The notes beneath the pieces were generated by a model. The model worked only from the letters and a program-made list of their open reading frames with translations, made no database searches and was not told the DNA's origin. From Candidatus Gastranaerophilales bacterium (GTDB lineage Bacteria > Cyanobacteriota > Vampirovibrionia > Gastranaerophilales > Gastranaerophilaceae), in assembly GCA_947587605.1 (NCBI GenBank), contig CANPYB010000001.1, forward strand, positions 1 to 50,901: a stretch of DNA of 50,901 nt. The letters are read 5' to 3'. The position numbers were made by a program, and so were the translations under genes. Shown piece after piece: positions 1 through 50,901 of the stretch (positions are counted from its first letter, which is position 1; every line of letters begins with the position of its first letter).

Positions 1-21
1 ATTATATAAGTAAGGCGAATT

Positions 22-597
22 ATGGCAAACGGTGTTTCATGTGCATTTTTTGCGGCAAGAAATATTGTAAACGGTACGAAAGAAAAAAATGTATTTAAAG
101 AAGGTATCGGAGTAGCTCAGACCATAAGGACGGCTGACGCTGCAGCTTCTGCTGCCGTAAAATCGGCATCGTTAAAAAAAGTTCTTTCCAGCAGCGCTAA
201 GTTTTGCAGGGCTATTTTATACCCTCTAATTTGGGTTTCTGCATTATTTAATACAATAAGATCAAAAGATAAGGTTAAAACTGGGGTTTCACAGTCGGCA
301 GCAATCGGCACTATGTACACTTTTGAAAAATTAGTTGATAAACATGTCATTCAAAATTTTGAGAAAAATCATGCCCCTGAATTAAAAGCAAATAAAAAAA
401 CGGCAATTTTATGGTATATAGCAAGAGGTTTAATATTTGCAGCTACTTCTATGACCGGCTATACTTTGGGTTCAACAATCGGAGGTGCTTCTGTCGATGT
501 AATTCGAGGCAAGTCTGATAATAAAAATGAGGATACATTTGTATCAATGCCAAAAGTTGAGAACGCCGAGGTCTTTGATGAAATACTATTAAAGTAG
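22..597 (+). CDS. hypothetical protein, no recognisable family
   Basis: 191-aa ORF with ATG at 22. It has hydrophobic segments but no motif I can name. Confidence 0.4.
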   Translation: MANGVSCAFFAARNIVNGTKEKNVFKEGIGVAQTIRTADAAASAAVKSASLKKVLSSSAKFCRAILYPLIWVSALFNTIRSKDKVKTGVSQSAAIGTMYTFEKLVDKHVIQNFEKNHAPELKANKKTAILWYIARGLIFAATSMTGYTLGSTIGGASVDVIRGKSDNKNEDTFVSMPKVENAEVFDEILLK

Positions 598-1506
598 TAT
601 CGCAAGTATCATTAAAAGAATACCGCCAAGCTGAGTCGCAGCCGCAAGGTTTTGCATTTTTCTGTTATTTTCGTATTTATAACTGTTTTTCTTTGCGTCA
701 TAGGCTACCATTATTCTTTGGAGTCTTGTTATATCAGTATCAGTCGCAAACGAACGCTTAAATAATTTTTGTTCAAGCCTGTTTAACCTGTTGGCGGTAT
801 TATCATTTGAATAATCGTTGTTTAATAAATCCTGTTCTAATACTGCCAGTTGGAAAGGAATTGAGTTGTCATTGACAGGTTCAAGCCCGCTGGTTCTGTA
901 GTAATTATCCATATCTTCGCTTGTGAAATCAGCACTTTTGGGCTGCCGTTTTGATGAATTTTTAGGACGGATTACGGCAGAGAGTTTATCTACCCTGTCA
1001 TTTAACGCTTCATCACTTGTTTTATTAAAGACCTGTTGCTCTAATCTGTTTAAACGTGTATATATATTTTCGTTTTTATATGTAGTTTTAAATAGTTCCT
1101 GCTCCATTTTGTCAACTATGGGATAGTCAACGGTTGCATCTTCTTTTACGCTCATTGCTTCACGCTCACGTGCTTTCTTTTCCTCTTTTTGAGCTTTTAT
1201 TTGCTGCTGTTTTTCTTGCTCAACTTGTTGAACAGCTTTTTCTTCCGCAGTTACATATCCTATATCATTCTGAATGTTTTCAAGACGCTTTGCGGTATTC
1301 CCGCTTCTTTTCGCCCCGTATAGGTATTCTTCTATTTTTTCCAATCTTTTTGTTTCATTTTCATTAGGATTGTCATAACCGAATATACTTGTTTCTATTG
1401 CGCTTAAATTCGGGTTAGGAGCTGCTTTTGCATTTTTGTGTCCTGCAGCAAGTCCTGCAGTTGGTATTATTAATATTAAAAGTATTGTTACTATCACTCG
1501 TTTCAT
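589..1506 (-). CDS. secreted/anchored coiled-coil repeat protein (hypothetical)
   Basis: N-terminal signal peptide MKRVIVTILLILIIPTAGLAAG and a C-terminal hydrophobic anchor. The motif xRLxRLEQxxF recurs (TRLNRLEQQVF, NRLNRLEQKLF, KRLEKIEEYLY). Confidence 0.5.
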   Translation of the reverse strand: MKRVIVTILLILIIPTAGLAAGHKNAKAAPNPNLSAIETSIFGYDNPNENETKRLEKIEEYLYGAKRSGNTAKRLENIQNDIGYVTAEEKAVQQVEQEKQQQIKAQKEEKKAREREAMSVKEDATVDYPIVDKMEQELFKTTYKNENIYTRLNRLEQQVFNKTSDEALNDRVDKLSAVIRPKNSSKRQPKSADFTSEDMDNYYRTSGLEPVNDNSIPFQLAVLEQDLLNNDYSNDNTANRLNRLEQKLFKRSFATDTDITRLQRIMVAYDAKKNSYKYENNRKMQNLAAATQLGGILLMILAILL

Positions 1507-1516
1507 AATTTTTTCT

Positions 1517-2092
1517 CTACACTGAGAATATATACCAGACTTTATTATTAAATGACATTATCCAATAAATTGCAAAAATTTCTGCAATGAATGGTAAAAT
1601 TATCAGCATAAAAGACCTTGCTAATGTTATTTTATATACTGCTCTAAGCGCTAAGACATATAAAATTATTATCCATAAGTATAACAAAAACTCAATTGAG
1701 GCTCCAAAAAAATAACCGATTTGTCCTATTGTTTTAACAAGCTCTAAAGGAGCAAAAAAGATATACGGAATTCCCGCAAATGCAGTAAAGAAAAGTATTT
1801 CTTTTAATTTTCCGCCCCTGTCAAATATTTTTGCTGTGTATTCAAAAAATAACCCGGTTAAGAACCACATTGAAATCGTTATTAAAACTGAAAACGGTAC
1901 GGTGAATAATAATGAATATGATATTTCACCTGTGAATACCGACGTTATAAGAGTCATAAAAGTCGAAAGAAATATAATGGTACCCGCAGCTAACCTCGTT
2001 GATGTTATTATATTTTCACTGTTAAAAAATTCTTTAGGTGAAAATATTACATTATATATGTTTTCAAAAAAATCGTTTATTGTTATTCCCAT
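1517..2092 (-). CDS. Yip1-family-like polytopic membrane protein
   Basis: 191 aa with about 5 TM segments. The N-terminus (NIYNVIFSPKEFF) resembles Yip1/DUF1282 proteins. Translationally coupled to sppA. Confidence 0.45.
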   Translation of the reverse strand: MGITINDFFENIYNVIFSPKEFFNSENIITSTRLAAGTIIFLSTFMTLITSVFTGEISYSLLFTVPFSVLITISMWFLTGLFFEYTAKIFDRGGKLKEILFFTAFAGIPYIFFAPLELVKTIGQIGYFFGASIEFLLYLWIIILYVLALRAVYKITLARSFMLIILPFIAEIFAIYWIMSFNNKVWYIFSV

Positions 2093-3075
2093 AAATACAG
2101 AGGCCTTTTACTTAATATCATACTTAATGGCATAAAATCAGTCAATTTTATGTTACTCTTAGCACCATATTCGCTTATATCCGAGAAATAATCTCCAAGA
2201 GTGGTTTTTCTGTTGTAATTAACTAATTTTGCTTTTAATTTATTATTAAATTTTTGCTGTGCCATTATTTCGATTACTGATTTTGCGGTATCCATATCAC
2301 CGATTATATCAACAAAACCGAGGGCTTTTGCTTTTTTACCCGTGAAAACTCTGCCGTCAGCGTAACGTTTTAGATTATCACTTGTAAGTTTGCTTGTTTC
2401 AATTTGATAATTATCATTTCTGTCAATCCTGCCGCGTTTTATTGCAGTTAAAAATTGGTAATACGAATCATTTATGACTTCTTGCATCATGTTTCGTTCT
2501 TCTTGAGTCATTTCGCGCATTCCGGAACCTATATCTTTAAATTTGCCGCTCTTTATTACGACGGGGTTTATTGCCAGTTTTTGCTGCAGTAGATTATGGT
2601 AATCCATAAAGGACATTATTACACCGATACTGCCCGTTAACGAACCCTCTTGAGCTATTATTCTGTCTGCAGCGCAGGCAATATAATATCCCCCGCTTGC
2701 AGCTACATCATCTATTGTAACAACAACGGGTTTTGTGTTCCTCAGCTTCATTATTTGATTATATATATTTTGAGACATTCCGACAGTTCCGCCGGGTGAA
2801 TTGATTTTTATTATTACACCCTTTATTTCATTATCTGTTTGAGCGCTGATAAGTGATTTTAATAAATTAGGTGCACTTTTTTCGTTAGAAAATAAACTTC
2901 CCTCTGATTCTGACGTAATTGCGCCTTCCAGTTCAATTACTCCTATTCTGTTTGCATTTGTAAGTATATTATCTTTTTCAAAATATGCTTCATATTTATC
3001 TGCTTTTATAAACCCTGCAATTAAGCATAAAATACATATAACAATTATCAATTTTGATACTAAAGATGCTTTCAT
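2083..3075 (-). CDS. sppA: signal peptide peptidase SppA, 36K type
   Basis: Motifs INSPGGTV, AASGGYYIACAADRIIA and IKSGKFKD, with an N-terminal TM anchor. Confidence 0.85.
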   Translation of the reverse strand: MKASLVSKLIIVICILCLIAGFIKADKYEAYFEKDNILTNANRIGVIELEGAITSESEGSLFSNEKSAPNLLKSLISAQTDNEIKGVIIKINSPGGTVGMSQNIYNQIMKLRNTKPVVVTIDDVAASGGYYIACAADRIIAQEGSLTGSIGVIMSFMDYHNLLQQKLAINPVVIKSGKFKDIGSGMREMTQEERNMMQEVINDSYYQFLTAIKRGRIDRNDNYQIETSKLTSDNLKRYADGRVFTGKKAKALGFVDIIGDMDTAKSVIEIMAQQKFNNKLKAKLVNYNRKTTLGDYFSDISEYGAKSNIKLTDFMPLSMILSKRPLYLWE

Positions 3076-4562
3076 TATTTATTTTTCTCCGATATTTCTT
3101 TTATTGCATTATCAAGTATATCTATCATTACATTTTTATAGTGAATTGCCTGTTTTTTCTTTTTCGCTTCAAATCTTAGAGTGAAAACAGGTTCTGTATT
3201 GCTTTGTCTTATGAGTGCAAACCCGTCGGGGAATATTATTCTGAGCCCGTCAAGTGTTACAATGTCAGTTATTTCGCTGTCAAAAATATTATGGTCTTTT
3301 TTAATTTCTGCTTGTACTTTTTTTAATACTTCTTTTTTATATTCATTTTTGCAGGAATATCTGACTTCATCCAGTGTGCATACTTTATCAAACGGAGTTA
3401 AAAGCTGAGATAATTTAAAATCTTTATTGTTCTTTTTATTTTTAGCAACGATTTCAATAATTCTGCAGCCTGCATATATTGCGTCGTCAAATCCGTAATA
3501 TCTGTCTTTAAAAAACATGTGCCCCGACATTTCACCTGCTAAAATTGCATTAACTTCTTTCATTTTAGACTTAATATACCCATGACCTGTCTTCGCCATG
3601 ACGGCTATTCCGCCTTGCGCATTTATTTCATCAAATAAAACTTGGGAGCATTTAACTTCCGAAACAATAACAGGCTTTTCTCCGCGTATAACAAGGTTTT
3701 TAATTATATCTTGAGCATAAATGTAAAGTAATTTATCTCCGGTAAGCGCATTGCCGTCAGAGTCTATTACACCAAGCCTGTCAGAGTCGCCGTCAAATGC
3801 AATGCCTAAATCGGCATTTGTTTCTTTAACTTTATTTTTAATGTCTTCCAAAGTGCTTAAATCACTCGGGTTAGGGTGGTGATTAGGAAAATCACCGTCG
3901 GGTTCAGAGTATAATTCAACCACTTCACAGCCTAAATCTCTGTATAATTTTGGTGCAACAACACCTGCAGTGCCGTTAGCACTGTCTATTACTACTTTTA
4001 TACCCTCTCCAATTCGTGCAAATTTCGTTACCATAGAATCTATGTACTGAGGGATAATATTATATAATCGGCTTTCACCGTGTTTTACCGATGTAATATC
4101 ATTTGACATTTGTTCATGAGTATATTCTTTGACTTTTTTTATTTCATTTTCATCTAAAGAAACTTTGTTATAAGTCATTTTTAAACCGTTATATTCGGGC
4201 GGATTATGGCTGGCGGTAACAATCAAAGCGGCGCTTATTTTAATGTTTTCACTGATATTTTCGGGATAGGATGTAAATTCAGAATAATATCCTAACGGAG
4301 TCGGAACTAAATCAAGATTTATGACATTAGCCCCCATGTGAACAATCCCTTTTGCAAGAATTTTTGCCAGTGATTCCGAATGTTTACGAGCGTCTTTTGA
4401 TATGGTAATCCAAATATCTTTAGGTTTTAAACCCGATTTTTTTTGTATATAATTAACAAATCCTTTACCTGTATAATAGAACAATTCTTCTGTGATATCT
4501 TCGCCGTATACACCTCTTATATCATTTTTTCCGAATGCTTCTAAGTTTAATATTTTTGTCAT
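3075..4562 (-). CDS. phosphoglucomutase/phosphomannomutase family protein
   Basis: Active-site TASHNPPEYNGLK, metal loop FDGDSDRLG, sugar loop GEMSGH. Its TAA overlaps the sppA ATG by 1 nt. Confidence 0.9.
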   Translation of the reverse strand: MTKILNLEAFGKNDIRGVYGEDITEELFYYTGKGFVNYIQKKSGLKPKDIWITISKDARKHSESLAKILAKGIVHMGANVINLDLVPTPLGYYSEFTSYPENISENIKISAALIVTASHNPPEYNGLKMTYNKVSLDENEIKKVKEYTHEQMSNDITSVKHGESRLYNIIPQYIDSMVTKFARIGEGIKVVIDSANGTAGVVAPKLYRDLGCEVVELYSEPDGDFPNHHPNPSDLSTLEDIKNKVKETNADLGIAFDGDSDRLGVIDSDGNALTGDKLLYIYAQDIIKNLVIRGEKPVIVSEVKCSQVLFDEINAQGGIAVMAKTGHGYIKSKMKEVNAILAGEMSGHMFFKDRYYGFDDAIYAGCRIIEIVAKNKKNNKDFKLSQLLTPFDKVCTLDEVRYSCKNEYKKEVLKKVQAEIKKDHNIFDSEITDIVTLDGLRIIFPDGFALIRQSNTEPVFTLRFEAKKKKQAIHYKNVMIDILDNAIKEISEKNK

Positions 4563-4641
4563 TATTTTTGTTCTGCTCCGAATTTTATTGTATATTTATT
4601 AAGTATTATTCTTACTTAATTTATTATAAGCTAAAGTAATT

Positions 4642-5511
4642 ATGAAAAATAGATTTTTACAAAAAAATTTACTTGCATTTTTTCTGCTGCCCTCGATAGC
4701 AGGGTGTTTAATATTTATTTTTCTTCCCTCTATCGGTTCTTTTATGTTAAGTTTTTGTGATTGGAATTTAATAAATAAAATAAAGTTTGCGGGTGTTGAT
4801 AATTATATAAATTTATTAACCTCCTGGGAATTTAAACTGATATTTAAAAATACAATAGTATATGCACTATGTGTAACATTATTTTCGGCAATAATTCCGT
4901 TGATTTTGGCATCAATAATAAATTCTAAAATAAGGAACAGCGAATTTTTCAAGACAGCATATTTTTTACCTTTTATAACCCCGATGATAGTAATTGCAAT
5001 GGTATGGCAATGGATTTTTGACCCGAATATCGGCGCGGTCAATACAATATTCAAGATAAATATCCAGTGGTTGTATGACGCACAAACAGCCCTGCCTGTT
5101 TTAATACTGATATCAGTTTGGAAATTAATCGGATATAATATGGTGATATACTTATCGGGATTTTCTGCAATCAGTTCGCAGGTATATGAAGCGGCGAAAA
5201 TTGACGGAGCTTCGCCTGTAAGGACTTTTTTATGTATAACACTTCCGATGCTGAGTCCGACAATCTTTTTTGTGCTGATAATAACGACAATAAGTTCATT
5301 TCAAATATTTGATTTAATATATCTGATGACGCAGGGCGGACCCGAGAATTCAACGAATGTAATTGTATACTGGATATACAAAAATGCGTTTGAAACATTT
5401 GAAATCGGCAAAGCCTCAGCGGGTGCATACATATTGTTTTTGATTATACTTATTCTGACAATGATACAATGGAAACTGAGAACAAAATGGGTGTTAAATG
5501 AACACGATTAA
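4642..5511 (+). CDS. carbohydrate ABC transporter permease (MalF/UgpA type)
   Basis: 6 TM segments and the EAA-loop region YEAAKIDGASPVRTFLCITLPMLSP. Confidence 0.8.
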   Translation: MKNRFLQKNLLAFFLLPSIAGCLIFIFLPSIGSFMLSFCDWNLINKIKFAGVDNYINLLTSWEFKLIFKNTIVYALCVTLFSAIIPLILASIINSKIRNSEFFKTAYFLPFITPMIVIAMVWQWIFDPNIGAVNTIFKINIQWLYDAQTALPVLILISVWKLIGYNMVIYLSGFSAISSQVYEAAKIDGASPVRTFLCITLPMLSPTIFFVLIITTISSFQIFDLIYLMTQGGPENSTNVIVYWIYKNAFETFEIGKASAGAYILFLIILILTMIQWKLRTKWVLNEHD

Positions 5512-5753
5512 ACCAGAACTGAAAGTAATTGTTTTTGCGGAGTAGGTATTCCGTTGTAAGTTTTATCAATAACTGTTTTAATTTTTTCAGTTTCCTTATC
5601 AACTTTAGGGTTAAAAAGTTTAGCTATTTTATGGAAAATAGAAGTATCAGCGGCAGCATAAATATATGCTTTTTCGTATTCCGGATAAGGAACAGCCGTA
5701 TGTTTAAAACTTTGAGTTTTATAAGTTATATTATTAATAGGATTTATTCTCAT
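5508..5753 (-). CDS. hypothetical small protein
   Basis: 81-aa ORF convergent with the permease, with stop codons overlapping in ttaa. No recognisable motif. Confidence 0.35.
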   Translation of the reverse strand: MRINPINNITYKTQSFKHTAVPYPEYEKAYIYAAADTSIFHKIAKLFNPKVDKETEKIKTVIDKTYNGIPTPQKQLLSVLV

Positions 5754-6041
5754 TGTGACCTCTCTGTTAAAGTGTTTTAATTACACTTTATTTTATATAT
5801 TCATTATGAATTAGAAAAAATATTTTGTCAATACTTTAGATTTTATATTTCTTAACAAATAAAAAATCAAGATATTAGTGCGATTAAGCATTAAGTGTAT
5901 TATAAGCACTTAATAAATAAAAAAATATTAGCCGATAGATTTATTTTTTTTAGCCCAAGTGGTGAATTGTATAATGACCATTTATTTCGTTATATATAAG
6001 TATCTTTTTCATACTTCCAACTATTCTTAATTCCAGACAGT

Positions 6042-6066
6042 AGGGCAATATTGCCCTCTTTTTTTT
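6042..6066 (+). terminator. rho-independent terminator, plus-strand orientation, with no annotated gene upstream
   Basis: Perfect 16-nt palindrome agggcaatattgccct followed by cttttttttg. On the minus strand no U-tract follows the stem. Confidence 0.5.
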
Positions 6067-6196
6067 GCGAATTTCGCGTAGGCTGAAAGCCGAAGAACGT
6101 AAGAGCCGAAGTGACGACAACGAAGTGGAGGAACGACAGGCTCAAAGTGAGCGAAATTTAAGAAGCGAATTTCGCGCAGGCTGAAAGCCGAAGAAC
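6067..6196. repeat. G+C-rich pair of 32-bp direct repeats (6067-6098 and 6165-6196)
   Basis: gcgaatttcgcg[t/c]aggctgaaagccgaagaac occurs twice with 1 mismatch and a 98-bp period. The block is visibly more G+C-rich than its flanks. Confidence 0.6.
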
Positions 6197-6200
6197 TTTC

Positions 6201-6764
6201 TTAATTATACTTATTCTGAACTTTAATAATATCACTTGTATCACAGTAATATAAAAACGCTTCTACGCATTTTGTTATTGTTTCATTTAATATTTTAAAT
6301 TCATCATCATTAAAATTTTGCAAAACGTAATCTTCCGATTTCATATATGGCGGTTGAGGACCTATTCCGATTTTTAATCTGTTAAAAGTATCAGTGCCTG
6401 CATTCTTAATTATTGATTTTATACCGTTATGTCCGCCGTCTGAACCTTTTGGTCTTATTCTGATTTTTCCGATATCCAAAGATATATCATCATACACTAC
6501 AAACAAATCTTTAATATCTGTTTTATAAAAGTTATTTATTGCAAGGAGTGCTTCACCTGATAAATTCATAAATGTTTGAGGTTTAACAATCCAAAGAGCT
6601 TCATCTTTATATATTCCTTTTGCGATTTCGGATTTGAATTTATTTTCCTGTTTAAATTCGGCACTTATAGTTTGCGCAAGTTTATCTGCGAACATAAATC
6701 CTGCATTATGTCTTGTCTTTGAATATTTTAATCCCGGATTTCCCAAACATATAATTAATTTCAT
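6201..6764 (-). CDS. pth: peptidyl-tRNA hydrolase
   Basis: MKLIICLGNPGLKYSKTRHNAGF and GHNGIKS motifs; 187 aa. Confidence 0.9.
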   Translation of the reverse strand: MKLIICLGNPGLKYSKTRHNAGFMFADKLAQTISAEFKQENKFKSEIAKGIYKDEALWIVKPQTFMNLSGEALLAINNFYKTDIKDLFVVYDDISLDIGKIRIRPKGSDGGHNGIKSIIKNAGTDTFNRLKIGIGPQPPYMKSEDYVLQNFNDDEFKILNETITKCVEAFLYYCDTSDIIKVQNKYN

Positions 6765-6870
6765 TGCATGCCTATCCCTTTTTTAAAAATTATCCCACAT
6801 TTTTATTCTACTTACCAATTAAAAAGTTAAAGTTATGACTGATTATTAAATAAAAATAGGGAGATTTAAG

Positions 6871-7446
6871 ATGGCAAATAAAAAAGATACGCTAATGACA
6901 ATGAAAAGCAGTGAAATGCTTTATAATTTTCTTGAGAATACAAATTTACATAAAAAAGATTTTGCTCAAATGATAGGTGTAACGCTTTCTTATGTTTACA
7001 ATTTAATTGATGAAACAATACCTTTTTCAACACGAAGCACGACTTTAGAACGTATAGCGACAGTAATGGATATATCACCCGAGGAATTCAGCGAATATAA
7101 AATTCCACAAGATCCTATAATAGTTGATGAGACGACAGAGTTTATAAGAGAAAAGCAAAAAGAAAAAAAGATGTCTACGGTTCAATTTTTAAAATCATTT
7201 CCGAGGAAACAAAGGTTAACTATCGTTGATATACTTAGAGGTGCAAGACCAATACCTTTAGATTGGGAGGATATAAGTTTAATAGCACAGGTTCTTGATG
7301 TATCAAAAGAGGAAATGTATGACTTTTGGGAAATGAGATTAAAGCAGGTGCTTCAAGCAGGCGGATTTAACTTTGAAAATAATCAAGGACTCGGGCTTGC
7401 AATGTTTGAATGTGCAAGAAATTACATATATAAAAATTCCAAGTAA
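6871..7446 (+). CDS. XRE-family helix-turn-helix protein
   Basis: HTH segment KKDFAQMIGVTLSYVYNLI. RBS gggag lies upstream of the ATG. Confidence 0.55.
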   Translation: MANKKDTLMTMKSSEMLYNFLENTNLHKKDFAQMIGVTLSYVYNLIDETIPFSTRSTTLERIATVMDISPEEFSEYKIPQDPIIVDETTEFIREKQKEKKMSTVQFLKSFPRKQRLTIVDILRGARPIPLDWEDISLIAQVLDVSKEEMYDFWEMRLKQVLQAGGFNFENNQGLGLAMFECARNYIYKNSK

Positions 7447-7448
7447 CT

Positions 7449-8270
7449 TTAGACTTTAACTTCACTAACGGTGATTTCAACATCTTTAGGTGATTTATAA
7501 GAATTTTCGTCATAATTAATCTTAATTAGTTGATAAGAGTGAGGTATATCCTTAAACGCAGGTGCACTGATATGCCTTACTCCGTTGTCATCCTTTTGTA
7601 CCAAAGATTGATGATAATGCCCTGTTGAAACCATAAGTATATTATTATATTTTTTTAACAGATTTTTATATTTATCCGCGTTAATCATAGATAGTTTATA
7701 TTCGTCACGAGGCGGCATGATGGGGCAGTGATGGAATATAATAAATAATTTTCTTGGGTATTTTATTAAAAGTTTTTCAAGCCAATCAAGTTGTTCCTGC
7801 GGAATTTCTCCGTGTTTTGATTGCGCAAAATCCGAGGTGTCGTCAAGCACAACGCAAACAAAATCGCTGTTAGGCTTAAAATAATAATATTTTTTCTTAT
7901 CATCTTGATTTTTATTAAACGCGGAAACGATATCAAGATAAATAGATTTTTCAAGTCCGGCAAATTCGTGAGCATCTGTATCACCAAAAGCAAGATAGTA
8001 AGGCTCTCTTATGGGGTATACCGCCCGCATAAAGCCGATAACGTCTTCTTCTTTTGAACGGTTAACATTATCACCGAGAAAAATGACAAATTCGGGTGAC
8101 TTTTTTTTAAGCGAAAGTGCCAAAAAATATAAATTTCTATCTAAATCTTCGTTTTCTAAAGTGTAGTGAACATCTCCGACTTGAGCGAACTCAAGTGTTT
8201 GCGCATAAGAACAGTGCATTAACATTAATGCCGAAAAAACGAGTAATAATCTTACAATAAATCTATTCAT
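7449..8270 (-). CDS. secreted metallophosphoesterase (calcineurin-like)
   Basis: Motifs GDVHY, FLGDNV, IFHHCP and GHYH. I chose the internal start MNRF (8270) because it gives a signal peptide and an ATGAATAG overlap with the upstream stop. The track ORF extends to 8303. Confidence 0.8.
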   Translation of the reverse strand: MNRFIVRLLLVFSALMLMHCSYAQTLEFAQVGDVHYTLENEDLDRNLYFLALSLKKKSPEFVIFLGDNVNRSKEEDVIGFMRAVYPIREPYYLAFGDTDAHEFAGLEKSIYLDIVSAFNKNQDDKKKYYYFKPNSDFVCVVLDDTSDFAQSKHGEIPQEQLDWLEKLLIKYPRKLFIIFHHCPIMPPRDEYKLSMINADKYKNLLKKYNNILMVSTGHYHQSLVQKDDNGVRHISAPAFKDIPHSYQLIKINYDENSYKSPKDVEITVSEVKV

Positions 8271-8502
8271 TTTTACATCTTTTCTGTATGAATTTTTGAA
8301 CAATTAATGCCTGTTTTAAGTCATTTTCATTGATAACTTTCATAGAAACTAATATTTCCCCGAAAGGCATTTTTTGAAACCTCTGTATATCAAGAACCAT
8401 GGAAAGGTGCATTAAATTAATCTTGCCGGATTCCAATAAAATTTCACCCAGTCTAAGATATGAAACATCTGACCAATCATCAATATTATACAGATTCTTC
8501 AT
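8263..8502 (-). CDS. stand-alone MshEN/T2SSE_N-like domain protein (candidate c-di-GMP binder)
   Basis: RLGEILLESGKINLMHLSMVLDIQ, then RFQKM, then PFGEILVSMKVINENDLKQALIVQ. This is two 24-residue motifs with a 5-residue spacer. Confidence 0.55.
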   Translation of the reverse strand: MKNLYNIDDWSDVSYLRLGEILLESGKINLMHLSMVLDIQRFQKMPFGEILVSMKVINENDLKQALIVQKFIQKRCKNE

Positions 8503-8540
8503 ACTGTAATTATAGTAAAAATAAAAGATTTAATCAAATA

Positions 8541-8831
8541 TTAAGCCATAATATCAAGACGGTTTGCCAGAGTTGGGCTTTGCATATTAGGTGATAATTC
8601 ACCGTTAATTTTGCCTATTCTGCTTATAACATCAGAGCCTGCATTGACGTTAGAAGCGCCGGCACTTTGTGTCGGAGTAGCAAATATGCCTCTGTCAATT
8701 CCGGAAACGCTCTCGGTACCGGGATAACCTTTGTATGCGGAGCTATTTCCGCCAAAACGATCAACCCCTTGTGAGCCTGATGTAAGTCCGCCGAAATATT
8801 GATTTTTGAAATCTAAAGGACTAATAGCCAT
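8541..8831 (-). CDS. hypothetical Gly/Ser-rich small protein
   Basis: 96-aa ORF heading the minus-strand 8831-7449 gene string. No recognisable family. Confidence 0.4.
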   Translation of the reverse strand: MAISPLDFKNQYFGGLTSGSQGVDRFGGNSSAYKGYPGTESVSGIDRGIFATPTQSAGASNVNAGSDVISRIGKINGELSPNMQSPTLANRLDIMA

Positions 8832-8966
8832 AATACATGTTTCTCCTAGTTACTTATATAAAGTATAAAAATATGTAAAAATTGCTTGATTTTTAAATAA
8901 ATTTACAATTGTAACAATTAAAAAAATATTGAAATAAAAAATTTATATGATTTAATAAACATATAA

Positions 8967-9040
<74 letters not shown>

Positions 9041-9136
9041 TTTTTTGTGTTTATTATTTACAATCGTAACATTTACTTTTATTTTGAGCAATTTTATTTT
9101 TTTACCTTCTTTATTTTCTGCATAGAAAGGAAAAAT

Positions 9137-10090
9137 ATGAAAATATCTGCTATTGGTTCTGACATAAATATCTTTAAGTCTTATACGAACAAGAATGCAC
9201 GATTGAATTTAATTCAAGATACTTTTATAAAATCAAATAATATAAATTTTAAAGGCAGTTCTCAAAACCCGCAATATGATGCACTTAAATCTGAAATGAC
9301 AGATTTGATTATGAATGAGGCAGGTTTTGATTTAAAATCAATAGAAAGAATAATTCAAAAATATTCACCGTCTACAACCTTTGATGATTATAAAAATCTT
9401 CCCAAAAATAACAATACTCATACTTATACTGCAGGATACACTCAGCAGCAGGTTAGCTTCTTGGTAAATGATAGCGGGCATTTAGTTGCAAAATCTTTAC
9501 CGCAAAAAATTTATGTAGCTGTTCCAAATACCTGTGATAAAAATGGCAGAATTATTTTTTTAGACAGAATTTTGCATGAATGTACACATGTTATGCAAAA
9601 TGAAACTTCTAATCATTTATCTTATGAGGATTTTTATAATCAATATTTTAGTAAAATGGATGATGTTGAAAAAGCACTTAATTCATTAAAAGCAGCAAAC
9701 TTTATTTATAACAGTGTCGAAAATGATGCACTTATGATTCTTGCTTATGGAATGAAAGATAAATTTGGTTCATTACCAAAACCAGTTTCTAAATATAAAA
9801 ATGATTTGAACAGTATTTTTATGAAAATAAAGCGTTCAAGTACTAAAACATATTTTACAAGTTTAATTGAAAATAGTGTTAAAAGTTTAGGAAGTAGTGT
9901 TGATAAGCAATTAATTATTGATTTTATAAAATTAAAATCCCAAAATGAAAAAGAGGCATATCAAAATGCGCTTAATTCCGACAAAGAATTGTTAAGTATT
10001 TCGGGATATACTGATTTCGATTTAAGAATTGAACTTTATGAGTCAATAATATCCGCTTGTGAAACCTTATTACAGAATAATAATCAGTAA
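9137..10090 (+). CDS. hypothetical protein with HExxH motif (possible zinc metallopeptidase)
   Basis: Start moved to MKISAIG, preceded by aggaaaaat. Contains LHECTHVMQNE. Its stop codon lies inside the 50-bp island repeat. Confidence 0.5.
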   Translation: MKISAIGSDINIFKSYTNKNARLNLIQDTFIKSNNINFKGSSQNPQYDALKSEMTDLIMNEAGFDLKSIERIIQKYSPSTTFDDYKNLPKNNNTHTYTAGYTQQQVSFLVNDSGHLVAKSLPQKIYVAVPNTCDKNGRIIFLDRILHECTHVMQNETSNHLSYEDFYNQYFSKMDDVEKALNSLKAANFIYNSVENDALMILAYGMKDKFGSLPKPVSKYKNDLNSIFMKIKRSSTKTYFTSLIENSVKSLGSSVDKQLIIDFIKLKSQNEKEAYQNALNSDKELLSISGYTDFDLRIELYESIISACETLLQNNNQ

Positions 10091-10137
10091 ATTATTTAAT
10101 TAAAATACAGCAAGAGCCTAAAATCATAATTGCGCTT
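10088..10137. repeat. left island direct repeat (attL-like)
   Basis: taaattatttaattaaaatacagcaaGagcctaaaatcataattgcgctt. It encodes an orphan copy of the last 14 codons of the EamA gene on the minus strand. Confidence 0.75.
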
Positions 10138-10484
10138 ACAGAAATTTTATGCGATTTTTCGTTTATTATTTTTAAAACATAGTGTTTTTTATATGAGCTA
10201 TACATTAATGAATCAGATATGGAGTTAAATATTCTGCGGTTTATTTGTAAATATCTGTTAATATGTTTTTTCTCCTTTTTCCTTTTTTTTAACGAATGAC
10301 GAGCAGAGGGTGCTTTACAAAAGTTTTGTATATTGATTTAAAGATTTTATTTTTTTTAAAAATAAAAGGTAGCAAAAACTTTAATTTTTGTATTTCTTTA
10401 TGCAATCTGTTTTTTTAAAATTGCTGCTTTAAAGTTTATGAATTATTGCTTTTCAGTAAGTAATTAAAAAAGAAAGGAAAAAAT

Positions 10485-11027
10485 ATGTGTACAGTAGAAC
10501 CAATTAGAAATATGGAAGATTTAAAAAAAATTGAAAAAATCTTAAAAAAACAAAGTTTAAGAAATTTACTATTATTCTTAATTGGAATTAATTGCGGTTT
10601 ACGTATTTCGGACATACTAAATTTGGACGTTAAAGATGTAAAGAATAAAAATTATATAAATATATTTGAGATTAAGACAGGGAAATATAAAAGATTTCCA
10701 ATTAACACGAAACTAAAACCGCTTTTAAAAAAATTTACCAAAGACAGAAATGATGATGAACCTTTATTTATTTCTATTTTTAATAATAGAATGGAACGAA
10801 CTCAATGTTACAGAATCATAAAAAAAGCCTGTCAAGATGCAGGTATAGATTATATTGTCGGAACTCATACTTTAAGAAAAACTTTTGGTTATCATCATTA
10901 TCAGAAATTCAAAGATGTTGCAATATTACAAAAAATATTCAATCATTTCACTCCTCAAGTAACATTAAAGTATATAGGTATAGATCAAGACCGGATAGAT
11001 GAGAGTTATATTAATTTTGTTTTATGA
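10485..11027 (+). CDS. small tyrosine recombinase/integrase (catalytic domain only, 180 aa)
   Basis: Catalytic signature present: GLRISD (R), HTLRKTF (H..R), FNHF (H), TLKYIG (Y). Confidence 0.85.
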   Translation: MCTVEPIRNMEDLKKIEKILKKQSLRNLLLFLIGINCGLRISDILNLDVKDVKNKNYINIFEIKTGKYKRFPINTKLKPLLKKFTKDRNDDEPLFISIFNNRMERTQCYRIIKKACQDAGIDYIVGTHTLRKTFGYHHYQKFKDVAILQKIFNHFTPQVTLKYIGIDQDRIDESYINFVL

Positions 11028-11055
11028 ATATAAATGTTATAAGTTATGGGTAAAA

Positions 11056-11238
11056 TTTATCTCAACAATATTATAGAATTGTTGAGATAAAATTAAAATT
11101 AACTATTTAAGTTTAACACAAAAATTTTTATATTTATAAATTGTTAAATATATTAATAAAATTTTTAACTGCTTAATTTCAGATATAGTTTGTATTCTAC
11201 CAATCTGAGCATACAACAATTCTATAATATTGTTGCAT
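11056..11238. promoter_or_regulatory. candidate invertible switch: two lox-like sites in inverted orientation flanking 129 bp
   Basis: Site 1 (11056-11091): 14-bp arms around spacer attataga. Site 2 (11211-11238): arms around spacer tctataat. The 22-bp cores 11063-11084 and 11214-11235 are exact reverse complements. Confidence 0.5.
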
Positions 11239-11278
11239 AAATTTAAAATTGTTTAATCGCTAAATAATCGGTGGAATA

Positions 11279-12133
11279 ATGGTAAAAGTTTCAATTATAA
11301 TACCTTGTTATAATCAAGGACAGTATGTTGCCGAAGCAATTAATTCCGCATTATCACAGACATACTCGGATATAGAAATAGTATGTATTAATGACGGTTC
11401 AACAGATAATACTCATAAAATAATTAAGAGTTTTGCAGATAAGTATAAAAATATATTATACATTAACAGTGAGAAAAATAATGGTGTAATTTATTCACGA
11501 AACACTGCAATTAACGCCTGTCATGGTGAGTATATATTACCATTAGATGCAGACGATAAAATAGAGTCTGCTTATGTAGAGAAGGCAGTAAAAATATTAG
11601 ATACTAATCCTAATATTGGGATTGTTTACTGCAAAGCAAGAATATTTGGCAAAAAAAATAGAAATTGGAAATTAAAAAAATTCAATAAATCTGACATATT
11701 ATATGAAAACTGTATTTTTAACACCGCATTGTTCAGAAAATCAGATTTTTTAAAAGTCGGAATGTATAAAAATTACATGATGAATGGTATGGAAGATTTT
11801 GATTTATGGCTTTCATTTATTGAACAAGGTCTTGATGTTTATCAAATTGATGAAGTTTTGTTTTATTATCGTAAATATGACCAAGAAACGAGAACACAGA
11901 TATTCCAAAAAAATCAAAATGAAATTTGGCTGTCGGTAATCAAAAATCACATAAATTTATATTTAAATGATAGACAATTTCTTGAAAGACTTATATTTTC
12001 TAAACCGTTAGAAGCAAGGAAAAAATATAAAAAATACAAAAACATTTTTTATATTTTACTTGCAATAACTGCTATTGAGTTAATGATAATTCTAATCTTT
12101 ATAATTACCTTAGTTTGGAGGGGTAATGTATAA
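11279..12133 (+). CDS. family 2 glycosyltransferase
   Basis: VSIIIPCYNQGQYVAEAINSALSQTY, INDGSTDNT and LDADD motifs, with a C-terminal TM segment. Confidence 0.85.
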   Translation: MVKVSIIIPCYNQGQYVAEAINSALSQTYSDIEIVCINDGSTDNTHKIIKSFADKYKNILYINSEKNNGVIYSRNTAINACHGEYILPLDADDKIESAYVEKAVKILDTNPNIGIVYCKARIFGKKNRNWKLKKFNKSDILYENCIFNTALFRKSDFLKVGMYKNYMMNGMEDFDLWLSFIEQGLDVYQIDEVLFYYRKYDQETRTQIFQKNQNEIWLSVIKNHINLYLNDRQFLERLIFSKPLEARKKYKKYKNIFYILLAITAIELMIILIFIITLVWRGNV

Positions 12134-13439
12134 AGAAAAGGTTTTTATTATAACCCAGAATGAAATTGTAAATACTACAGGCGGAGCTATTACATCTTTT
12201 ACAGATATTTCTAAATTTCTTTGCGAAAAATATGATGTATATGCTATTTGCTATACAAAAGAAACCCGAAATCCTAATTTAGATGAAAGAATTAAATTTA
12301 TAAATTTATACAATTATTATGGAGGCAGAAATACATTTTCAAAGGCTATAAATCTTTTTATTAAAGAGAATAGACCGTCTATTATTCTTTTTTTCTTTGC
12401 ATATTTATATGTTAATGCAAAATTGTCTAAAAAATATAATGATATTCCAAGAATATTATTATTTAGGTCAAGACCTGATTTTTATTTTGCGGTACATAAA
12501 AAAACAAAACATTTAAAAGATATATATATTAATACAATTTCACAAATTTTATTTCCAAGCTATCACAAATTATTACCCGAATATATAAGGAATAAAAATG
12601 TTGTTTGTATTCCAAATCCAACGAAATCGGTATTAAAATATATAAATACCGATGCGGAAAATAAGAAAATAATATATTTAAGCCGAATAGACTGTTGGAA
12701 AGGTCATGAATTTTTAATAAAGTCTTTTGCTCTGATTGCAAATAAATATAAAGATTGGACTATTGATATATACGGGCAGTCTCAGCCGCCGGAGCTTGAG
12801 CTGCAATTAAAGAAACTCGTTAAATCTCTGCACTTGGAAAATCAAATTCATTTTTGCGGAGTGACGAAAAATCCGTTTGAAACATTCATAAACTATGATT
12901 TTTGTGTATTTCCGTCTTATTTTGAGGGATTTCCCAATGGACTTTCAGAAGCGTTAAGCGTAGGTTTGCCTGCGGTCGGATTTAAAGGTGCCAGCGGTGT
13001 AAATGAATTAATTATTGATAATAAGAACGGGCTTTTGGCAGAAGAAGACTATAGCGATTTTGCTGAGAAAATTGAAATTTTAATAAATGATAAGAAATTG
13101 CGTTCTAAATTTAGTCAAGAAGCAGTTAAATCAATGAAAAAGTATGATTACAATATTATAAAAGATACTTGGATTAATCTGATAAATGAAACATTAAGCA
13201 ATAAGTGTACGGAACAGAGTAAGGAATTATATTCGGTTTCAGAAAAGTATGAATTATTTTCCATTAATAAATTACTTTCTATGCAAAATTCAAACATGAA
13301 ATTTTCATATCGTAATTTTGCAGAAAAAATATTTTCTATAAAAAATTATTACTCAAATTCCTGTAAGAAAATTTTAACAATATTAGGAATGAAAATAACA
13401 ATAAAAAAGCAGTTAAAGGAGAACGGGAGTGGGTATTAG
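12126..13439 (+). CDS. family 4 (GT-B, Glycos_transf_1) glycosyltransferase
   Basis: FPSYFEGFPNGLSEALSVGLPAVG motif. RBS ggagg; 8-nt overlap with the upstream gene. Confidence 0.85.
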   Translation: MYKEKVFIITQNEIVNTTGGAITSFTDISKFLCEKYDVYAICYTKETRNPNLDERIKFINLYNYYGGRNTFSKAINLFIKENRPSIILFFFAYLYVNAKLSKKYNDIPRILLFRSRPDFYFAVHKKTKHLKDIYINTISQILFPSYHKLLPEYIRNKNVVCIPNPTKSVLKYINTDAENKKIIYLSRIDCWKGHEFLIKSFALIANKYKDWTIDIYGQSQPPELELQLKKLVKSLHLENQIHFCGVTKNPFETFINYDFCVFPSYFEGFPNGLSEALSVGLPAVGFKGASGVNELIIDNKNGLLAEEDYSDFAEKIEILINDKKLRSKFSQEAVKSMKKYDYNIIKDTWINLINETLSNKCTEQSKELYSVSEKYELFSINKLLSMQNSNMKFSYRNFAEKIFSIKNYYSNSCKKILTILGMKITIKKQLKENGSGY

Positions 13440-14184
13440 TATAGGAATTATCGGCTGTGGATTTATTGGCGGAGCATTAAAAAAATGGATAGAAGAACAC
13501 AATCCGTCAATTAATATTTTGGTTTCAGATCCGCCAAAGGGAATGAATGATGATGTTTCAAAAGCTGATGCGATATTTATCAGTATTCATATTCCGACCG
13601 AGAAAAACGGAACACAAGATTTAACGCTGTTAAAAGAAATAATCGAAAATCTGCCTTTGAAAAAACCGATATTCATAAGAACGACAATAACTCCCGGCAC
13701 ATCAGACAGATTATCAAAAGAAACAGGCAGGCATGTATATTTTATGCCGGAATTTTTAACGGAACGAACAGCTTATGAAGATTTTTGTTCTCAGCCTATG
13801 GTGTTTACTGCAGAACCGGAATTACTAAGTTTGATTTTTAAAGGTAAAAAACACATAGAAATGTCTTCCTTAGAGGCAGAAATTACGAAATATGCGCACA
13901 ATGTATTCGGCGCATTAAAGGTAACATATTTTAACGGAATTTATGACTTATGCAAGAGATATGAGGCAAATTACAGAAAAATTCAACAAGGAATTTTATT
14001 AAGCGGATATATAAATACACCACACACACAAGTTCCCGGTCCTGACGGCAAATTCGGATACGGAGGCAAATGTTTTCCTAAAGATGTAAATGCGTTTACA
14101 AAAATTACGGAAGGACTTCCGCTGCACAGTTTATTAAAGGAATTACAACCTTTAAATATTAAATTTAGAGGTGAAGATAAATAA
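13429..14184 (+). CDS. compact UDP-glucose/GDP-mannose dehydrogenase-like protein
   Basis: Rossmann motif IGIIGCGFIGG, PEFLTERTAYEDF (cf. NPEFLREG) and catalytic-Cys motif GGKCFPKD. At 251 aa there is no C-terminal nucleotide-sugar-binding domain. Confidence 0.6.
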   Translation: MGISIGIIGCGFIGGALKKWIEEHNPSINILVSDPPKGMNDDVSKADAIFISIHIPTEKNGTQDLTLLKEIIENLPLKKPIFIRTTITPGTSDRLSKETGRHVYFMPEFLTERTAYEDFCSQPMVFTAEPELLSLIFKGKKHIEMSSLEAEITKYAHNVFGALKVTYFNGIYDLCKRYEANYRKIQQGILLSGYINTPHTQVPGPDGKFGYGGKCFPKDVNAFTKITEGLPLHSLLKELQPLNIKFRGEDK

Positions 14185-15203
14185 TGAAAGTATTAGTTAC
14201 GGGTAGTGCAGGGTTTATAGGTTATTTTGTTGCGTTGAGACTGCTAAAAGCAGGCTATACCGTTATTGGTATTGATAATGTTAATGATTATTATGATGTT
14301 AATTTAAAAGAAGCGCGGCTTAAAAATTTACATCAATTTGAAAATTTTATAGAAGAAAGAATAGATTTAGTTGATAGAATAAATTTAGAACGTATTTTTA
14401 AAGAGCATAAACCACAAAGAGTTTTAAATTTAGCTGCCCAGGCAGGAGTAAGATATAGTTTTGAAAATCCGTATGCTTATATAGATTCAAACATTACAGG
14501 TTTTGTAAATATAGAAGAACAGTGCAGACATAATGATGTTAAGCATTTTGTTTTTGCTTCAACCGCCTCAATTTATGGGGCAAATAAAAAAATGCCATGG
14601 GATGAAACAGACGGCTGTAATCATCAATTAAGTTTGTATGCAGCGACAAAAAAAGCAAATGAAGTAATAGCACATTCTTATGCGCATTTATTTAATATCC
14701 CGACAACGGGGTTAAGATTCTTTAATGCATATGGGCCCTGGGGCAGACCGGATATGGCTTTATTTATATTCGTAAAAAATATTATTGAAGGAAAACCTAT
14801 AAATGTATTTAATAATGGTCAAATGATTAGAGATTTTACTTATGTAGAAGATATTGCCGAGGGTGTTTGTAAAGTGCTTTTAGGGAAAGTTCCCGAAATT
14901 GATGAAAGTTGGAATGGGAATTCAGCTGTTCCTGACCCGTCTTCAAGCGGAGTAGCACCTTTTAAAATTTATAATATAGGGAATTCTCATCCTGTTGAAC
15001 TTATGCGGTATATAGAGCTTATGGAAAAAGAAATAGGCAAAAAAGCTATTATAAACTATATGCCGATACAACCGGGAGAAGTAGTTAAATCTGAAGCTGA
15101 TAATTCTGATCTTTATAAAAATTTTGATTTTAAACCTAAGGTGAATGTTGAAGAAGGTGTTCACAACTTTGTTAAATGGTATCGGGAATTTTATGGGAAG
15201 TAG
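14184..15203 (+). CDS. NAD-dependent epimerase, UDP-glucuronate 4-epimerase-like
   Basis: MKVLVTGSAGFIGYF, the YAATKKANE (YxxxK) motif, and the DNVNDYYDVNLKEARL signature typical of UDP-GlcA epimerases. Confidence 0.8.
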   Translation: MKVLVTGSAGFIGYFVALRLLKAGYTVIGIDNVNDYYDVNLKEARLKNLHQFENFIEERIDLVDRINLERIFKEHKPQRVLNLAAQAGVRYSFENPYAYIDSNITGFVNIEEQCRHNDVKHFVFASTASIYGANKKMPWDETDGCNHQLSLYAATKKANEVIAHSYAHLFNIPTTGLRFFNAYGPWGRPDMALFIFVKNIIEGKPINVFNNGQMIRDFTYVEDIAEGVCKVLLGKVPEIDESWNGNSAVPDPSSSGVAPFKIYNIGNSHPVELMRYIELMEKEIGKKAIINYMPIQPGEVVKSEADNSDLYKNFDFKPKVNVEEGVHNFVKWYREFYGK

Positions 15204-15206
15204 TTT

Positions 15207-15704
15207 ATGAAAATATTTAAAAAAATAAAATTTTACGACGGAAAAACAGAAATATTTTTATTTAACATAAAAGTATTTTCATACAGAAAAAAAGTTAATA
15301 ACGGATATGACAATGCCGAATACGTAAGGAGACTTGGCGTAAAAGTCGGTGAAAATACATATATTTGTTCCGGCTGTATATGGGGAAGTGAACCTTATTT
15401 AATTGAAATAGGAAAAAATTGTTTGTTATCGATAAACATAACTTTTTTAACTCATGATGCGTCGGTTCATGTGTGTAAACAGTATTTCTCCCAATCATAT
15501 ACAAGTGCAAACGCTGAAAATAATGCAATTTTTGGAAAAATCAAAATAGGGGACAATTGTTTCATTGGTTGTTCGTCAATAATTTTGCCGAACATAACTA
15601 TAGGAAATAACTGTGTAATTGGTGCAGGAAGTGTAGTGACAAAAAATATTCCCGATGGTGAAGTTTGGGGGGGGGCAGCCAGCTCATTATATAAAGAAAA
15701 CTAA
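15207..15704 (+). CDS. hexapeptide-repeat sugar O-acetyltransferase, C-terminus set by a G9 tract
   Basis: Left-handed beta-helix repeats (IGDNCFIGCSSIILPNITIGNNCVIGAGSVV). The G9 tract at 15667-15675 falls in the VWGG motif. Confidence 0.8.
   Translation: MKIFKKIKFYDGKTEIFLFNIKVFSYRKKVNNGYDNAEYVRRLGVKVGENTYICSGCIWGSEPYLIEIGKNCLLSINITFLTHDASVHVCKQYFSQSYTSANAENNAIFGKIKIGDNCFIGCSSIILPNITIGNNCVIGAGSVVTKNIPDGEVWGGAASSLYKEN
15667..15675 (+). repeat. homopolymeric G9 tract (candidate slipped-strand phase-variation site)
   Basis: Counted directly: tttGGGGGGGGGcagcc. Confidence 0.9.
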
Positions 15705-15865
15705 GGAATTAGCTGAAAAAATAGAAAATATTTTAAACAGCAGTGAACAGCTGGAACTGCAAAATATTATACAACAGCGGAACAGGAGTATGAAATAAAT
15801 AAACAAGGAAAATTAAGAATGAAAAAATACATAACAGGAGCAAAAGTATATAAAGGAGATTGTTT

Positions 15866-16727
15866 ATGTCGTTAAAAAAAGAAATTTTTTCAATAAGTAA
15901 CAAAATAATAAATAACAAGTCATATAAAGAAATTAAAATTTTGGGTATAAGATTAAGGTTTAAATCGAATCTTTCAAGACCATATAAATTTAAGGTAAAT
16001 TCAAAATATTTATCTAATAAATCAAAATTAGATCCATTCAAATATGATGACGATATGAATGATTTATACACATATTTTTTAAATTCTAATGATAAAAGTA
16101 TTGATAAAATGCATCATTACTTTCACATTTATAATAATCATTTTGAAAAATTCAGAAATAAACCCGTAAATATTTTGGAAATAGGAGTTTGCAAAGGAGG
16201 TTCTTTGCGAATGTGGAAAAAATATTTTGGAGAAAAATGCCATATATATGGGGTTGATATAGACCCTGCCTGCAAACAATATGAAGATTTAGAAAATAAT
16301 ATACATATTATGATTGCAGACCAGGGAAATCTAAAATCAATGCAGGATTTAATGAAACAGCTTCCCCAAATAGATATATTAATAGAAGATGGCGGGCATA
16401 CAACAAATCAGCAAATAACAACATTCGAAGCCTGCTACGATAAAATTTCCGATCTGGGGGGGGGTATATTTGGTAGAAGATTTGCATACTAACTATTGGA
16501 CAGAATTTATTGACTCCAAAAATACTTTTGTTGAATATGCAAAAGAACATATTGATGCTCTTAATGCCTGTTTCTTTAATTCAAATGACAGGTATAGAAG
16601 TTTGGAGGGAAAAGACAATTTGGAAGTTCCGTTATTTACTTGTATCACAGATAGCATTTCTTTTTATAACTCAATAATTGTTTTTACAAAAAAGAGAAAT
16701 TCAATTCCATTAAGTGAAAGAAGATAA
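15866..16727 (+). pseudogene. class I SAM-dependent (sugar O-) methyltransferase split by a frameshift at a G9 tract (phase-OFF state)
   Basis: Track ORFs 15860-16492 and 16470-16727 are two halves of one enzyme. LEIGVCKGGSLRMW and IEDGGH lie upstream, VEDLHTNYW downstream, and G8 would fuse them. ATG at 15866 with RBS aaggag. Confidence 0.8.
16456..16464 (+). repeat. homopolymeric G9 tract (candidate phase-variation site)
   Basis: Counted directly: gatctGGGGGGGGGtatatt. Confidence 0.9.
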
Positions 16728-16800
16728 AATCGGGTAGTCAGTATAAAACAAGGAAAAAATAAGAAAAATTTTAGAAAAATAAAAAAAGGAGCGATGTAAT

Positions 16801-17943
16801 ATGCAAAATGAAAATATGATACCTTTATTTAAAGTTTTTGTATCAAAAGATATAGATAAACCGTTACTTGAAACTATTCATAGCGGATGGATTGGCGAAG
16901 GACCGAGGGTTCAAGAATTTGAGGCGGTTTTGAAAAAATATTTTGGAAATGATAATTTGGTAACTTTAAATTCGGGTACATCGGGTCTGCATTTGGCTTA
17001 TCATATGGCATTACATCAAAATGATTATAAAGGTTATTATAATTCAAATGTAGATGAAATAATAACTACCCCTATTACCTGTACAGCAACAAATACTCCA
17101 ATTTTATGTAACGGAGCAAAAATAATTTGGGCTGATGTTGATCCTGTGACCGGTTCAATATCACCTGAAGATATAGAAAACAAAATAACTAAAAATACAA
17201 AAGCTGTTACAATGGTTCACTGGGGTGGTAATCCTTGTGATATAGATAAAATTAATGAAATTGCTCATAAAGCAGGAATTATGACAATAGAAGATGGTGC
17301 GCATTCTATGGGGATGGAATATAAAGGTAAAAAATTCGGCAACCATTCAGATTTTTCTGTTAATTCGCTTCAAGCAATTAAACATGTAACTTCTGTTGAC
17401 GGAGGTTTATTATGGATGAAATCTGAAAAAGATTATCAACGAGCAAAACTTTTAAAGTGGTATGGAATAGATAGAACAATAAGAGAAGGTATAGATTTAA
17501 GATGTGAAATAGATGTTCCGGAAGCCGGATACAAATTTCATATGAATGATGTTTGTGCATTAATAGGAAATGTTAATTTTAAACATTTACCGGAACTTCT
17601 TAAAAAACACAGAGATAATGCTAAATTTTATGATAAAGCATTTAAAAACTGTTCAAATGTTCTGCCTGTTTTGGAAAATCCTAACGGCAAATCTGCTTAT
17701 TGGCTGTATACAATTCATGTCGATAACAGAGACGAATTAATGCAAAAGTTAAAAAGTTTAAATATTATGTCTTCAAAAGTTCATGCAAGAAATGATACTC
17801 ACTCAATGTTTTCTGAATTTAAGTCCGAATTACCGGGAGTTGAAGCATTTAATAGAACACACTTATGCATTCCCGTAGGTTGGTGGGTAAGTGAAAACCA
17901 AAGAGAATATATTGCTGAACAAGTTATAAAGTATGCAAAGTAG
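16801..17943 (+). CDS. DegT/DnrJ/EryC1/StrS-family PLP-dependent sugar aminotransferase
   Basis: 380 aa with typical family layout: the IEDGAHSMG motif and a lysine region SLQAIKHVT. Confidence 0.85.
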   Translation: MQNENMIPLFKVFVSKDIDKPLLETIHSGWIGEGPRVQEFEAVLKKYFGNDNLVTLNSGTSGLHLAYHMALHQNDYKGYYNSNVDEIITTPITCTATNTPILCNGAKIIWADVDPVTGSISPEDIENKITKNTKAVTMVHWGGNPCDIDKINEIAHKAGIMTIEDGAHSMGMEYKGKKFGNHSDFSVNSLQAIKHVTSVDGGLLWMKSEKDYQRAKLLKWYGIDRTIREGIDLRCEIDVPEAGYKFHMNDVCALIGNVNFKHLPELLKKHRDNAKFYDKAFKNCSNVLPVLENPNGKSAYWLYTIHVDNRDELMQKLKSLNIMSSKVHARNDTHSMFSEFKSELPGVEAFNRTHLCIPVGWWVSENQREYIAEQVIKYAK

Positions 17944-17955
17944 GGGTGACTGTTA

Positions 17956-18585
17956 ATGAAAAAAATTCGAAGAAAATTAATCAATACGTTATTTAAAAAT
18001 AATATATTATATACAAGGCTTTATGTTTTTTTTCTTTATTTGAGTAAAAAGGAACTGAATTTGAATTTATGCTCCGGAACTTTATATGAAAAGGGCTGGA
18101 TAAATATTGATGAAAACGGTTCAAATAAAGTTGACTTGATTATGAATATAGTTAATATAAATAAATTTTTTAAAAAAAATTCAATAAAGAATATAAAAAT
18201 TATTCATGGACTTTCATATCTTAGATTTCATGAGGCTATAGATTTTTTGCAGTCTTGTTATAATTTGCTGGAAATTAAGGGGGGGGGGAAAATTATCATA
18301 GAATTTCCCGAAGTGAAAAAACTTTCAAATAGCATTATTAATATAAATTCTTTGTATGATGAAAAAAATTATTATGATTACATTGAAGCACTTCGTGCTT
18401 TTTATGCTTTTGATTTAGACCAGCATAAGAAAAAAGTTAAATATACTACATATAGATTTGGCTGGTCTGCAATGCATATTAAGTATGAATTGGAAAAACT
18501 TTCATATAAAAATATTGAAATAAAAAATCCGGAATATCACGATAAGAGATTAAATCGTGATGTCAGAATTGAAGCTCGGAAATAA
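17956..18585 (+). CDS. class I SAM-dependent methyltransferase-like protein carrying an in-frame G10 tract
   Basis: LNLCSGTLYEKGWINID (motif I-like) and LLEIKGGGKIIIEFP (post-I/III-like). The GGG is encoded by the G10 tract. Confidence 0.6.
   Translation: MKKIRRKLINTLFKNNILYTRLYVFFLYLSKKELNLNLCSGTLYEKGWINIDENGSNKVDLIMNIVNINKFFKKNSIKNIKIIHGLSYLRFHEAIDFLQSCYNLLEIKGGGKIIIEFPEVKKLSNSIININSLYDEKNYYDYIEALRAFYAFDLDQHKKKVKYTTYRFGWSAMHIKYELEKLSYKNIEIKNPEYHDKRLNRDVRIEARK
18279..18288 (+). repeat. homopolymeric G10 tract (candidate phase-variation site, currently in frame)
   Basis: Counted directly: attaaGGGGGGGGGGaaaatt. Confidence 0.9.
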
Positions 18586-18650
18586 AATGTACGGCAATTC
18601 TTTATAAAAATAGCCGATAATATTTAAATTTATGCGGATAGGATAAAACT

Positions 18651-19577
18651 ATGTTAAAAGATAAAAAAATAAATTTTATAACATCAACAGATGAAAATAC
18701 AGGTTCAACAAGAATTAGAGTATATGACTTAGTAAGAGAGTTAAAAAAAAGGGGCTATAATGTAACAATTAATGATAGTTCAAAAAAATCTGAAATCGTA
18801 GTATTTCAAAAAAGTAATTATAAATATTTAAGAAAACGTTTTTTTAAACTTTTGTTTAGTAATAAATTTTTAATATTTGATATTGATGATTTGTTTTTTG
18901 ATAAAATATTAAATCTTGTTAAATATTCGGATTTTGTTATTACAAGCTGTGAATATATGAGGGAACAATATTTAACATTTAATAAAAATATAGGAGTTCT
19001 GGGGGAAACACCTGATGTAATTGCGGAGGATATACCACTGCGAAATCCTATTGCAAATTTAAAGGAATGTAAGATAGGATGCTTTGGTACATCGTATAAT
19101 ATAACTTTGATAAAAAAATTCAATATAAAAGATGTTAAAATAATCACTCGAGGCGGGGATATTGAGTGGAGCAGAGAAACAGTTGATTATGATATCCAAA
19201 AATTTGATTTAATTGTAATTCCTCAAGAAAAAACTCCCGAAGGATTAGCAAAAGATAACTGCAGAATGTTAAAAACTCTTTATCTTGGTGTTCCTGCATT
19301 GGTTAGTGATATTCCGGAATACGTTAAACTTGCGGAGCTTGTAAATTATCCAAAAGAATTTATTGTACATGATGGTGAAGACTGGAACGAAAAAATTGAA
19401 AAAATAAAATCCGGTGAAATCAAGTTTGATTTTGATTTTGAAAAATGCAGAGAAATATTATACAAAAATTACAGTACAAAGGTAAGGACTGATATGTGGC
19501 TGGAAATTGTTTCAAGACATTATACTCAGCATAATCTAAAAAGACATTTGAAAAAGTTGTTCTTTCATTTGTTTTAG
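18651..19577 (+). CDS. putative glycosyltransferase (GT-B-like), weak call
   Basis: 308 aa. The C-terminal segment LGVPALVSDIPEYVKL resembles the GT4 donor-binding region. Last gene before the right repeat. Confidence 0.4.
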   Translation: MLKDKKINFITSTDENTGSTRIRVYDLVRELKKRGYNVTINDSSKKSEIVVFQKSNYKYLRKRFFKLLFSNKFLIFDIDDLFFDKILNLVKYSDFVITSCEYMREQYLTFNKNIGVLGETPDVIAEDIPLRNPIANLKECKIGCFGTSYNITLIKKFNIKDVKIITRGGDIEWSRETVDYDIQKFDLIVIPQEKTPEGLAKDNCRMLKTLYLGVPALVSDIPEYVKLAELVNYPKEFIVHDGEDWNEKIEKIKSGEIKFDFDFEKCREILYKNYSTKVRTDMWLEIVSRHYTQHNLKRHLKKLFFHLF

Positions 19578-19613
19578 TTTGTGCTTTTAATCAAAGTTAT
19601 TTAAAAATATTTA

Positions 19614-19663
19614 TAAATTATTTAATTAAAATACAGCAAAAGCCTAAAATCATAATTGCGCTT
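19614..19663. repeat. right island direct repeat (attR-like), overlapping the EamA gene 3' end
   Basis: taaattatttaattaaaatacagcaaAagcctaaaatcataattgcgctt, 49/50 identical to 10088-10137. Confidence 0.75.
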
Positions 19664-20472
19664 CCAATCAGTTTTTTTATAAGGTTTTGTTCGTGGAAGA
19701 TTTTATATCCGAATATAACCGTAACAACAGAGGAAAGCTGAAACAGTGCTAATGCGCAGCCGACATTTATATACTTGAATACATAATTTGTTGAATATTG
19801 CATTATTCCAAGGCATATTGCAATCAATACGCACTCTGCCAAATCTTTATATGCGTCAAGTTTATATTTCTTTCTTGTAATGCAGATAAAAATAATTGTC
19901 CAAAATAAGCCGACGAAACACCATAATATAAAGCAAATCTTAACGGAAGAAAGTATTATTATTTTTTTTAACAAAGCTGCTTCCGTTCCCGTTAACAATA
20001 GTGCTAAAAGTCTGTATTGAATATCTTTTCGTTTAAACAGTTTTAAGGAAAATCCCTCATCGCAGTTTTCAAATACAAATTTACTTCCCCAAACAATAAG
20101 TGCCATTCCGATAAATCCTAAAAAAGAGGGGATTTCTTTTAATAAAAAGAGCGAAGCCAAAAATCCTATTACGCATTTATATGAGTTTATAGGCCCCATT
20201 ACGGATAATTCGCCTATGCTAACTGCTTTTATGGCGCATAATGTTCCGAGTGAACATAATAATCCCGCTGTAAATACGGTCAGCCAAAAGGATATATTGT
20301 AATTTTCGAATGTAACTCCCTTTAATAAGGGCAAAGATATTATGCTTAAAAAAAGGTAGCTGTATAAATTTATTGTTAATGAAGAATTATCGTTTGACAG
20401 TTTTTTTTGAAATACGTTTGCAATCGGGTTAGACAGTATTCTTAATATTACAAATGATATTAATTTGAGCAT
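19618..20472 (-). CDS. EamA/DMT-family transporter
   Basis: 284 aa with about 10 TM segments in two similar halves. Confidence 0.75.
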   Translation of the reverse strand: MLKLISFVILRILSNPIANVFQKKLSNDNSSLTINLYSYLFLSIISLPLLKGVTFENYNISFWLTVFTAGLLCSLGTLCAIKAVSIGELSVMGPINSYKCVIGFLASLFLLKEIPSFLGFIGMALIVWGSKFVFENCDEGFSLKLFKRKDIQYRLLALLLTGTEAALLKKIIILSSVKICFILWCFVGLFWTIIFICITRKKYKLDAYKDLAECVLIAICLGIMQYSTNYVFKYINVGCALALFQLSSVVTVIFGYKIFHEQNLIKKLIGSAIMILGFCCILIK

Positions 20473-20477
20473 TATAA

Positions 20478-21467
20478 TTAACTCTTATTTTTCTTAGAAA
20501 GTATAAAATCAACCTGGTTGCAGTGCTGAACGTTTAAGTTTGCTTCTTTTGATAATTGGTTAAAGAATAAAATTAAATCAAAATACTTTTGCGGGATTGC
20601 TTCATAGTTATCAATATTATATTTTTCGTAGTCTATATCAATTCTGACATTTTTTATACCCAAATCTTTAGCTAAGTTAATGAATTTTTTAATTTCCTCA
20701 TTATTATCATTAATATCATCAACAATAATGTATTTTAATATAATATTATTTTTTGCGTTTTCGCAGGCATTTATGTATGATTTTAAGTTATTAACAAGTT
20801 CATCAAAACAGTCTACCTGTTTGATTTTTTTATAAGTTTCTCTGTCTGCGCAGTCAGGAGAAATAATAAGCATACATCTGTCAGCCTTAAATGCGGATTC
20901 AATTGATTTACAGTATTTAATCCCCGAGGTCAGAATTTCAATTTTTGAGTCAAGATAGTTAATAAGCAGGTATAGTAACTCCTCAAACTCTGGATTAATG
21001 GTAATTTCGCCTCCGCTCATATATATGGAAGCGTGTTTTGATAAAATTTTATTATCAATTAAAGATTTAACCGCAGGCATGACTTTATAGTTAAAACCTT
21101 TACTGAGTTCTCGATAGCAGCAATAAATACACTTTGCATTGCAAGACATACTGTGATGAAAATATACGGTATCAATAATATTTTCAAATTTTTTAACTTT
21201 ATTTTTTGATTTATATAAATTTAGCTCGCTGCAATTTTTACAGCACTCGGGAATAGTTTTTTTATTCCAAAAGGAGTTTATATCATTTATATACTTTTTT
21301 CTGACATCATAAATATAATTCCAATCAATTGTACCGCCCGAGTAATTCGGGTAAAAAACTGGGCCTTGAGCATTGGTGCAGCAGGCTTTTATTGAGTCAT
21401 GAAAGAAATGAAGCGAATGCTTCATAAAATGGCAGTCTAAATATTCATCTTTTGTAAAAAAAGCCAT
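20478..21467 (-). CDS. radical SAM protein with Cys-rich N-terminal extension
   Basis: CNAKCIYC (CxxxCxxC) at about residue 108 and the GGE motif SGGEITINPEF. Upstream cysteines lie in KACCTN and ECCKNC. Confidence 0.7.
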   Translation of the reverse strand: MAFFTKDEYLDCHFMKHSLHFFHDSIKACCTNAQGPVFYPNYSGGTIDWNYIYDVRKKYINDINSFWNKKTIPECCKNCSELNLYKSKNKVKKFENIIDTVYFHHSMSCNAKCIYCCYRELSKGFNYKVMPAVKSLIDNKILSKHASIYMSGGEITINPEFEELLYLLINYLDSKIEILTSGIKYCKSIESAFKADRCMLIISPDCADRETYKKIKQVDCFDELVNNLKSYINACENAKNNIILKYIIVDDINDNNEEIKKFINLAKDLGIKNVRIDIDYEKYNIDNYEAIPQKYFDLILFFNQLSKEANLNVQHCNQVDFILSKKNKS

Positions 21468-22834
21468 TAAGCCAGCACCTTTATTTTTTTTCTGTCTTTA
21501 AGGAACTCCAAATGTTCTTTTTTAATAACTTCTCCGGGCAGAAGAACGGGTATTCCGGGCGGATAATTTGTTATGACTTCCATTGCAACGCGTGATACGG
21601 AATATTTAAGCTCCACTTCGCGGTATGGTTTATTCCATACAAGTGCGGGGGTATATTTAACTCTTGGCTCAACGGTATACATCAAGTTGGTATCTTCTTG
21701 GGCTTCGGTAATTTTTATATTATTTGAGCATATTTCGGTAAGTGCTTTTTCAAGTTTTTTTAATTTGCTTTTTGTTGTGCCTAACCCGGTTAAAAACAGT
21801 ACGGATTTCTCATTTGCAAGTTCATCTTCTATATTATATTTTTCAAATAAAATGTCAGATAATTCAAATCCTGATATGTTTGTAAGTTTAACAAGAATTT
21901 TAGTTACATCATTGTTATAGGAATATACTTCCAAATTAGGAATATCACGCAAGGTTCTGACAAGTCTGTTAACATTTTTTACCAATTCGGTAATTTTACT
22001 TCTGCCCTTTTCGGAATTCAAATAATTAATTGTCCCCTCAATATTCATTAATAACGGATATGACGGAGATGTAGTTGTTATAAGATTAAGCGACTCTTGA
22101 ATTTGTTTTGGATTTATATCCGAGTCGTTTCCGATAAGCAAAATTGCAGACGGATTAAGCGCGCCTGCAGTTTTATGCAGAGATTGAACAACAATATCCG
22201 CGCCCTCAAGAATTGCGGGAACTCCAAGTGATCTATGAAAATTCCATAAAGCTCCATGAGCTTCGTCTACGAGTAATTTTACATTATATCTTTTACATAC
22301 GCTTGCAACTCTGTTTACATCAGAAATTACTCCCTCGTAAGTAGGGTTAGTCATAATAAATAATTTAATATCTTTGTTTTTTCTGAGCATCTCGTCGAGA
22401 TAATCAATATTAACAGGGTCGTAAATTCCCCAATCTTTGTTATAGTATGGCATAAACCATACGGGAACCGCTCCTGTAATAACCAGTCCGTTATAAACGG
22501 ATTTATGACAGTTTCTGCTTATAAGAACTTTATCATTACGATTTAAAATGGCATTCATGGCGGCAACAATACCTGAAGTTGAGCCGTTAGTAAGGAAAAA
22601 TGTTGATTTTGCATTATATATTTTTGCGGCATTGTCTTGTGCAACTTTAATAATGCCAATCGGGTTAGAAAGATTATCAAACCCCTCAGCTTCCGAATAA
22701 TCGCATGAAAAGAACTTACGTCCGAGCAAAGAAGCAATTTCGGGCGTGGCGCCTGCTCCTTGAGAATGTGACGGCGTAGTAAAAAGTGTTCTGTTTATTT
22801 TCTTAAATTTTTTAACAAATTTTATAATAGACAT
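21467..22834 (-). CDS. Orn/Lys/Arg decarboxylase family (fold type I PLP) enzyme
   Basis: 455 aa. VDEAHGA and SLHKTAGALNPSA (PLP lysine) match the OKR_DC_1 pattern. Confidence 0.8.
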   Translation of the reverse strand: MSIIKFVKKFKKINRTLFTTPSHSQGAGATPEIASLLGRKFFSCDYSEAEGFDNLSNPIGIIKVAQDNAAKIYNAKSTFFLTNGSTSGIVAAMNAILNRNDKVLISRNCHKSVYNGLVITGAVPVWFMPYYNKDWGIYDPVNIDYLDEMLRKNKDIKLFIMTNPTYEGVISDVNRVASVCKRYNVKLLVDEAHGALWNFHRSLGVPAILEGADIVVQSLHKTAGALNPSAILLIGNDSDINPKQIQESLNLITTTSPSYPLLMNIEGTINYLNSEKGRSKITELVKNVNRLVRTLRDIPNLEVYSYNNDVTKILVKLTNISGFELSDILFEKYNIEDELANEKSVLFLTGLGTTKSKLKKLEKALTEICSNNIKITEAQEDTNLMYTVEPRVKYTPALVWNKPYREVELKYSVSRVAMEVITNYPPGIPVLLPGEVIKKEHLEFLKDRKKIKVLA

Positions 22835-22855
22835 ATTATTTTTATTATAAAATGA

Positions 22856-24895
<2,040 letters not shown>

Positions 24896-24900
24896 CTTAT

Positions 24901-25329
24901 ATGAATAAAAATTATAAAATAATAACCATAAACGGAGTACGCGGTATAATAACTGCCGTTTTTGTAGTGCTTGGTCTTATTGCGGGATTTGTTATATCTC
25001 CGGGCTGGGTATGCATGAAGTTATGGAATTTTGGATTTCAGCAATCCGATTATGTTTCCGTTATAAATATATATCAGGGAATTGTTTTATGGGCAATAAT
25101 TGCACTTTCATTATATGCTTTGAATAACAGACGTCCGTTAATCGGTTTCGGAGTTAGTCAAGGTCTGTCAAGAGAGCAAATAAAAGATATTCTCGAACGC
25201 GCAAAAAATTCTCAATTAAATCAATTCAAAGAATTTGAAATTATGAGTAAAAAAATTGAAGATTCGGATAGTGAAGTAAAAACACCCGAAGTTGATGAAT
25301 TAAATGAAAAAAAAGAAATGAGAAATTAA
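24901..25329 (+). CDS. hypothetical membrane protein with acidic C-terminal tail
   Basis: 142 aa with two TM segments. No recognisable family. Confidence 0.45.
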   Translation: MNKNYKIITINGVRGIITAVFVVLGLIAGFVISPGWVCMKLWNFGFQQSDYVSVINIYQGIVLWAIIALSLYALNNRRPLIGFGVSQGLSREQIKDILERAKNSQLNQFKEFEIMSKKIEDSDSEVKTPEVDELNEKKEMRN

Positions 25330-25330
25330 T

Positions 25331-26071
25331 ATGAATAAAAAATTAATATCTGCGGTTTTGTTTGGAATTTTGATATTAACAGGTGTCTGCGTTAATGCTT
25401 CTGATACGGGAATAAAAAAAGAAGCAGGCTTTATATCATTAAATGCTTCTAAGACAAAGGAAATAGAGCCTAATATAGCAAGAGTCACATTCGCCGTAGA
25501 GAATACGGCAGAAACCGCACAAAAAGCTGCTTCTGCAAATAATGAAATATCATCAAAGATAATAAACGCTTTAAAAGAATTAACAACAGAACAAACAGAT
25601 GTAATTAAAACAAATAATTTTTCGGTTCGTCCCGTATATACAACAACATCAAGCGGTAAAAGAACAATAAAAAATTACAGTGCGGTAAATTCCGTTGTCG
25701 TAGAAACAAAAGATACAACAAAAATAGCAAAGTTAATTGATACGGCTATAGCAAACGGTGCAAACAGGACTGAGGGACTTTATTATTCGTACGAAAACGA
25801 TGAAAGTTTATGTAATGCAATGTATCCCGAATTGTTAAAGGAATTAAAAGCACAGGCGGATTCAATAGCAAAAGCTGCGGGAAGTTCCGTTGAGGGAATA
25901 AAACATATAAATGCGTCTTGCTCTACAGATATGGCAGTATCTAACGGCAGATTTTATGCAAAGGCAATGCTTGCCGACGGCGCTGTTGAAACGGCAGAAG
26001 TTTCTACTCCCGTTGAAGCAGGAAAAGTAAAGATAAGAGTATACGTTAACGCGGATTTCTATTTAAAGTAA
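25331..26071 (+). CDS. SIMPL-domain (DUF541) periplasmic protein
   Basis: Signal peptide followed by a family-like layout (EPNIARVTFAVENTAETAQKAASAN ... KIRVYVNADF). Confidence 0.7.
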   Translation: MNKKLISAVLFGILILTGVCVNASDTGIKKEAGFISLNASKTKEIEPNIARVTFAVENTAETAQKAASANNEISSKIINALKELTTEQTDVIKTNNFSVRPVYTTTSSGKRTIKNYSAVNSVVVETKDTTKIAKLIDTAIANGANRTEGLYYSYENDESLCNAMYPELLKELKAQADSIAKAAGSSVEGIKHINASCSTDMAVSNGRFYAKAMLADGAVETAEVSTPVEAGKVKIRVYVNADFYLK

Positions 26072-26719
26072 TGATATAACTCCCTCTGCCGCTAAAAGTG
26101 CAGATTGCTGGTTTTGTCCGGTTACAAGGTTGCAGTTGATTTCAACATGTTCGCTCCAAGGTTTATCAGCTATAAAAACGGCACCTTGTGATTTGATTTT
26201 ATCTTCAAGTGAAAAAGGCATAAATTCACGCATTTTTACAATTTGTTCTTCTTTATTTGTAAAAGCAGTAACTTGTTTATTTTTTAATATCGGATTTTCT
26301 TTGCAATCAAACGCATAAGTTAAACCGACAACTCCGTGGCAAACGGCAGCTATTATTTTGTCATATATATACATATATTCTACAACTGCTCTTAGATCAT
26401 CATTATGGGCAAGGTCAAATATCGGTCCGTGTCCGCCAGGTAAAAACAGTGCGTCAAAAGATTTATAATCAACATCGGATAATTTCGCCGTATTTTTAAG
26501 ATATTTTGCCGCATCATCCAACTCCATAGGATTAGAGCAGTTTAAACTGTTTTCATCAATCGGAGAAACACCTCCCTTTGGACTTGCAACTGTAACATCA
26601 TATCCTGTAGCTTTGAATGTCAGAAAAGGAACTGCAAATTCTTCAAGCCACACTCCTGTATGTATTTCTTCGTTAATATCGGAAAAATTAGTAGTTACCA
26701 TTAAAACTTTCTTTGCCAT
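26063..26719 (-). CDS. DJ-1/PfpI (type 1 glutamine amidotransferase-like) family protein
   Basis: FLPGGHGPIFDL and the nucleophile elbow IAAVCHG. Confidence 0.8.
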   Translation of the reverse strand: MAKKVLMVTTNFSDINEEIHTGVWLEEFAVPFLTFKATGYDVTVASPKGGVSPIDENSLNCSNPMELDDAAKYLKNTAKLSDVDYKSFDALFLPGGHGPIFDLAHNDDLRAVVEYMYIYDKIIAAVCHGVVGLTYAFDCKENPILKNKQVTAFTNKEEQIVKMREFMPFSLEDKIKSQGAVFIADKPWSEHVEINCNLVTGQNQQSALLAAEGVISLL

Positions 26720-26823
26720 ATTGACTCCTTTTTTGTTATAAAAGCAGAAAAATACACTTCAAACACTGTGCTAAACGATAAATCACTCAGGCAAAAAATT
26801 TTTTTTGAAGTTTTAAATGCTGT

Positions 26824-27657
26824 ATGAAAATAAATTTAATACAATTAAATAAATTTCAAACATTTGGTGCTAAAAATAAAAAAATCAGAGATGCTGATGA
26901 TATAATGCGCATATCCGTAAATGAATTCCCTCGGTTAAGCAGTACCTATATTGATACTTTTTATTTAAGCACACAAAATGAGCAGAAATCCCCGCTTCAT
27001 CATTTGGCAAAGTATATATCAAATAAAGTACATTCAAAAATAATGGCGCAAAGAGAGGTAATAAAAAAACGAACAAGTGCAAATTCTGCTGTGATGCCTT
27101 ATGCTCTCACTTTGGCAGGTGTTGAAAAAAACAAAACAGGAAATTGCGAGGAGGCTGCAATATGCGCACTTGCTGCATTAACTGCAAACGGCATATATAA
27201 TTCAAGACGAATGCTTTTATATCTTCAAACGGATTTTATAGATAAAAAAAGCGGTGAATGTGTATACAGCGGTCAATCTCCACTTGATCATTCATTTGTT
27301 ATAACAACAATGAGTGATTTAAAATTAGATGAAGCTAAAGATAAAGATATAGTAGTCGTTGACCCCTGGCTTGGTTTTACAGACAGTTTATCAAATGCAA
27401 AAGCAAGATTTAAGCAGATATATGATGTTACTAATTTAGATTATATTAACGAATATCAAAAATCTGCTTTTAAGTTGAAAATAACGGAGCAAACTCATAA
27501 AGTACCGAATTTGGCTGATTATGATATAAAACAAAAATTAATATTGGTAAATGCTGATAAATACAATGAAAACGATATGAAACAGCTGGGTAATTTTATG
27601 AAAGTGTATTATGACGGATTAGTTAAGAAGCCTCAAAATATTCCCGCCAGTATCTAA
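26824..27657 (+). CDS. hypothetical protein with possible Cys-His-Asp (papain/transglutaminase-like) triad
   Basis: KTGNCEEAAICALAAL ... LDHSFVI ... IVVVDPWLG, spaced as in transglutaminase-like cysteine peptidases. Inference only. Confidence 0.4.
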   Translation: MKINLIQLNKFQTFGAKNKKIRDADDIMRISVNEFPRLSSTYIDTFYLSTQNEQKSPLHHLAKYISNKVHSKIMAQREVIKKRTSANSAVMPYALTLAGVEKNKTGNCEEAAICALAALTANGIYNSRRMLLYLQTDFIDKKSGECVYSGQSPLDHSFVITTMSDLKLDEAKDKDIVVVDPWLGFTDSLSNAKARFKQIYDVTNLDYINEYQKSAFKLKITEQTHKVPNLADYDIKQKLILVNADKYNENDMKQLGNFMKVYYDGLVKKPQNIPASI

Positions 27658-28135
27658 CCAGATTTTCGGGGTATTTTTTAAGCTCAAACGATAAGAAATC
27701 CTTAGGACGATAAGGCCGCCTTAACAGTTTCATTCTGGCTTCTTTTGGCGTTCTGTCCGCTTTTTTTTGATTGCATTCTCTGCAGCAGGCAACAATGTTT
27801 TCCCATATATCAGGGCCTAATCTTGATTTCGGATAAACATGGTCAAGTGTTAATTCATCGGGATGAAACTTACCTCCGCAGTACTGGCAGACAAATTCAT
27901 CCCTTACCAATATGTTTTCCCTGCAAAAAGGCAATTCCTGATAAGGAATTGCCAAGTCATAAGTTAATTTAATTACTAAGGGTATTAATACATTTTCAAC
28001 CTTAATCATGGAATTAATATCATTAAGGTGTCTGGCATTAACAGCTTTCCCTTTCATTAAAAGTACAAGTGCACGCTTCCAGCTGCAAATGTTTATCGGT
28101 CTATTGTGGCTATCAAGTAACAGCACCTTATTCAT
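27623..28135 (-). CDS. HNH endonuclease family protein
   Basis: CQYCGGKF...LTLDHVYPKS...ACCRECNQKKADRTP. Confidence 0.8.
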   Translation of the reverse strand: MNKVLLLDSHNRPINICSWKRALVLLMKGKAVNARHLNDINSMIKVENVLIPLVIKLTYDLAIPYQELPFCRENILVRDEFVCQYCGGKFHPDELTLDHVYPKSRLGPDIWENIVACCRECNQKKADRTPKEARMKLLRRPYRPKDFLSFELKKYPENLVRYWREYFEAS

Positions 28136-28213
28136 ATTAACTCCTACAATTGTAGTATTCCCGTTTTTAAGTAATATTAAACATTTTGGGAATTTTTATG
28201 TGATAATAAAAGT

Positions 28214-28765
28214 ATGAAAAAAATATCATTATGGGAAATATATAAAGTATTTTTTATAATAGGAATACAGCTTTTAGGCGGGGGTTATGTAATATTGCCT
28301 TTGCTGCGAAAATATATAGTCGAAAACAGAAATTGGCTTAGCGAGGAAGAACTTGTGGATTATTTTGCCCTAAGTCAGTGTACTCCCGGTATAATTGCAG
28401 GTAATATTTCAATGTTTGCCGGTTATAAAGCACGCGGAACAATCGGTGCACTCACTGCTATTATTGGGATAATAACTCCGTCATTCTTTGCCATTATACT
28501 TTTAGCAAATATATTAAACGGGGCTGTTGATAATCAATTGGTAAAAGATGCCTTTTGGGGAATTAGAATTTCCGTTATTATTTTAGTAATTGTAACTGTT
28601 AAAGATATGTGGGCAAAGAGTGTATATTCCATATTTACGTATATATTATTTTTTACTGTATTGACAGTATTATTAATATTCCCTATTTCACCCGCAATAG
28701 TAATATTACTTTCGGCAATAGCTGCAATTTTGCACTCAAAAATAATGGGAGGCAAAAATGCTTAA
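28214..28765 (+). CDS. chromate transporter (CHR) family protein, half-size subunit 1
   Basis: FFIIGIQLLGGGYVILPLL and QCTPGIIAGN motifs. Paired with the next gene. Confidence 0.8.
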   Translation: MKKISLWEIYKVFFIIGIQLLGGGYVILPLLRKYIVENRNWLSEEELVDYFALSQCTPGIIAGNISMFAGYKARGTIGALTAIIGIITPSFFAIILLANILNGAVDNQLVKDAFWGIRISVIILVIVTVKDMWAKSVYSIFTYILFFTVLTVLLIFPISPAIVILLSAIAAILHSKIMGGKNA

Positions 28766-29309
28766 ACTGTATATTCTTTTATATTATGAATTTTTAAAAA
28801 TAGGAATATTCGCAATAGGCGGCGGTTATGCGGCTTTGCCGTTCTTATATTTTATTCAAAGTAAATATAACTGGTTTAGTGTTGATGAACTAACAAATAT
28901 GATTGCCGTATCAAACATAACTCCCGGACCTATCGGAATAAATATGGCTACATATACGGGATTTACCACGGCAGGTGTTATCGGTTCATTAGTTTGTACA
29001 TTTGCAATTGAGTCGGCTCCTTTTTTATTTGCAATAACAATAATGAAAATATATGATAAATTTAAGTCCTGCAGCGCAGTTAATGCTATATTTAACGGAT
29101 TAAGACCTGCGTCGTGCGCATTGTTAACCGCAATAGGCCTGCAATTATTATATAAAACCTGTGTAACCCAAAAATCTTTTATTGTTGATTACAAGTCATT
29201 ATTCCTTTTTATTATTTTGATGATACCATTTTCATTTATGAAAAAACAGCCGTTACTTGCAATATTAGCAGGTGCTTTGGGCGGAATAATTTTAAATAAT
29301 TTTAAATAA
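28758..29309 (+). CDS. chromate transporter (CHR) family protein, half-size subunit 2
   Basis: FLKIGIFAIGGGYAALPF and NITPGPIGIN motifs. 8-nt overlap with subunit 1. Confidence 0.8.
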   Translation: MLKLYILLYYEFLKIGIFAIGGGYAALPFLYFIQSKYNWFSVDELTNMIAVSNITPGPIGINMATYTGFTTAGVIGSLVCTFAIESAPFLFAITIMKIYDKFKSCSAVNAIFNGLRPASCALLTAIGLQLLYKTCVTQKSFIVDYKSLFLFIILMIPFSFMKKQPLLAILAGALGGIILNNFK

Positions 29310-29420
29310 ATTATTAAGAAATATTAACAAAATGGATTTTTAAGTAAATTTTTAATCGCCAAATGTTTTTATAAAAATGTGGGTTAGTTTAATAAAAATT
29401 TAAAAAGGTGGAGGTTAGTT

Positions 29421-30038
29421 ATGGCTTATTCATTTGGCGGCTATGGTTTATTAAATAGCGGATCGGGTACTGCAGGTGTATTGGCCGGTAGAGGAATTAC
29501 CGCGGCAGATTTCTATAATGAAGATGCTTTAGACAGCAGATATGATTATCAAGATGCAAAAGAAGGTTATGAAATAGAATATGCAGGTCGTGATGCGGCA
29601 ATAGAAACTAATATAGCAAATGTTATTAGTTATATTTCAAGCGGACGTGAAGATGAAGCATTAGAAGCATATCAAGATTTACTAGATGAAATGATGTCAC
29701 AAACAAGATATGCATATTTAGTGGGTGAAGATGGCAATGATATACAATTAAGAGCAGTAGCAAAACAATTAATTGAATCCGAACTTGAAGACGGTCAAAA
29801 ATTAGAAGACTTTATTAATGATAATACTGTATCTGCTTCCGGAAGAAGCTGGCAAAAAACATTCTTCAACAACAGCAAGATAGATGAAGCAACATCTGAA
29901 GATTTATTAAATCTAATGTGCAATCAGAAAGAAGAAAAACATGTAAGTGCAGGTCAATATGTTTTAGAAGTAATTTGCACTCCTGTAAAACTCTTTACCG
30001 AATTAGGTGATTTCCTGTTCGGTCCTAAAAATCATTAA
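29421..30038 (+). CDS. hypothetical acidic protein
   Basis: 205-aa ORF with RBS ggtggagg. No recognisable family. Confidence 0.45.
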   Translation: MAYSFGGYGLLNSGSGTAGVLAGRGITAADFYNEDALDSRYDYQDAKEGYEIEYAGRDAAIETNIANVISYISSGREDEALEAYQDLLDEMMSQTRYAYLVGEDGNDIQLRAVAKQLIESELEDGQKLEDFINDNTVSASGRSWQKTFFNNSKIDEATSEDLLNLMCNQKEEKHVSAGQYVLEVICTPVKLFTELGDFLFGPKNH

Positions 30039-30060
30039 AAATAGTTTGAAACATGATAAC

Positions 30061-30088
30061 AAAAGGCGGATTAATTATCCGCCTTTTT
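30061..30088. terminator. bidirectional hairpin terminator overlapping the cysE 3' end
   Basis: aaaaggcggat-taat-atccgccttttt, with A-run and T-run on either side. Confidence 0.5.
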
Positions 30089-30730
30089 AAGTTCTTCTAT
30101 TTGTTCTTTTAAATCTTCAATTTCGTATTTTAATCTGTTAATTTGGCAGGTGACAGGGTCGGGGATTCTGTTATGCATTAATTGACCTTGTATTAACAGC
30201 TTTTGTTTGACAATTCTTCCGGGTATTCCGACAACTGTTGAATTTTCGGGAACATCATCAACTACAACAGAGCCTGCTCCTATTCTTGAATTAGAACCTA
30301 TCTCAATATTGCCTAAAATTTTAGCACCTGCACCTACTACAATATTATCATGCAGCGTAGGGTGGCGCTTGTCGTGTTCATTTCCCGTACCGCCAAGAGT
30401 TACGCCTTGGTATAGCAGAACATCATCACCAATAATTGTTGTTGCACCTATTACTACACCCATTCCGTGGTCGATAAAAAATCTTCTGCCTATTCTTGCG
30501 GCGGGGTGAATTTCTATTCCCGTTAAGACTCTTGAAATGTTAGATATAATCCTTGGAATTAAGGGAATTTTCCAATAGTTGAGCTTATGTGCAATCCTGT
30601 GCATAATCAGAGCATGAAGCCCCGGGTAACAAAATAAAACTTCAAGCAGATTTTCGGCTGCAGGGTCTTTTTCGTATATGGTTTTTATATCTTCTTTTAC
30701 TTGCGAAAATATTTTTTTTATTAATCGCAT
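30071..30730 (-). CDS. cysE: serine O-acetyltransferase
   Basis: DPAA...[39 protein letters not shown] and hexapeptide repeats. Confidence 0.9.
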
Positions 30731-31954
30731 TTATACACCTTTTATGTATTTTCTTTTCCCGTATTGAACTATAACAGGAAGCATTGAAGCTGTAATTAAG
30801 AAATTAGGGTTAGCCTGCTTTTCCGAATTAATTTTTAAAGCTCCCGATTGAGCAAGACGTTTTATTTCGCCTCTGCTTAACGATTTATCAAAGTCAGAAA
30901 TAAAATCAATTAAAGAAATGTCGCTTGTGACTTTAACTTCGGGAATGTCATCAGGTATTTCTTTATGTTGTACAACTTTTATAAAATTAGCCTGCGCTTC
31001 GTCGGCTGCCGTTTTACCGTTATACATTTGGGTTATTGTATAAGCCAGTTTCATTTTTAAATCACGAGGATTTGATGTTTTTAATTGTTCTTCAACTTGT
31101 TTTAATTCTTCATTTGATATATCAGTTAAAAGGGCAAAGTATTTTACTATTAAGTTGTCAGAAATGGACATTAATTTTCCGTACATATCATTAGGCGTGT
31201 CGGTTAGTGAAATGCAGTGCTGAGGGAAAGATTTTGACATTTTAACGATACCGTCAGTCCCCTCAAGCAGAGGAAGAAGCATAACCATTTGCGGATGTTC
31301 TTTTCCGTAAGCTGTTTGTATTTCACGTCCCAGAAGATTGTTAAATCTTTGATCTGTTCCGCCAAGTTCTATATCTGCATCAATAACTACGCTGTCATAA
31401 GCCTGCATTAAAGGATAGAAAAATTCATGCACCGAAATCGGGCGGTTTTCCGCATATCTTTTTGCAAAATCATCTCTTGTCATAATTTGAGCAACCGTTA
31501 CTTTTGATGCAAGTTTTAACATATCAACAAAGTTTAAGTTAAACAGCCAATCGGCATTATTTCTAATTTCAGCTTTATTTACATCAACAACTTTTGAAAT
31601 TTGCTCAAAATATGTTTTGGCATTTTCTTCAACCTGCTCTTTTGTAAGACTCGGTCTTGTATCTGATTTTCCTGACGGGTCGCCAATCATGGCAGTTCCG
31701 CCGCCGACTATTAATATAATTTGATGTCCTAAGTCTTGAAACTGCTTAATTTTACGCATAACAACCGTATGTCCTAAGTGTAAATCCGGACGCGACGGAT
31801 CCATACCGAGTTTTATTCTTAACGGTTTATTTTCTTCTTTTGATTTTTGTAATTTTAATGCTAATTCTTCAATACCGCCCGGTAGTACCTCTGCTCCGCG
31901 GGCTAACAGTGCGGCTTGCTGTAAATATTCTTCTTTAATTTTTATTGTTTCCAT
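30731..31954 (-). CDS. tyrS: tyrosine--tRNA ligase
   Basis: HIGH motif (HLGHTV), KMSKS and a C-terminal S4-like domain. Confidence 0.95.
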   Translation of the reverse strand: METIKIKEEYLQQAALLARGAEVLPGGIEELALKLQKSKEENKPLRIKLGMDPSRPDLHLGHTVVMRKIKQFQDLGHQIILIVGGGTAMIGDPSGKSDTRPSLTKEQVEENAKTYFEQISKVVDVNKAEIRNNADWLFNLNFVDMLKLASKVTVAQIMTRDDFAKRYAENRPISVHEFFYPLMQAYDSVVIDADIELGGTDQRFNNLLGREIQTAYGKEHPQMVMLLPLLEGTDGIVKMSKSFPQHCISLTDTPNDMYGKLMSISDNLIVKYFALLTDISNEELKQVEEQLKTSNPRDLKMKLAYTITQMYNGKTAADEAQANFIKVVQHKEIPDDIPEVKVTSDISLIDFISDFDKSLSRGEIKRLAQSGALKINSEKQANPNFLITASMLPVIVQYGKRKYIKGV

Positions 31955-31998
31955 TTTTACACCTGTTTCTTGAAACTATTATTGCAGAAAAAAAACAA

Positions 31999-32027
31999 TA
32001 AAAAAAGTCCGACGAAAAGTCGGACTT
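31999..32027 (-). terminator. rho-independent terminator of the 32045-32242 gene
   Basis: gtccgac-gaaaa-gtcggac, with a T-run downstream on the minus strand. Confidence 0.65.
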
Positions 32028-32044
32028 TTAAACATTTAATGAAA

Positions 32045-32242
32045 CTATACTAATCTAACGTTTGTAGATGTTCCTTTTTTAGTCATTTCAACTTTGCCTT
32101 CTCTTGCTAACCAGCCTAAGCCTAATTCTGCAAAGTTTGCTTTTAAATCTAAATCTTTTTTCATTTTAGCGATAGTGGTTTCTCCATTTTCGTTTAAATA
32201 ATTCCAGATTTGTCCAGCTGTTTCACCTATCATTTCCATCAT
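32045..32242 (-). CDS. winged-helix DUF2582-like small protein
   Basis: ETAGQIWNYLNENGE...LGLGWLAREGKV pattern; 65 aa. Confidence 0.55.
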   Translation of the reverse strand: MMEMIGETAGQIWNYLNENGETTIAKMKKDLDLKANFAELGLGWLAREGKVEMTKKGTSTNVRLV

Positions 32243-32336
32243 TGAAATCTCCTTTGTTTGTAAGTGCTATTAACATTTCTATCATGTAATGTATAATTTT
32301 AGTATAGTACATTTAAAAAAGGTTGTAAAGAAAAAA

Positions 32337-32828
32337 ATGAATAAAGGCAAAGTGTGGAAATACGCTGATAATGTGGATACAGACGTAATCATTCCTGCAA
32401 GGTATTTGAATACATCTTCGCATGAAGAACTGGCAAAACATTGTATGGAGGATTTAGATAAAACATTTGCAAAGGAAGTTGAAAAATCGGATATAATAGT
32501 TGCTGGCGAGAATTTCGGCTGCGGCTCATCAAGAGAGCATGCCCCTGCAGCTATAAAAGCTTCAGGAGTTTCACTTGTAATTGCAAAGAGTTTCGCTAGA
32601 ATATTCTACCGTAATGCAATAAATATTGGGCTTGCAATACTCGAACATCCATATTTAAGTGATGAGTGCAGTAAAAATGATGTTATTGAGTATGATTTAA
32701 CTGAGGGAAAAGTTAAAAATTTAACTACTGGGAAAGAATATATTTGCAATAAATTTCCTGCCGAAATAGAAAAACTTATAAATGCAGGCGGATTAATTAA
32801 CTATACTAAAGAAAAATTAATGAAATAA
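32337..32828 (+). CDS. leuD: 3-isopropylmalate dehydratase small subunit-like (aconitase swivel domain) protein
   Basis: [21 protein letters not shown] and [14 protein letters not shown]. Start moved to MNKGKVW; the track ORF starts at 32289. Confidence 0.75.
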
Positions 32829-32851
32829 AAAAGCCCCATTGGGGCTTTTTA
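32827..32851. terminator. bidirectional terminator between convergent leuD-like and hpf genes
   Basis: aaaaagcccc-att-ggggcttttt. Confidence 0.7.
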
Positions 32852-32853
32852 GT

Positions 32854-33213
32854 TTATTCTGTAACAGTTTCTTCAGTTTCTATAACATCAGTTCTAATTG
32901 AAGCTGATTTAGAGCCTGTTATTTGTTTCTCTTTAAACTTTTTAACTTGTCTGTTAAGTTTATCCGCAACAAGGTCAATACTTGCATACATAGATTCTGC
33001 ACTTTCTTCCGCTTTAACGGAACCTGAAATAAATTTGCAAATAACTTCTGCAGTATGACTTTGAGCTACGGACGGATTTTTAATAACATTTAAAACCACG
33101 TCAATAGACTGAATTTGGTCATAATGATTCATAACCTTACCGATTTTTTCTTCCGCATAAGCACGAATAGGATCGGTAATCTCAATGTTACGCCCTTTTA
33201 CAGTAATGCGCAT
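32854..33213 (-). CDS. hpf: ribosome hibernation promoting factor / RaiA family (short form)
   Basis: MRITVKGRNIEITDPIRAYAEEKI. RBS ggagg lies 9 nt before this ATG; the track ORF starts 15 nt further upstream. Confidence 0.85.
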   Translation of the reverse strand: MRITVKGRNIEITDPIRAYAEEKIGKVMNHYDQIQSIDVVLNVIKNPSVAQSHTAEVICKFISGSVKAEESAESMYASIDLVADKLNRQVKKFKEKQITGSKSASIRTDVIETEETVTE

Positions 33214-33329
33214 TAATTCTGCCTCCATAATATCTACTCTGTTATTATACCCTATTTAGAGCATGTTTTAAACCCGTATTTTTAAAAGTTTAAATAAATG
33301 ATATAATTGTTATGAAAAAGGAAAAAGAT

Positions 33330-34295
33330 ATGAGCGAATACTCAATTGGAATAGATTTGGGCGGAACTAAGATTTTAACTGCCATTGTGAATAAAACAAC
33401 GGGTGAAGTTGTTTCTTTTATTAAGAAAAAAACAAAAAAAGATAAAGGCACGGAAAAAATACTTCAAAAAATAATAAATTCAATAAATGACGTAATTGCG
33501 GAAAGTAATATTCCGTTGAGTGATATAGAAAACATAGGTCTTGGCGCTGCAGGTCAGATAGACAGAGAAAGCGGAATAATTATTAATGCTCCAAATCTTG
33601 ATTGTGCTAATGTAAATATTAAAGAAATATTGGAAAAAGAGTTTAAATTGCCCGTATATTTGGGTAATGATGTTGAAATAGCAACTGTCGGGGAAATGTA
33701 TTTCGGGGCGGGGAAAAATGAAAGTGATTATGTCTGCATATTTGTCGGAACGGGAATAGGCTCGGGAATTGTTCAAAACGGTAAATTACGTTATGGAACG
33801 ACGGGAACTGCGGGTGAAATTGGTCATATTATAGTAGATATTGGCGGGCGTTCATGCGGTTGCGGCGGCTGCGGGTGCTTAGAAGCCTATGCTTCAAGGC
33901 TCGCAATTGAAAAAAGAATAATAGGTGCGTTAAAAAAAGGCAGAAAATCTGATATTGAAAATTATCTTGTCGAAGATAAACCGATAAAAACAAGCATGAT
34001 AAAAAAATCACTTGATAATAAAGATGAACTTATAACACAGATTATTAATGAAGCATCTGAGTATTTAGCTTCGGGGCTTGCGAGTATAATAAACTTTTAT
34101 AATCCTTCTTTAATAATACTTGGCGGAGGATTGATGAATGCTATAGATTATTTTTATGAGCATTCAACACAAATTGCAAAAATAAAGTCACTTCCGACAC
34201 CTGCCTCTAAAATCCGTTTTGAAAGAGCTAAACTGGGTGATTTTTCGGGAGTAATCGGTGCGGCACTTTTGGCTCAATACAGAAAAACAATATAA
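33330..34295 (+). CDS. ROK-family glucokinase
   Basis: IGIDLGGTK, GEIGH and the Zn motif CGCGGCGCLE. The start could instead be 33312. Confidence 0.85.
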   Translation: MSEYSIGIDLGGTKILTAIVNKTTGEVVSFIKKKTKKDKGTEKILQKIINSINDVIAESNIPLSDIENIGLGAAGQIDRESGIIINAPNLDCANVNIKEILEKEFKLPVYLGNDVEIATVGEMYFGAGKNESDYVCIFVGTGIGSGIVQNGKLRYGTTGTAGEIGHIIVDIGGRSCGCGGCGCLEAYASRLAIEKRIIGALKKGRKSDIENYLVEDKPIKTSMIKKSLDNKDELITQIINEASEYLASGLASIINFYNPSLIILGGGLMNAIDYFYEHSTQIAKIKSLPTPASKIRFERAKLGDFSGVIGAALLAQYRKTI

Positions 34296-34391
34296 AAAAA
34301 TAAATAAAAAACCTTTAAATATGATAAAAAGTTTTGTATAAATATATGCTTGACCGAAAAAAATGTTAATGATATTCTAAAATAGTTAAAT

Positions 34392-34476
34392 GGGCTTGTG
34401 GCACTCTGCCGACGAAAACGATTGAGTATCGTTTGAGGAGAGGTAGGTAGCGCAAAAGCTACCGCAGCATAAGTCC
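34392..34476 (+). ncRNA. candidate structured RNA upstream of and probably co-transcribed with the CAT-anticodon tRNA (class unknown)
   Basis: Hand fold: closing helix gggcttgtg/cataagtcc plus hairpins aaacgat-tgagt-atcgttt and ggtagc-gcaaaa-gctacc. TTGACC-17-TATTCT promoter at 34350-34378. Shares its first 11 nt with the tRNA. Confidence 0.3.
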
Positions 34477-34491
34477 TACATATTAAAACAT

Positions 34492-34563
34492 GGGCTTGTG
34501 GCGCAGCGGTAGCGCAGGGGACTCATAATCCCTTGGTCGTAGGTTCGAATCCTACCGGGCCCA
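34492..34563 (+). tRNA. tRNA with CAT anticodon (elongator Met or lysidine-modified Ile2; not initiator-like)
   Basis: Acceptor gggcttg/cgggccc (G1-C72), anticodon loop ctcataa, T arm gtagg-ttcgaat-cctac. Confidence 0.85.
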
Positions 34564-34577
34564 GTTTTATTGTTTTC

Positions 34578-37500
34578 CTATAATAAATTTAAAGTGCAAA
34601 TTTGTTTATAACTGCAGTATTGACAGGTATTATCAGTCCTTTCATCAGGGGGATTAAAATTCATTTTATCAATGTTTTCATAAACATAATTTATTTTATC
34701 TTTTATTATTTCGTTGTCCTCATTAGTGAGTGTTATGTAATAGTTTTTTTCTGAATCTTCGGCAAAAATAATTCCTGCTTTTGATACTTTTGTATTGGGA
34801 TTTGAAAGTTCAAATGCAAATTTATAAAATCTTAATTGATTTAAGTAATGTTCAAAATCCCCGCCGTCAATAATTTTATTCTTTGATTTAGCGCTTCCCG
34901 TTTTATAATCATAAAGTTCAAAAGTTCCGTCAGAATTCTTTTCAATCCTGTCAACAAAACCTTTTAAAAATTTGTTATTATAAGGAATATGGTTTAAATA
35001 TAATTCTGTTGCATAAATTCTTGAATATGGAATTTGAGTGAAATTTTTATAAAATTCAGTAAGTGATTTTTCGCCCCGAAGTGTAAATTCTTCTTTTTTA
35101 TTTTGAGATTCAAATTTTTGTTTGTTTATATAGTAGTGAAAATCCTCAATCATCTCGGATAAAGGTGGATAATTGTCTTTTTCCTTAGCTTTTTTTACTG
35201 CAGTTTCAAGAGTTTTATGTATTGCGCTTCCGTAGCTTGCGCTGTCTGATGAGTCTTCATATACGGGTATTTTTAATATTTCCGAGTATAAAAATCCTCT
35301 CGGACAGTTTAAATACGAGCTCATTGAACTGGGGCTTATAATAAATTCTTTTGTTCTTGCTTTTATTTCTTCATAAAAATCTGTTTTGTAGTCATATTTG
35401 CATTTTGTTATTGATTGAGCTATCTCAAGTGCGTAATTTTCTCTCGGCAGTTCGTGTGTATATGTTTGAGTTAAATTATCCTCCTCCGATATAACATTTG
35501 AAAGGTGGCGAGTTAATTCTTGCGGGCTCCCGTCAATAGAATTGGAGCACGAAAGCATTAAAAAATGTTTTGCTCTTGTTATGCCTACAAACAATAATCT
35601 TAATTGTTCGGATTCTTTTGCCTGCTCAATATCCGTATCAGTGTCATTTTTTTCAATAGGGAGTGTCATTGTCTTTGTTATTCTTTTTCCCTCCCATTTT
35701 CTTGCTGTTAAATTAGGGATAAAGACATAATCAAACTCACGACCTTTTGATGAATGTATGGTTAACAGCTGAACTGCATTTTGAGTATATTCTTCTTTAT
35801 CTATCAATATTGGAATGTTGCTTTCAAAAGAATTTTCAATGTGATTTATAAAATCCGACAATGTTTTTGTACTGTCCCGATTTATCAATCCTTGCGCTTC
35901 ATCAATAATCTTTTTAATTGCGTATATATTTTCACTTCTGTTTATTTCACAATCAAGATAGTATTTTAAAATCCCTGTTGCATTGACTGTTTCAATTATT
36001 AAATTTCTTATATTCTCACTTGATTTGTACATTCTTAAAAAATCATAGACGGAAATAAAATTTTCAACAGCCTGTCTGTTTTTCCATTGTCTTGATTTTA
36101 AATTTTCTTTAATGCTGCTTATTAAATCTTTTCCGTTAATCCTTGTTTTTTCTAAAAGAAAATTGTAATCTTCAAGGTCAAAGTTAAACGGTTCCGATAT
36201 TAAAAGCGCATATAATTTATCAGCATACATTTGATTGTTTTCTAATGCCTGCAAATAAAAATACACAATAATTGATGAATTTATATCAAAAATGCTTTTA
36301 TTTGATTTTATTTGATATTGAATATTTTTAGCTTCAAGCAGTTTTGCAAAATTAGTCAATTCATTATTATCTCTTGTCAGAATGGCAATTTTTGATAAAT
36401 CTTTTTCTCCGTCTTTGTTTGGGCAGTCATCAGATTTTATTAATTCTTCAATTTGAGAAACAATAAAGTTATTTTCCTGCTTTATATCTGCAAATGTATG
36501 AATTTGTATCTTCTTATTTAACGGAACAATATTAGGATTTTTCGCAGTTAATTTTTTTGAAATATTATAATTTGCAAATTTCGGGTTGTTTTCAAGTCTT
36601 GATTTATCTTGAGAAATAACTTTATAGCTGAAATCTAATATATTTTGAGTCGAACGGTTGTTTTCGTTTAAGCATATTACATTTGTATTAGGATATTTTA
36701 TTAAAAATTTTTCAAGAGTGTCTGTTTTTGCGCCTTGAAATTCATAAATAATTTGGTCATCATCGCCTACGACAAAAATATTATCTGTTTTTGCACCCTC
36801 TGCGAGTTTAAAAACTATGCTGTTTTGAGAATAATTAGTGTCTTGATATTCATCAACAAGAAAGTATTTGAATTGAGAAGCAGCCTGCCGTAAAAATTCA
36901 TTTTTGTACTCAAAAGCATCAAGCACAAGGCATATCATGTCATTAAAATCAATTAAATTATTTTTTTTCAGCTTAATATCATAGCATTCATAAATATCCC
37001 AAGCCTCTTTTGCTTTTCCCATTTTCTTTTTATGGTCATCAAGTGATTTTAAAAAGGTTTTAACGAGTTTTCCGTTTTCTTCACGCTCTTTGTATTCTTT
37101 GTTTAATTCGTTTAACTTTCCCATCCATTCTTTGTGCGTGTTTAGGGTGTTAAAGTATTCTTCTTTTGTTACTCTGTTTGATTTTATTTCATCAACGGCA
37201 CTTAAAAGTTCTGAAATGTAATAATAAGAATCTCCCCATTTTGTTTTGTAATATTGGGGTTTTATTTCGTCAATGACTTCTTTCATCAGGGCTCTTTTTG
37301 TAATGTCATCAATAAGACTTACCCCGTCTAATAATTCAAATTCATAAGGGTATTGCTTTATAATTTCATTACAAAAAGCGTGATAAGTATTAACAACAAC
37401 AGCGGATGCCTTAGCCCCGATATTTTTCACAAGTCTGGCTTTCATTTCGTTTGCGGCAGCCTCTGAATATGTCAAACATAAAACAGACTCAGGCTTAATT

Positions 37501-37664
37501 CCCGTTTCAAGCATATATTTAATACGCTCAATAATAGTAAATGTTTTACCGGTCCCCGGGCCTGCTAAAACCATAACGGGTCCGTCAATTGTTTTAATGC
37601 ACTCTAATTGCTTTGTATTAGGGATAATTTGTGTATTTTTTTCTTGAATTATTGACATATCCAA
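34578..37664 (-). CDS. UvrD/PcrA-type SF1 helicase fused to a C-terminal PD-(D/E)XK (Cas4/AddB-like, Fe-S) nuclease
   Basis: Helicase motifs: Walker A AGPGTGKT, motif II FLVDEYQDTN, TIHSSKGREFDYVF, VGITRAK. Nuclease motifs: YLNCPRGF, GFVDRIE...LYDYKTGS, QLRFY, CQYCSYKQIC. Confidence 0.85.
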   Translation of the reverse strand: MDMSIIQEKNTQIIPNTKQLECIKTIDGPVMVLAGPGTGKTFTIIERIKYMLETGIKPESVLCLTYSEAAANEMKARLVKNIGAKASAVVVNTYHAFCNEIIKQYPYEFELLDGVSLIDDITKRALMKEVIDEIKPQYYKTKWGDSYYYISELLSAVDEIKSNRVTKEEYFNTLNTHKEWMGKLNELNKEYKEREENGKLVKTFLKSLDDHKKKMGKAKEAWDIYECYDIKLKKNNLIDFNDMICLVLDAFEYKNEFLRQAASQFKYFLVDEYQDTNYSQNSIVFKLAEGAKTDNIFVVGDDDQIIYEFQGAKTDTLEKFLIKYPNTNVICLNENNRSTQNILDFSYKVISQDKSRLENNPKFANYNISKKLTAKNPNIVPLNKKIQIHTFADIKQENNFIVSQIEELIKSDDCPNKDGEKDLSKIAILTRDNNELTNFAKLLEAKNIQYQIKSNKSIFDINSSIIVYFYLQALENNQMYADKLYALLISEPFNFDLEDYNFLLEKTRINGKDLISSIKENLKSRQWKNRQAVENFISVYDFLRMYKSSENIRNLIIETVNATGILKYYLDCEINRSENIYAIKKIIDEAQGLINRDSTKTLSDFINHIENSFESNIPILIDKEEYTQNAVQLLTIHSSKGREFDYVFIPNLTARKWEGKRITKTMTLPIEKNDTDTDIEQAKESEQLRLLFVGITRAKHFLMLSCSNSIDGSPQELTRHLSNVISEEDNLTQTYTHELPRENYALEIAQSITKCKYDYKTDFYEEIKARTKEFIISPSSMSSYLNCPRGFLYSEILKIPVYEDSSDSASYGSAIHKTLETAVKKAKEKDNYPPLSEMIEDFHYYINKQKFESQNKKEEFTLRGEKSLTEFYKNFTQIPYSRIYATELYLNHIPYNNKFLKGFVDRIEKNSDGTFELYDYKTGSAKSKNKIIDGGDFEHYLNQLRFYKFAFELSNPNTKVSKAGIIFAEDSEKNYYITLTNEDNEIIKDKINYVYENIDKMNFNPPDERTDNTCQYCSYKQICTLNLL

Positions 37665-37693
37665 AATCCTGTTTTATTTAATTTTATATTAAA

Positions 37694-37710
37694 AAACCCG
37701 TCTGTTCAAC
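37694..37710. repeat. left copy of a 17-bp direct repeat flanking the R-M cassette
   Basis: aaacccgtctgttcaac, identical to 41341-41357. Weaker similarity extends over about 35 bp. Confidence 0.7.
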
Positions 37711-37936
37711 ACAGGCATATTAAGAAAGAACTCTTTCTTTCATCTGTTAAAAAATAACTGAAAATTCTTATTTTCTTTGTATTAAATTATGGTTTTAATT
37801 GATCTATGTGATTTTTATTTATAGCGTACTAAAATTTTTTTCTATTAATATGAGAAAAGATAATAAAGAAATTTAGTTTTGTAAAATATTTAGATATTAT
37901 GCTTATTTATGATATATTAGTTAATCAAGGTGTAGA

Positions 37937-39082
37937 ATGGAAAAGAAGAAAGAATCATATAAGTTTATTGATTTATTTGCAGGAGCAGGTGGCTTGAGCC
38001 TTGGTTTAGAACAAGCGGGTTTTCAAGTGGCTTTTGCCAATGAAATTAATCCTACATGCGCTGAAACATATTTGTATAATAGAAATTTATCTAGTGACCA
38101 AATTTTTGTTGGTGATATAAATGACCTTATAAAAAACATTAATAAATATAAAAAGTATTTTAATGATGTTTCTTTGGTATGCGGTGGTCCCCCCTGTCAA
38201 GGCTTTTCCATGGCGAACAGGCAGAGATTAATAGATGACCCCAGAAACAAATTATATAAAAGTTATTTAGAATTTTTGAGTAACATTGTGCCTAAATTTT
38301 TTATTATGGAGAATGTTAAAGGCATGGCAAATAAAATTGATGAGATATTAGAAGATTTTCACAATCAACTTGGAAATCAATATAATATTGAATATAGAAT
38401 ACTTAATGCAAAAGACTTTGGAATTCCGCAAAATAGAGAACGTCTTTTTATTATTGGTAATAGAATTGGAATTAAGTCAAAAGATATATTTGATGAAGTT
38501 GAATTATATAAAGTTGTTGATCAAGTAACTTTAGGTAATGCTATTTTAGATTTACCAAAATTAAAACCTAATAAATTAAAAAATAATACGGATTATGAGG
38601 ATGATGATTGCGGATATTTTGAAAAAAATTATAACTATACAAAAACTAATTTTTATAATTTTATAAATAATGGTCGAACTATAACAAAGTTATATAATCA
38701 CAAAAGCAGATATAATAATGAAAGAGATATAAAAATATTCGGGTTGTTACCGCAAGGTTGTAATTCTCTTCATGAATCTATAAAAGATATTATGCCTTAT
38801 CAAAGCAGAAATAATATTTTCAAAGATAAATATTTTAAACTGTCTGAAAATAACATTTGTAAAACAATCACATCTCATATGAAATTTGACTGTAACATGT
38901 ACATTCACCCAACACAAGCAAGAGGTTTATCTCCAAGAGAGGCAGCACGAGTGCAAACATTTCCTGATGATTATGTCTTTAAAGGTCCTCAAAATAGTTG
39001 GTATATGCAAATTGGCAATGCAGTGCCTGTTAAATTGGCTGAGGTAATAGGAAAATGTATAATAAACAAAATAAAGAATTAA
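37937..39082 (+). CDS. DNA (cytosine-5) methyltransferase 1
   Basis: Motif I DLFAGAGGLSLG, IV GGPPCQGFS, VI ENVKGM, VIII QNRERLFIIG, X QIGNAVPV. Confidence 0.95.
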   Translation: MEKKKESYKFIDLFAGAGGLSLGLEQAGFQVAFANEINPTCAETYLYNRNLSSDQIFVGDINDLIKNINKYKKYFNDVSLVCGGPPCQGFSMANRQRLIDDPRNKLYKSYLEFLSNIVPKFFIMENVKGMANKIDEILEDFHNQLGNQYNIEYRILNAKDFGIPQNRERLFIIGNRIGIKSKDIFDEVELYKVVDQVTLGNAILDLPKLKPNKLKNNTDYEDDDCGYFEKNYNYTKTNFYNFINNGRTITKLYNHKSRYNNERDIKIFGLLPQGCNSLHESIKDIMPYQSRNNIFKDKYFKLSENNICKTITSHMKFDCNMYIHPTQARGLSPREAARVQTFPDDYVFKGPQNSWYMQIGNAVPVKLAEVIGKCIINKIKN

Positions 39083-40164
39083 AACATTTAGAACTATTTG
39101 CAGGAATAGGTGGATTTCGCCTTGCTCTTGAATTACTGGGCAAAGATTTTGGCATTGATATGAATTGTGTCGGTTATTCTGAAATAGATAATTATGCTGC
39201 TCAAAGTTATAAGGCTAATTTTGATACAGATAATAATGTTGAAATTGGGGATATTGTTAGCTTTACAGAAAACAAAAAGAATATAAAAAATTTACAAGAT
39301 TTTTCTTTATTGACAGGGGGATTTCCTTGTCAAGCATTTAGTATGATGGGATTACAAAAGGGATTTAAAGACTTACGCGGAAATGTATTTTTTAAGATAA
39401 TTGATATTCTAAATGAAAAACATCCTAAAATGATTTTATTAGAAAATGTTAGAAATTTAATTTCTCATAATAAAGGTGAAACATTTAAAACCATAGTAAA
39501 TCTAATTAGGAATACCGGATATAATGTTTATTTTGATGTTTTTAATACAAATAATTTTGGATTAGCTCAAACAAGAAATCGTGTATTTATATTGGCTTTC
39601 CGAAAAGATTTAAATATACCGAGAGATTTTGATTTTACTCAAGAAATTGTTAAAATATCGTTTGATAGGATAAAAACAAAAACTTCATTACAGCTACAAA
39701 ACAATGTTTTAGATGTATTAGAAAAGAATGTAGAAGACAAATATTATATTTCGGAGATACTAAAACCAACTATATTGTCAAATGGGACAAAAAACTTTTC
39801 AAGTAAATCAGAAATAAATCCTATAATCGCGAAACCACTTACTGCTACTATGGTAAAAATGCATAGAGCCTGCCAAGATAACTATTTTAGTGATGATTTT
39901 ATTCATTGCAAAAATCCAATCAAATATAAAGAAAAAGAATATACAATGGAGCAGTTATTAAAGAAAAGGATAAGAAAAATCACTCCGCTTGAAGCACTAA
40001 ATTTTCAAGGTTTTCCTAAGTCATATTGCGTAAATGCACAAAAAACGGGTGTTAGTAACCATCAATTGTACAAACAAGCAGGAAATGCAGTTAGTGTCAA
40101 CACTGTATATGCAATATTATATTATTTACTTATTGAAAAGGATGTATTGGAATTTAAATCATGA
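39055..40164 (+). CDS. DNA (cytosine-5) methyltransferase 2
   Basis: Motif I ELFAGIGGFRLA, IV GGFPCQAFS, VI ENVRNL, VIII QTRNRVFILA, X QAGNAVSV. 28-nt overlap with methyltransferase 1. Confidence 0.95.
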   Translation: MYNKQNKELKHLELFAGIGGFRLALELLGKDFGIDMNCVGYSEIDNYAAQSYKANFDTDNNVEIGDIVSFTENKKNIKNLQDFSLLTGGFPCQAFSMMGLQKGFKDLRGNVFFKIIDILNEKHPKMILLENVRNLISHNKGETFKTIVNLIRNTGYNVYFDVFNTNNFGLAQTRNRVFILAFRKDLNIPRDFDFTQEIVKISFDRIKTKTSLQLQNNVLDVLEKNVEDKYYISEILKPTILSNGTKNFSSKSEINPIIAKPLTATMVKMHRACQDNYFSDDFIHCKNPIKYKEKEYTMEQLLKKRIRKITPLEALNFQGFPKSYCVNAQKTGVSNHQLYKQAGNAVSVNTVYAILYYLLIEKDVLEFKS

Positions 40165-41267
40165 TGGATAACTTTTTTAAATTGCACAATGAAAAAATAA
40201 TAGGTTTTAAGGCATTAACATATGCAGATTTGGGGAAAAGTAGTACAAGTAACCAAACTCATATAGGTTTATTTGATGATGTATTAACTTTTTTGCCTAA
40301 TCAGCCAATTGTTGAAGATATGGCAATGTTTATCTATAATTCAAAAGCAGATATTTTGAGTTTAAATTTTGATAGAATAGAGAATAAAGACGGTTCTTTT
40401 AGAAGTCCTAAAATAAGAATTGGAGGAAGAAATACAGTATCAATTGTTTCTACCATAAGAAGTATTGCACGAGAATCAGATGATTCTTTGACGTGGTACT
40501 TATTTTGGTTCGGTTTAGAAAGTGAACAGGCTGTTTTTTGGTTATTTAACAATATGTCCCAAACATATGCAGATATTACTAATTTGGGATTATCTTTGAA
40601 TTACAATTCAAAAGGACGTCTTACTGAAAGGGATTCAATATTTAATAAAATACTTTTATATATAGAAAGTGATATAGATAGATCTACCGAAAGTGTTATG
40701 CGAGAATTAGAGATAGAAACACAAATTCCCGGTAAATTAATCACTGAACGAAAAATAAGAAAATATGATGTTCATAGAGCTCAAAAATTGTTTACCGAAA
40801 TAGGTAAACAAGGAGAAGAATTTGTTGCAGAATATTTTGATAAATTGAAATATAATAATCAAATTAAAAATTATAGTTGGCTAAATAAATCATCAGAAAG
40901 TGGGTTCCCGTATGATTTTTATTATCAAGATTTATCAGATAATGTTATATATTTAGATGTAAAGACAACAAAATTTGATTTTAAACAAAGAATTATATAC
41001 AGCAATAAGGAAATAGAATTTGCACTATCATTGCCAAATAATTGCTACAATATATATCGAGTTTATAATTTAACAGAAATAAATGCAAATTTGCGTATAT
41101 GTAGAAATTGTGCAAATTATTTTAATTCAATAAATGGAAATATTTTAACAATTCAAAGAAATCTAAATAGTATCAATACGGATATTCAATCAATAAGTAT
41201 TTCATTTGAACCTACCGTATCTAATCTTGAATTTGATACAGAAATTTTATTAGAAAAAAACAATTAA
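40161..41267 (+). CDS. putative restriction endonuclease with C-terminal DUF3883-like PD-(D/E)XK domain
   Basis: ATGA overlap with methyltransferase 2. The C-terminus GKQGEEFVAEYF...GFPYDFYY...IYLDVKTT...SNKEIEFA...YNIYRVYNL fits the DUF3883 pattern. Confidence 0.6.
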   Translation: MMDNFFKLHNEKIIGFKALTYADLGKSSTSNQTHIGLFDDVLTFLPNQPIVEDMAMFIYNSKADILSLNFDRIENKDGSFRSPKIRIGGRNTVSIVSTIRSIARESDDSLTWYLFWFGLESEQAVFWLFNNMSQTYADITNLGLSLNYNSKGRLTERDSIFNKILLYIESDIDRSTESVMRELEIETQIPGKLITERKIRKYDVHRAQKLFTEIGKQGEEFVAEYFDKLKYNNQIKNYSWLNKSSESGFPYDFYYQDLSDNVIYLDVKTTKFDFKQRIIYSNKEIEFALSLPNNCYNIYRVYNLTEINANLRICRNCANYFNSINGNILTIQRNLNSINTDIQSISISFEPTVSNLEFDTEILLEKNN

Positions 41268-41340
41268 TAAATTATAACTAATTTTTCTCATAAAACTTAA
41301 CCAAGTATAAAATTTTTAAACTACATAACATTCAAAAAAT

Positions 41341-41357
41341 AAACCCGTCTGTTCAAC
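41341..41357. repeat. right copy of the 17-bp direct repeat, immediately downstream of tRNA-Ser
   Basis: aaacccgtctgttcaac. On the minus strand it is part of a hairpin plus T-run following the tRNA. Confidence 0.7.
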
Positions 41358-41373
41358 CCGGGCGGATTAAAAA

Positions 41374-41460
41374 CGGAGAAGGGGGGATTCGAACCCCCGG
41401 CAGAGTTGCCCCTGCACAAACGTTCCAGGTTTGCACCTTAAACCACTCGGACACCTCTCC
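41374..41460 (-). tRNA. tRNA-Ser (anticodon GGA)
   Basis: 87 nt. Acceptor ggagagg/cttctcc, anticodon loop ctggaac, long variable arm, T arm ggggg-ttcgaat-ccccc. Confidence 0.9.
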
Positions 41461-41536
41461 GTATAGGTTTAATCTATTTTAACGGATTAAATCTTTATTG
41501 TAAATACAAATTTTTACTTTTTTGTATAATTATTTT

Positions 41537-43282
41537 ATGAAGAAAATTTTTTACTCTTTATTATTTTGTTTATTGATTTTTTCACTGATTTTTGTTTATG
41601 AAGTGAAATCGTCTTACCGTGTTTTTAAAATTGTTTCACCTATTGAAATTTTTATTGATTTTAATAAAAACGATATATTTGATGAACAATCACCTTATAT
41701 TGTTAATAATATTTTTTATATTGATAAAAATAAGGATTTATCAAAATACAGCGAATTTTCTTCTCTTTCTCAAAAAGAAATAATTTTTCTTGATTACTAT
41801 GCTCATTTAACTTCACAAAACTTGCTAAAGAATAAATTTGTTAAAATTGAAGATAACAATATAATTATTAATAATAAAAAGTATTCCGATGTTCTTATTA
41901 AATCGGGATTTTTCTATGATAACTCGGCTGTATCAAGAGCAAATCTTGTTAAAAAAGTTAAGACAATTGATTTAAACAATTACGTTCTTTATAATACTAA
42001 GTCAAAAAAATATCACAGTCTTGATTGTGAAAATATATATAAAATTAAAAATTATAAAATTGTTAAAAAGTCTTTTATTAACGACAAATTTGTTCCTTGT
42101 AAAAATTGTATTTTAAATAATGCAGAAAAAACTGACACAAAAAAAATAACAGCTGACTTTAACGAGTCTATAACAAAAGGCTGTTTGACTGTTTATTTCT
42201 TAGATTTGAATAAAATAATGACACCGTCATATAAATGCAATACAAGTGCTTGTTTAGCACTTAAAAAGGAAATAGACGGTGCGAAATATTCTATTGATTT
42301 TGCAATATACGGTATAGAAAATCAAAGCGAGATTTTTAATGCACTTGTTAAAGCAAAAAATCGCGGAGTAAAAATAAGGTGGGTTACTGATTTTAATAAA
42401 AAGGACGGTTCTATATATAAAGATACGTATAAACTTCAAAATTTACTGCCTTGTTTTAATTCGGATAAAAATTATGATTTAAGTAATCAGTCAGCAATAA
42501 TGCACAATAAATTTTTTATATTTGATAATCAAAAGGTATATACAGGCAGTGCCAATATTACATCTACAGGCTTAACGGGTTTTAATGCCAATTATGCCAT
42601 TTTAATTAATTCTAAACAGGCGGCAGAAATATATAAAAAAGAATTTGAGCAAATGTATAACGGCAAATTTCATAAATTGAAATCTGCAATATTAAACAAA
42701 TCTGTTTCAATTGATAAATCAGATTATTTTAATATTTATTTTTCGCCTCAAGATAAAATAATTACGTCAAAAATTATTCCTTTAATCAGATGTGCAAAAA
42801 ATTATATTTATGTTCCTGTATTTTTTATTACAAAAAAAGAACTTGCAGATGAACTTATAAAGGCACATTCACGCGGAGTTGATGTAAAAGTTATTAATGA
42901 TGCTACAAATTCTCATACTAAATATTCAATACATAAACAGCTTAGAAGTGCAGGGATTAAAGTTAAAACTGAAAATTATGCGGGTAAAATGCACACTAAG
43001 GCTGTAATTATAGATGATAAATATTCAATTATCGGTTCTATGAATTTAACAAACAGCGGTGAAAATAAAAATGATGAAAATGTTATTATTATTAATGATA
43101 AAGATATTGCTTTATATATGAAAAAGACTTTCCTTTATTTATGGAATAAAATCCCCAAAAAATACGAAACTTTTGACCCGAGAGCTGAATCAACAGAGTC
43201 AATCGGTTCCTGTTTTGACGGAATTGACAATAATTTTGACGGTAAAATTGATAAAGAAGATGAGGGCTGTAAAATTAAATAA
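41537..43282 (+). CDS. membrane-anchored phospholipase D-family protein (two HKD motifs) with extra Cys motifs
   Basis: HKD motifs MHNKFFIFD...GSANIT and MHTKAVIID...GSMNLT. Also an N-terminal TM, YHSLDC...FVPCKNC and a C-terminal CFDGIDNNFDGKIDKEDEGC. Confidence 0.8.
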   Translation: MKKIFYSLLFCLLIFSLIFVYEVKSSYRVFKIVSPIEIFIDFNKNDIFDEQSPYIVNNIFYIDKNKDLSKYSEFSSLSQKEIIFLDYYAHLTSQNLLKNKFVKIEDNNIIINNKKYSDVLIKSGFFYDNSAVSRANLVKKVKTIDLNNYVLYNTKSKKYHSLDCENIYKIKNYKIVKKSFINDKFVPCKNCILNNAEKTDTKKITADFNESITKGCLTVYFLDLNKIMTPSYKCNTSACLALKKEIDGAKYSIDFAIYGIENQSEIFNALVKAKNRGVKIRWVTDFNKKDGSIYKDTYKLQNLLPCFNSDKNYDLSNQSAIMHNKFFIFDNQKVYTGSANITSTGLTGFNANYAILINSKQAAEIYKKEFEQMYNGKFHKLKSAILNKSVSIDKSDYFNIYFSPQDKIITSKIIPLIRCAKNYIYVPVFFITKKELADELIKAHSRGVDVKVINDATNSHTKYSIHKQLRSAGIKVKTENYAGKMHTKAVIIDDKYSIIGSMNLTNSGENKNDENVIIINDKDIALYMKKTFLYLWNKIPKKYETFDPRAESTESIGSCFDGIDNNFDGKIDKEDEGCKIK

Positions 43283-43284
43283 TT

Positions 43285-45582
43285 TTATACTTTTTCAAGC
43301 CCCTTTGTATATTTTTTGTAATTTTTCTTCTTTTCTTTTTTAGCTTTTTTCTTTTCTTTACTTTCTTGATTAGGATTATTAATTACTGCTTTGTTAAATT
43401 CAATATCTGAATCTTTTGTACCTACAAGCATTGAAAGAACAAACATTGTATTTTTTCTGAGAACATCGTAACCAAGAGTTAATTTTGCATAATCAGGCCC
43501 GATGCTCAGCAAAATTCTGTTTTCTTGCAATATATCATCAGACTTAACATCCCTGTTCATTGCAGCCGAACCTAAATATCCTAAAGAAAGATATTTATTA
43601 ACTTTCAAGTTTTCAATAAGAACAAGGTTAGAACGACCATATCTGTATCTGTCGAAATCGAAAGGAGATTGGCCTGCAATTGCGCTTTGGTAATAAATTA
43701 ATGATTGACGCCAAGGACCTATTCTGCTTTGAATAGCAGGACCTATTCTAAATAATCCCATAACATCACCTGTTGTATACACAGTGGCAGCTGTTTGAGC
43801 GATTAATGCCGTTTTAAATGCAACATTTCCTTCTTCATTTTCATAAATTGTTATAGGTTTATATGATTGAGTCATCCACCTGAATCTGCCTTCGGCATCA
43901 CCTATATCTCTTTTAACAGATGGCAAATAATCTACATAAGCACCTGCCGAATACATTTGTGAAAAATTCATTTTTAAATCTTTTACATAGTCATCACGTC
44001 TGTAGTTAAGGGCTAATGAATACTTGGGCTTTCTGTAACCGTTAAACCATTCGGTTTCATTTGTTAATCTTGAATAATTTAAAAATAGTCCGGGAGCTAA
44101 TTTATGTCTGCCTCGGATTAATAATTCTTCTCTGGAAGTACCGTAAGCAGCTTCTGTCATATTATTTTCATTACGAAATCTTGCTATACCGCCTATACCG
44201 AATTTATCATCGTCATAAGTTACAAGCGGTGCCAATTTTAAGGTTGAACCGCCGGGAACATTTAGTACCACGGCAGGACCTATGTGAGCTCCCAGCATAT
44301 TTACAACACCAAATTCCGGAATGTTTGATTCCAAACTTGTATGAGATTTGTTTGAAACAATTTTTGCCGACGGAATTTTTGCTATTCGAAAGTTCTTTAA
44401 ATATAAATCTGCATTTTTTACTGTTATAACTTCGTGATCTTCTTTTGTATCTATGTTTATGGTGTTTGCTTTTATTGAATAAACTCCGCTTTCTGTATTT
44501 TCAAGTTTTTCTCTATATGCCTCACCTGCAAATATGTTACTTTGGTCAACATACCCCTCAAATGTAGTTGCCCCGAATTGGATTTTTTCATTCTTTAATA
44601 TTTTCGCAACACCCTCATATTCTTCAATTTTATCAGAGTATATAAATGCTTCTTTTGCACTTAATTTAATATCGGCTGTCTTTGATAGGGGATTTTCTAT
44701 CCAGCCTTCGGGTTTATTTAAGTCAAGTTTTATAAAATCGCCCTCTGTTTTGCCGTCATTAGTAATTAATTCAACATTTTCCCTTGCTCTTAAAACATTT
44801 CTGTCATAGTTAAATACAATTTTATGAGCTTTTAGAATAGTGTTTTGTTTTTTAAAATCTACTTTCGCATTTCCGACGGCTTCAACTTCATACCTGTCGG
44901 GGAAGTATTCCATATAATCAGCACTAAGTTCAACGTCGTGAAGTATATTCCCCTCATTTTCCTTAGTGTTTTGTTTCGCTTTTTTATGGAACGGCCAGAA
45001 ATACTTATATAAAAATGCAAAAGGATCTGCATCTTTCGGCAGCATATCCCGTTCTTTTTTCTTTTCTTCTTTATCAAGTTGGTTTGCTAAATCTGCATTA
45101 TCCTTATATTTTGCAGTTACAAATTGGTCTTTTCCTTTTTTTATTGGTTTATCAGGAGTTTCACCCGGTAATATCCCTTTTATGGCTTGTTTTTCTTTAT
45201 CATCTTTTACGGTTCCAAAAACTTTTGGTTGAACTTTTGCAGGTTCAAGCAAATTAAGTTCTACTTCTACGGGTTCTTCGTATACTTTATTAACCTGTTC
45301 TTGAGGTTCTTCAATTGTATTTTGTTGTTCTTCTTTTTTGTTATTTGATTTTTTTTGAATTTCTTTTAATTTCTTTTTTTCCGCCTTTTCTGCTTTTTTT
45401 CTTTTTATTAATTTAACCAAACTTTCATCTGTTGCTGATTCATCTTCGTTTATATATGCAGGATTAAGTGAAGAATAAAACGGATCCATTCCCAGTTCGG
45501 GATAGTAATCGGCGGCGGATGCAATATTCTTTGCAACGGCAATTGTTATTATTAAAAATATTATTATTACTTTTATTTTCAC
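43285..45582 (-). CDS. LptD/OstA-like outer-membrane protein with Lys/Glu-rich low-complexity regions
   Basis: Signal peptide and an OstA-like N-terminal segment (EVEAVGNAKVDFKKQNTILKAHKIVFNYDRNVLRARENVEL), then a long beta-rich C-terminal region. Confidence 0.5.
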   Translation of the reverse strand: MKIKVIIIFLIITIAVAKNIASAADYYPELGMDPFYSSLNPAYINEDESATDESLVKLIKRKKAEKAEKKKLKEIQKKSNNKKEEQQNTIEEPQEQVNKVYEEPVEVELNLLEPAKVQPKVFGTVKDDKEKQAIKGILPGETPDKPIKKGKDQFVTAKYKDNADLANQLDKEEKKKERDMLPKDADPFAFLYKYFWPFHKKAKQNTKENEGNILHDVELSADYMEYFPDRYEVEAVGNAKVDFKKQNTILKAHKIVFNYDRNVLRARENVELITNDGKTEGDFIKLDLNKPEGWIENPLSKTADIKLSAKEAFIYSDKIEEYEGVAKILKNEKIQFGATTFEGYVDQSNIFAGEAYREKLENTESGVYSIKANTINIDTKEDHEVITVKNADLYLKNFRIAKIPSAKIVSNKSHTSLESNIPEFGVVNMLGAHIGPAVVLNVPGGSTLKLAPLVTYDDDKFGIGGIARFRNENNMTEAAYGTSREELLIRGRHKLAPGLFLNYSRLTNETEWFNGYRKPKYSLALNYRRDDYVKDLKMNFSQMYSAGAYVDYLPSVKRDIGDAEGRFRWMTQSYKPITIYENEEGNVAFKTALIAQTAATVYTTGDVMGLFRIGPAIQSRIGPWRQSLIYYQSAIAGQSPFDFDRYRYGRSNLVLIENLKVNKYLSLGYLGSAAMNRDVKSDDILQENRILLSIGPDYAKLTLGYDVLRKNTMFVLSMLVGTKDSDIEFNKAVINNPNQESKEKKKAKKEKKKNYKKYTKGLEKV

Positions 45583-45593
45583 TGTGTTATCCT

Positions 45594-46718
45594 TTACAGA
45601 TAGTTGTTCGGGTTTTTCGGTTTACCGTTTATTCTGACTTCAAAGTGTACATGAGGTCCCGTTGAGTATCCTGTCGAGCCGGATAGCCCTATTGTTTGTC
45701 CTCTTGTAACATTTTGTCCTGCAGATACTTTTGGCTGTGACATGTGGGCATATAGTGTTGTAGTAGGAGCCCCCGTACAGTTTCCGTGGTCTATTATTAC
45801 AACTTTACCATATCCGCCGTACCAGCCCGAGTATATTACTTTTCCGGAGTTGGATGCTTTTATCGGTGTGCCCATAGGCACTGCATAATCTATCCCTGTG
45901 TGGAATATTTTTGATTTGAATATCGGATGTGTTCTCCAACCGAAAGGTGATGAAATCCTGCCATGGACAGGAAGTATAAATCCGCTTCCTACAACAACTC
46001 CGCTGTTTTTTGTAGATTTTGAGATTAATGATGCTAATCTGTCAGATTCTCGTTTCAGTTGTCTTTCAGATTTTTCATAAGCTCTTTTATCCTTTTGGAT
46101 TTTTTCAAGCATTACTTTGTTTTGGTTAATTGTTGTTTTTATATTGGCATTTTCTTTATCTATTGTTTTTATTATGCTTGAAAGTTGTATTTTTTCACGT
46201 TCCAAATCTCTTTTCAAATATGCTATCTGTCTTGCTTCTTTTTGCAAATTGCTCATTTTTTCTTTATCAGATTGAATTATAAGGTTTTGATAGTATATTC
46301 TGTCTAAGAATTGGCTTATACTGTTAGTGGTCAACAATAATTCAAGCACCATTGTATGATTTGTTTTATATATTCTTCTTAATCGTTCCGCAGTTTTTCT
46401 TTGTCTGATGTTGTACTGTTTTAAATAGGTATCAAGCTCGTTTTGAAGATTTTTTATATTCTTTTGTTTTTTTACATACTGTTCTTGTGAGACTTTTAAT
46501 GCCTTTTCATTTCTTTCCAGCTTTTGCTGATTTTTACTGAGTTTATTTGATACCTGCCATTCCTGTTTCTTTAAGATATTTATTTTGTTTCTGATTTGTT
46601 TCCTTTGAACTTCAACCTGTTTCTTTTGCTGCAGATTATCGGCATAGCAATTATTTGCCATTACTGCCGTAATGACAAATATAAATAATATTGCGGTTAA
46701 TCTTTTCAACTTCAACAT
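45594..46718 (-). CDS. M23-family peptidase with N-terminal coiled coil (EnvC-like)
   Basis: HTGIDYAVPMGTPI, LYAHMS and GSTGYSTGPHVHFEV. A long coiled coil follows the signal peptide. Confidence 0.85.
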   Translation of the reverse strand: MLKLKRLTAILFIFVITAVMANNCYADNLQQKKQVEVQRKQIRNKINILKKQEWQVSNKLSKNQQKLERNEKALKVSQEQYVKKQKNIKNLQNELDTYLKQYNIRQRKTAERLRRIYKTNHTMVLELLLTTNSISQFLDRIYYQNLIIQSDKEKMSNLQKEARQIAYLKRDLEREKIQLSSIIKTIDKENANIKTTINQNKVMLEKIQKDKRAYEKSERQLKRESDRLASLISKSTKNSGVVVGSGFILPVHGRISSPFGWRTHPIFKSKIFHTGIDYAVPMGTPIKASNSGKVIYSGWYGGYGKVVIIDHGNCTGAPTTTLYAHMSQPKVSAGQNVTRGQTIGLSGSTGYSTGPHVHFEVRINGKPKNPNNYL

Positions 46719-46731
46719 TATTTATTCCGTT

Positions 46732-46830
46732 TTATCTGACCATGAAAAACATTATGCTGAATGTCCAAAGTAAAAAACATAGTGTTATTACTGATATTAT
46801 TAGTTTTCTGTTTTTTCTGAAAAATTCCAT
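46732..46830 (-). CDS. possible 32-aa small membrane protein (below the track threshold)
   Basis: Hand translation MEFFRKNRKLIISVITLCFLLWTFSIMFFMVR. RBS gggga lies 8 nt upstream, and the ORF ends 13 nt before the M23 gene. Confidence 0.25.
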   Translation of the reverse strand: MEFFRKNRKLIISVITLCFLLWTFSIMFFMVR

Positions 46831-46914
46831 AGTATATCCCCAATAGTATTACTACTTTATTATAATTTTACTCTAAAAATCAAACAAGACAAATATATTA
46901 ACCTTTTTTTTACA

Positions 46915-47442
46915 TTATATTTTATATATTTTTTCATCGGTTACTATATAGTCGGCTTTTTCATCGTATTCGTTCGGATATACGCTGTTGTATATTAATT
47001 CTTCGTATTCTAATATTACTTTTACGGGATTATGCTTTAATGTTTTTAAAAATCTGTCATAATAACCTTTCCCGTAACCTATTCTGTACCCCGATTTATC
47101 TGCACATAGCGCTGGCATGATTATCATATCTATTATTTCTAAATCTTTAATCGGTGGTTTAGAGGGTTCTTTTATTCCGTATTTGTTTTCTTTTAATTCT
47201 TCACAATACGGGCAGACTGTTATGTTTTCATCCTTTATTTTTGGCAGATACCAATTTTTTGTTTTGTCGGAGAAGTAGTCAATTGTCCGAACTTCGTTCC
47301 CGAAAGAGCAGTAGCATAATATGTTTTTTGCTTCTTTATATTCTTTTAGTTTGTATAAGTTATTTTTTATTGCAATGGATTTTTCAGTGCAATTAATTTC
47401 AGCTCTTATTTCTTTTGCTTTTCTTCTGAGTTCATTTTTCAT
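46915..47442 (-). CDS. 5-formyltetrahydrofolate cyclo-ligase
   Basis: 175 aa. The C-terminal signature GYRIGYGKGYYDRFL is typical of MTHFS. Confidence 0.8.
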   Translation of the reverse strand: MKNELRRKAKEIRAEINCTEKSIAIKNNLYKLKEYKEAKNILCYCSFGNEVRTIDYFSDKTKNWYLPKIKDENITVCPYCEELKENKYGIKEPSKPPIKDLEIIDMIIMPALCADKSGYRIGYGKGYYDRFLKTLKHNPVKVILEYEELIYNSVYPNEYDEKADYIVTDEKIYKI

Positions 47443-47460
47443 AGTAATATTTAAGCATAA

Positions 47461-47489
47461 AAAAAGAGGACTGATTTAGTCCTCTTTTT
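47461..47489. terminator. bidirectional rho-independent terminator (serves the phosphorylase gene)
   Basis: aaaaagaggact-gattt-agtcctcttttt. Confidence 0.7.
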
Positions 47490-47502
47490 ATTATCGTATT
47501 TT

Positions 47503-49191
47503 TTATTTAATGTTTGAGAAAGTCCAAGCGTCAGTTGCGGGAGCTGTTGCTGCTTGATAATCCTGCCCTGATACTCCGCCTTCGTCACTTCCATGAGCTA
47601 TCGGTTTATACAATCTGTTATAGTATTCAATAACCATTCTGTCTGAGTTAAAGTATGATTCGGCAGTTCTTATAGCCTGTCTCATCATTATTGCCCACTT
47701 GGTTTTATCATTATAGTATGTAGGAATAATTTGATTTTCAATTATATCCATCATACATTCGTAATCTTTTCTGTGTCTTTCTTCCCAAGGAATGTTATCA
47801 TCTAAGCCGGGATATTCAATTGTATAGCCGTTAATTCCGGGGAATGTACCTTCTACCGTCCAGCCATCGAATGTTGATAAGTGGAGAGCTCCGTTTGCAT
47901 TTGCACTCATACCTGATGTTCCTGATGCTTCAAACGGTCTTAACGGAGTATTTAACCAGATATCTGATGCTCTTTTTAATTTACCGCTTAAGTCAAGTTC
48001 GTATCCTGTTAATACAACAACATTTTTCATTGAATATGAACTTCTTAAGATTTTATTAAACATTTCCTTACCGATAACATCATCGGGGTGGAATTTACCT
48101 GCAAAGATTAACTGAACTTTATTTTCATTTAAGAGTTTTAATATTCTGTTTTCATCCATGAATATTAACCAAGCACGTTTATAATCAGCAAATCTGCGAG
48201 CCCATGTTATTGTTAAAACATTCGGGTCTAATCTTTTACCTACAGTATTTGCGATAAATTCAAATACTTCTTTTTTCATTTCCTTTTTAGCTTCTAACAG
48301 GGCTTCAAGGTTATCTGTTTTCATTCTGTCATCTTGCCAGTAATGAAGATTAACGGCATTAGTAATAGCTCTAATCGGACATCTGCCCTCAACCCAGTTC
48401 CACATTTTATTAGAAACTAAGCCGTGGAGCTGAGATACTGCATTAGCCAGCCTTGACATTCTTAATGCTGCAACTGTTAAAGAGAATTGCTCTCCGCCTA
48501 ACTGAACCGCTTCTTCTCTGCTTCTTCCGGCAAAAAATCCGCCTTTTAATAAGTTATCTACCCAGTGTACTTCATTACCTGCAGCTACAGGAGTGTGAGT
48601 TGTAAATACAACTTTTTCTCTTACTTTAGCCAAATCACCGTTATATTGACTTAATAATTCAAAAGCGGCAGGAAGTGCATGACCTTCATTTAAGTGAACG
48701 CAATCATATTTGTAGCCTATTTTATCAAGAAGTCTTATACCTGCAATACCAAGTACGGTTTCTTGCGCTATTCTTATTTTTTCGTTCCCGTCATAAAGTT
48801 TATGCGAAATTGATTTAGCCCAGTCTGAATTTCCCTCAATATCAGTTGTTAAGAAATAAACAGGGCATGTATCAAATATTCCCGGGTCTAACTTGTATGC
48901 TTTTACTTTTACTTTTTCACCGTATATTTCAACTTCTACAGATTCATTTATATCGGTTAAAAAGTCATAGTGTTTTCTTATATATGCAACTTCAACATTT
49001 CCGTCATGGTCAATTCTTTGATTGTAGTATCCGTATGACCATAACATTGTTACACCTACCATAGGCATTTGCAGGTATCCTGCGGATAGCATGTGCGACC
49101 CTGCTAAAAATCCCAATCCGCCTGAATATGTTGCTATTGATTGGTCAATTGCTATTTCCATTGAGAAATATGCTACGTTTGGTAATCCCAT
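47503..49191 (-). CDS. alpha-glucan phosphorylase family (GT35) protein, short form, PLP lysine apparently absent
   Basis: Family motifs WARRFADYKR and EASGTSGMSANANGALHLSTFDGW. Canonical enzymes read MK at the MS position. Confidence 0.8.
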   Translation of the reverse strand: MGLPNVAYFSMEIAIDQSIATYSGGLGFLAGSHMLSAGYLQMPMVGVTMLWSYGYYNQRIDHDGNVEVAYIRKHYDFLTDINESVEVEIYGEKVKVKAYKLDPGIFDTCPVYFLTTDIEGNSDWAKSISHKLYDGNEKIRIAQETVLGIAGIRLLDKIGYKYDCVHLNEGHALPAAFELLSQYNGDLAKVREKVVFTTHTPVAAGNEVHWVDNLLKGGFFAGRSREEAVQLGGEQFSLTVAALRMSRLANAVSQLHGLVSNKMWNWVEGRCPIRAITNAVNLHYWQDDRMKTDNLEALLEAKKEMKKEVFEFIANTVGKRLDPNVLTITWARRFADYKRAWLIFMDENRILKLLNENKVQLIFAGKFHPDDVIGKEMFNKILRSSYSMKNVVVLTGYELDLSGKLKRASDIWLNTPLRPFEASGTSGMSANANGALHLSTFDGWTVEGTFPGINGYTIEYPGLDDNIPWEERHRKDYECMMDIIENQIIPTYYNDKTKWAIMMRQAIRTAESYFNSDRMVIEYYNRLYKPIAHGSDEGGVSGQDYQAATAPATDAWTFSNIK

Positions 49192-49333
49192 TGGGTACTC
49201 CTTTTATAATCTGAACATTGTCTAATCTATCGTCTAGTATCTATACCTTTATATCAACAAGATAACAAAAAAGCAAATTTTTCTCTACTTTTTTATTTTT
49301 TTATTTACACTTTATCTTAAATTACTTGATATA

Positions 49334-49873
49334 TTAGTAATTTTTAGACTTTTCAAAGAAGAAGCTTTTTGGATGTGCACAAACAGGGCATGTTTCAACT
49401 GCTGCATTTCCTTTGTATGAATAACCGCAATTCGCGCATTCCCAAACAATTTCTTCTTCTTTTTGGAATACCGTATTACCTTTTATATTTTGTAAGAGCT
49501 TTCTGTATCTTTCTTCATGGTCTTTTTCTATTTGAGCAACTTTTTCAAACAGGAAAGCAATTTCATTAAAGCCTTCTTCTCTTGCTTCTTTTGCAAATTG
49601 AGCATACATTTCAGTCCACTCATAATTTTCGCCGTTTGCAGCGTCTTCCAGATTTTCTATAGTAGAAGCTACTTTTCCGCCATGGAGAAGTTTAAACCAT
49701 ATTTTTGCATGCTCTTTTTCGTTATTTGCCGTTTCTTCAAATATTTTGCTTATTTGAACATATCCGTCTTTTTTGGCTTGGGCGCTGTAGTATGTATATT
49801 TATTTCTTGCCTGTGATTCGCCCGCAAATGCTTCCATTAAGTTCTTTTCTGTTTTTGAACCTTTTAATTCCAT
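49334..49873 (-). CDS. rbr: rubrerythrin
   Basis: Ferritin-like diiron domain ([17 protein letters not shown]) plus a C-terminal rubredoxin-like CANCGY...CPVCAHP. Confidence 0.9.
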
Positions 49874-50095
49874 ACTTTTCTCCTTGTTAATTTAATATGT
49901 AAATTATTACATTAAAATCTTATGTTCAAAACTTAATAAATATGTTTTTGAGTTTAATTTTAACATACTCTTATAAATTTTACATAAACAGATTTTAAAC
50001 TCTATTTACACATCAGAAAAACAGGTAATGATATAACTCACAACCTGTTATTCCGTAAAATATTAATTTAGTGACCTAAGGTCGTTTATACAAAA

Positions 50096-50901
50096 TCAAT
50101 AGGTTACATTTTTTAAGCATTTTAATTTCCGACCATCAAAGAAAAATGCTTTAGCAGCTTTTTTTGTTCCGTCAGCTGCTTCTTTAGTCCCTTTTTGAAA
50201 AATAGGTAATTCTCCATCTTCAAAGGCAAGTAATGTAGCAGCTTCCTTTGTTCCGCCTAATGAAAATTTATTACCTTTTTGAATTTGAAATAATTTTCCA
50301 TCTTTAAAGAAAAATATTTTAGCAGATTTCTCTGTTGAGTCTGCTAAGTTCTTATAACCCATACGAAATTCAGATAATTTCCCATCATTAAATAAAAATG
50401 ATTTGGCAGTTTGTTCTGTTAAGTCAGCGTATTCTTTATAATATTTATCACAATTAATTAATTTACCATCTTCAAATAAAAATGATTTAGCTGTTTCTTT
50501 TGATCCGTCGGCTAATTCATTAAAATCTTTAGCACACTCAGTTAATTTCCCATCACTAAATATAAACGCTTTAGTAGTTTTCCATGTTCCATCTGCTCTT
50601 GCTTTAAGACCTGTTATCAATTGATATAATTTCCCATCTTCAAAGATAAACATTTTAGCAGCTTCACCTGTTCCGTCAGCAAGTTCTTTCATACCTTCTA
50701 TTATGTGTGTTATACTGTTATTTTCTAAGTATACAACATCTTTTAATCCTTTTTCTTTATAAGTTTCAATGCTGTTAATAATAACTTTATTATTTATTAA
50801 TGTAAAAGATGATTTTCTTTTTAAAATACCTTCTTGTAATTCTTCAAAAACTTTTTGTCCGTTTTCTTCTTTTATTTTTTCGGGACTTGATTTTAATGCT
50901 T
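50096..50901 (-). CDS. tandem-repeat protein (about six 33-34-aa repeats), 5'-truncated by the window edge
   Basis: Repeat unit ADGTxExAKxFxFEDGKL. By hand translation the frame stays open from 50692 to 50901, so the true start lies outside the window. Confidence 0.6.
   Translation of the reverse strand, partial: ALKSSPEKIKEENGQKVFEELQEGILKRKSSFTLINNKVIINSIETYKEKGLKDVVYLENNSITHIIEGMKELADGTGEAAKMFIFEDGKLYQLITGLKARADGTWKTTKAFIFSDGKLTECAKDFNELADGSKETAKSFLFEDGKLINCDKYYKEYADLTEQTAKSFLFNDGKLSEFRMGYKNLADSTEKSAKIFFFKDGKLFQIQKGNKFSLGGTKEAATLLAFEDGELPIFQKGTKEAADGTKKAAKAFFFDGRKLKCLKNVTY

Follow-up and report, generated by a model that had tools for sequence, protein, structure and literature searches.

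A genomic island with glycan-decoration genes, a probable promoter-inversion switch and poly-G tracts in Candidatus Gastranaerophilales

Two known kinds of genomic element are integrative islands that occupy gene or tRNA gene 3' ends and att-flanked elements without an integrase (CIME-type). In Bacteroides, many loci are acted on by Mpi, a global serine invertase, and by the larger Tsr tyrosine recombinases. The T1-antigen switch of Salmonella pairs STM0716 with an invertible promoter of 269 bp that lies upstream of a glycan cluster (PMC11294581). Invertible promoters are also described for the capsular polysaccharide loci of Bacteroides (PMC8375218) and poly-G contingency loci for the Campylobacter phasome (PMC6321876). 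Here a window of 50.9 kb (the whole stretch of DNA analysed) was examined, and we consider it likely that it holds an att-flanked island in which a glycan-decoration operon is controlled by a promoter-inversion switch and by poly-G slippage, the small recombinase being the invertase. In this way, an uncultured gut bacterium would apparently switch foreign sugar-coat genes at random by a flip-flop promoter and slippery G runs. No report of such a system in the Gastranaerophilales lineage was found in the literature.

Like the FimB/FimE-type switches (T1 and E. coli fimS), the locus has a tyrosine recombinase of the ~180-200-aa class without an N-terminal domain, encoded directly upstream of a short segment bounded by inverted repeats and followed by an operon, and as in Salmonella T1 the operon would act on a surface glycan. 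Differently, the NCBIfam FimB/FimE-type invertase models aligned with the recombinase nearly end to end but scored far below the cut-off (53.8 vs 222 bits), each site is a dyad-symmetric CAAC-N14-GTTG element of 22 bp instead of a 9-bp inverted repeat, and the core is 129 bp instead of 269-314 bp. The host belongs to Melainabacteria, the switch lies on an att-flanked island together with poly-G tracts, and many homologous operons begin with an additional, catalytically dead recombinase paralog. The described Bacteroides capsule loci are alike in that gut commensals flip glycan operons ON and OFF with mixed orientations detectable in metagenomes, whereas loci of the window type each have a dedicated 180-aa recombinase beside the switch. 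Campylobacter carries G8-G11 tracts in glycan-modifying methyltransferase and transferase genes of an AT-rich genome, where a one-base change toggles the frame and tract length varies between populations; the present tracts belong to a different phylum, would lie in an operon that is itself controlled by an invertible promoter and carried by a small mobile island, and are not conserved in position between related modules. Compared to integrative islands and CIMEs, the repeat of the target 3' end, the regenerated gene, the empty site in relatives and the slightly deviant composition were the same, but no cognate full-length integrase or related autonomous element with the same attB was found, and the sole recombinase was invertase-like.

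Insertion at the EamA 3' end

The features of the island and its flanks were collected in Table 1. The 50-bp repeat core (10088-10137 vs 19614-19663) was identical at 49 of 50 positions with G10114 versus A19640 as the sole difference, just as the first-pass annotation had described, and it could be extended to 53 nt (51/53 identical, two mismatches). Chance would be very far from producing such agreement (49/50) within 50.9 kb; among stretches longer than 40 nt, no other repeat pair within 8-22 kb was above ~80% identity. Coordinates agreed with the earlier placement of both copies: the right one contains the last 14 EamA codons and the stop codon (19618-20) on the minus strand, the left one is an orphan duplicate whose first 3 nt are the stop TAA (10088-10090) of the HExxH ORF, and the sequences beyond the repeats were unrelated. 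Among the loci compared, the repeat occurred only at EamA 3' ends and at no unrelated locus.

Table 1 Features of the island and its flanks (positions in the window)
Feature	Position	Strand	Remarks
HExxH-motif ORF	9047..10090	+	Left backbone flank; HECTH motif; likely true start near 9137
attL	10088..10140		Orphan duplicate of EamA 3' end
Island left end	10141..10484		344 bp, non-coding; P' arm side of putative attP
Tyrosine recombinase	10485..11027	+	180 aa, catalytic domain only; PF00589 E=1.8e-26; predicted switch invertase
Left recombination site	11060..11087 (core 11063-11084)		TCTCAACAAT-ATTATAGA-ATTGTTGAGA
Putative invertible core	11085..11213		129 bp between the sites; recombinase gene and first glycosyltransferase gene on either side
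T-run-GTG(T)TA element	11112..11124	-	Extended -10-like; conserved; directed toward recombinase gene
Right recombination site	11214..11235		CAACAAT-TCTATAAT-ATTGTTG; exact reverse complement of left core
GT2 glycosyltransferase	11279..12133	+	PF00535 E=1.6e-38; first operon gene
GT4 (GT-B) glycosyltransferase	12126..13439	+	PF00534 E=2.7e-29
NDP-sugar dehydrogenase-like protein	13429..14184	+	Short, 251 aa; Rossmann GxGxxG and GGKCFPKD Cys motifs; without C-terminal domain
SDR NDP-sugar epimerase/4,6-dehydratase	14184..15203	+	PF01370 E=3e-53
Hexapeptide sugar acetyltransferase	15207..15798	+	Observed frame ends at 15704, 165 aa
Poly-G tract 1	15667..15675	+	G9; acetyltransferase gene
Methyltransf_24 methyltransferase	15860..16727	+	Frameshift-split: ORFs 15860-16492 and 16470-16727
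Poly-G tract 2	16456..16464	+	G9; methyltransferase gene, currently OFF frame
DegT/PseC-type PLP sugar aminotransferase	16801..17943	+	PF01041 E=4e-77
orf209	17956..18585	+	In frame at G10
Poly-G tract 3	18279..18288	+	G10; orf209
orf308, GT-B-fold glycosyltransferase-like	18651..19577	+	Last island gene
attR	19614..19666		Genuine EamA 3' end; A at repeat position 27
EamA/DMT transporter	19618..20472	-	Pfam EamA; right backbone flank; attB is its last 46 nt

The island was missing from all three closest genomes (L002, L003 and L007; 85-97% identity). In L002 and L003, both related Gastranaerophilales, the HExxH ORF (no Pfam family; 83-89% amino acid identity) and the EamA gene were convergent with a single repeat copy between them, and the flanks of this empty site were 97.5% and 90.7% identical to the window in L002 and ~87-88% in L003. 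In L007 an R-M gene pair took the place of the HExxH ORF. The order LigA-decarboxylase-rSAM-EamA was kept across Gastranaerophilales. Since related genomes hold an empty site with one repeat copy, the 9.5-kb insertion at the EamA 3' end is real, in agreement with the earlier proposal that a duplicated gene 3' end bounds the insertion and that the gene was regenerated, and it looks like site-specific integration. The integration step was read from this footprint, because an integrase, a circular junction or a second element using the EamA attB was not found; thus, of the check proposed with the annotation, the empty site was recovered and the circular junction was not. Composition differed as well: the island had a GC content of 28.4% against 32.0% elsewhere in the window, a modest deviation (~1.6 SD), and GC3 was likewise below that of the backbone.

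Positions 10138-19613 plus one repeat copy would be a strain-specific genomic island in the Candidatus Gastranaerophilales chromosome. The repeat, the empty sites and the way the repeat polymorphisms are distributed lead us to infer that conservative site-specific recombination brought it in, with an attP recombining with a 50-bp attB to which the last 46 nt of EamA correspond. Repeat position 27 was G in attL as in every attB (L002, L003 and L007) and A in attR, while the mismatch at position 51 showed the converse pattern, which would place the crossover between repeat positions 28 and 50. Probably the present island does not encode the integrating enzyme, which would have acted in trans or been lost. 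The left end contained no ORF longer than 59 aa and, among the loci compared, was similar only to the identical contig L001.

Cargo operon and poly-G tracts

The cargo would form one co-directional operon that encodes three glycosyltransferases together with enzymes to make and methylate an amino/acetamido-deoxy sugar. The earlier family-level assignments (GT2, GT4, short UDP-Glc dehydrogenase-like protein, SDR epimerase/dehydratase, hexapeptide acetyltransferase, Methyltransf_24 and DegT) all held, although the SDR enzyme reached no equivalog cut-off. No confirmation was obtained for orf209 as the second methyltransferase of the annotation. Related modules carried similar genes: the GT2 gene shared 73% identity with its L044 counterpart, which is truncated, the GT4 gene was identical at 73% to L044 and 53% to L040, and the DegT gene 85% to the L040 copy, and the short dehydrogenase-like form (251-257 aa) was kept in L040 and L044 with 76-89% identity. 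The further glycosyltransferase-like protein of the annotation, orf308, matched no Pfam family, but its AF2 model (pLDDT 92.9) gave Foldseek matches to BshA, GT4, HepE and PimA at TM 0.6-0.66, consistent with a GT-B fold; its family was small, with 30 proteins. No cargo protein had more than one TM-like segment, so no Wzx/Wzy-like protein was present, and no flippase, polymerase or initiating-transferase candidate was found in the island. For this reason the island most likely decorates an existing surface glycan, as had been suggested, rather than building a complete polymer.

Only three G or C runs of at least 7 nt (G9, G9 and G10) occurred in the window, all inside island genes, while ~0.005 runs of at least 9 nt were expected by chance. 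The first-pass annotation had mentioned neither these tracts nor the putative invertible switch. Frame computation indicated that at G8 or G11 the acetyltransferase would be 196-197 aa with a canonical WGGQPA C-terminus and the methyltransferase would be restored to 288-289 aa, covering Pfam profile positions 1-104 of 105, and that orf209 would shorten to 114-125 aa at any other length from G8 to G12. Slipped-strand mispairing may thus change the three tract lengths and toggle the acetyltransferase, methyltransferase and orf209 individually; the state predicted from the tract lengths of the single assembly, in which homopolymers can be miscalled, is acetyltransferase truncated, methyltransferase OFF and orf209 ON. 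Additionally, the related modules in L040 and L041 were 99.95% identical over 8.5 kb and differed by only two indels, both G10/G11 changes, which split or restored the DegT and hexapeptide genes.

The small recombinase and the inverted sites

The PF00589 match spanned recombinase residues 11-166 with an intact R-K-HxxR-H-Y catalytic set, PDB matches (XerA, XerH and IntI4) aligned only through their catalytic halves, and no N-terminal arm- or core-binding domain was detected in Pfam and PDB comparisons. More than 6000 relatives were found, and nearly all among the 120 matches listed were exactly 180 aa. The two perfect 22-bp inverted sites (CAACAAT-N8-ATTGTTG) each have internal dyad symmetry, and their asymmetric 8-bp spacers are reverse complements of each other. 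The left core begins 35 nt past the recombinase stop codon (26-40 nt in homologs), and the two sites were the only CAAC-N14-GTTG occurrences in the window.

Five homolog groups (P0010, P0061, P0015, P0019 and L051; recombinases about 61-78% identical) showed the same arrangement of recombinase, 26-40 nt and CAAC-N14-GTTG sites, followed by a glycan operon in the four whose downstream genes were examined (all except L051); P0002, with an 82% identical recombinase, had no such motif in the 180 bp after the gene. The lineage of homolog-bearing contigs was assigned for L040 only, whose backbone is syntenic with that of the window. Four homolog groups were represented by several assemblies, and in three of these the equivalent segment was present in both orientations in different metagenomes: L014 vs L015 (97.9% reverse match; 4 vs 6 assemblies), L032 vs L033 (99.3%; 5 vs 3 assemblies) and L026 vs L027-31. 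The flanks were collinear at ~99%, and the exchange point mapped inside the central spacer. By analogy, the 180-aa recombinase would bind the two sites of the window and exchange strands in the spacer, flipping the 129-bp segment between its own gene and the operon. No inversion of the window's own switch was seen in two assemblies, L001, the only other one, being identical and in the same orientation.

A T-run-GTG(A/T)TA element was found in 6 systems, 35-38 nt from the CAAC site (29 in L051), and flips with the segment; from this conservation we infer a promoter within the segment. The -35/-10 scan did not call the window's element, and promoter consensus scans of the segment gave promoter-like sites no commoner than in shuffled sequence. 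If the element is a promoter, it faces away from the operon in the assembled orientation, and the operon would be OFF.

Alternative readings and phage relatives

The first-pass annotation was right about the position (348 bp inside the left repeat) and the family of the recombinase, but its role as the integrase that made the footprint was not supported. That the enzyme integrated the island through attP and the EamA 3' end, perhaps serving as integrase and invertase both, is unlikely, even though its gene occupies the usual integrase position inside attL and family members border variable glycan cassettes on the 5' side in several genomic contexts. Site orientation does decide whether tyrosine recombinases with simple sites, such as Cre, integrate, excise or invert; yet CAAC-N14-GTTG and even its half-sites were absent from attL, attR and their surroundings, no direct repeats bounded the homolog cassettes within the sequence compared, and related cargo modules move without the recombinase gene. 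We know of no characterised integrase of ~180 aa, and phage phi3626 encodes its small recombinase, ORF46, apart from a 349-aa integrase that adjoins attP. Because the enzyme is catalytic-domain only, its own inverted sites are absent from the att repeats and homolog segments flip, we conclude on sequence grounds that it would be a promoter invertase and not the island integrase. It is very improbable that the arrangement is ancestral and was deleted between the repeats in relatives, or arose as an illegitimate-recombination duplication with no mobile-element integration. RecA-mediated deletion between 50-bp repeats would likewise leave a single copy, and neither integrase nor circular form was found; against this, absence from all three closest genomes makes a single gain more parsimonious, GC and GC3 are below the backbone, related cargo lies next to tRNA genes at other loci in other species, and a prior event duplicating exactly a gene 3' end would still be required.

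The inversion switch itself has a competitor of low probability, namely that the 22-bp palindromes are hairpin terminators, operators or a fossil switch and the operon is constitutively wired. With its dyad of 7-10 bp, each site could fold into a hairpin right after the recombinase gene, and a second orientation was not seen at this locus. However, exactly complementary asymmetric spacers are needless for hairpins or operators, arms identical at 22/22 and an intact recombinase are not expected of a decaying fossil, homologous sites demonstrably recombine, and no T-tract terminator was called at either site. We give very little weight to the view that errors of sequencing or assembly produced the poly-G tracts and the differences in their length. 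Long homopolymers are error-prone and every tract state rests on consensus assemblies, but in this AT-rich genome G9-G11 runs lie only inside glycan-modification genes, both in the window and in independent assemblies (L040-43, L011/12 and L026-28), and backbone loci are almost entirely without them; the tract-flanking sequences were identical across samples, and alternative lengths restore canonical C-termini and full domain coverage.

Homologs of the same size occur in temperate Firmicutes phages (phi3626 ORF46, phi105 and phBC6A52; 46-52% identical over the full length); they are annotated only as integrase or recombinase, and we know of no demonstrated function for them. A 12-bp inverted repeat with CAACAT half-sites directly follows ORF46. 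The phage genes mark the early/late boundary, where they follow an ArpU-type regulator and precede HNH/terminase genes, whereas the window gene precedes a glycan operon.

Insertion at the 3' end of the EamA gene

The direct repeat reported by the first-pass annotation at the island ends was recovered: the left and right copies (attL and attR) were identical at 49 of 50 positions, and the match extended to 53 nt with two mismatches (51/53). As had been described, the right copy comprised the stop and the last 14 codons of the EamA/DMT gene (Pfam EamA). The left copy opened with the TAA that ends the HExxH ORF, and the EamA frame was not continued beyond this copy. The flanks of the two copies shared no similarity outside the repeat, and a recombinase gene (PF00589) started 348 bp inside the left copy, both again as proposed. 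The coordinates of these and further features are collected in the table.

The empty site that had been predicted for related genomes was found in two of the closest relatives at the EamA locus, L002 and L003, in which EamA led straight to HExxH with a single 50-bp copy each. The alignment with L002 ran from window position 30289 to 19614 at 97.5% identity and resumed directly at 10137 to 9025, and L003 showed the same jump at ~87% identity. The relatives, obtained by an EamA scan of species-representative genomes, were Candidatus Gastranaerophilales MAGs mostly from rabbit gut, and the source names of the EamA homologs were concordant. The backbone order LigA-decarboxylase-radical SAM-EamA was kept across the order, and none of the island genes was present at the EamA loci of L002, L003 and a third relative, L007. 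Exact-sequence look-ups of EamA, HExxH and GT2 returned no matches, and in the Rfam search the flanking tRNA-Arg alone was matched.

At the single polymorphic position of the repeat, attL carried the G present in every attB and attR carried an A, which would derive from attP, while the mismatch at position 51 had the opposite pattern. This polymorphism would fit conservative site-specific recombination, and together with the converse mismatch at position 51 it places the putative crossover between positions 28 and 50. Matches to the reconstructed attP were confined to the attB/attL copies among the loci compared, no att-like sequence was found at the borders of related cargo modules or elsewhere, and no direct repeats surrounded the homolog cassettes in the available sequence. 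The GC content of the island was 28.4% versus 32.0% in the rest of the window, with GC3 lower too, although at ~1.6 SD below same-size windows this is a weak difference. The integration footprint itself is solid.

Different contents were observed next to EamA in L007 (410-2980), where genes for a 466-aa C5 DNA methyltransferase and for a protein of 264 aa, together probably a restriction-modification pair, followed the EamA 3' end at the place expected for the HExxH gene. The interval between tRNA-Arg(TCT) and EamA is thus a variable spot, or swap hotspot, in this species group. In the well-sampled species carrying the EamA ortholog P0229, no variability of the EamA 3' end was found and the downstream region was stable, so across the order attB does not act as a general hotspot. 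The L007 breakpoint lay inside the att repeat (~position 14), which gave the EamA protein of that genome a different, longer C-terminus. Across the empty site, the identity to L002 was 97.5% towards EamA but 90.7% towards HExxH (L002 10627-11739 versus window 9025-10137), and from this drop it appears that the HExxH gene, which has no Pfam family, evolves faster than its surroundings or was itself exchanged.

Features of the island, its switch and the loci compared with it (window coordinates unless a locus is named)
Feature	Position	Remarks
HExxH ORF	9047-10090	left backbone flank
Left repeat copy (attL)	10088-10137	extended, 10088-10140
Recombinase gene	10485-11027	180 aa
Left switch site	11060-11087	TCTCAACAAT-ATTATAGA-ATTGTTGAGA; 35 nt past recombinase stop
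TATAAT in left site	11070-11075 (-)	reads outward from switch
T-run-GTG(A/T)TA element	11112-11124 (-)	faces recombinase gene
Right switch site	11214-11235	CAACAAT-TCTATAAT-ATTGTTG; 129 bp beyond left site
TATAAT in right site	11223-11228 (+)	reads outward from switch
GT2 gene	starts 11279
Short dehydrogenase-like ORF	13429-14184; L040 4827-5600; L044 6299-7054	251-257 aa
Tract 1	15667-15675	G9; acetyltransferase gene
Methyltransferase ORFs	15860-16492; 16470-16727	split at tract 2
Tract 2	16456-16464	G9; methyltransferase gene
Tract 3	18279-18288	G10; orf209
Right repeat copy (attR)	19614-19663	extended, 19614-19666
EamA/DMT gene	19618-20472 (-)	right flank
Second low-GC block	37937-43282	25-28% GC
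tRNA-Ser	41373-41461	within second low-GC block
Dead recombinase paralogs	L011 6891-7346; L026 10715-11242; L032 10741-11271
Module-flanking tRNA-Arg	L040 3290-3363; L040 11224-11299
Module-flanking tRNA-Ile	L044 4349-4424

The 180-aa recombinase and its inverted sites

The annotation had read the repeats and the adjacent tyrosine recombinase together as site-specific integration into a gene's 3' end. The repeat and the empty site upheld the footprint, but the recombinase did not hold up as the integrase, since it has a catalytic domain only and sites of its own. Pfam PF00589 spanned residues 11-166 of the 180-aa protein, structure-database alignments covered nothing but the catalytic C-terminal halves of XerA, XerH and IntI4, and the R-K-HxxR-H-Y catalytic set was complete, with the Tyr of an LKYIG motif as the predicted nucleophile. 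The only nearly end-to-end NCBIfam matches were to FimB/FimE 'tyrosine-type DNA invertase' models, far under their cut-offs (NF007370 and NF007371, 41.8 and 53.8 bits versus 221 and 222). The protein would function like the FimB/FimE family but by its sequence belongs to a separate one, and it is not a typical integrase. The family was large, with 6216 matches at E<1e-5, the best 120 of which were 69-82% identical to the recombinase and nearly all exactly 180 aa long.

Between the recombinase and GT2 genes, the two switch sites formed a perfect 22-bp inverted repeat within 11063-11235. Each site had an asymmetric 8-bp spacer between two inverted half-sites, the core-site anatomy of tyrosine recombinases, and the two spacers were exact reverse complements, the configuration that yields inversion. 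The motif CAAC-N14-GTTG occurred twice in the 50.9 kb, both times at the switch; a weak third match at 41684 (2 mismatches, within the PLD gene) was taken as chance. Two matches to the 22-mer arm in a JGI metagenome scan were likewise ascribed to chance, being single copies in transporter-like coding sequence unlike the window.

No full-length integrase with N-terminal DNA-binding domains lay beside an att site, and neither a second recombinase nor an integrase remnant was found in the island, its 344-bp left end included, or in those parts of the window that were surveyed. An integrase would either have acted in trans or have been lost. It is quite improbable that the 180-aa recombinase has a dual role, flipping the promoter through the CAAC-N14-GTTG sites and, with host factors, also moving the cassette into and out of the EamA 3' end; neither the motif nor its half-sites were present in or near the att repeats. 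Full-length homologs, 46-52% identical, were carried by temperate Firmicutes phages. In phi3626 the homolog, ORF46, was located near cos behind early genes, 11 kb away from the annotated attP and from ORF22, a distinct integrase of 349 aa; a Bacillus phage homolog followed an ArpU-type regulator and preceded HNH and terminase. On these arrangements, the subfamily does not seem to serve as the integration enzyme even in mobile elements. If a dual role were true, the island would be a minimal, self-mobile 'phase-variation cartridge', and the family, including its unexplained phage members, would represent a new class of minimal integrating and inverting recombinases.

Inversion was observed in homologs of the system. 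Recombinase contexts were examined in seven relatives, including four groups with several assemblies each (P0010, P0061, P0015 and P0019; 73-78% identical). These four shared a common order of recombinase, 26-40 nt, CAAC-N14-GTTG sites and a nucleotide-sugar/glycosyltransferase operon, with the sites held in a gap of ~170-430 bp. The single IMG/VR contig L051 (77% identical) had two such sites 3' of the recombinase gene, at +41 and +190, L053 (61% identical) had inverted repeats of other sequence, and no site was found in the 180 bp 3' of the P0002 gene (82% identical, 864-nt contig). Both orientations of the segment were detected in three of the four multi-assembly groups, across metagenome assemblies encoding an identical recombinase: L014 6734-6922 was the reverse of L015 6922-6734 (97.9%) between flanks ~99% collinear (4 versus 6 assemblies), L032 matched L033, L035 and L038 in reverse at 99.3% (5 versus 3 assemblies), and L026 matched L027-31 in reverse at 100%, plus a deletion. 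The exchange point mapped to the central spacer of the site. Each orientation should have spanning reads behind it, as the inverted repeats are far shorter than assembly k-mers. For the switch of the window itself, two identical assemblies showed a single orientation; the second, L001 (1576 nt, 100% identical), was the only other contig with this recombinase and is uninformative on this point.

An extended -10-like element, T-run-GTG(A/T)TA, was conserved inside the invertible segment of six systems including the window. Its distance to a CAAC site was 35-38 nt (29 nt in L051), and it was directed outward through that site and flipped with the segment. If the element is a promoter, the assembled state of the window would be OFF for the glycan operon. 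In sigma-70 consensus scans of the AT-rich switch DNA, promoter-like sites were no commoner than in shuffled sequence, so these scans were not used for ON/OFF calls. A perfect TATAAT was also present in the 8-bp spacer of each site, and the site arm could supply a -10 box to which the invertible segment gives or withholds an upstream element.

In three homolog systems, a recombinase paralog (~150-176 aa, ~35% identical) was the first gene past the switch. It no longer had Arg-I or either of the His residues, and Phe stood in place of the Tyr nucleophile. By binding the sites, this predicted catalytically dead protein might bias the switch or lock it; no such paralog was present in the window. 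In the P0061 group (L014-L023, 1-6000), recombinase, switch and glycan operon stood directly behind Mu-like phage genes (sheath, tube, Portal_Mu, Mu_F, tail_S, several DNA methyltransferases and a PAPS reductase-like gene), and the whole is possibly a prophage-borne phase-variable glycan-modification module. Its switch had three sites, two direct and one inverted, so that more than two states are possible.

Poly-G tracts and cargo of the island

Exactly three G/C homopolymers of at least 7 nt occurred in the window and all three lay in island genes, the longest other run being 6; by chance, ~0.005 runs of at least 9 would be expected in the window. The effects of length changes on the reading frame were computed for all three tracts. 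The methyltransferase was split at its tract, and G8 or G11 would restore a protein of 288-289 aa covering the whole Methyltransf_24 profile. The acetyltransferase stopped early at G9 (165 aa); with G8 or G11 it would reach 196-197 aa and end in the canonical WGGQPA tail. For orf209, G10 was the sole in-frame length among G8 to G12. These lengths were read from one assembly of the window.

Length polymorphism was found in a related module, in which L040 and L041 were 99.95% identical over 8.5 kb and differed by two indels only, both of them poly-G changes. At the DegT tract, L040 had G11, which splits the gene, and L041 had G10, which leaves it intact. At the hexapeptide tract the states were reversed, G10 keeping the gene intact in L040 and G11 splitting it in L041, and G11 was also found in L042. 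Comparable tracts were present in other recombinase-linked operons (L011/12, L026-28) and nearly none in backbone loci. The pattern has the appearance of slipped-strand contingency loci. C9, C8/G8 and C10 tracts were also noted in or beside glycan genes of other Gastranaerophilales-like loci (L006 759-767, L011 9831-10016 and L026 18770-18779), and at the L011 position tract content and gene calls differed from L012; these glycan operons appear to carry poly-G/C contingency tracts as a general feature.

The cargo families named earlier were recovered by profile searches: GT2, GT4, a short UDP-Glc/GDP-Man-dehydrogenase-like protein, an SDR epimerase/dehydratase, a hexapeptide acetyltransferase, Methyltransf_24 and DegT. 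The further GT-like protein, orf308, had no Pfam match and was predicted to adopt a GT-B glycosyltransferase-like fold (pLDDT 92.9), in line with the annotation; the single-sequence AlphaFold model of orf209 was poor (pLDDT 45). The reported lack of flippase, polymerase, exporter and initiating transferase was confirmed by the absence of Pfam/NCBIfam matches and by at most one TM-like segment per cargo protein, and the island does not constitute a self-sufficient polysaccharide locus of Wzx/Wzy or ABC type. The cargo would decorate an existing glycan with an amino/acetamido-deoxy, methylated sugar. The sugar product is not specified further, because no cargo protein received an equivalog-level NCBIfam name.

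The short dehydrogenase-like protein kept the Rossmann and catalytic-Cys motifs and lacked the whole C-terminal nucleotide-sugar-binding domain. A pseudogene was rejected, since the motifs were kept and the same short form recurred in two other modules. These related modules had no recombinase, which also counts against the adjacent recombinase as integrase, and were located between tRNA-Arg(CCT) and tRNA-Arg(TCT) (L040/L041) or after tRNA-Ile (L044-46), and the L040/L041 module adjoined the same Metallophos-HTH-Pth backbone as the left flank of the window. The protein identities to the window were mosaic, from 33% to 89% (DegT 85% versus 33% and dehydrogenase-like protein 76% versus 89% for L040/41 versus L044), which points to shuffling of modules at tRNA-linked hotspots. 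A second low-GC block of the window, around tRNA-Ser, contained two adjacent C5 cytosine methyltransferases, a NOV_C-domain protein and a PLD-family nuclease-like protein, and is a candidate restriction/defence island.

Working model and known phase-variable systems

We propose that the island was integrated by a separate integrase with crossover in repeat positions 28-50, and that its switch would be inverted by the adjacent 180-aa recombinase, the promoter within the segment now presumably facing away from the operon. Slippage at the three tracts of the window would form another layer, and the two layers combined would allow up to eight ON variants besides a single OFF state.

Functionally, the switch resembled FimB/FimE switches, and closest was that of the Salmonella T1 antigen, in which a FimB-like recombinase inverts a 269-bp promoter segment before a glycan cluster (PMC11294581). 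However, the window recombinase is not a FimB/FimE member by sequence, the type and length of the sites differ, and in many relatives the dead paralog is the first operon gene. The switch was also similar to Bacteroides capsule invertons and the tracts to Campylobacter poly-G phasomes. A full-text literature search, covering few subscription journals, returned no glycan phase variation, such invertons or homopolymer contingency loci for Melainabacteria, Gastranaerophilales or Vampirovibrionia.

Gastranaerophilales (Melainabacteria), which are related to cyanobacteria but do not photosynthesize, have not been cultured; they are common in the guts of animals and humans. To our knowledge, almost nothing is known about their cell surface and how they cope with host immunity and phages. 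The locus would indicate bet-hedging as in Bacteroides, Salmonella and Campylobacter with parts of its own, namely a large, previously unnamed 180-aa invertase family with a recognisable 22-bp site, often a dead paralog, and poly-G tracts in modifying enzymes. Such a multi-switch glycan module could move as a small att-flanked island. In metagenomes, switches of this type may be recognised by a 180-aa PF00589 protein with CAAC-N14-GTTG no more than ~40 nt from its stop codon, and the site motif could serve to score ON/OFF ratios in vivo.

In phi3626 (L048 3548-3663), a 12-bp inverted repeat, GAACACAACATA / TATGTTGTGTTC, was noted directly 3' of ORF46 with its arms 92 bp apart; it included CAACAT half-sites and lay upstream of the HNH/cos/terminase region. 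Phages with a ~50% identical recombinase (phi3626 and phage matches H1-H10) may carry an unrecognised invertible element, and the small recombinases of Firmicutes phages, placed before late genes, may follow the same switch logic.

Follow-up and report, generated by a model that had tools for sequence, protein, structure and literature searches.

What purpose do two palindromes serve between a small tyrosine recombinase gene and a glycan-biosynthesis operon in the genome of a Candidatus Gastranaerophilales bacterium? A preliminary description of this DNA, a stretch of 50,901 nt that we refer to as the window, had read them as two inverted lox/dif-like sites forming the substrate of the adjacent recombinase, with the segment between them being invertible. 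We analyzed the window together with the corresponding loci of related genomes and found this reading supported by the recurrence of the module, by the conservation of the spacers, and by flips of the segment in the relatives. The coordinates of the features are collected in Table 1.

Table 1. Features of the putative switch and of its flanking genes, in window coordinates
Feature	Position	Strand	Details
Tyrosine recombinase gene (180 aa, catalytic domain only; presumed invertase)	10485..11027	+	PF00589
Site 1 (proximal recombination site)	11056-11091	.	14-nt perfect arms TTTATCTCAACAAT and ATTGTTGAGATAAA around ATTATAGA
Core of site 1	11063-11084		CAACAATA (11063-11070), spacer TTATAG (11071-11076), AATTGTTG (11077-11084)
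Between-core segment, predicted to invert	11085-11213	.	129 nt, 16% G+C
Conserved inner motif	11109-11126	+ (towards operon)	AAGTTTAACACAAAAATT; family consensus about TATTATCACAAACAAA
Site 2 (distal recombination site, inverted relative to site 1)	11211-11238	.	CAACAAT and ATTGTTG around TCTATAAT; palindrome shorter than that of site 1
Core of site 2	11214-11235		CAACAATT (11214-11221), spacer CTATAA (11222-11227), TATTGTTG (11228-11235)
Glycan-biosynthesis operon (presumed regulated target)	11279..19577	+	Pfam and NCBIfam matches

The coordinates and sequences given for both sites in the preliminary description all agree with the window sequence. As assembled, site 1 is a 14+8+14 palindrome, the arms of which were listed as 17 nt at 94% by the inverted-repeat search. 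The 22-nt cores of the two sites are 100% complementary in inverted orientation, as computed here and as had been claimed, and the spacer of site 2 is the exact reverse complement of the spacer of site 1; the part that would strictly be inverted is the spacer-to-spacer DNA, of ~151 bp. A scan with the 22-mer, allowing up to 3 mismatches, retrieved only these two sites in the 50.9-kb window, and 0 of 100 dinucleotide-preserving shuffles contained a match. The generic family pattern [CT][AT]ACA-N12-TGT[AT][AG] also matched the whole window at sites 1 and 2 only, so that the scan, the shuffles, and the generic pattern agree with the earlier claim that the motif is absent from the rest of the window. 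The distances had been given correctly as well, with 28 nt separating the recombinase stop codon (ending at 11027) from site 1 and 40 nt separating the end of site 2 (11238) from the ATG of the first glycosyltransferase gene (11279). An Rfam search of positions 10900 to 11400 returned no credible match.

We then looked into the recombinase itself. Residues 11 to 166, from a total of 180 aa, correspond to the catalytic domain PF00589 (93.4 bits for a cut-off of 27.1; E value, 1.8e-26), so that a core-binding domain cannot be accommodated; just 10 residues precede the catalytic domain, and no N-terminal domain was matched. This result bears out the description of the protein as a catalytic-domain-only enzyme. 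R40 (in GLRISD), K64/K67/K69, H128-x-x-R131 (in HTLRKTFG), H154, and Y163 are invariant across 32 homologues, and the catalytic residues, which we take to be R40, K67 (or a neighboring lysine), H128, R131, H154, and Y163, align with those of XerA (4a8e). The open reading frame is full length and has kept all family-invariant residues. The nearest solved structures are XerA 4a8e (E value, 7e-16), followed by XerH 5jjv. Nonetheless, the protein missed every curated family cut-off, those of the Xer equivalogs by a wide margin: the XerA model, which was the best Xer match, gave 89.6 bits for a cut-off of 220, and the FimB/FimE models NF007371 and NF007370 both failed, with 53.8 bits (cut-off, 222) and 41.8 bits (cut-off, 221), respectively. 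The preliminary assignment to the FimB/FimE class holds for size but not by sequence, where the enzyme lies nearer to Xer and fails the Fim cut-offs. Judged by its sequence, the recombinase is nearest to the Xer enzymes, yet outside the curated Fim and Xer families. A PHROGs family annotated as "integrase" (phrog_216) was also strongly matched (E value, 9e-61). The recombinase has more than 6,000 homologues, the best 120 of which are nearly all exactly 180 aa long.

Relatives of the locus were collected by scanning one genome per species, which returned at least 591, and the best 80 loci were examined. Almost all of these 80 belong to Gastranaerophilales/Melainabacteria metagenome-assembled genomes (MAGs), with several copies per genome, and one comes from a Helicobacter isolate, Helicobacter sp. 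13S00401-1 (NZ_MLAR01000003.1, locus L083), in which the recombinase is 58% identical, the two sites are separated by 181 nt, and a cytidylyltransferase gene follows. In most loci with enough sequence, we found the same module, consisting of a palindromic site located 10 to 70 nt past the recombinase stop codon and of an inverted copy of this site located 110 to 300 nt further on. Usually, each switch in the family has its own adjacent recombinase and its own spacer, and the genomes carry several such modules, with spacers differing between them. Some family members have no detectable pair of sites, and adjacency is therefore no proof that the enzyme acts in cis; no recognizable site was found next to the closest homologue (82% identity), on its contig of 864 bp.

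The comparison of 31 site pairs, each centered on its palindrome, yielded a consensus composed of YWACA-N3, a 6-bp asymmetric spacer T-N4-A, and N3-TGTWR. Mismatches between partner sites affected 1/186 positions in the spacer, 24/93 and 16/93 positions in the inner-arm triplets (40/186 together), 11/155 and 13/155 positions in the outer arms, and about 50% of the positions in the flanks. The pair-finding procedure favors matches generally and leaves unexplained a perfect center with imperfect neighbors. A near-perfect spacer within drifting arms is expected if strand exchange needs identity of the spacer, and the central 6 bp looks as the crossover region of a tyrosine recombinase should. Hence, instead of the 8-bp spacer with 7-bp arms of the preliminary description, the relatives point to a 6-bp crossover spacer (TTATAG/CTATAA in the window), which is more likely, and to arms of at least 8 bp. 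We counted 21 different spacers among the 31 pairs, none of them palindromic, and given this diversity, the TATAAT that had been noted to read outward from each spacer of the window is coincidental. The similarity of the recombinases correlated only modestly with the similarity of the site arms (Mantel r = 0.19, p = 0.01), and we gave this co-variation no weight in the argument.

Exact-protein look-ups allowed us to gather contigs of single species from different metagenome samples. In three relatives, each with an identical recombinase across its contigs (P0019, P0061, and P0015), the segment occurs in opposite orientations. In the P0019 species, whose enzyme is 74% identical to that of the window, the recombinase gene is followed by the switch, a second small recombinase gene, and a GT2 gene. 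Three contigs (L117, L121, and L125) have one orientation and six contigs (L118 to L120 and L122 to L124) have the other, the 153 nt that follow the stop codon being inverted with 97 to 99% identity and the flanks being identical. The proximal site reads TAATTCAACAAAA-TTGCAC-TTGTGTTGAATTA in L117, and TTGCAC is followed by TTGTGTTGAGAA in L118, which places the exchange of half-sites exactly at the spacer. In the P0061 species, 189 nt are inverted between L107 and L111 to L113, on the one hand, and L109, L110, and L114 to L116, on the other hand. This locus has three sites and undergoes both inversion and excision, with L108 lacking the stretch between the two direct sites. In the P0015 species, L089 is inverted relative to L090 to L094 and L097, and its right junction is as predicted; L089 also lacks the proximal site, owing to a deletion or to a scaffolding error. 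A fourth case was found between two close species (L037 and L040, with flanks 98% identical), where a 188-nt segment is inverted with 97% identity and the half-sites are exchanged at TAGCCA/TGGCTA, L034 being the unflipped two-site form. The relatives in which both orientations occur have recombinases 73 to 78% identical to that of the window, and their homologous sites demonstrably exchange half-sites. We also observed that contigs L005, L012, L047, L068, L095, L096, L106, and L126 end in a site or just after it, and that 6/80 species-representative contigs stop at most 121 nt from the recombinase stop codon, which is far above chance by our informal estimate. Contigs ending at the site are expected if the two orientations are mixed within a sample, since this is the usual footprint of such mixtures in an assembly graph.

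At the window's own locus, the exact-protein look-up of the recombinase retrieved one further contig, L001 (1.6 kb, 2.3x coverage), in which the orientation is that of the window, and the same look-up with the GT2 protein retrieved no record elsewhere. A scan of JGI metagenomes with the 22-mer gave two chance matches, inside a transporter-like coding sequence (MATE-like, by eye) of an unrelated organism. The flipped state was not seen in the two contigs known for this locus; with one of the two at 2.3x, a minority orientation could not be sampled. The identical and intact sites, the full-length enzyme, the layout of the relatives, and the present state of the locus together suggest that the window locus is invertible, this state being that of the L117 form of P0019, in which the palindrome of the proximal site is extended and the inner motif lies at the same position and points forward. 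We infer that this copy still inverts and that the adjacent enzyme acts on its sites. Flipping should then create the junctions CAACAATATTATAGAATTGTTGTATGCTCAG and TTTATCTCAACAATTCTATAATATTGTTGCAT, in which TTATAGAATTGTTG would be joined to TATGCTCAGATTGG and TAATTTTATCTCAACAATT to CTATAATATTGTTGCAT.

We then evaluated which signal on the segment could depend on orientation. The preliminary description had placed a promoter there, and both of its hexamers are present as claimed (TTTAAC at 11112-11117 and TATAAA at 11135-11140, with a 17-nt gap), but they are no better than chance. Sigma-70 promoter-like matches numbered 8 in this 84% A+T region of the window versus 9.6 ± 2.8 in shuffles, and a sigma-70 consensus scan of 31 family segments likewise performed no better than shuffles. 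We therefore do not adopt TTTAAC/TATAAA as the promoter, since consensus matches are at chance level both in the region and in the family segments. The segments of the family share another element, an inner motif that occurs once in most of them, ~25 to 30 nt inside one end, and that is always directed inward from that end. With respect to the neighboring genes, its orientation is forward in the majority of assemblies and reversed in the rest. The window copy overlaps TTTAAC, the proposed -35 hexamer, and scores 13.4 bits with a position weight matrix (PWM) built without it, which is the third best score in the window. The chance of reaching this score within the segment is roughly 0.6% by our estimate; shuffles of the whole window gave a mean maximum of 14.8 bits, which places the score inside the shuffled range. 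The PWM scan of the whole window revealed no enrichment of the motif upstream of other genes, and with scores comparable to those of shuffles, we discarded it as a general promoter element. Its significance lies in its position within the segment only. As it shows no co-variation with the site arms, the motif is probably not a half-site of the recombinase. In its first six bases, A2 and T6 of a -10 hexamer are retained (nAnnnT, followed by ATCACAAAC). On these grounds, we consider the inner motif to be the best candidate for a start signal, one that would point at the operon as assembled; a site for an accessory factor and a post-initiation element are the alternative candidates. The regulatory output would presumably follow from the orientation of a promoter.

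The operon next to the switch begins with a GT2 gene and continues with genes for a GT4, a short nucleotide-sugar dehydrogenase-like protein, an NAD epimerase/dehydratase, and a hexapeptide acetyltransferase, and it further contains genes for a methyltransferase, a DegT/PseC-type aminotransferase, and two unknown proteins. In L016, from a Gastranaerophilales MAG, the orthologous GT2 (69% identity) and GT4 (74% identity) genes are also located behind a recombinase gene and a switch. In relatives, the gene next past such a switch often encodes a glycosyltransferase or an enzyme of sugar-nucleotide metabolism; among 56 such genes, raw counts taken without background frequencies gave 8 GT2, 2 GT8, and 2 GT9 genes, along with genes for GT4, FdtA, epimerases, and NTP-transferases, as well as second small recombinases (6/56) and small LuxR-type regulators (4/56).

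We propose that the locus is an inverton operated by the adjacent recombinase, in which the orientation of the segment sets the start signal of the operon and makes a glycan phase variable, and we consider this mechanism probable. In the model, the 180-aa recombinase would bind each of the two 22- to 30-bp sites as a dimer, synapse them, and exchange strands within the 6-bp asymmetric center. Since the spacers are oppositely oriented, the A+T-rich segment of ~150 bp would be inverted and not deleted, and inversion would alter the input to the glycan operon. The segment would carry a start signal reading outward, most likely the inner motif, which lies ~25 nt inward from one end. As assembled, the motif is directed towards the operon, which would be the ON state; once inverted, it would face the 3'-terminal part of the recombinase gene, which would be the OFF state. 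The expected outcome is a phase-variable surface glycan.

The segment may also invert and yet exert its effect once transcription has been initiated, as at the cwpV and flgB switches of Clostridioides difficile: a terminator that depends on orientation, a Rho site, or an element governing mRNA stability would then act on transcripts arriving from upstream, e.g., by read-through from the recombinase gene. Only 251 nt separate this gene from the operon, which runs in the same direction, so that read-through, instead of a promoter on the segment, could be the source of the operon's transcription; the segment might in addition exert feedback on the recombinase mRNA at its 3' end, in the manner of the orientational control of fimE. 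The promoter signals are not above chance, and the 14-bp hairpin of site 1 (-15.7 kcal/mol as RNA) exists in the present orientation only, with ~8 bp predicted once the segment is inverted. A precedent of similar size is provided by the flagellar switch of C. difficile (154 bp, with 21-bp inverted repeats), which acts after initiation (PMC5386303). We regard an output of this type as rather unlikely in the window, however, as the hairpin has no U tract, no intrinsic terminator was called in the segment, and a conserved motif with a -10-like start that always reads inward from one end fits a start signal. That the copy is decayed or locked, with relic sites or an enzyme that no longer acts and an operon constitutively in one state, appears improbable to us: the 22-nt cores are identical, the asymmetric spacer is intact, and the recombinase reading frame is full length with all family-invariant residues. 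The single orientation in two independent contigs would fit a locked copy, but two contigs are too few to sample a minority orientation when one of them has a coverage of 2.3x. The relatives do include locked or deleted variants, namely, L089, without the proximal site, and L108, which has lost the stretch between direct sites.

Two further readings dispense with inversion, and we find both of them barely credible. The palindromes could be static, with site 1 terminating transcription of the recombinase gene and site 2 acting as the operator at which a dimeric protein regulates the operon; indeed, both are hairpin capable and lie between two transcription units, and site 1 directly follows the stop codon. 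Neither a terminator nor an operator needs an asymmetric spacer shared in opposite orientation, however, and across genomes the sites occur together with the recombinase gene, their homologues in relatives exchanging half-sites. The hairpins lack U tracts, and on this ground we rejected site 1 as a terminator. The other reading invokes the integrase of a genomic island, or a Xer-type resolvase, with att- or dif-like sites. In its favor, a tRNA-Arg(TCT) gene is located at 8967-9040, 1.4 kb upstream of the recombinase gene, the G+C content is 23 to 28% between kb 9 and kb 12.6 versus 31% for the window, the protein matches the phrog_216 integrase family, and the arms resemble Xer-type sites just as the enzyme is Xer-like. 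No repeat of at least 12 nt from the tRNA-Arg region was found elsewhere in the window, and a PHROGs search of the neighboring genes revealed no prophage context, and we rejected the island/integrase reading. Moreover, the sites are inverted and merely 129 nt apart, the recombinase has neither a core-binding nor an arm-binding domain, and the genomes contain several modules with different spacers, unlike the single dif site.

Beyond the single locus, it is a nearly even question, on which we lean slightly to the doubtful side, whether the window copy belongs to a large and seemingly undescribed family, in which minimal Xer-like invertases have multiplied in gut Gastranaerophilales and use private spacers to form orthogonal glycan switches, cascades, and three-site forms. 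If so, a genome would contain several mutually orthogonal switches acting on surface-glycan operons, the switches that drive a second recombinase gene would form cascades, and the three-site switches would both invert and excise. The modules would be among the smallest self-contained pairs of recombinase and sites, and they would constitute the first phase-variation system for an uncultured lineage of the human gut. Gastranaerophilales are common but uncultured inhabitants of human and animal guts, whose ways of coping with host immunity and phages are poorly known; ON/OFF switches of glycans, in many versions per genome, would mean that they vary their surface as Bacteroides and C. difficile do. 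The switches would also explain the recurrent contig breaks just past such recombinase genes, and the assembled orientation would be only one of two states. Small enzymes acting on short sites with private 6-bp spacers are also candidates for compact and orthogonal tools in genome engineering.

A parallel in layout is found in fimS of Escherichia coli with FimB/FimE, where a small recombinase gene also immediately precedes, in the same direction, a short invertible element controlling a surface structure, and where the orientation may likewise affect the 3' end of the recombinase mRNA. FimB and FimE are ~180 to 200 aa long, without a separate N-terminal core-binding domain, and fimS is a 314-bp element with 9-bp inverted repeats that requires IHF and Lrp. 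In contrast, the window switch would have palindromic sites of 22 to 30 bp with a 6-bp spacer, a segment of ~150 bp, and one recombinase instead of two. In its dimensions alone, it resembles the RecV-type switches of C. difficile (cwpV, flgB, and others), in which a tyrosine recombinase inverts segments of ~150 to 200 bp with imperfect inverted repeats of ~21 bp upstream of surface or virulence operons (PMC5386303). The flgB switch was found as a segment that aligned only as the reverse complement between strains (PMC5386303), a route of discovery similar to ours. RecV, which is encoded apart from its switches, serves several of them in trans, whereas in the present family a switch usually has an adjacent recombinase and a spacer of its own. 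The Xer enzymes (XerA, XerH, and XerC/D) are the closest relatives by sequence and share the inverted arms around a 6-bp central region. The arms of the TGTTAA/TGTTGA type are, in our view, reminiscent of the XerD arm of dif. However, Xer proteins have ~290 to 360 aa and contain a core-binding domain, which the 180-aa recombinase of the window lacks, and they resolve dimers at one site at the terminus, whereas here two inverted sites next to an operon would support inversion, and paralogous modules exist.

The invertons of the capsular polysaccharides of Bacteroidales (Mpi and Tsr) share the gut habitat, the presence of several invertible regions before surface-glycan loci, and orientations that vary between samples and can be detected in metagenome assemblies. 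Mpi is a serine recombinase that acts globally, and the Tsr enzymes are larger tyrosine recombinases. The host of the window switch differs in belonging to another phylum, the Gastranaerophilales being nonphotosynthetic relatives of Cyanobacteria, and the Bacteroides promoter motif is absent. In our literature search, we found no report linking Melainabacteria, Gastranaerophilales, or Vampirovibrionia with invertible promoters, and one published survey counts a single inverton, in hsdS, in the phylum of Melainabacteria/Gastranaerophilales. Inverted repeats flanking a short intergenic segment beside a site-specific recombinase are one operational mark of an inverton, and this is the arrangement found here. 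Of the other two marks, both orientations in natural populations were seen in the relatives, and for a promoter on the segment that drives the adjacent genes in one orientation, the conserved directional motif is a candidate. The window segment is almost certainly a tyrosine-recombinase invertible switch, functionally similar to fimS and to the switches of RecV and Bacteroides. Since such switches have not been reported in this lineage and since the recombinase belongs to none of the curated Fim or Xer families, the locus would represent a known kind of switch in a new lineage, operated by a minimal Xer-like enzyme.

We found that a directional motif, approximately TATTATCACAAACAAA, is conserved within most of the invertible segments of the recombinase family, about 25 to 30 nt from one segment end. 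Besides the window, it is present in relatives' loci L007, L008, L010, L013, L016, L020, L022, L033, L034, L037, and L117, among others, and it is not tied to the lineage-specific site arms. We consider the motif a candidate promoter -10/start region or a candidate host-factor site.

Some relatives harbor three sites, of which two are directly oriented and the third is inverted (L037, and L107 and L108 from the P0061 species). Among their natural variants, one segment is seen inverted and the other precisely deleted (L108; L034 and L040 compared with L037), and excision as well as inversion appears to be carried out by one enzyme-plus-site system in these relatives. At L089 (ENA ERZ16268122 scaffold_1025, P0015 species), the segment is inverted and the proximal site is missing together with ∼113 bp, so that this contig is either a deletion variant that is locked in nature or the product of misscaffolding at the switch. 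The 22-mer of the window was also matched in two JGI metagenome contigs from an unrelated organism of higher G+C content, where it falls within a coding sequence that resembles a membrane transporter; we rejected these as chance matches, and a lone 22-mer match is therefore not diagnostic of a switch.

The switch of several relatives is directly followed by a gene for another small tyrosine recombinase (151 to 177 aa) and then by glycan genes, which suggests recombinase cascades; tblastn detected no second copy in the window. Other relatives (L035, L043, L061, L065, and L073) have small LuxR/GerE-type regulators of 94 to 192 aa after the switch, ∼260 nt past the recombinase stop, and two have a conserved 106-aa ORF between the switch and the GT2-GT4 pair. 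The window has neither such a regulator nor the 106-aa ORF.

Coordinates of features in the window and in relatives' loci
Feature	Locus	Positions	Remarks
Conserved inner motif	Window	11109-11126	+ strand
tRNA-Arg(TCT)	Window	8967-9040	Directly precedes 347-aa ORF
Nucleotide-sugar dehydrogenase-like ORF	Window	13429-14184	251 aa only, GTG start
Three sites	L037	3590-3930	
Three sites	L107, L108	2060-2440	
Second small recombinase	L002	4891-5346	
Second small recombinase	L089	3715-4242	
Second small recombinase	L117	2241-2771	
Second small recombinase	L014, L020, L030, L039, L075, L077		
106-aa ORF	L016	3934-4251	
106-aa ORF	L063	3840-4157	
Anomalous segment	L089	3543-3720	
22-mer match	L086	4233-4254	
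22-mer match	L087	4750-4771	
Helicobacter recombinase, site pair and downstream gene	L083	3001-3900	NZ_MLAR01000003.1

In the window operon, the dehydrogenase-like ORF has a GxGxxG motif at its N terminus and the central domain but lacks the C-terminal domain; it may be a naturally short form or a gene that has been truncated. Upstream, the 347-aa ORF (GTG start) has no annotatable match, and G+C content drops to 23 to 28% from this ORF to ∼12.6 kb (9047-12600). Since the tRNA region is not repeated elsewhere in the window, we saw no sign of an integrated island.

The window recombinase (10485-11027) matches phrog_216 ("integrase") with an E value of 9e-61, and close relatives therefore occur in phage/prophage collections; in L107, the module of the P0061 species directly follows Mu-F-like, D12-methyltransferase, and tail-S-like genes. 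The cultured isolate Helicobacter sp. 13S00401-1 (L083) encodes a 180-aa recombinase, 58% identical, together with two canonical sites that share the spacer TGAGCA and lie 181 nt apart; a cytidylyltransferase gene is located downstream. This finding hints at horizontal spread, and the isolate could provide an experimental handle.

Follow-up and report, generated by a model that had tools for sequence, protein, structure and literature searches.

The DNA analysed here, referred to as the window, was 50.9 kb long with a GC content of 31.3%. It contained an 8.3-kb glycan operon (16% of the window) in which three poly-G tracts, named A, B, and C, all lay within 2.6 kb, with G on the coding strand. 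The operon and the elements preceding it were annotated as follows.

10485..11027, + strand: small tyrosine recombinase of 180 aa, heading the operon (Pfam Phage_integrase, E = 2e-26)
11063..11235, no strand: candidate promoter inverton, perfect 22-nt inverted repeats at 11063-11084 and 11214-11235 with 129 bp between them
11279..15203, + strand: GT2, GT1/GT4, NDP-sugar dehydrogenase-like (251 aa), and NAD-dependent epimerase/dehydratase genes, upstream in the same operon
15207..15704, + strand: gene A, sugar acetyltransferase with hexapeptide repeats (LbH); C-terminally truncated to 165 aa at G9
15655..15798, + strand: 3' portion of gene A; in the G8 frame it reads WGGQPAHYIKKTKELAEKIE... and is open and conserved
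15667..15675, + strand: poly-G tract A, G9; full length (196 aa) with G8 or G11, truncated with G7, G9, or G10
15866..16492, + strand: 5' part of gene B, Methyltransf_24 (CmcI / 'cephalosporin hydroxylase'-like) class I SAM methyltransferase
16456..16464, + strand: poly-G tract B, G9; full length (288 aa) with G8 or G11
16470..16727, + strand: 3' portion of gene B, open in the +1 frame and containing the invariant EDLHTxYW motif
16801..17943, + strand: DegT/DnrJ/EryC1-type sugar aminotransferase (Pfam PF01041, E = 4e-77), without a tract in the window
17956..18585, + strand: gene C, in frame (ON) with G10; 209 aa, from a rare family whose predicted fold resembles that of class I SAM methyltransferases
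18279..18288, + strand: poly-G tract C, G10 for full length (ON); G9 or G11 gives 114 or 125 aa
18651..19577, + strand: gene D, the last of the operon, 308 aa, no family assigned

The order of the upstream glycan genes was kept in five related loci (L003, L006, L009, L018, and L048). Relatives kept gene D, which had no match in Pfam, NCBIfam, or PDB sequence searches, at the 3' end of their loci. A pathway to Ara4N, pseudaminic acid, or legionaminic acid was weighed and dropped because all equivalog scores were far below their cutoffs.

A recount of the whole 50.9 kb agreed with the preliminary description that the runs of G9, G9, and G10 were the only G or C homopolymers of at least 7 in the window. 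The next-longest runs it had named were also recovered, namely a G6 (41381-41386) within a tRNA-Ser (41373-41461) and a C6 (38189-38194) within a C5 DNA methylase. The other 42 kb, which included ligase, aaRS, AddA, and Pth genes among others, was without G/C runs of at least 7. Under a first-order Markov model of the window, approximately 0.014 G runs and 0.007 C runs of at least 9 were expected versus 3 observed, with a Poisson P of ~1e-6 for three G/C runs of this length. A/T runs of at least 9 were expected about 17 times and observed 0 times, so the G tracts were the longest homopolymers of this AT-rich sequence; no SSRs of other types worth noting were found in the window. Counted over the window and the related loci, all poly-G tracts were located in glycan genes. 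Codon usage set the tracts apart as well. GGG was the rarest Gly codon (12.4%), and among 63 Gly-Gly dipeptides the GGG-GGG pair occurred four times, each time in tract A, B, or C, with GGC-GGA preferred elsewhere.

Gene A matched Pfam Hexapep/Hexapep_2 (E ~1e-13) and, among NCBIfam models, the NeuD/PglB/VioB and WbbJ-like families below cutoff. Tract A had one G too many (or two too few) for the full-length frame. When read in the G8 frame, the 3' part of the gene aligned with tract-free homologues reading WAGNPAHFIKKTKELAEKIE, with P158, A159, and I162 invariant among homologues, and 42 codons of this downstream frame were open, conserved, and without secondary lesions. The tract lay at 79% of the gene length. 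The truncated protein retains the entire beta-helix, and its activity could persist. A homologue search with the repaired A found no in-frame (ON) allele from the window species in the protein collection.

Gene B, read with G9, encoded 208 aa from its ATG (Pfam PF13578; product P0001), and its tract likewise had one G too many (or two too few). Repaired B aligned end to end with homologues of 286-287 aa and was 67% identical over 288 aa to the orthologue in L048, with a 1-residue insertion at the tract compared to homologues. Downstream of the tract, 85 codons were open, conserved, and without secondary lesions. Among the contigs found for this species, tract B was seen in the window alone, and a homologue search with repaired B found no in-frame (ON) allele from the window species in the protein collection.

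Gene C, with three homologues found in total, had no match in Pfam, NCBIfam, or PDB sequence searches. Its AF2 model was of medium confidence (pLDDT 66.6), and when the model was compared to the PDB with Foldseek, the 50 matches listed were all SAM methyltransferases with TM-scores of 0.35-0.48. A motif-I-like sequence was present as LNLCSG in gene C and as LHLGCGG in P0147. The tract was carried by a 2-residue insertion (LLEIKGGGK in the window versus LLE--EGG in homologues), and at G10 the protein had the length of its homologues. Together with the Pfam matches of A and B, these data bore on an earlier proposal that the tracts occupy Gly-Gly(-Gly) codons of an acetyltransferase and two methyltransferases. 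The acetyltransferase and the first methyltransferase were confirmed by Pfam; for C, the fold-level resemblance, with its modest TM-scores, supported a methyltransferase at the level of predicted fold only, and the family assignment by Pfam failed.

We compared the operon with its counterparts in related MAGs. The most syntenic relative (L048-L051) was 91% identical in the UGDH-like gene, 87% in the epimerase, 62% in A, and 67% in B; there, A and B were intact and no G/C run of at least 6 was present. Because tract-free orthologues in related MAGs aligned through the repaired frames, the tracts were regarded as lineage-specific gains at Gly-Gly sites. The alignments indicated that the full-length (ON) frames of A and B are ancestral, and the earlier statement that two tracts were one G away from the full-length frame held for both genes. 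Elsewhere in the same locus, other related MAGs carried tracts of G7-G9 in GT4, GT61, DegT, and hexapeptide genes, and tracts in related loci were also found in GT8 and UGDH-like genes. The DegT orthologue of a sister species contained G10/G11 (L006), and that in L009 contained G7. In one hexapeptide orthologue, the codon that holds the tract was the same in three species, whose tract lengths were G8, G9, and G10/11. Within Gastranaerophilales, poly-G switching in the glycan locus appears to have arisen repeatedly.

Tract lengths were then compared between near-identical genomes, a comparison that the preliminary description had proposed and that turned out positive. Exact-product look-ups with the window DegT, C, D, and epimerase returned almost no other contigs of the species; L001, L017, and L045 were found. 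L001, which came from another sample, was 99.68% identical to the window over 3.4 kb, and the only indel between them was at tract A, with G7 versus G9. L045 had G9 at tract A, and L017 had G10 at tract C, although L017 was 100% identical to the window and may share its sample. The length difference in the window species was therefore at tract A only, and both alleles seen there (G7 and G9) were OFF. In the sister species, whose DegT was 85% identical, the contigs L006 and L018-L022 from different samples were 99.89-99.99% identical over 2.5-13 kb. They differed by 8 indels, all at three poly-G tracts, versus 4 substitutions, so tract length accounted for two thirds of the differences. These tracts were located in the UGDH-like, DegT, and hexapeptide genes of the syntenic operon, and their states were G10/G11/G11, G10/G10/G10, G10/G10/G11, and G9/G10/G10, which correspond to four ON/OFF combinations of three tracts that differed independently, the all-ON combination included. 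Since L018-L022 were retrieved via the ON DegT product, their tract 2 was G10 by selection. In another related species, two assemblies (L009 and L032) had the same tract lengths; L032 was the one informative locus added by a JGI metagenome scan.

Three candidates from these comparisons were rejected. P0122/L045 was considered as a new tract allele, but it had G9 and a 128-bp deletion on a 1.8x contig; the deletion probably arose by misassembly or by loss of sequence between short TTTGG repeats. A GT2-methyltransferase of 589 aa versus 528 aa (L023/L024) differed by a start-codon SNP only, and the DegT 90% cluster included 362-aa proteins that were unrelated.

The sister-species contigs had coverage of 2-5.5x, at which single-base homopolymer miscalls are possible, and homopolymers of at least 9 are error-prone on all platforms. 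It could thus be argued, with the possible non-independence of L017 as a further point, that errors of sequencing, assembly, or polishing, such as homopolymer miscalls or poly-G from 2-colour chemistry, had produced the tracts or their precise lengths, and with them the frameshifts of genes A and B. However, tract A was recovered in three assemblies from different pipelines (the window, Logan L001, and ENA L045), with L045 agreeing on G9, and the allele of L001 was off by 2 bases, unlike the usual error of plus or minus 1. The tracts occupied defined codons between conserved flanks, and homologous tracts recurred in MAGs of other species, whereas poly-G chemistry artefacts occur at read ends and not inside conserved ORFs. 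Moreover, the window contained about 100 A/T runs of 7-8, yet intact long ORFs tiled 90% of it, indicating that homopolymer errors were not widespread. We therefore consider an artefactual origin very improbable.

The same comparisons were informative on gene decay, in which A and B would be pseudogenes frameshifted in accidental homopolymers and the length differences would be neutral drift without a part in regulation. The two out-of-frame alleles of A, the failure to find an in-frame A or B of the window species in the protein collection, and the variation of glycan gene content among relatives are compatible with decay. Against this, the downstream frames of both genes were preserved, and use of the rarest Gly codon, partly in inserted residues, is unexpected by chance three times in 2.6 kb. 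Furthermore, sister-species genomes that were essentially identical carried their tracts in ON as well as OFF lengths, and one tract position was kept across three species. Decay is accordingly an unlikely explanation of these tracts.

A third explanation accepts the G9 alleles as real and invokes recoding, where programmed ribosomal frameshifting or transcriptional slippage would yield full-length A and B constitutively. Long homopolymers can make RNA polymerase slip, and both G9 alleles would need the same -1-nt correction. Efficient transcriptional slippage, however, is documented mainly for A/T runs, and the G7 of L001 at tract A would need a different correction. At one and the same tract, the sister-species alleles included +1 as well as -1 states, which argued that there was no consistent requirement for recoding and left constitutive expression by this route with a very small likelihood.

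We consider it likely that tracts A, B, and C are hypermutable SSR contingency loci in a surface-glycan operon of Gastranaerophilales (Melainabacteria/Vampirovibrionia). Slipped-strand mispairing in replication would add or remove a G in each tract and, as the tracts are within reading frames, a change of length would toggle between full-length and truncated enzyme. Acetyltransferase A, the Methyltransf_24 methyltransferase B, and the methyltransferase-fold protein C would be toggled independently. In this assembly, A and B are at OFF length (G9, with ON at G8 or G11), with C ON at G10. Cells of one population would then vary in the acetylation and methylation of an amino-sugar glycan, presumably made by the adjoining dehydrogenase-like, epimerase/dehydratase, DegT aminotransferase, and glycosyltransferase genes. 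Three switches would by simple arithmetic give 8 glycan-decoration states. We infer that switching is reversible and occurs at a high rate, which for contingency loci of this kind means about 1e-5 to 1e-2 per division, and that the OFF state means certain loss of function for B and an uncertain one for A. The selective benefit could be, for example, escape from phage or host immunity.

The operon may be subject to a second level of switching. The candidate inverton followed the recombinase gene and preceded the GT2 gene. L016 and L048 each had a recombinase orthologue in the corresponding position and shared the architecture, with repeats of other sequence (arms of 46 nt spaced by 140 bp in L016, and of 26 nt spaced by 139 bp in L048); L023 had the inverted repeats alone. 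A flipped allele of the candidate inverton was not found among the loci compared. With a recombinase, perfect repeats, and an architecture shared by two further loci, the invertible switch suspected upstream in the preliminary description may well be real. The arrangement resembles the capsular-polysaccharide invertons of B. fragilis and the fimS element of E. coli with FimB/FimE, in that the operon of the window follows a small recombinase gene and an inverted-repeat segment; this likeness concerns the neighbouring element and not the poly-G tracts. The Fim recombinases are of ~200 aa, and B. fragilis uses the serine recombinase Mpi, which acts globally. The upstream element would thus match a candidate whole-operon ON/OFF inverton atop the SSR switches. 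For two-tier phase variation, in which the promoter inverton would switch the whole operon and independently evolved poly-G switches would act in single genes, yielding combinatorial glycan variants in a clonal population, we put the chances at even. To our knowledge, it is unusual for a single operon to combine an inverton with several SSR switches inside genes.

The closest known system was that of the polyG/C loci in the capsule, LOS, and flagellar-glycosylation regions of C. jejuni, e.g. its phase-variable methyltransferase, MeOPN-transferase, and maf genes. Like these loci, the tracts of the window were intragenic G tracts of about 9 in a low-GC genome, clustered in glycan-modification genes including methyltransferases. 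Predicted translational ON/OFF frameshifts, with states that combine between near-identical genomes in the sister species, were a further likeness. Unlike C. jejuni, the bacterium is not a pathogen but an uncultured commensal of the Melainabacteria, the non-photosynthetic sister of Cyanobacteria, and the genes of the window were not orthologues of the Campylobacter ones. Mismatch repair is absent in Campylobacter, and an adjoining recombinase with a promoter inverton is, as far as we know, not a feature of the C. jejuni loci. Experimentally phase-variable polyG tracts of C. jejuni have a modal length of 9, and switching rates have been measured for its G8-G11 tracts (PMC3401435). The tract lengths of 9-10 match this mode, which was counted in favour of contingency loci. 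A similar likeness, that of slipped-strand frameshift switches in glycosyltransferase or glycan-modifying genes through which surface antigens vary, extended to the H. pylori futA/futB/futC genes (poly-C) and to the lgt/lic LOS genes of Neisseria/Haemophilus (poly-G or tetranucleotide), and tracts of the related MAGs were also in glycosyltransferases (GT4, GT61, and GT8). In contrast to fut, lgt, and lic, the switches of the window were in tailoring enzymes for acetyl and methyl transfer and not in glycosyltransferases, and they belonged to another lineage and niche.

Poly-G contingency loci are textbook knowledge for the host-adapted pathogens Campylobacter, Helicobacter, Neisseria, and Haemophilus, whereas invertons dominate the picture of phase variation in gut commensals. 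We know of no cultured representatives of Gastranaerophilales. Searches of the literature for SSR phase variation in Melainabacteria, Gastranaerophilales, Vampirovibrionia, or MAGs returned nothing relevant; the mechanism is well known, and a report of it in the Gastranaerophilales lineage was not found in the literature searched. If the two-tier reading is correct, then by these searches the system would be the first SSR 'phasome' in the sister lineage of Cyanobacteria and in a non-pathogenic gut commensal known from metagenomes only. The understanding of the slipped-strand mechanism itself would stay unchanged. If the tracts are contingency loci, frameshifted 'pseudogenes' in Gastranaerophilales MAGs should not be taken for gene loss. 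Their ON/OFF states could be scored in metagenomic reads, which would provide a culture-free handle on selection in situ, such as that by phage or IgA.

We scanned all homopolymers in the window, whose GC content was 31.3% over 50,901 bp. Exactly three G/C runs of 7 nt or more were found, as the preliminary description had counted by eye, and the next-longest runs were also those it had named, a G6 within tRNA-Ser (41381-41386) and a C6 within a C5 DNA methylase gene (38189-38194). The three tracts all lay in one 2.6-kb stretch inside a glycan operon:

15667-15675: tract A, G9, gene A (hexapeptide acetyltransferase); product 165 aa as assembled; G8 or G11 gives the full-length 196 aa
16456-16464: tract B, G9, gene B (Methyltransf_24 methyltransferase); product 210 aa as assembled (208 from ATG); G8 or G11 gives the full-length 288 aa
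18279-18288: tract C, G10, gene C; product 209 aa as assembled, full length; G9 gives 114 aa and G11 gives 125 aa

For runs of at least 9 nt, a first-order Markov model of the window predicted about 0.02 of G/C, versus 3 observed, and about 17 of A/T, versus 0 observed. Since such A/T runs were absent, the G tracts were the longest homopolymers in this AT-rich window. The longest A/T homopolymers measured 8 nt (eight A8 and sixteen T8); selection seems to act against long runs of A or T, making the G9-G10 tracts more conspicuous. GGG was the rarest Gly codon in the window (12.4%); of the 63 Gly-Gly dipeptides, four were encoded as GGG-GGG, every one of them within the three tracts.

The operon (11279-19577) had all genes on one strand, in the order GT2, GT1/GT4, short NDP-sugar-dehydrogenase-like, NAD epimerase/dehydratase, A, B, DegT-type aminotransferase, C, and D. 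It lay on a chromosomal contig carrying housekeeping genes (NAD-ligase, class I (Trp/Tyr-type) aminoacyl-tRNA synthetase, AddA-like helicase-nuclease, Pth, and tRNAs). None of the operon proteins reached an NCBIfam equivalog cutoff. Protein C had no sequence-family match and only 3 homologues in the large protein collection; its structure model was of medium confidence (pLDDT 66.6), and 50 of the 50 PDB matches listed were class I SAM methyltransferases at TM 0.35-0.48, so that its putative role as a methyltransferase was supported at the fold level only. The DegT protein matched species-representative genomes at 63-89% identity, and its closest matches were in syntenic loci of gut MAGs labelled Candidatus Melainabacteria, Gastranaerophilales, or Cyanobacteria bacterium UBA791. 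These matches, together with the flanking genes shared with a sister species (below), place the window in a Gastranaerophilales (Vampirovibrionia) MAG. The DegT protein's 90%-identity cluster in the protein collection also held 362-aa members (P0130-P0136) unrelated to DegT in sequence, an apparent clustering artefact of that collection.

With G8, protein B aligned end to end with homologues of 286-287 aa, spanning the invariant EDLHTxYW motif. The C-terminus of protein A with G8 (W-G/A-G-x-P-A-x-x-I-K-K-T-x-E-L-A-x-K) aligned with many tract-free homologues, in which P158, A159, and I162 were invariant, and protein C had the length of its own homologues. Because of these matches, the repaired frames of A and B are the native ones. 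Recoding is a very improbable reading of the tracts. As assembled, A and B stand at OFF lengths (truncated product) and C at its ON length (full-length frame). Loss of function is a safe prediction for B, because 87 residues including invariant motifs would be lost, and an uncertain one for A, because the tract lies 79% into the gene and the truncated protein would retain the whole beta-helix.

Homologues of gene A read WAGNPA at the tract site, with an Ala codon interrupting the run. At their tracts protein B carried a 1-residue insertion (ISDLGGVY versus ISD-DGVY in homologues) and protein C a 2-residue insertion (LLEIKGGGK versus LLE--EGG). The most syntenic relative (L048-L051) shared the integrase, GT2, GT1, UGDH-like (91%), epimerase (87%), A (62%), B (67%), and D (58%) genes, all intact and with no G/C run of 6 nt or more. 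Since homologues break the run or lack the inserted residues and this relative is intact without such runs, the tracts are derived. Neutral decay, with A and B as pseudogenes, was considered unlikely.

We compared tract lengths within the species for tracts A and C. Contig L001 (Logan assembly, DRR848704) matched window 12500-15895 at 99.68% identity; it differed by nine substitutions and one indel, the latter at tract A (G7 in place of G9). Tract A was G9 in L045, from another ENA sample (ERZ27060014, 1.8x coverage), and tract C was G10 in L017, a contig with 100% identity to the window whose independence is doubtful. L045 also lacked 128 bp of gene A (window 15533-15660), a gap bounded by two short TTTGG repeats and lying just upstream of the tract; it is either a true deletion allele or a misassembly.

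In a sister species (DegT 85% identical), the syntenic operon of the representative MAG locus L006 bore three poly-G tracts. Five contigs (L018-L022), drawn from Logan and from further samples of the study behind L006 and with a coverage of only 2-5.5x, were 99.89-99.99% identical to L006 over 2.5-13 kb; 8 of 8 indels fell at the tracts, and substitutions totalled 4.

Tract lengths and states in the sister species (UGDH-like / DegT / hexapeptide acetyltransferase); the second tract is G10 in L018-L022 by construction, because these contigs were retrieved by querying the in-frame DegT product
L006: G10 / G11 / G11; ON / OFF / OFF
L018: G10 / G10 / G10; all ON
L019: G10 / G10 / G11; ON / ON / OFF
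L020: G9 / G10 / G10; OFF / ON / ON

Lengths differed in related genomes, at tract A of L001 and at three sister-species tracts. A sequencing or assembly artefact is considered highly unlikely. Further tracts occurred in L003 (G8 in GT4 and hexapeptide genes), L004 (G9 in a GT61 gene), and L009 and L032 (G7 in DegT and G9 in the hexapeptide gene, the same in both assemblies), and none in relatives L002, L016, L023-L030, and L046-L051. The hexapeptide orthologue carried its tract at the same codon in L003 (G8), L009 (G9), and L006 (G10/11). An Elusimicrobiota MAG (L015) had an out-of-frame G16 (15630-15645), one G longer than the in-frame G15, in a GT8 glycosyltransferase gene close to its DegT homologue. 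Here a further uncultured phylum seems to have a poly-G contingency gene of independent origin. Every tract found was G on the coding strand of a glycan gene.

Classical phase variation by slipped-strand mispairing is the best explanation. Replication slippage would alter a tract by one G or more, the frameshift would toggle each enzyme independently of the others, and a clonal population would become a mixture of glycan decoration states. The frames, the derived tracts, and the length variation between near-identical contigs support the contingency-locus interpretation of the preliminary description. In function the system belongs with the polyG/C contingency loci that C. jejuni carries in its capsule, LOS, and flagellar glycosylation clusters, and it resembles the fut genes of H. 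pylori and the LOS genes of Neisseria and Haemophilus, but it is homologous to none of them. By analogy with C. jejuni, where nine is the modal polyG tract length and tracts of G8-G11 had high measured switching rates (PMC3401435), switching here would be rapid and reversible. The mechanism is known and unsurprising; full-text literature searches turned up no description of SSR phase variation for Melainabacteria, Gastranaerophilales, or Vampirovibrionia, or for MAGs in general. The finding helps in reading MAGs and offers a way to study, without culture, how selection acts on a commensal that has not been cultured.

A candidate invertible switch had also been proposed upstream, where we found:

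10485-11027: tyrosine recombinase, 180 aa, at the operon head
11063-11084 and 11214-11235: perfect 22-nt inverted repeats flanking a 129-bp segment directly upstream of the glycan genes

Each arm consisted of 7-bp inverted half-sites around an asymmetric 8-bp core. The same layout with different repeat sequences recurred in two related species (L016, 3868-4649; L048, 2817-3742), supporting the proposal; no flipped allele of the segment was seen. In a third species (L023, ~2650-2860) inverted repeats flanked an intergenic segment, and no recombinase gene was called in the 15 kb fetched. The 129-bp segment is a candidate promoter inverton, which suggests that two tiers of switching may act on one operon.

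The flanking Metallophos, HTH, and Pth genes were also present on a sister-species contig. This block adjoins the operon in the window (6201-8303) and in L018 (11638-13179), with the operon in opposite relative orientation; tRNA-Arg (8967-9040), a 347-aa ORF with no assigned family, and the recombinase lie between them in the window. This suggests that the glycan locus was rearranged, or acquired beside tRNA-Arg. Elsewhere, a tandem pair of C5 cytosine DNA methyltransferase genes followed by a NOV_C-domain protein gene (37937-41267) adjoins tRNA-Ser and forms a probable restriction-modification or defence island. At the contig end, an 84-bp (28-codon) tandem repeat of ~5 diverged copies (50136-50580) sits on the strand opposite ORF 50096-50692 (minus strand).

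Follow-up and report, generated by a model that had tools for sequence, protein, structure and literature searches.

The analysis of a 50,901-bp stretch of a Candidatus Gastranaerophilales contig (the window; 31.3% G+C, 69% A+T) reveals a sugar methyltransferase gene that is split by a run of nine G residues and is otherwise intact. We consider it probable that this gene encodes an Mg2+/SAM-dependent sugar O-methyltransferase which decorates a surface glycan and is controlled by a hypermutable poly-G contingency tract, with the assembled consensus lying in the OFF phase. This reading is carried by the tract and its frame logic, by the intactness and family of the gene, by the clustering and derived origin of three such tracts, and by tract-length-only polymorphism observed in homologous loci. 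Gastranaerophilales are non-photosynthetic cyanobacterial relatives living in animal guts, and phase variation of surface glycans by homopolymeric tracts is standard textbook knowledge for a few cultured pathogens, namely Campylobacter, Helicobacter, Neisseria, and Haemophilus.

The split methyltransferase gene and its glycan cluster

The contig is chromosomal (it carries ligA, tyrS, pth, and three tRNAs), and the TyrS it encodes shares 84-93% identity with proteins named Candidatus Gastranaerophilales or Avigastranaerophilus. The features of the locus are as follows.

11279-19577, + strand: co-directional glycan biosynthesis cluster, with a framework common to related loci
15207-15798, + strand: frameshifted gene for a sugar acetyltransferase (left-handed beta-helix), with ORF 15207-15704 (165 aa) and, beyond it, a remainder in the +1 register to 15798
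15667-15675, + strand: G9 tract (tract 1) within this gene, which codes for a hexapeptide acetyltransferase; with G8, the product has 196 aa
15866-16492, + strand: 5' portion of the sugar O-methyltransferase gene, an ORF of 208 aa with G9, containing the SAM-binding motif ILEIGVCKGGS, D175, and H178
16456-16464, + strand: G9 homopolymeric tract (tract 2); G8 and G11 are in frame (ON), G9 is OFF
16465-16727, + strand: 3' part of the same methyltransferase gene in the +1 register, with E204-D205 (Mg2+ site), the last Rossmann-sheet strands, and the conserved C-terminus
17956-18585, + strand: gene for a 209-aa protein of a narrow, Gastranaerophilales-restricted family, with no Pfam match and three homologues only
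18279-18288, + strand: G10 tract (tract 3), in frame (ON) and read as K-GGG-K; G7 and G13 are likewise in frame

The run at 16456-16464 is exactly nine bases long and lies within coding sequence, that is, a G/C tract in the range of mutable length (about 7-8 or more) inside a reading frame. The 5' ORF starts with the ATG at 15866, with AAGGAG 8 nt before it, and stops at the TAA at 16490-16492, its 208-aa product ending in ...ISDLGGGIFGRRFAY, while the 3' ORF at 16470-16727 opens on a TTG start and translates as (M)VEDLHTNYW..., in full form (M)VEDLHTNYWTEF.... The first-pass annotation had proposed that the G9 tract splits one methyltransferase into these two ORFs and that loss of a single G fuses them, and both proposals hold: with the tract rebuilt in silico, G8 gives a single protein of 286 aa and G11 one of 287 aa, whereas the off-frame variants G7, G9, and G10 end at 202, 208, and 203 aa. 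A one-unit change in the tract is thus enough to separate a full-length from a truncated methyltransferase in a gene otherwise without lesion. Two details of that annotation require correction, namely the length of the single-G-loss product, given there as about 287 aa and found to be 286 aa, and the register of the downstream ORF, given as -1: position 15866 is 2 mod 3 and position 16470 is 0 mod 3, which sets the 3' ORF at +1 relative to the 5' ORF. Across the junction, the G8 protein reads ...ISDLGGVYLVEDLHTNYWTEF..., and no block of the family is better conserved than this junction, GVYLVEDLHTNYW.

The surrounding cluster encodes a GT2, a GT1, a short UDP-glucose dehydrogenase-like protein, an NAD-dependent epimerase/dehydratase, the acetyltransferase, the methyltransferase, a DegT aminotransferase, the 209-aa protein, and a 308-aa protein without assigned family. 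Related Gastranaerophilales contigs keep the same framework with exchanged genes between epimerase and DegT: L001 has a GT2 there, L002-L007 have a GT10, L011 has an acetyltransferase together with a second DegT and a methyltransferase, and L098 has an inverted block that includes a further Methyltransf_24 gene. Because of this exchange among relatives, the slot between epimerase and DegT is, as far as the compared sequences indicate, a hot spot of glycan diversification. The 251-aa UDP-glucose-dehydrogenase-like ORF was considered as a pseudogene and rejected as such, since a length of 250-262 aa is kept in all related loci. The window also carries a candidate inverton at 11085-11213, made of 22-bp perfect inverted repeats adjoining a small tyrosine recombinase gene; this repeat was absent from the related loci examined.

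Family, fold, and active site of the methyltransferase

The earlier assignment of the fused product to the class I SAM sugar methyltransferases is borne out by sequence and by predicted fold. The G8 protein matches Pfam Methyltransf_24 (PF13578) over residues 104-205 with 32.6 bits, above the gathering cut-off of 26.3, and has 197 matches among 5.8 billion proteins, the best intact ones being 286-287 aa long and 60-61% identical over 99% of the query. A scan of species-representative genomes added a 285-aa orthologue, 67% identical, in another Gastranaerophilales MAG (L011). Against intact homologues of 285-287 aa, the G8 protein aligns over 99-100% of its length at 61-67% identity, and in an alignment of 18 sequences (the window and 17 homologues), it retains 34 of the 34 invariant columns, in agreement with the earlier statement that the two halves carry no other lesion. 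The junction reads ...KISDLGG, then VYLVEDLHTNYW, against a consensus of ...KIxxNGVYLVEDLHTNYW, and since E204, D205, T208, Y210, and W211 are invariant there, the frameshift cuts the best-conserved block of the family; alignments run across it, as expected from the proposal that G8 restores a conserved EDLHT block. One non-synonymous oddity was observed in the methyltransferase at residue 174, which is E in the window and D both in the independent contig L010 (described below) and in the family, where D174 is at least 90% conserved.

The homologues also bear on a possible recoding of the G9 message, in which +1 ribosomal frameshifting or transcriptional slippage on the run would yield full-length enzyme, constitutively if weakly. 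It is textbook background that a G run permits +1 re-pairing of tRNA-Gly and that RNA polymerase can slip on long homopolymers. However, coding in the homologues is single-frame, no stimulatory element, downstream structure, or Shine-Dalgarno-like stimulator is evident near tract 2, and ATA, the codon that follows the run, is used frequently in an AT-rich genome such as this one. We regard recoding as highly improbable and retain the phase-variable reading.

The closest solved structures by sequence are MycE (3SSM, E 1.6e-17) and the 8IA9 chain (SpnK, E 2.6e-15), which are Mg2+/SAM-dependent deoxysugar O-methyltransferases of macrolide pathways, and both alignments continue through the junction (GGlYviEDmwTaYW). 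This relationship is further strengthened by an AlphaFold2 model of the G8 protein (pLDDT 87, pTM 0.81), in which a beta-strand at 197-204 spans the junction; Foldseek ranks 1-13 for this model are all MycE or SpnK (E 1e-16 to 8.5e-14), with an alignment of about 1e-16 and 27% identity over 233 columns. The MycE active site consists of Asp275, His278, and Asp304, and both aspartates bind Mg2+ (PMC9275233). By sequence alignment, with a MycE chain-numbering offset of +20 fixed by Tyr208 and by the spacing of the three active-site residues, these correspond to D175, H178, and D205, all invariant in the family alignment. The truncated G9 product should be inactive, because D205 and all residues beyond it are absent from it.

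On the strength of its alignments and its predicted fold, then, the gene is predicted to encode an Mg2+/SAM-dependent sugar O-methyltransferase of MycE/SpnK-like type (Methyltransf_24/CmcI-like). The likeness to MycE (3SSM/3SSN/3SSO) and SpnK (8IA9) covers the catalytic-domain fold and the motifs DxGxH and GG-x-hydrophobic-ED. In contrast, the window protein is ~110 aa shorter (286 aa versus a deposited MycE chain of 419 residues), and its gene lies in a cell-surface glycan cluster rather than a polyketide pathway. Because the N-terminal auxiliary domain and the Tyr208 loop of MycE are absent from the G8 protein (the match joins query 82-214 to chain 199-333), it is a shorter relative and not a MycE orthologue.

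Rarity, origin, and length variation of the poly-G tracts

A scan of the window reveals three G runs of at least nine bases, all on the same strand and within 2.6 kb, where 0.0035 (base composition) to 0.017 (first-order Markov) would be expected in the whole window. Apart from these three, G/C runs in the 50.9 kb reach 6 bases at most, and A/T runs do not exceed 8; the tracts are over-represented and, within the 50.9 kb, confined to glycan-modification genes. They also run against codon usage: GGG is the rarest Gly codon (101/813), and among the Gly-Gly dicodons, GGG-GGG accounts for 4/63, with one in each of the three tracts, against 23/63 for the preferred GGC-GGA.

Comparison with orthologues points to a gain at each site. 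At tract 2, the methyltransferase has one extra codon and residue relative to its family (DLGG versus -NG/-DG), the L011 orthologue reading GAT GAT GGA GTT. At tract 3, the third protein has 2 extra residues (LLEIKGGGK versus LLE--EGG/NDG/QGG in its three homologues). At tract 1, TGGGCGGGA in the L011 orthologue corresponds to TGGGGGGGG in the window, so that two substitutions suffice to join two short runs into G8. Judged from these alignments, all three tracts are derived relative to the orthologues. The related Gastranaerophilales loci L001-L009, L011, and L015 contain no G/C run of 7 or more; since this applies to most of the related loci examined, poly-G switching is not a general trait of Gastranaerophilales. 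The loci L001-L009, with a DegT at least 90% identical, were considered as carriers of orthologous tracts and rejected on the same absence of G/C runs of 7 or more, and their gene-length differences (589 versus 528 and 398 versus 372 aa) were rejected as repeat-driven, being due to SNPs and a 25-bp indel.

The neighboring tracts obey a similar frame logic. In the acetyltransferase, G9 makes the ORF stop at 165 aa and G8 gives 196 aa ending ...VWGGQPAHYIKKTKELAEKIENIL..., and the G8 form matches the L011 orthologue, which is intact at 191 aa and carries ...VWAGNPAHFIKKTKDL... (within ...VWAGNPAHFIKKTKDLAKKQEVLL...) at the tract 1 site. Because tract 1 sits close to where the gene ends, the effect of G9 is to replace the final 37 residues with 9 different ones, and most of the protein is kept. 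The model of the 209-aa protein (pLDDT 66) yields Foldseek matches that are all class I SAM methyltransferases (best E 6e-6) and tentatively suggests that this protein, too, probably has that fold. The assembled state of the cassette is acetyltransferase OFF (or C-terminally altered), methyltransferase OFF, and third gene ON.

The only other copy of the locus is L010, an independent low-coverage ENA contig (sample ERZ27060014) that matches the window over 1.3 kb except for one SNP (E174D in the methyltransferase) and a 134-bp deletion in the acetyltransferase (window 15530-15663) with TTTGG microhomology. Tract 1 is G9 in both L010 and the window, an equality of length that counts against phase variation, and L010 stops 25 nt before tract 2. 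In the databases searched, there was no second copy across tract 2, and the truncated protein forms a singleton cluster; among 15 billion proteins, no match was obtained for the G8 and G11 fusions, for the 85-aa product of the 3' ORF, or for the remainder of the acetyltransferase; neither flank of tract 2 was matched when JGI metagenomes were scanned for the exact patterns (0 matches), and an exact-protein look-up of the window DegT aminotransferase found no contig. Because no second copy covers tract 2, we infer switching at this tract from its relatives.

These relatives do vary in tract length. The closest homologous methyltransferase locus outside Gastranaerophilales belongs to the sister cluster P0002 (L014, in the MAG 'Alphaproteobacteria Lapin-001 bin79'), whose methyltransferase (287 aa, 60-61% identity) has its own G10 in the loop TDTAGGGKMEMP near residue 249, with a C9 in the next methyltransferase gene and an intergenic G10, all three within 1.05 kb. 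Proteins of the P0002 90% cluster are 287, 260, 268, and 257 aa long and diverge exactly at the tract. Across eight contigs of this sister locus (L014 and the ENA/Logan contigs L091-L097), the methyltransferase tract is G10 (ON) in L014 and L097, G9 in L091-L094, and G10 with an adjoining extra A in L095 and L096, giving products of 287 or 260 aa and, in L095/L096, 268 aa; the next-gene tract is C8, C9, or C10, and the intergenic tract ranges over G8-G13. No mismatch separates L091 from L097 over 2358 bp; their only differences are two gaps in tract length. A second case is that of L098 and L099, two contigs from different runs with a Gastranaerophilales-type glycan locus that carries a 70% orthologue of the third gene (the 209-aa protein): over 8458 bp they share 99.92% identity, and the one gap between them is G8 in one (a 230-aa hexapeptide acetyltransferase, ON) and G9 in the other (152 + 59 aa, OFF). 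Poly-G ON/OFF alleles therefore occur in glycan loci of close relatives and in this methyltransferase subfamily. Among further protein clusters, P0005, P0009, P0013, and P0014 were rejected as truncated forms, being ordinary complete or partial homologues, and the P0290/P0014 split of the L011-type methyltransferase was rejected as a poly-G case, as the proteins suggest an apparent short T-run frameshift.

Tract lengths taken from assemblies raise the question of a miscount in sequencing or assembly, whereby the true main allele at tract 2 would be G8 (ON) and the extra G a consensus homopolymer-length error. Most platforms tend to make errors in runs of 9-10 G, both frameshifted tracts (1 and 2) need the same -1 correction, and the sister-locus OFF form of L095/L096, with its extra A beside G10, could itself be a base-call artefact at the tract end. 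However, a uniform -1 correction would push tract 3 (G10) out of frame, and the independent contig L010 likewise has G9 at tract 1. Moreover, the 70 A/T runs of 7-8 nt well inside long ORFs are all read in frame and ORFs of at least 120 aa cover 89.5% of the window, so that no general homopolymer error is apparent. A miscount is in our judgment improbable, and it would alter the phase only, as the tract and its two neighbors would remain and the locus would still be a contingency locus.

The same data were weighed for a recent true pseudogene, in which the G9 frameshift would be the first lesion of an unneeded, decaying cassette without adaptive switching. Two adjacent genes are frameshifted (two of the three tract-bearing genes being OFF), the acetyltransferase of L010 has, in addition, irreversibly lost 134 bp, residue 174 is E in place of an almost invariant D, and the epimerase-DegT slot is freely exchanged among strains; the OFF genes, the deletion, and E174 count against phase variation and could signal relaxed selection on the cassette. 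Yet the sole lesion of each gene falls exactly at its poly-G tract, the 87-codon 3' part of the methyltransferase is open and fully conserved (a base-composition estimate puts the chance of no stop at about 7e-4), the tracts are expansions derived against codon bias and restricted to these genes, and homologous genes toggle ON and OFF by tract length in nature. Decay is accordingly given as unlikely. The first-pass view of a phase-OFF gene gains support from the two additional poly-G tracts in neighboring genes and from the tract-length-only differences in homologous loci, with switching of tract 2 drawn from these comparisons.

Proposed phase switching and relation to known systems

We propose that slipped-strand mispairing in replication would let tract 2 gain or lose one G at high frequency. 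A G8 or G11 allele would yield the full 286/287-aa methyltransferase, whereas a G9 allele would bring a translation stop 9 codons past the tract, with loss of beta-strand 4 onward, including E204-D205. The enzyme, when made, would decorate the surface glycan built by the surrounding cluster, and the three tracts together could provide up to 8 glycan-decoration combinations in a cell population, of which the assembled consensus would represent the acetyl-OFF/methyl-OFF/third-ON state. The target would presumably be a surface glycan under diversifying selection by phages or host immunity.

Such an arrangement resembles that of Campylobacter, where lack of mismatch repair boosts slippage. The likeness to the capsule and LOS of Campylobacter jejuni (cj1426, Cj0170) extends to intragenic poly-G tracts of 9-10 in a low-G+C genome, to a glycan-modifying SAM methyltransferase with a frameshift toggle (here putative), and to the clustering of several tracts in one glycan locus, from which combinatorial 'phasotypes' arise. 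Of the 29 poly-G/C tracts in C. jejuni NCTC11168, six belong to the capsule cluster, including one in cj1426, the capsule heptose 6-O-methyltransferase, for which switching at about 2e-2 is given (PMC8437040). Phase-variable Campylobacter tracts are mostly 9 (53%) or 10 (26%) bases long, and SAM methyltransferases such as Cj0170 (G8-13) are frequent targets (PMC6321876). The comparison is one of functional analogues, as C. jejuni belongs to another phylum and its switching was measured for cj1426, whereas here it is predicted. Tract 1, which alters the C-terminus of the acetyltransferase, recalls the C-terminal switching by homopolymeric tracts outlined for Helicobacter canadensis (PMC2823697).

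The sister locus (L014/L091-L097) shares the methyltransferase subfamily, a poly-G tract, and two more tracts within 1 kb, and differs in having its tract in the loop instead of beta-strand 4 and in its genome background; because it lies at a different position, that tract arose independently. The literature searched contained no account of phase variation by repeats in Melainabacteria, and the papers that pair Melainabacteria with phase variation concern hsdS invertons and flagellin diversity, their titles and abstracts being without repeat-driven glycan switching. The evidence supports a known kind of locus, the poly-G contingency locus, in a lineage for which no earlier such report was found. 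A broader and more tentative interpretation, which we would not yet favor, is that Gastranaerophilales arrived on their own at multi-gene poly-G 'phasotypes' in the manner of Campylobacter, by which the acetyl and methyl groups on a surface glycan are reshuffled, that the same methyltransferase subfamily convergently gained poly-G, at codons that differ, in two or more unrelated gut lineages, and that the operon may also sit behind an invertible promoter, giving two stacked layers of stochastic control.

Homopolymer phase variation is essentially undocumented for uncultured commensal lineages, and its presence has a practical side, as automated annotation will label such genes as pseudogenes or split ORFs and a MAG consensus hides the ON alleles. 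If the tracts switch, surface chemistry, and hence phage receptors and antigenicity, would be heterogeneous within a population. Overall, the fact that this methyltransferase subfamily gained poly-G independently in another gut MAG suggests that selection has acted repeatedly on this particular decoration.

Length variation at poly-G tracts in related loci

Evidence of tract-length change in a hexapeptide acetyltransferase was obtained by comparing L098 and L099, two contigs from different runs that carry a Gastranaerophilales-type glycan locus, are 99.92% identical and differ in the state of this gene (G8, ON, versus G9, OFF).

L098 11658-11665: G8, hexapeptide acetyltransferase ON, 230 aa
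L099 7311-7319: G9, hexapeptide acetyltransferase OFF, 152 + 59 aa
L098 3300-3307: second G8 of this contig, close to the 3' end of a GT1 gene

Outside the order Gastranaerophilales, the closest methyltransferase homologue was found in L014, a gut MAG labelled Alphaproteobacteria, and all three of the tracts listed here were length-variable across near-identical metagenome contigs (L091-L097), spanning G9-10, C8-10 and G8-13, respectively.

L014 1796-1805: G10 in the methyltransferase homologue
L014 2527-2535: C9 in the adjacent Methyltransf_11-type gene
L014 2835-2844: intergenic G10

In L010, an independent ENA contig of the same strain as the window (sample ERZ27060014, coverage 1.76), the acetyltransferase carries an internal 134-bp deletion corresponding to window 15530-15663, the edges of which are TTTGG microhomology, itself ending at the poly-G tract of this gene. 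The deletion represents either a deleted allele in the population or a low-coverage artefact. Residue 174 of the methyltransferase is D in L010 rather than the E of the window through one SNP.

A candidate invertible promoter upstream of the glycan operon

A perfect inverted repeat, whose arms are spaced 129 nt apart and enclose promoter-like hexamers, is located after a tyrosine recombinase gene and before the gene with which the glycan operon opens.

10485-11027: tyrosine recombinase (small integrase), 180 aa, Pfam Phage_integrase
11063-11084 and 11214-11235: repeat arms, 22 nt each, CAACAATATTATAGAATTGTTG and its reverse complement

The enclosed segment looks like a candidate invertible promoter and resembles those of the Bacteroides capsule type; the repeat was absent from the related loci searched, and no flipped copy of the segment was seen.

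Probable defence-type genes elsewhere in the window

A further group of genes, adjoined by tRNA-Ser and tRNA-Met, probably forms an island devoted to restriction-modification or defence.

34578-37664: UvrD/PcrA-type helicase close to the genes below, 1028 aa, with a Cas4-like nuclease end
37937-43282: two neighbouring Dcm-type cytosine-5 DNA methyltransferase genes, then a 368-aa NOV_C-domain protein, then a two-domain, phospholipase-D/NucT-like nuclease

A possible island border and cassette exchange in the glycan locus

The glycan cluster starts shortly 3' of a segment (8967-11027) comprising tRNA-Arg(TCT), a 347-aa ORF without any Pfam family and the 180-aa integrase, and G+C falls to 24.5% at 10-12 kb. 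The cluster may have been acquired as an island. Within the cluster, comparison of window 14184-16800 with the related loci L001-L009, L011 and L098 revealed that a slot flanked by the epimerase and DegT aminotransferase genes differs in gene content by strain. It is occupied by a GT2, by a GT10 fucosyltransferase-like gene, by an acetyltransferase together with a methyltransferase, or by an inverted block that includes a small integrase of its own, which makes the slot a cassette-exchange hot spot within the glycan locus.
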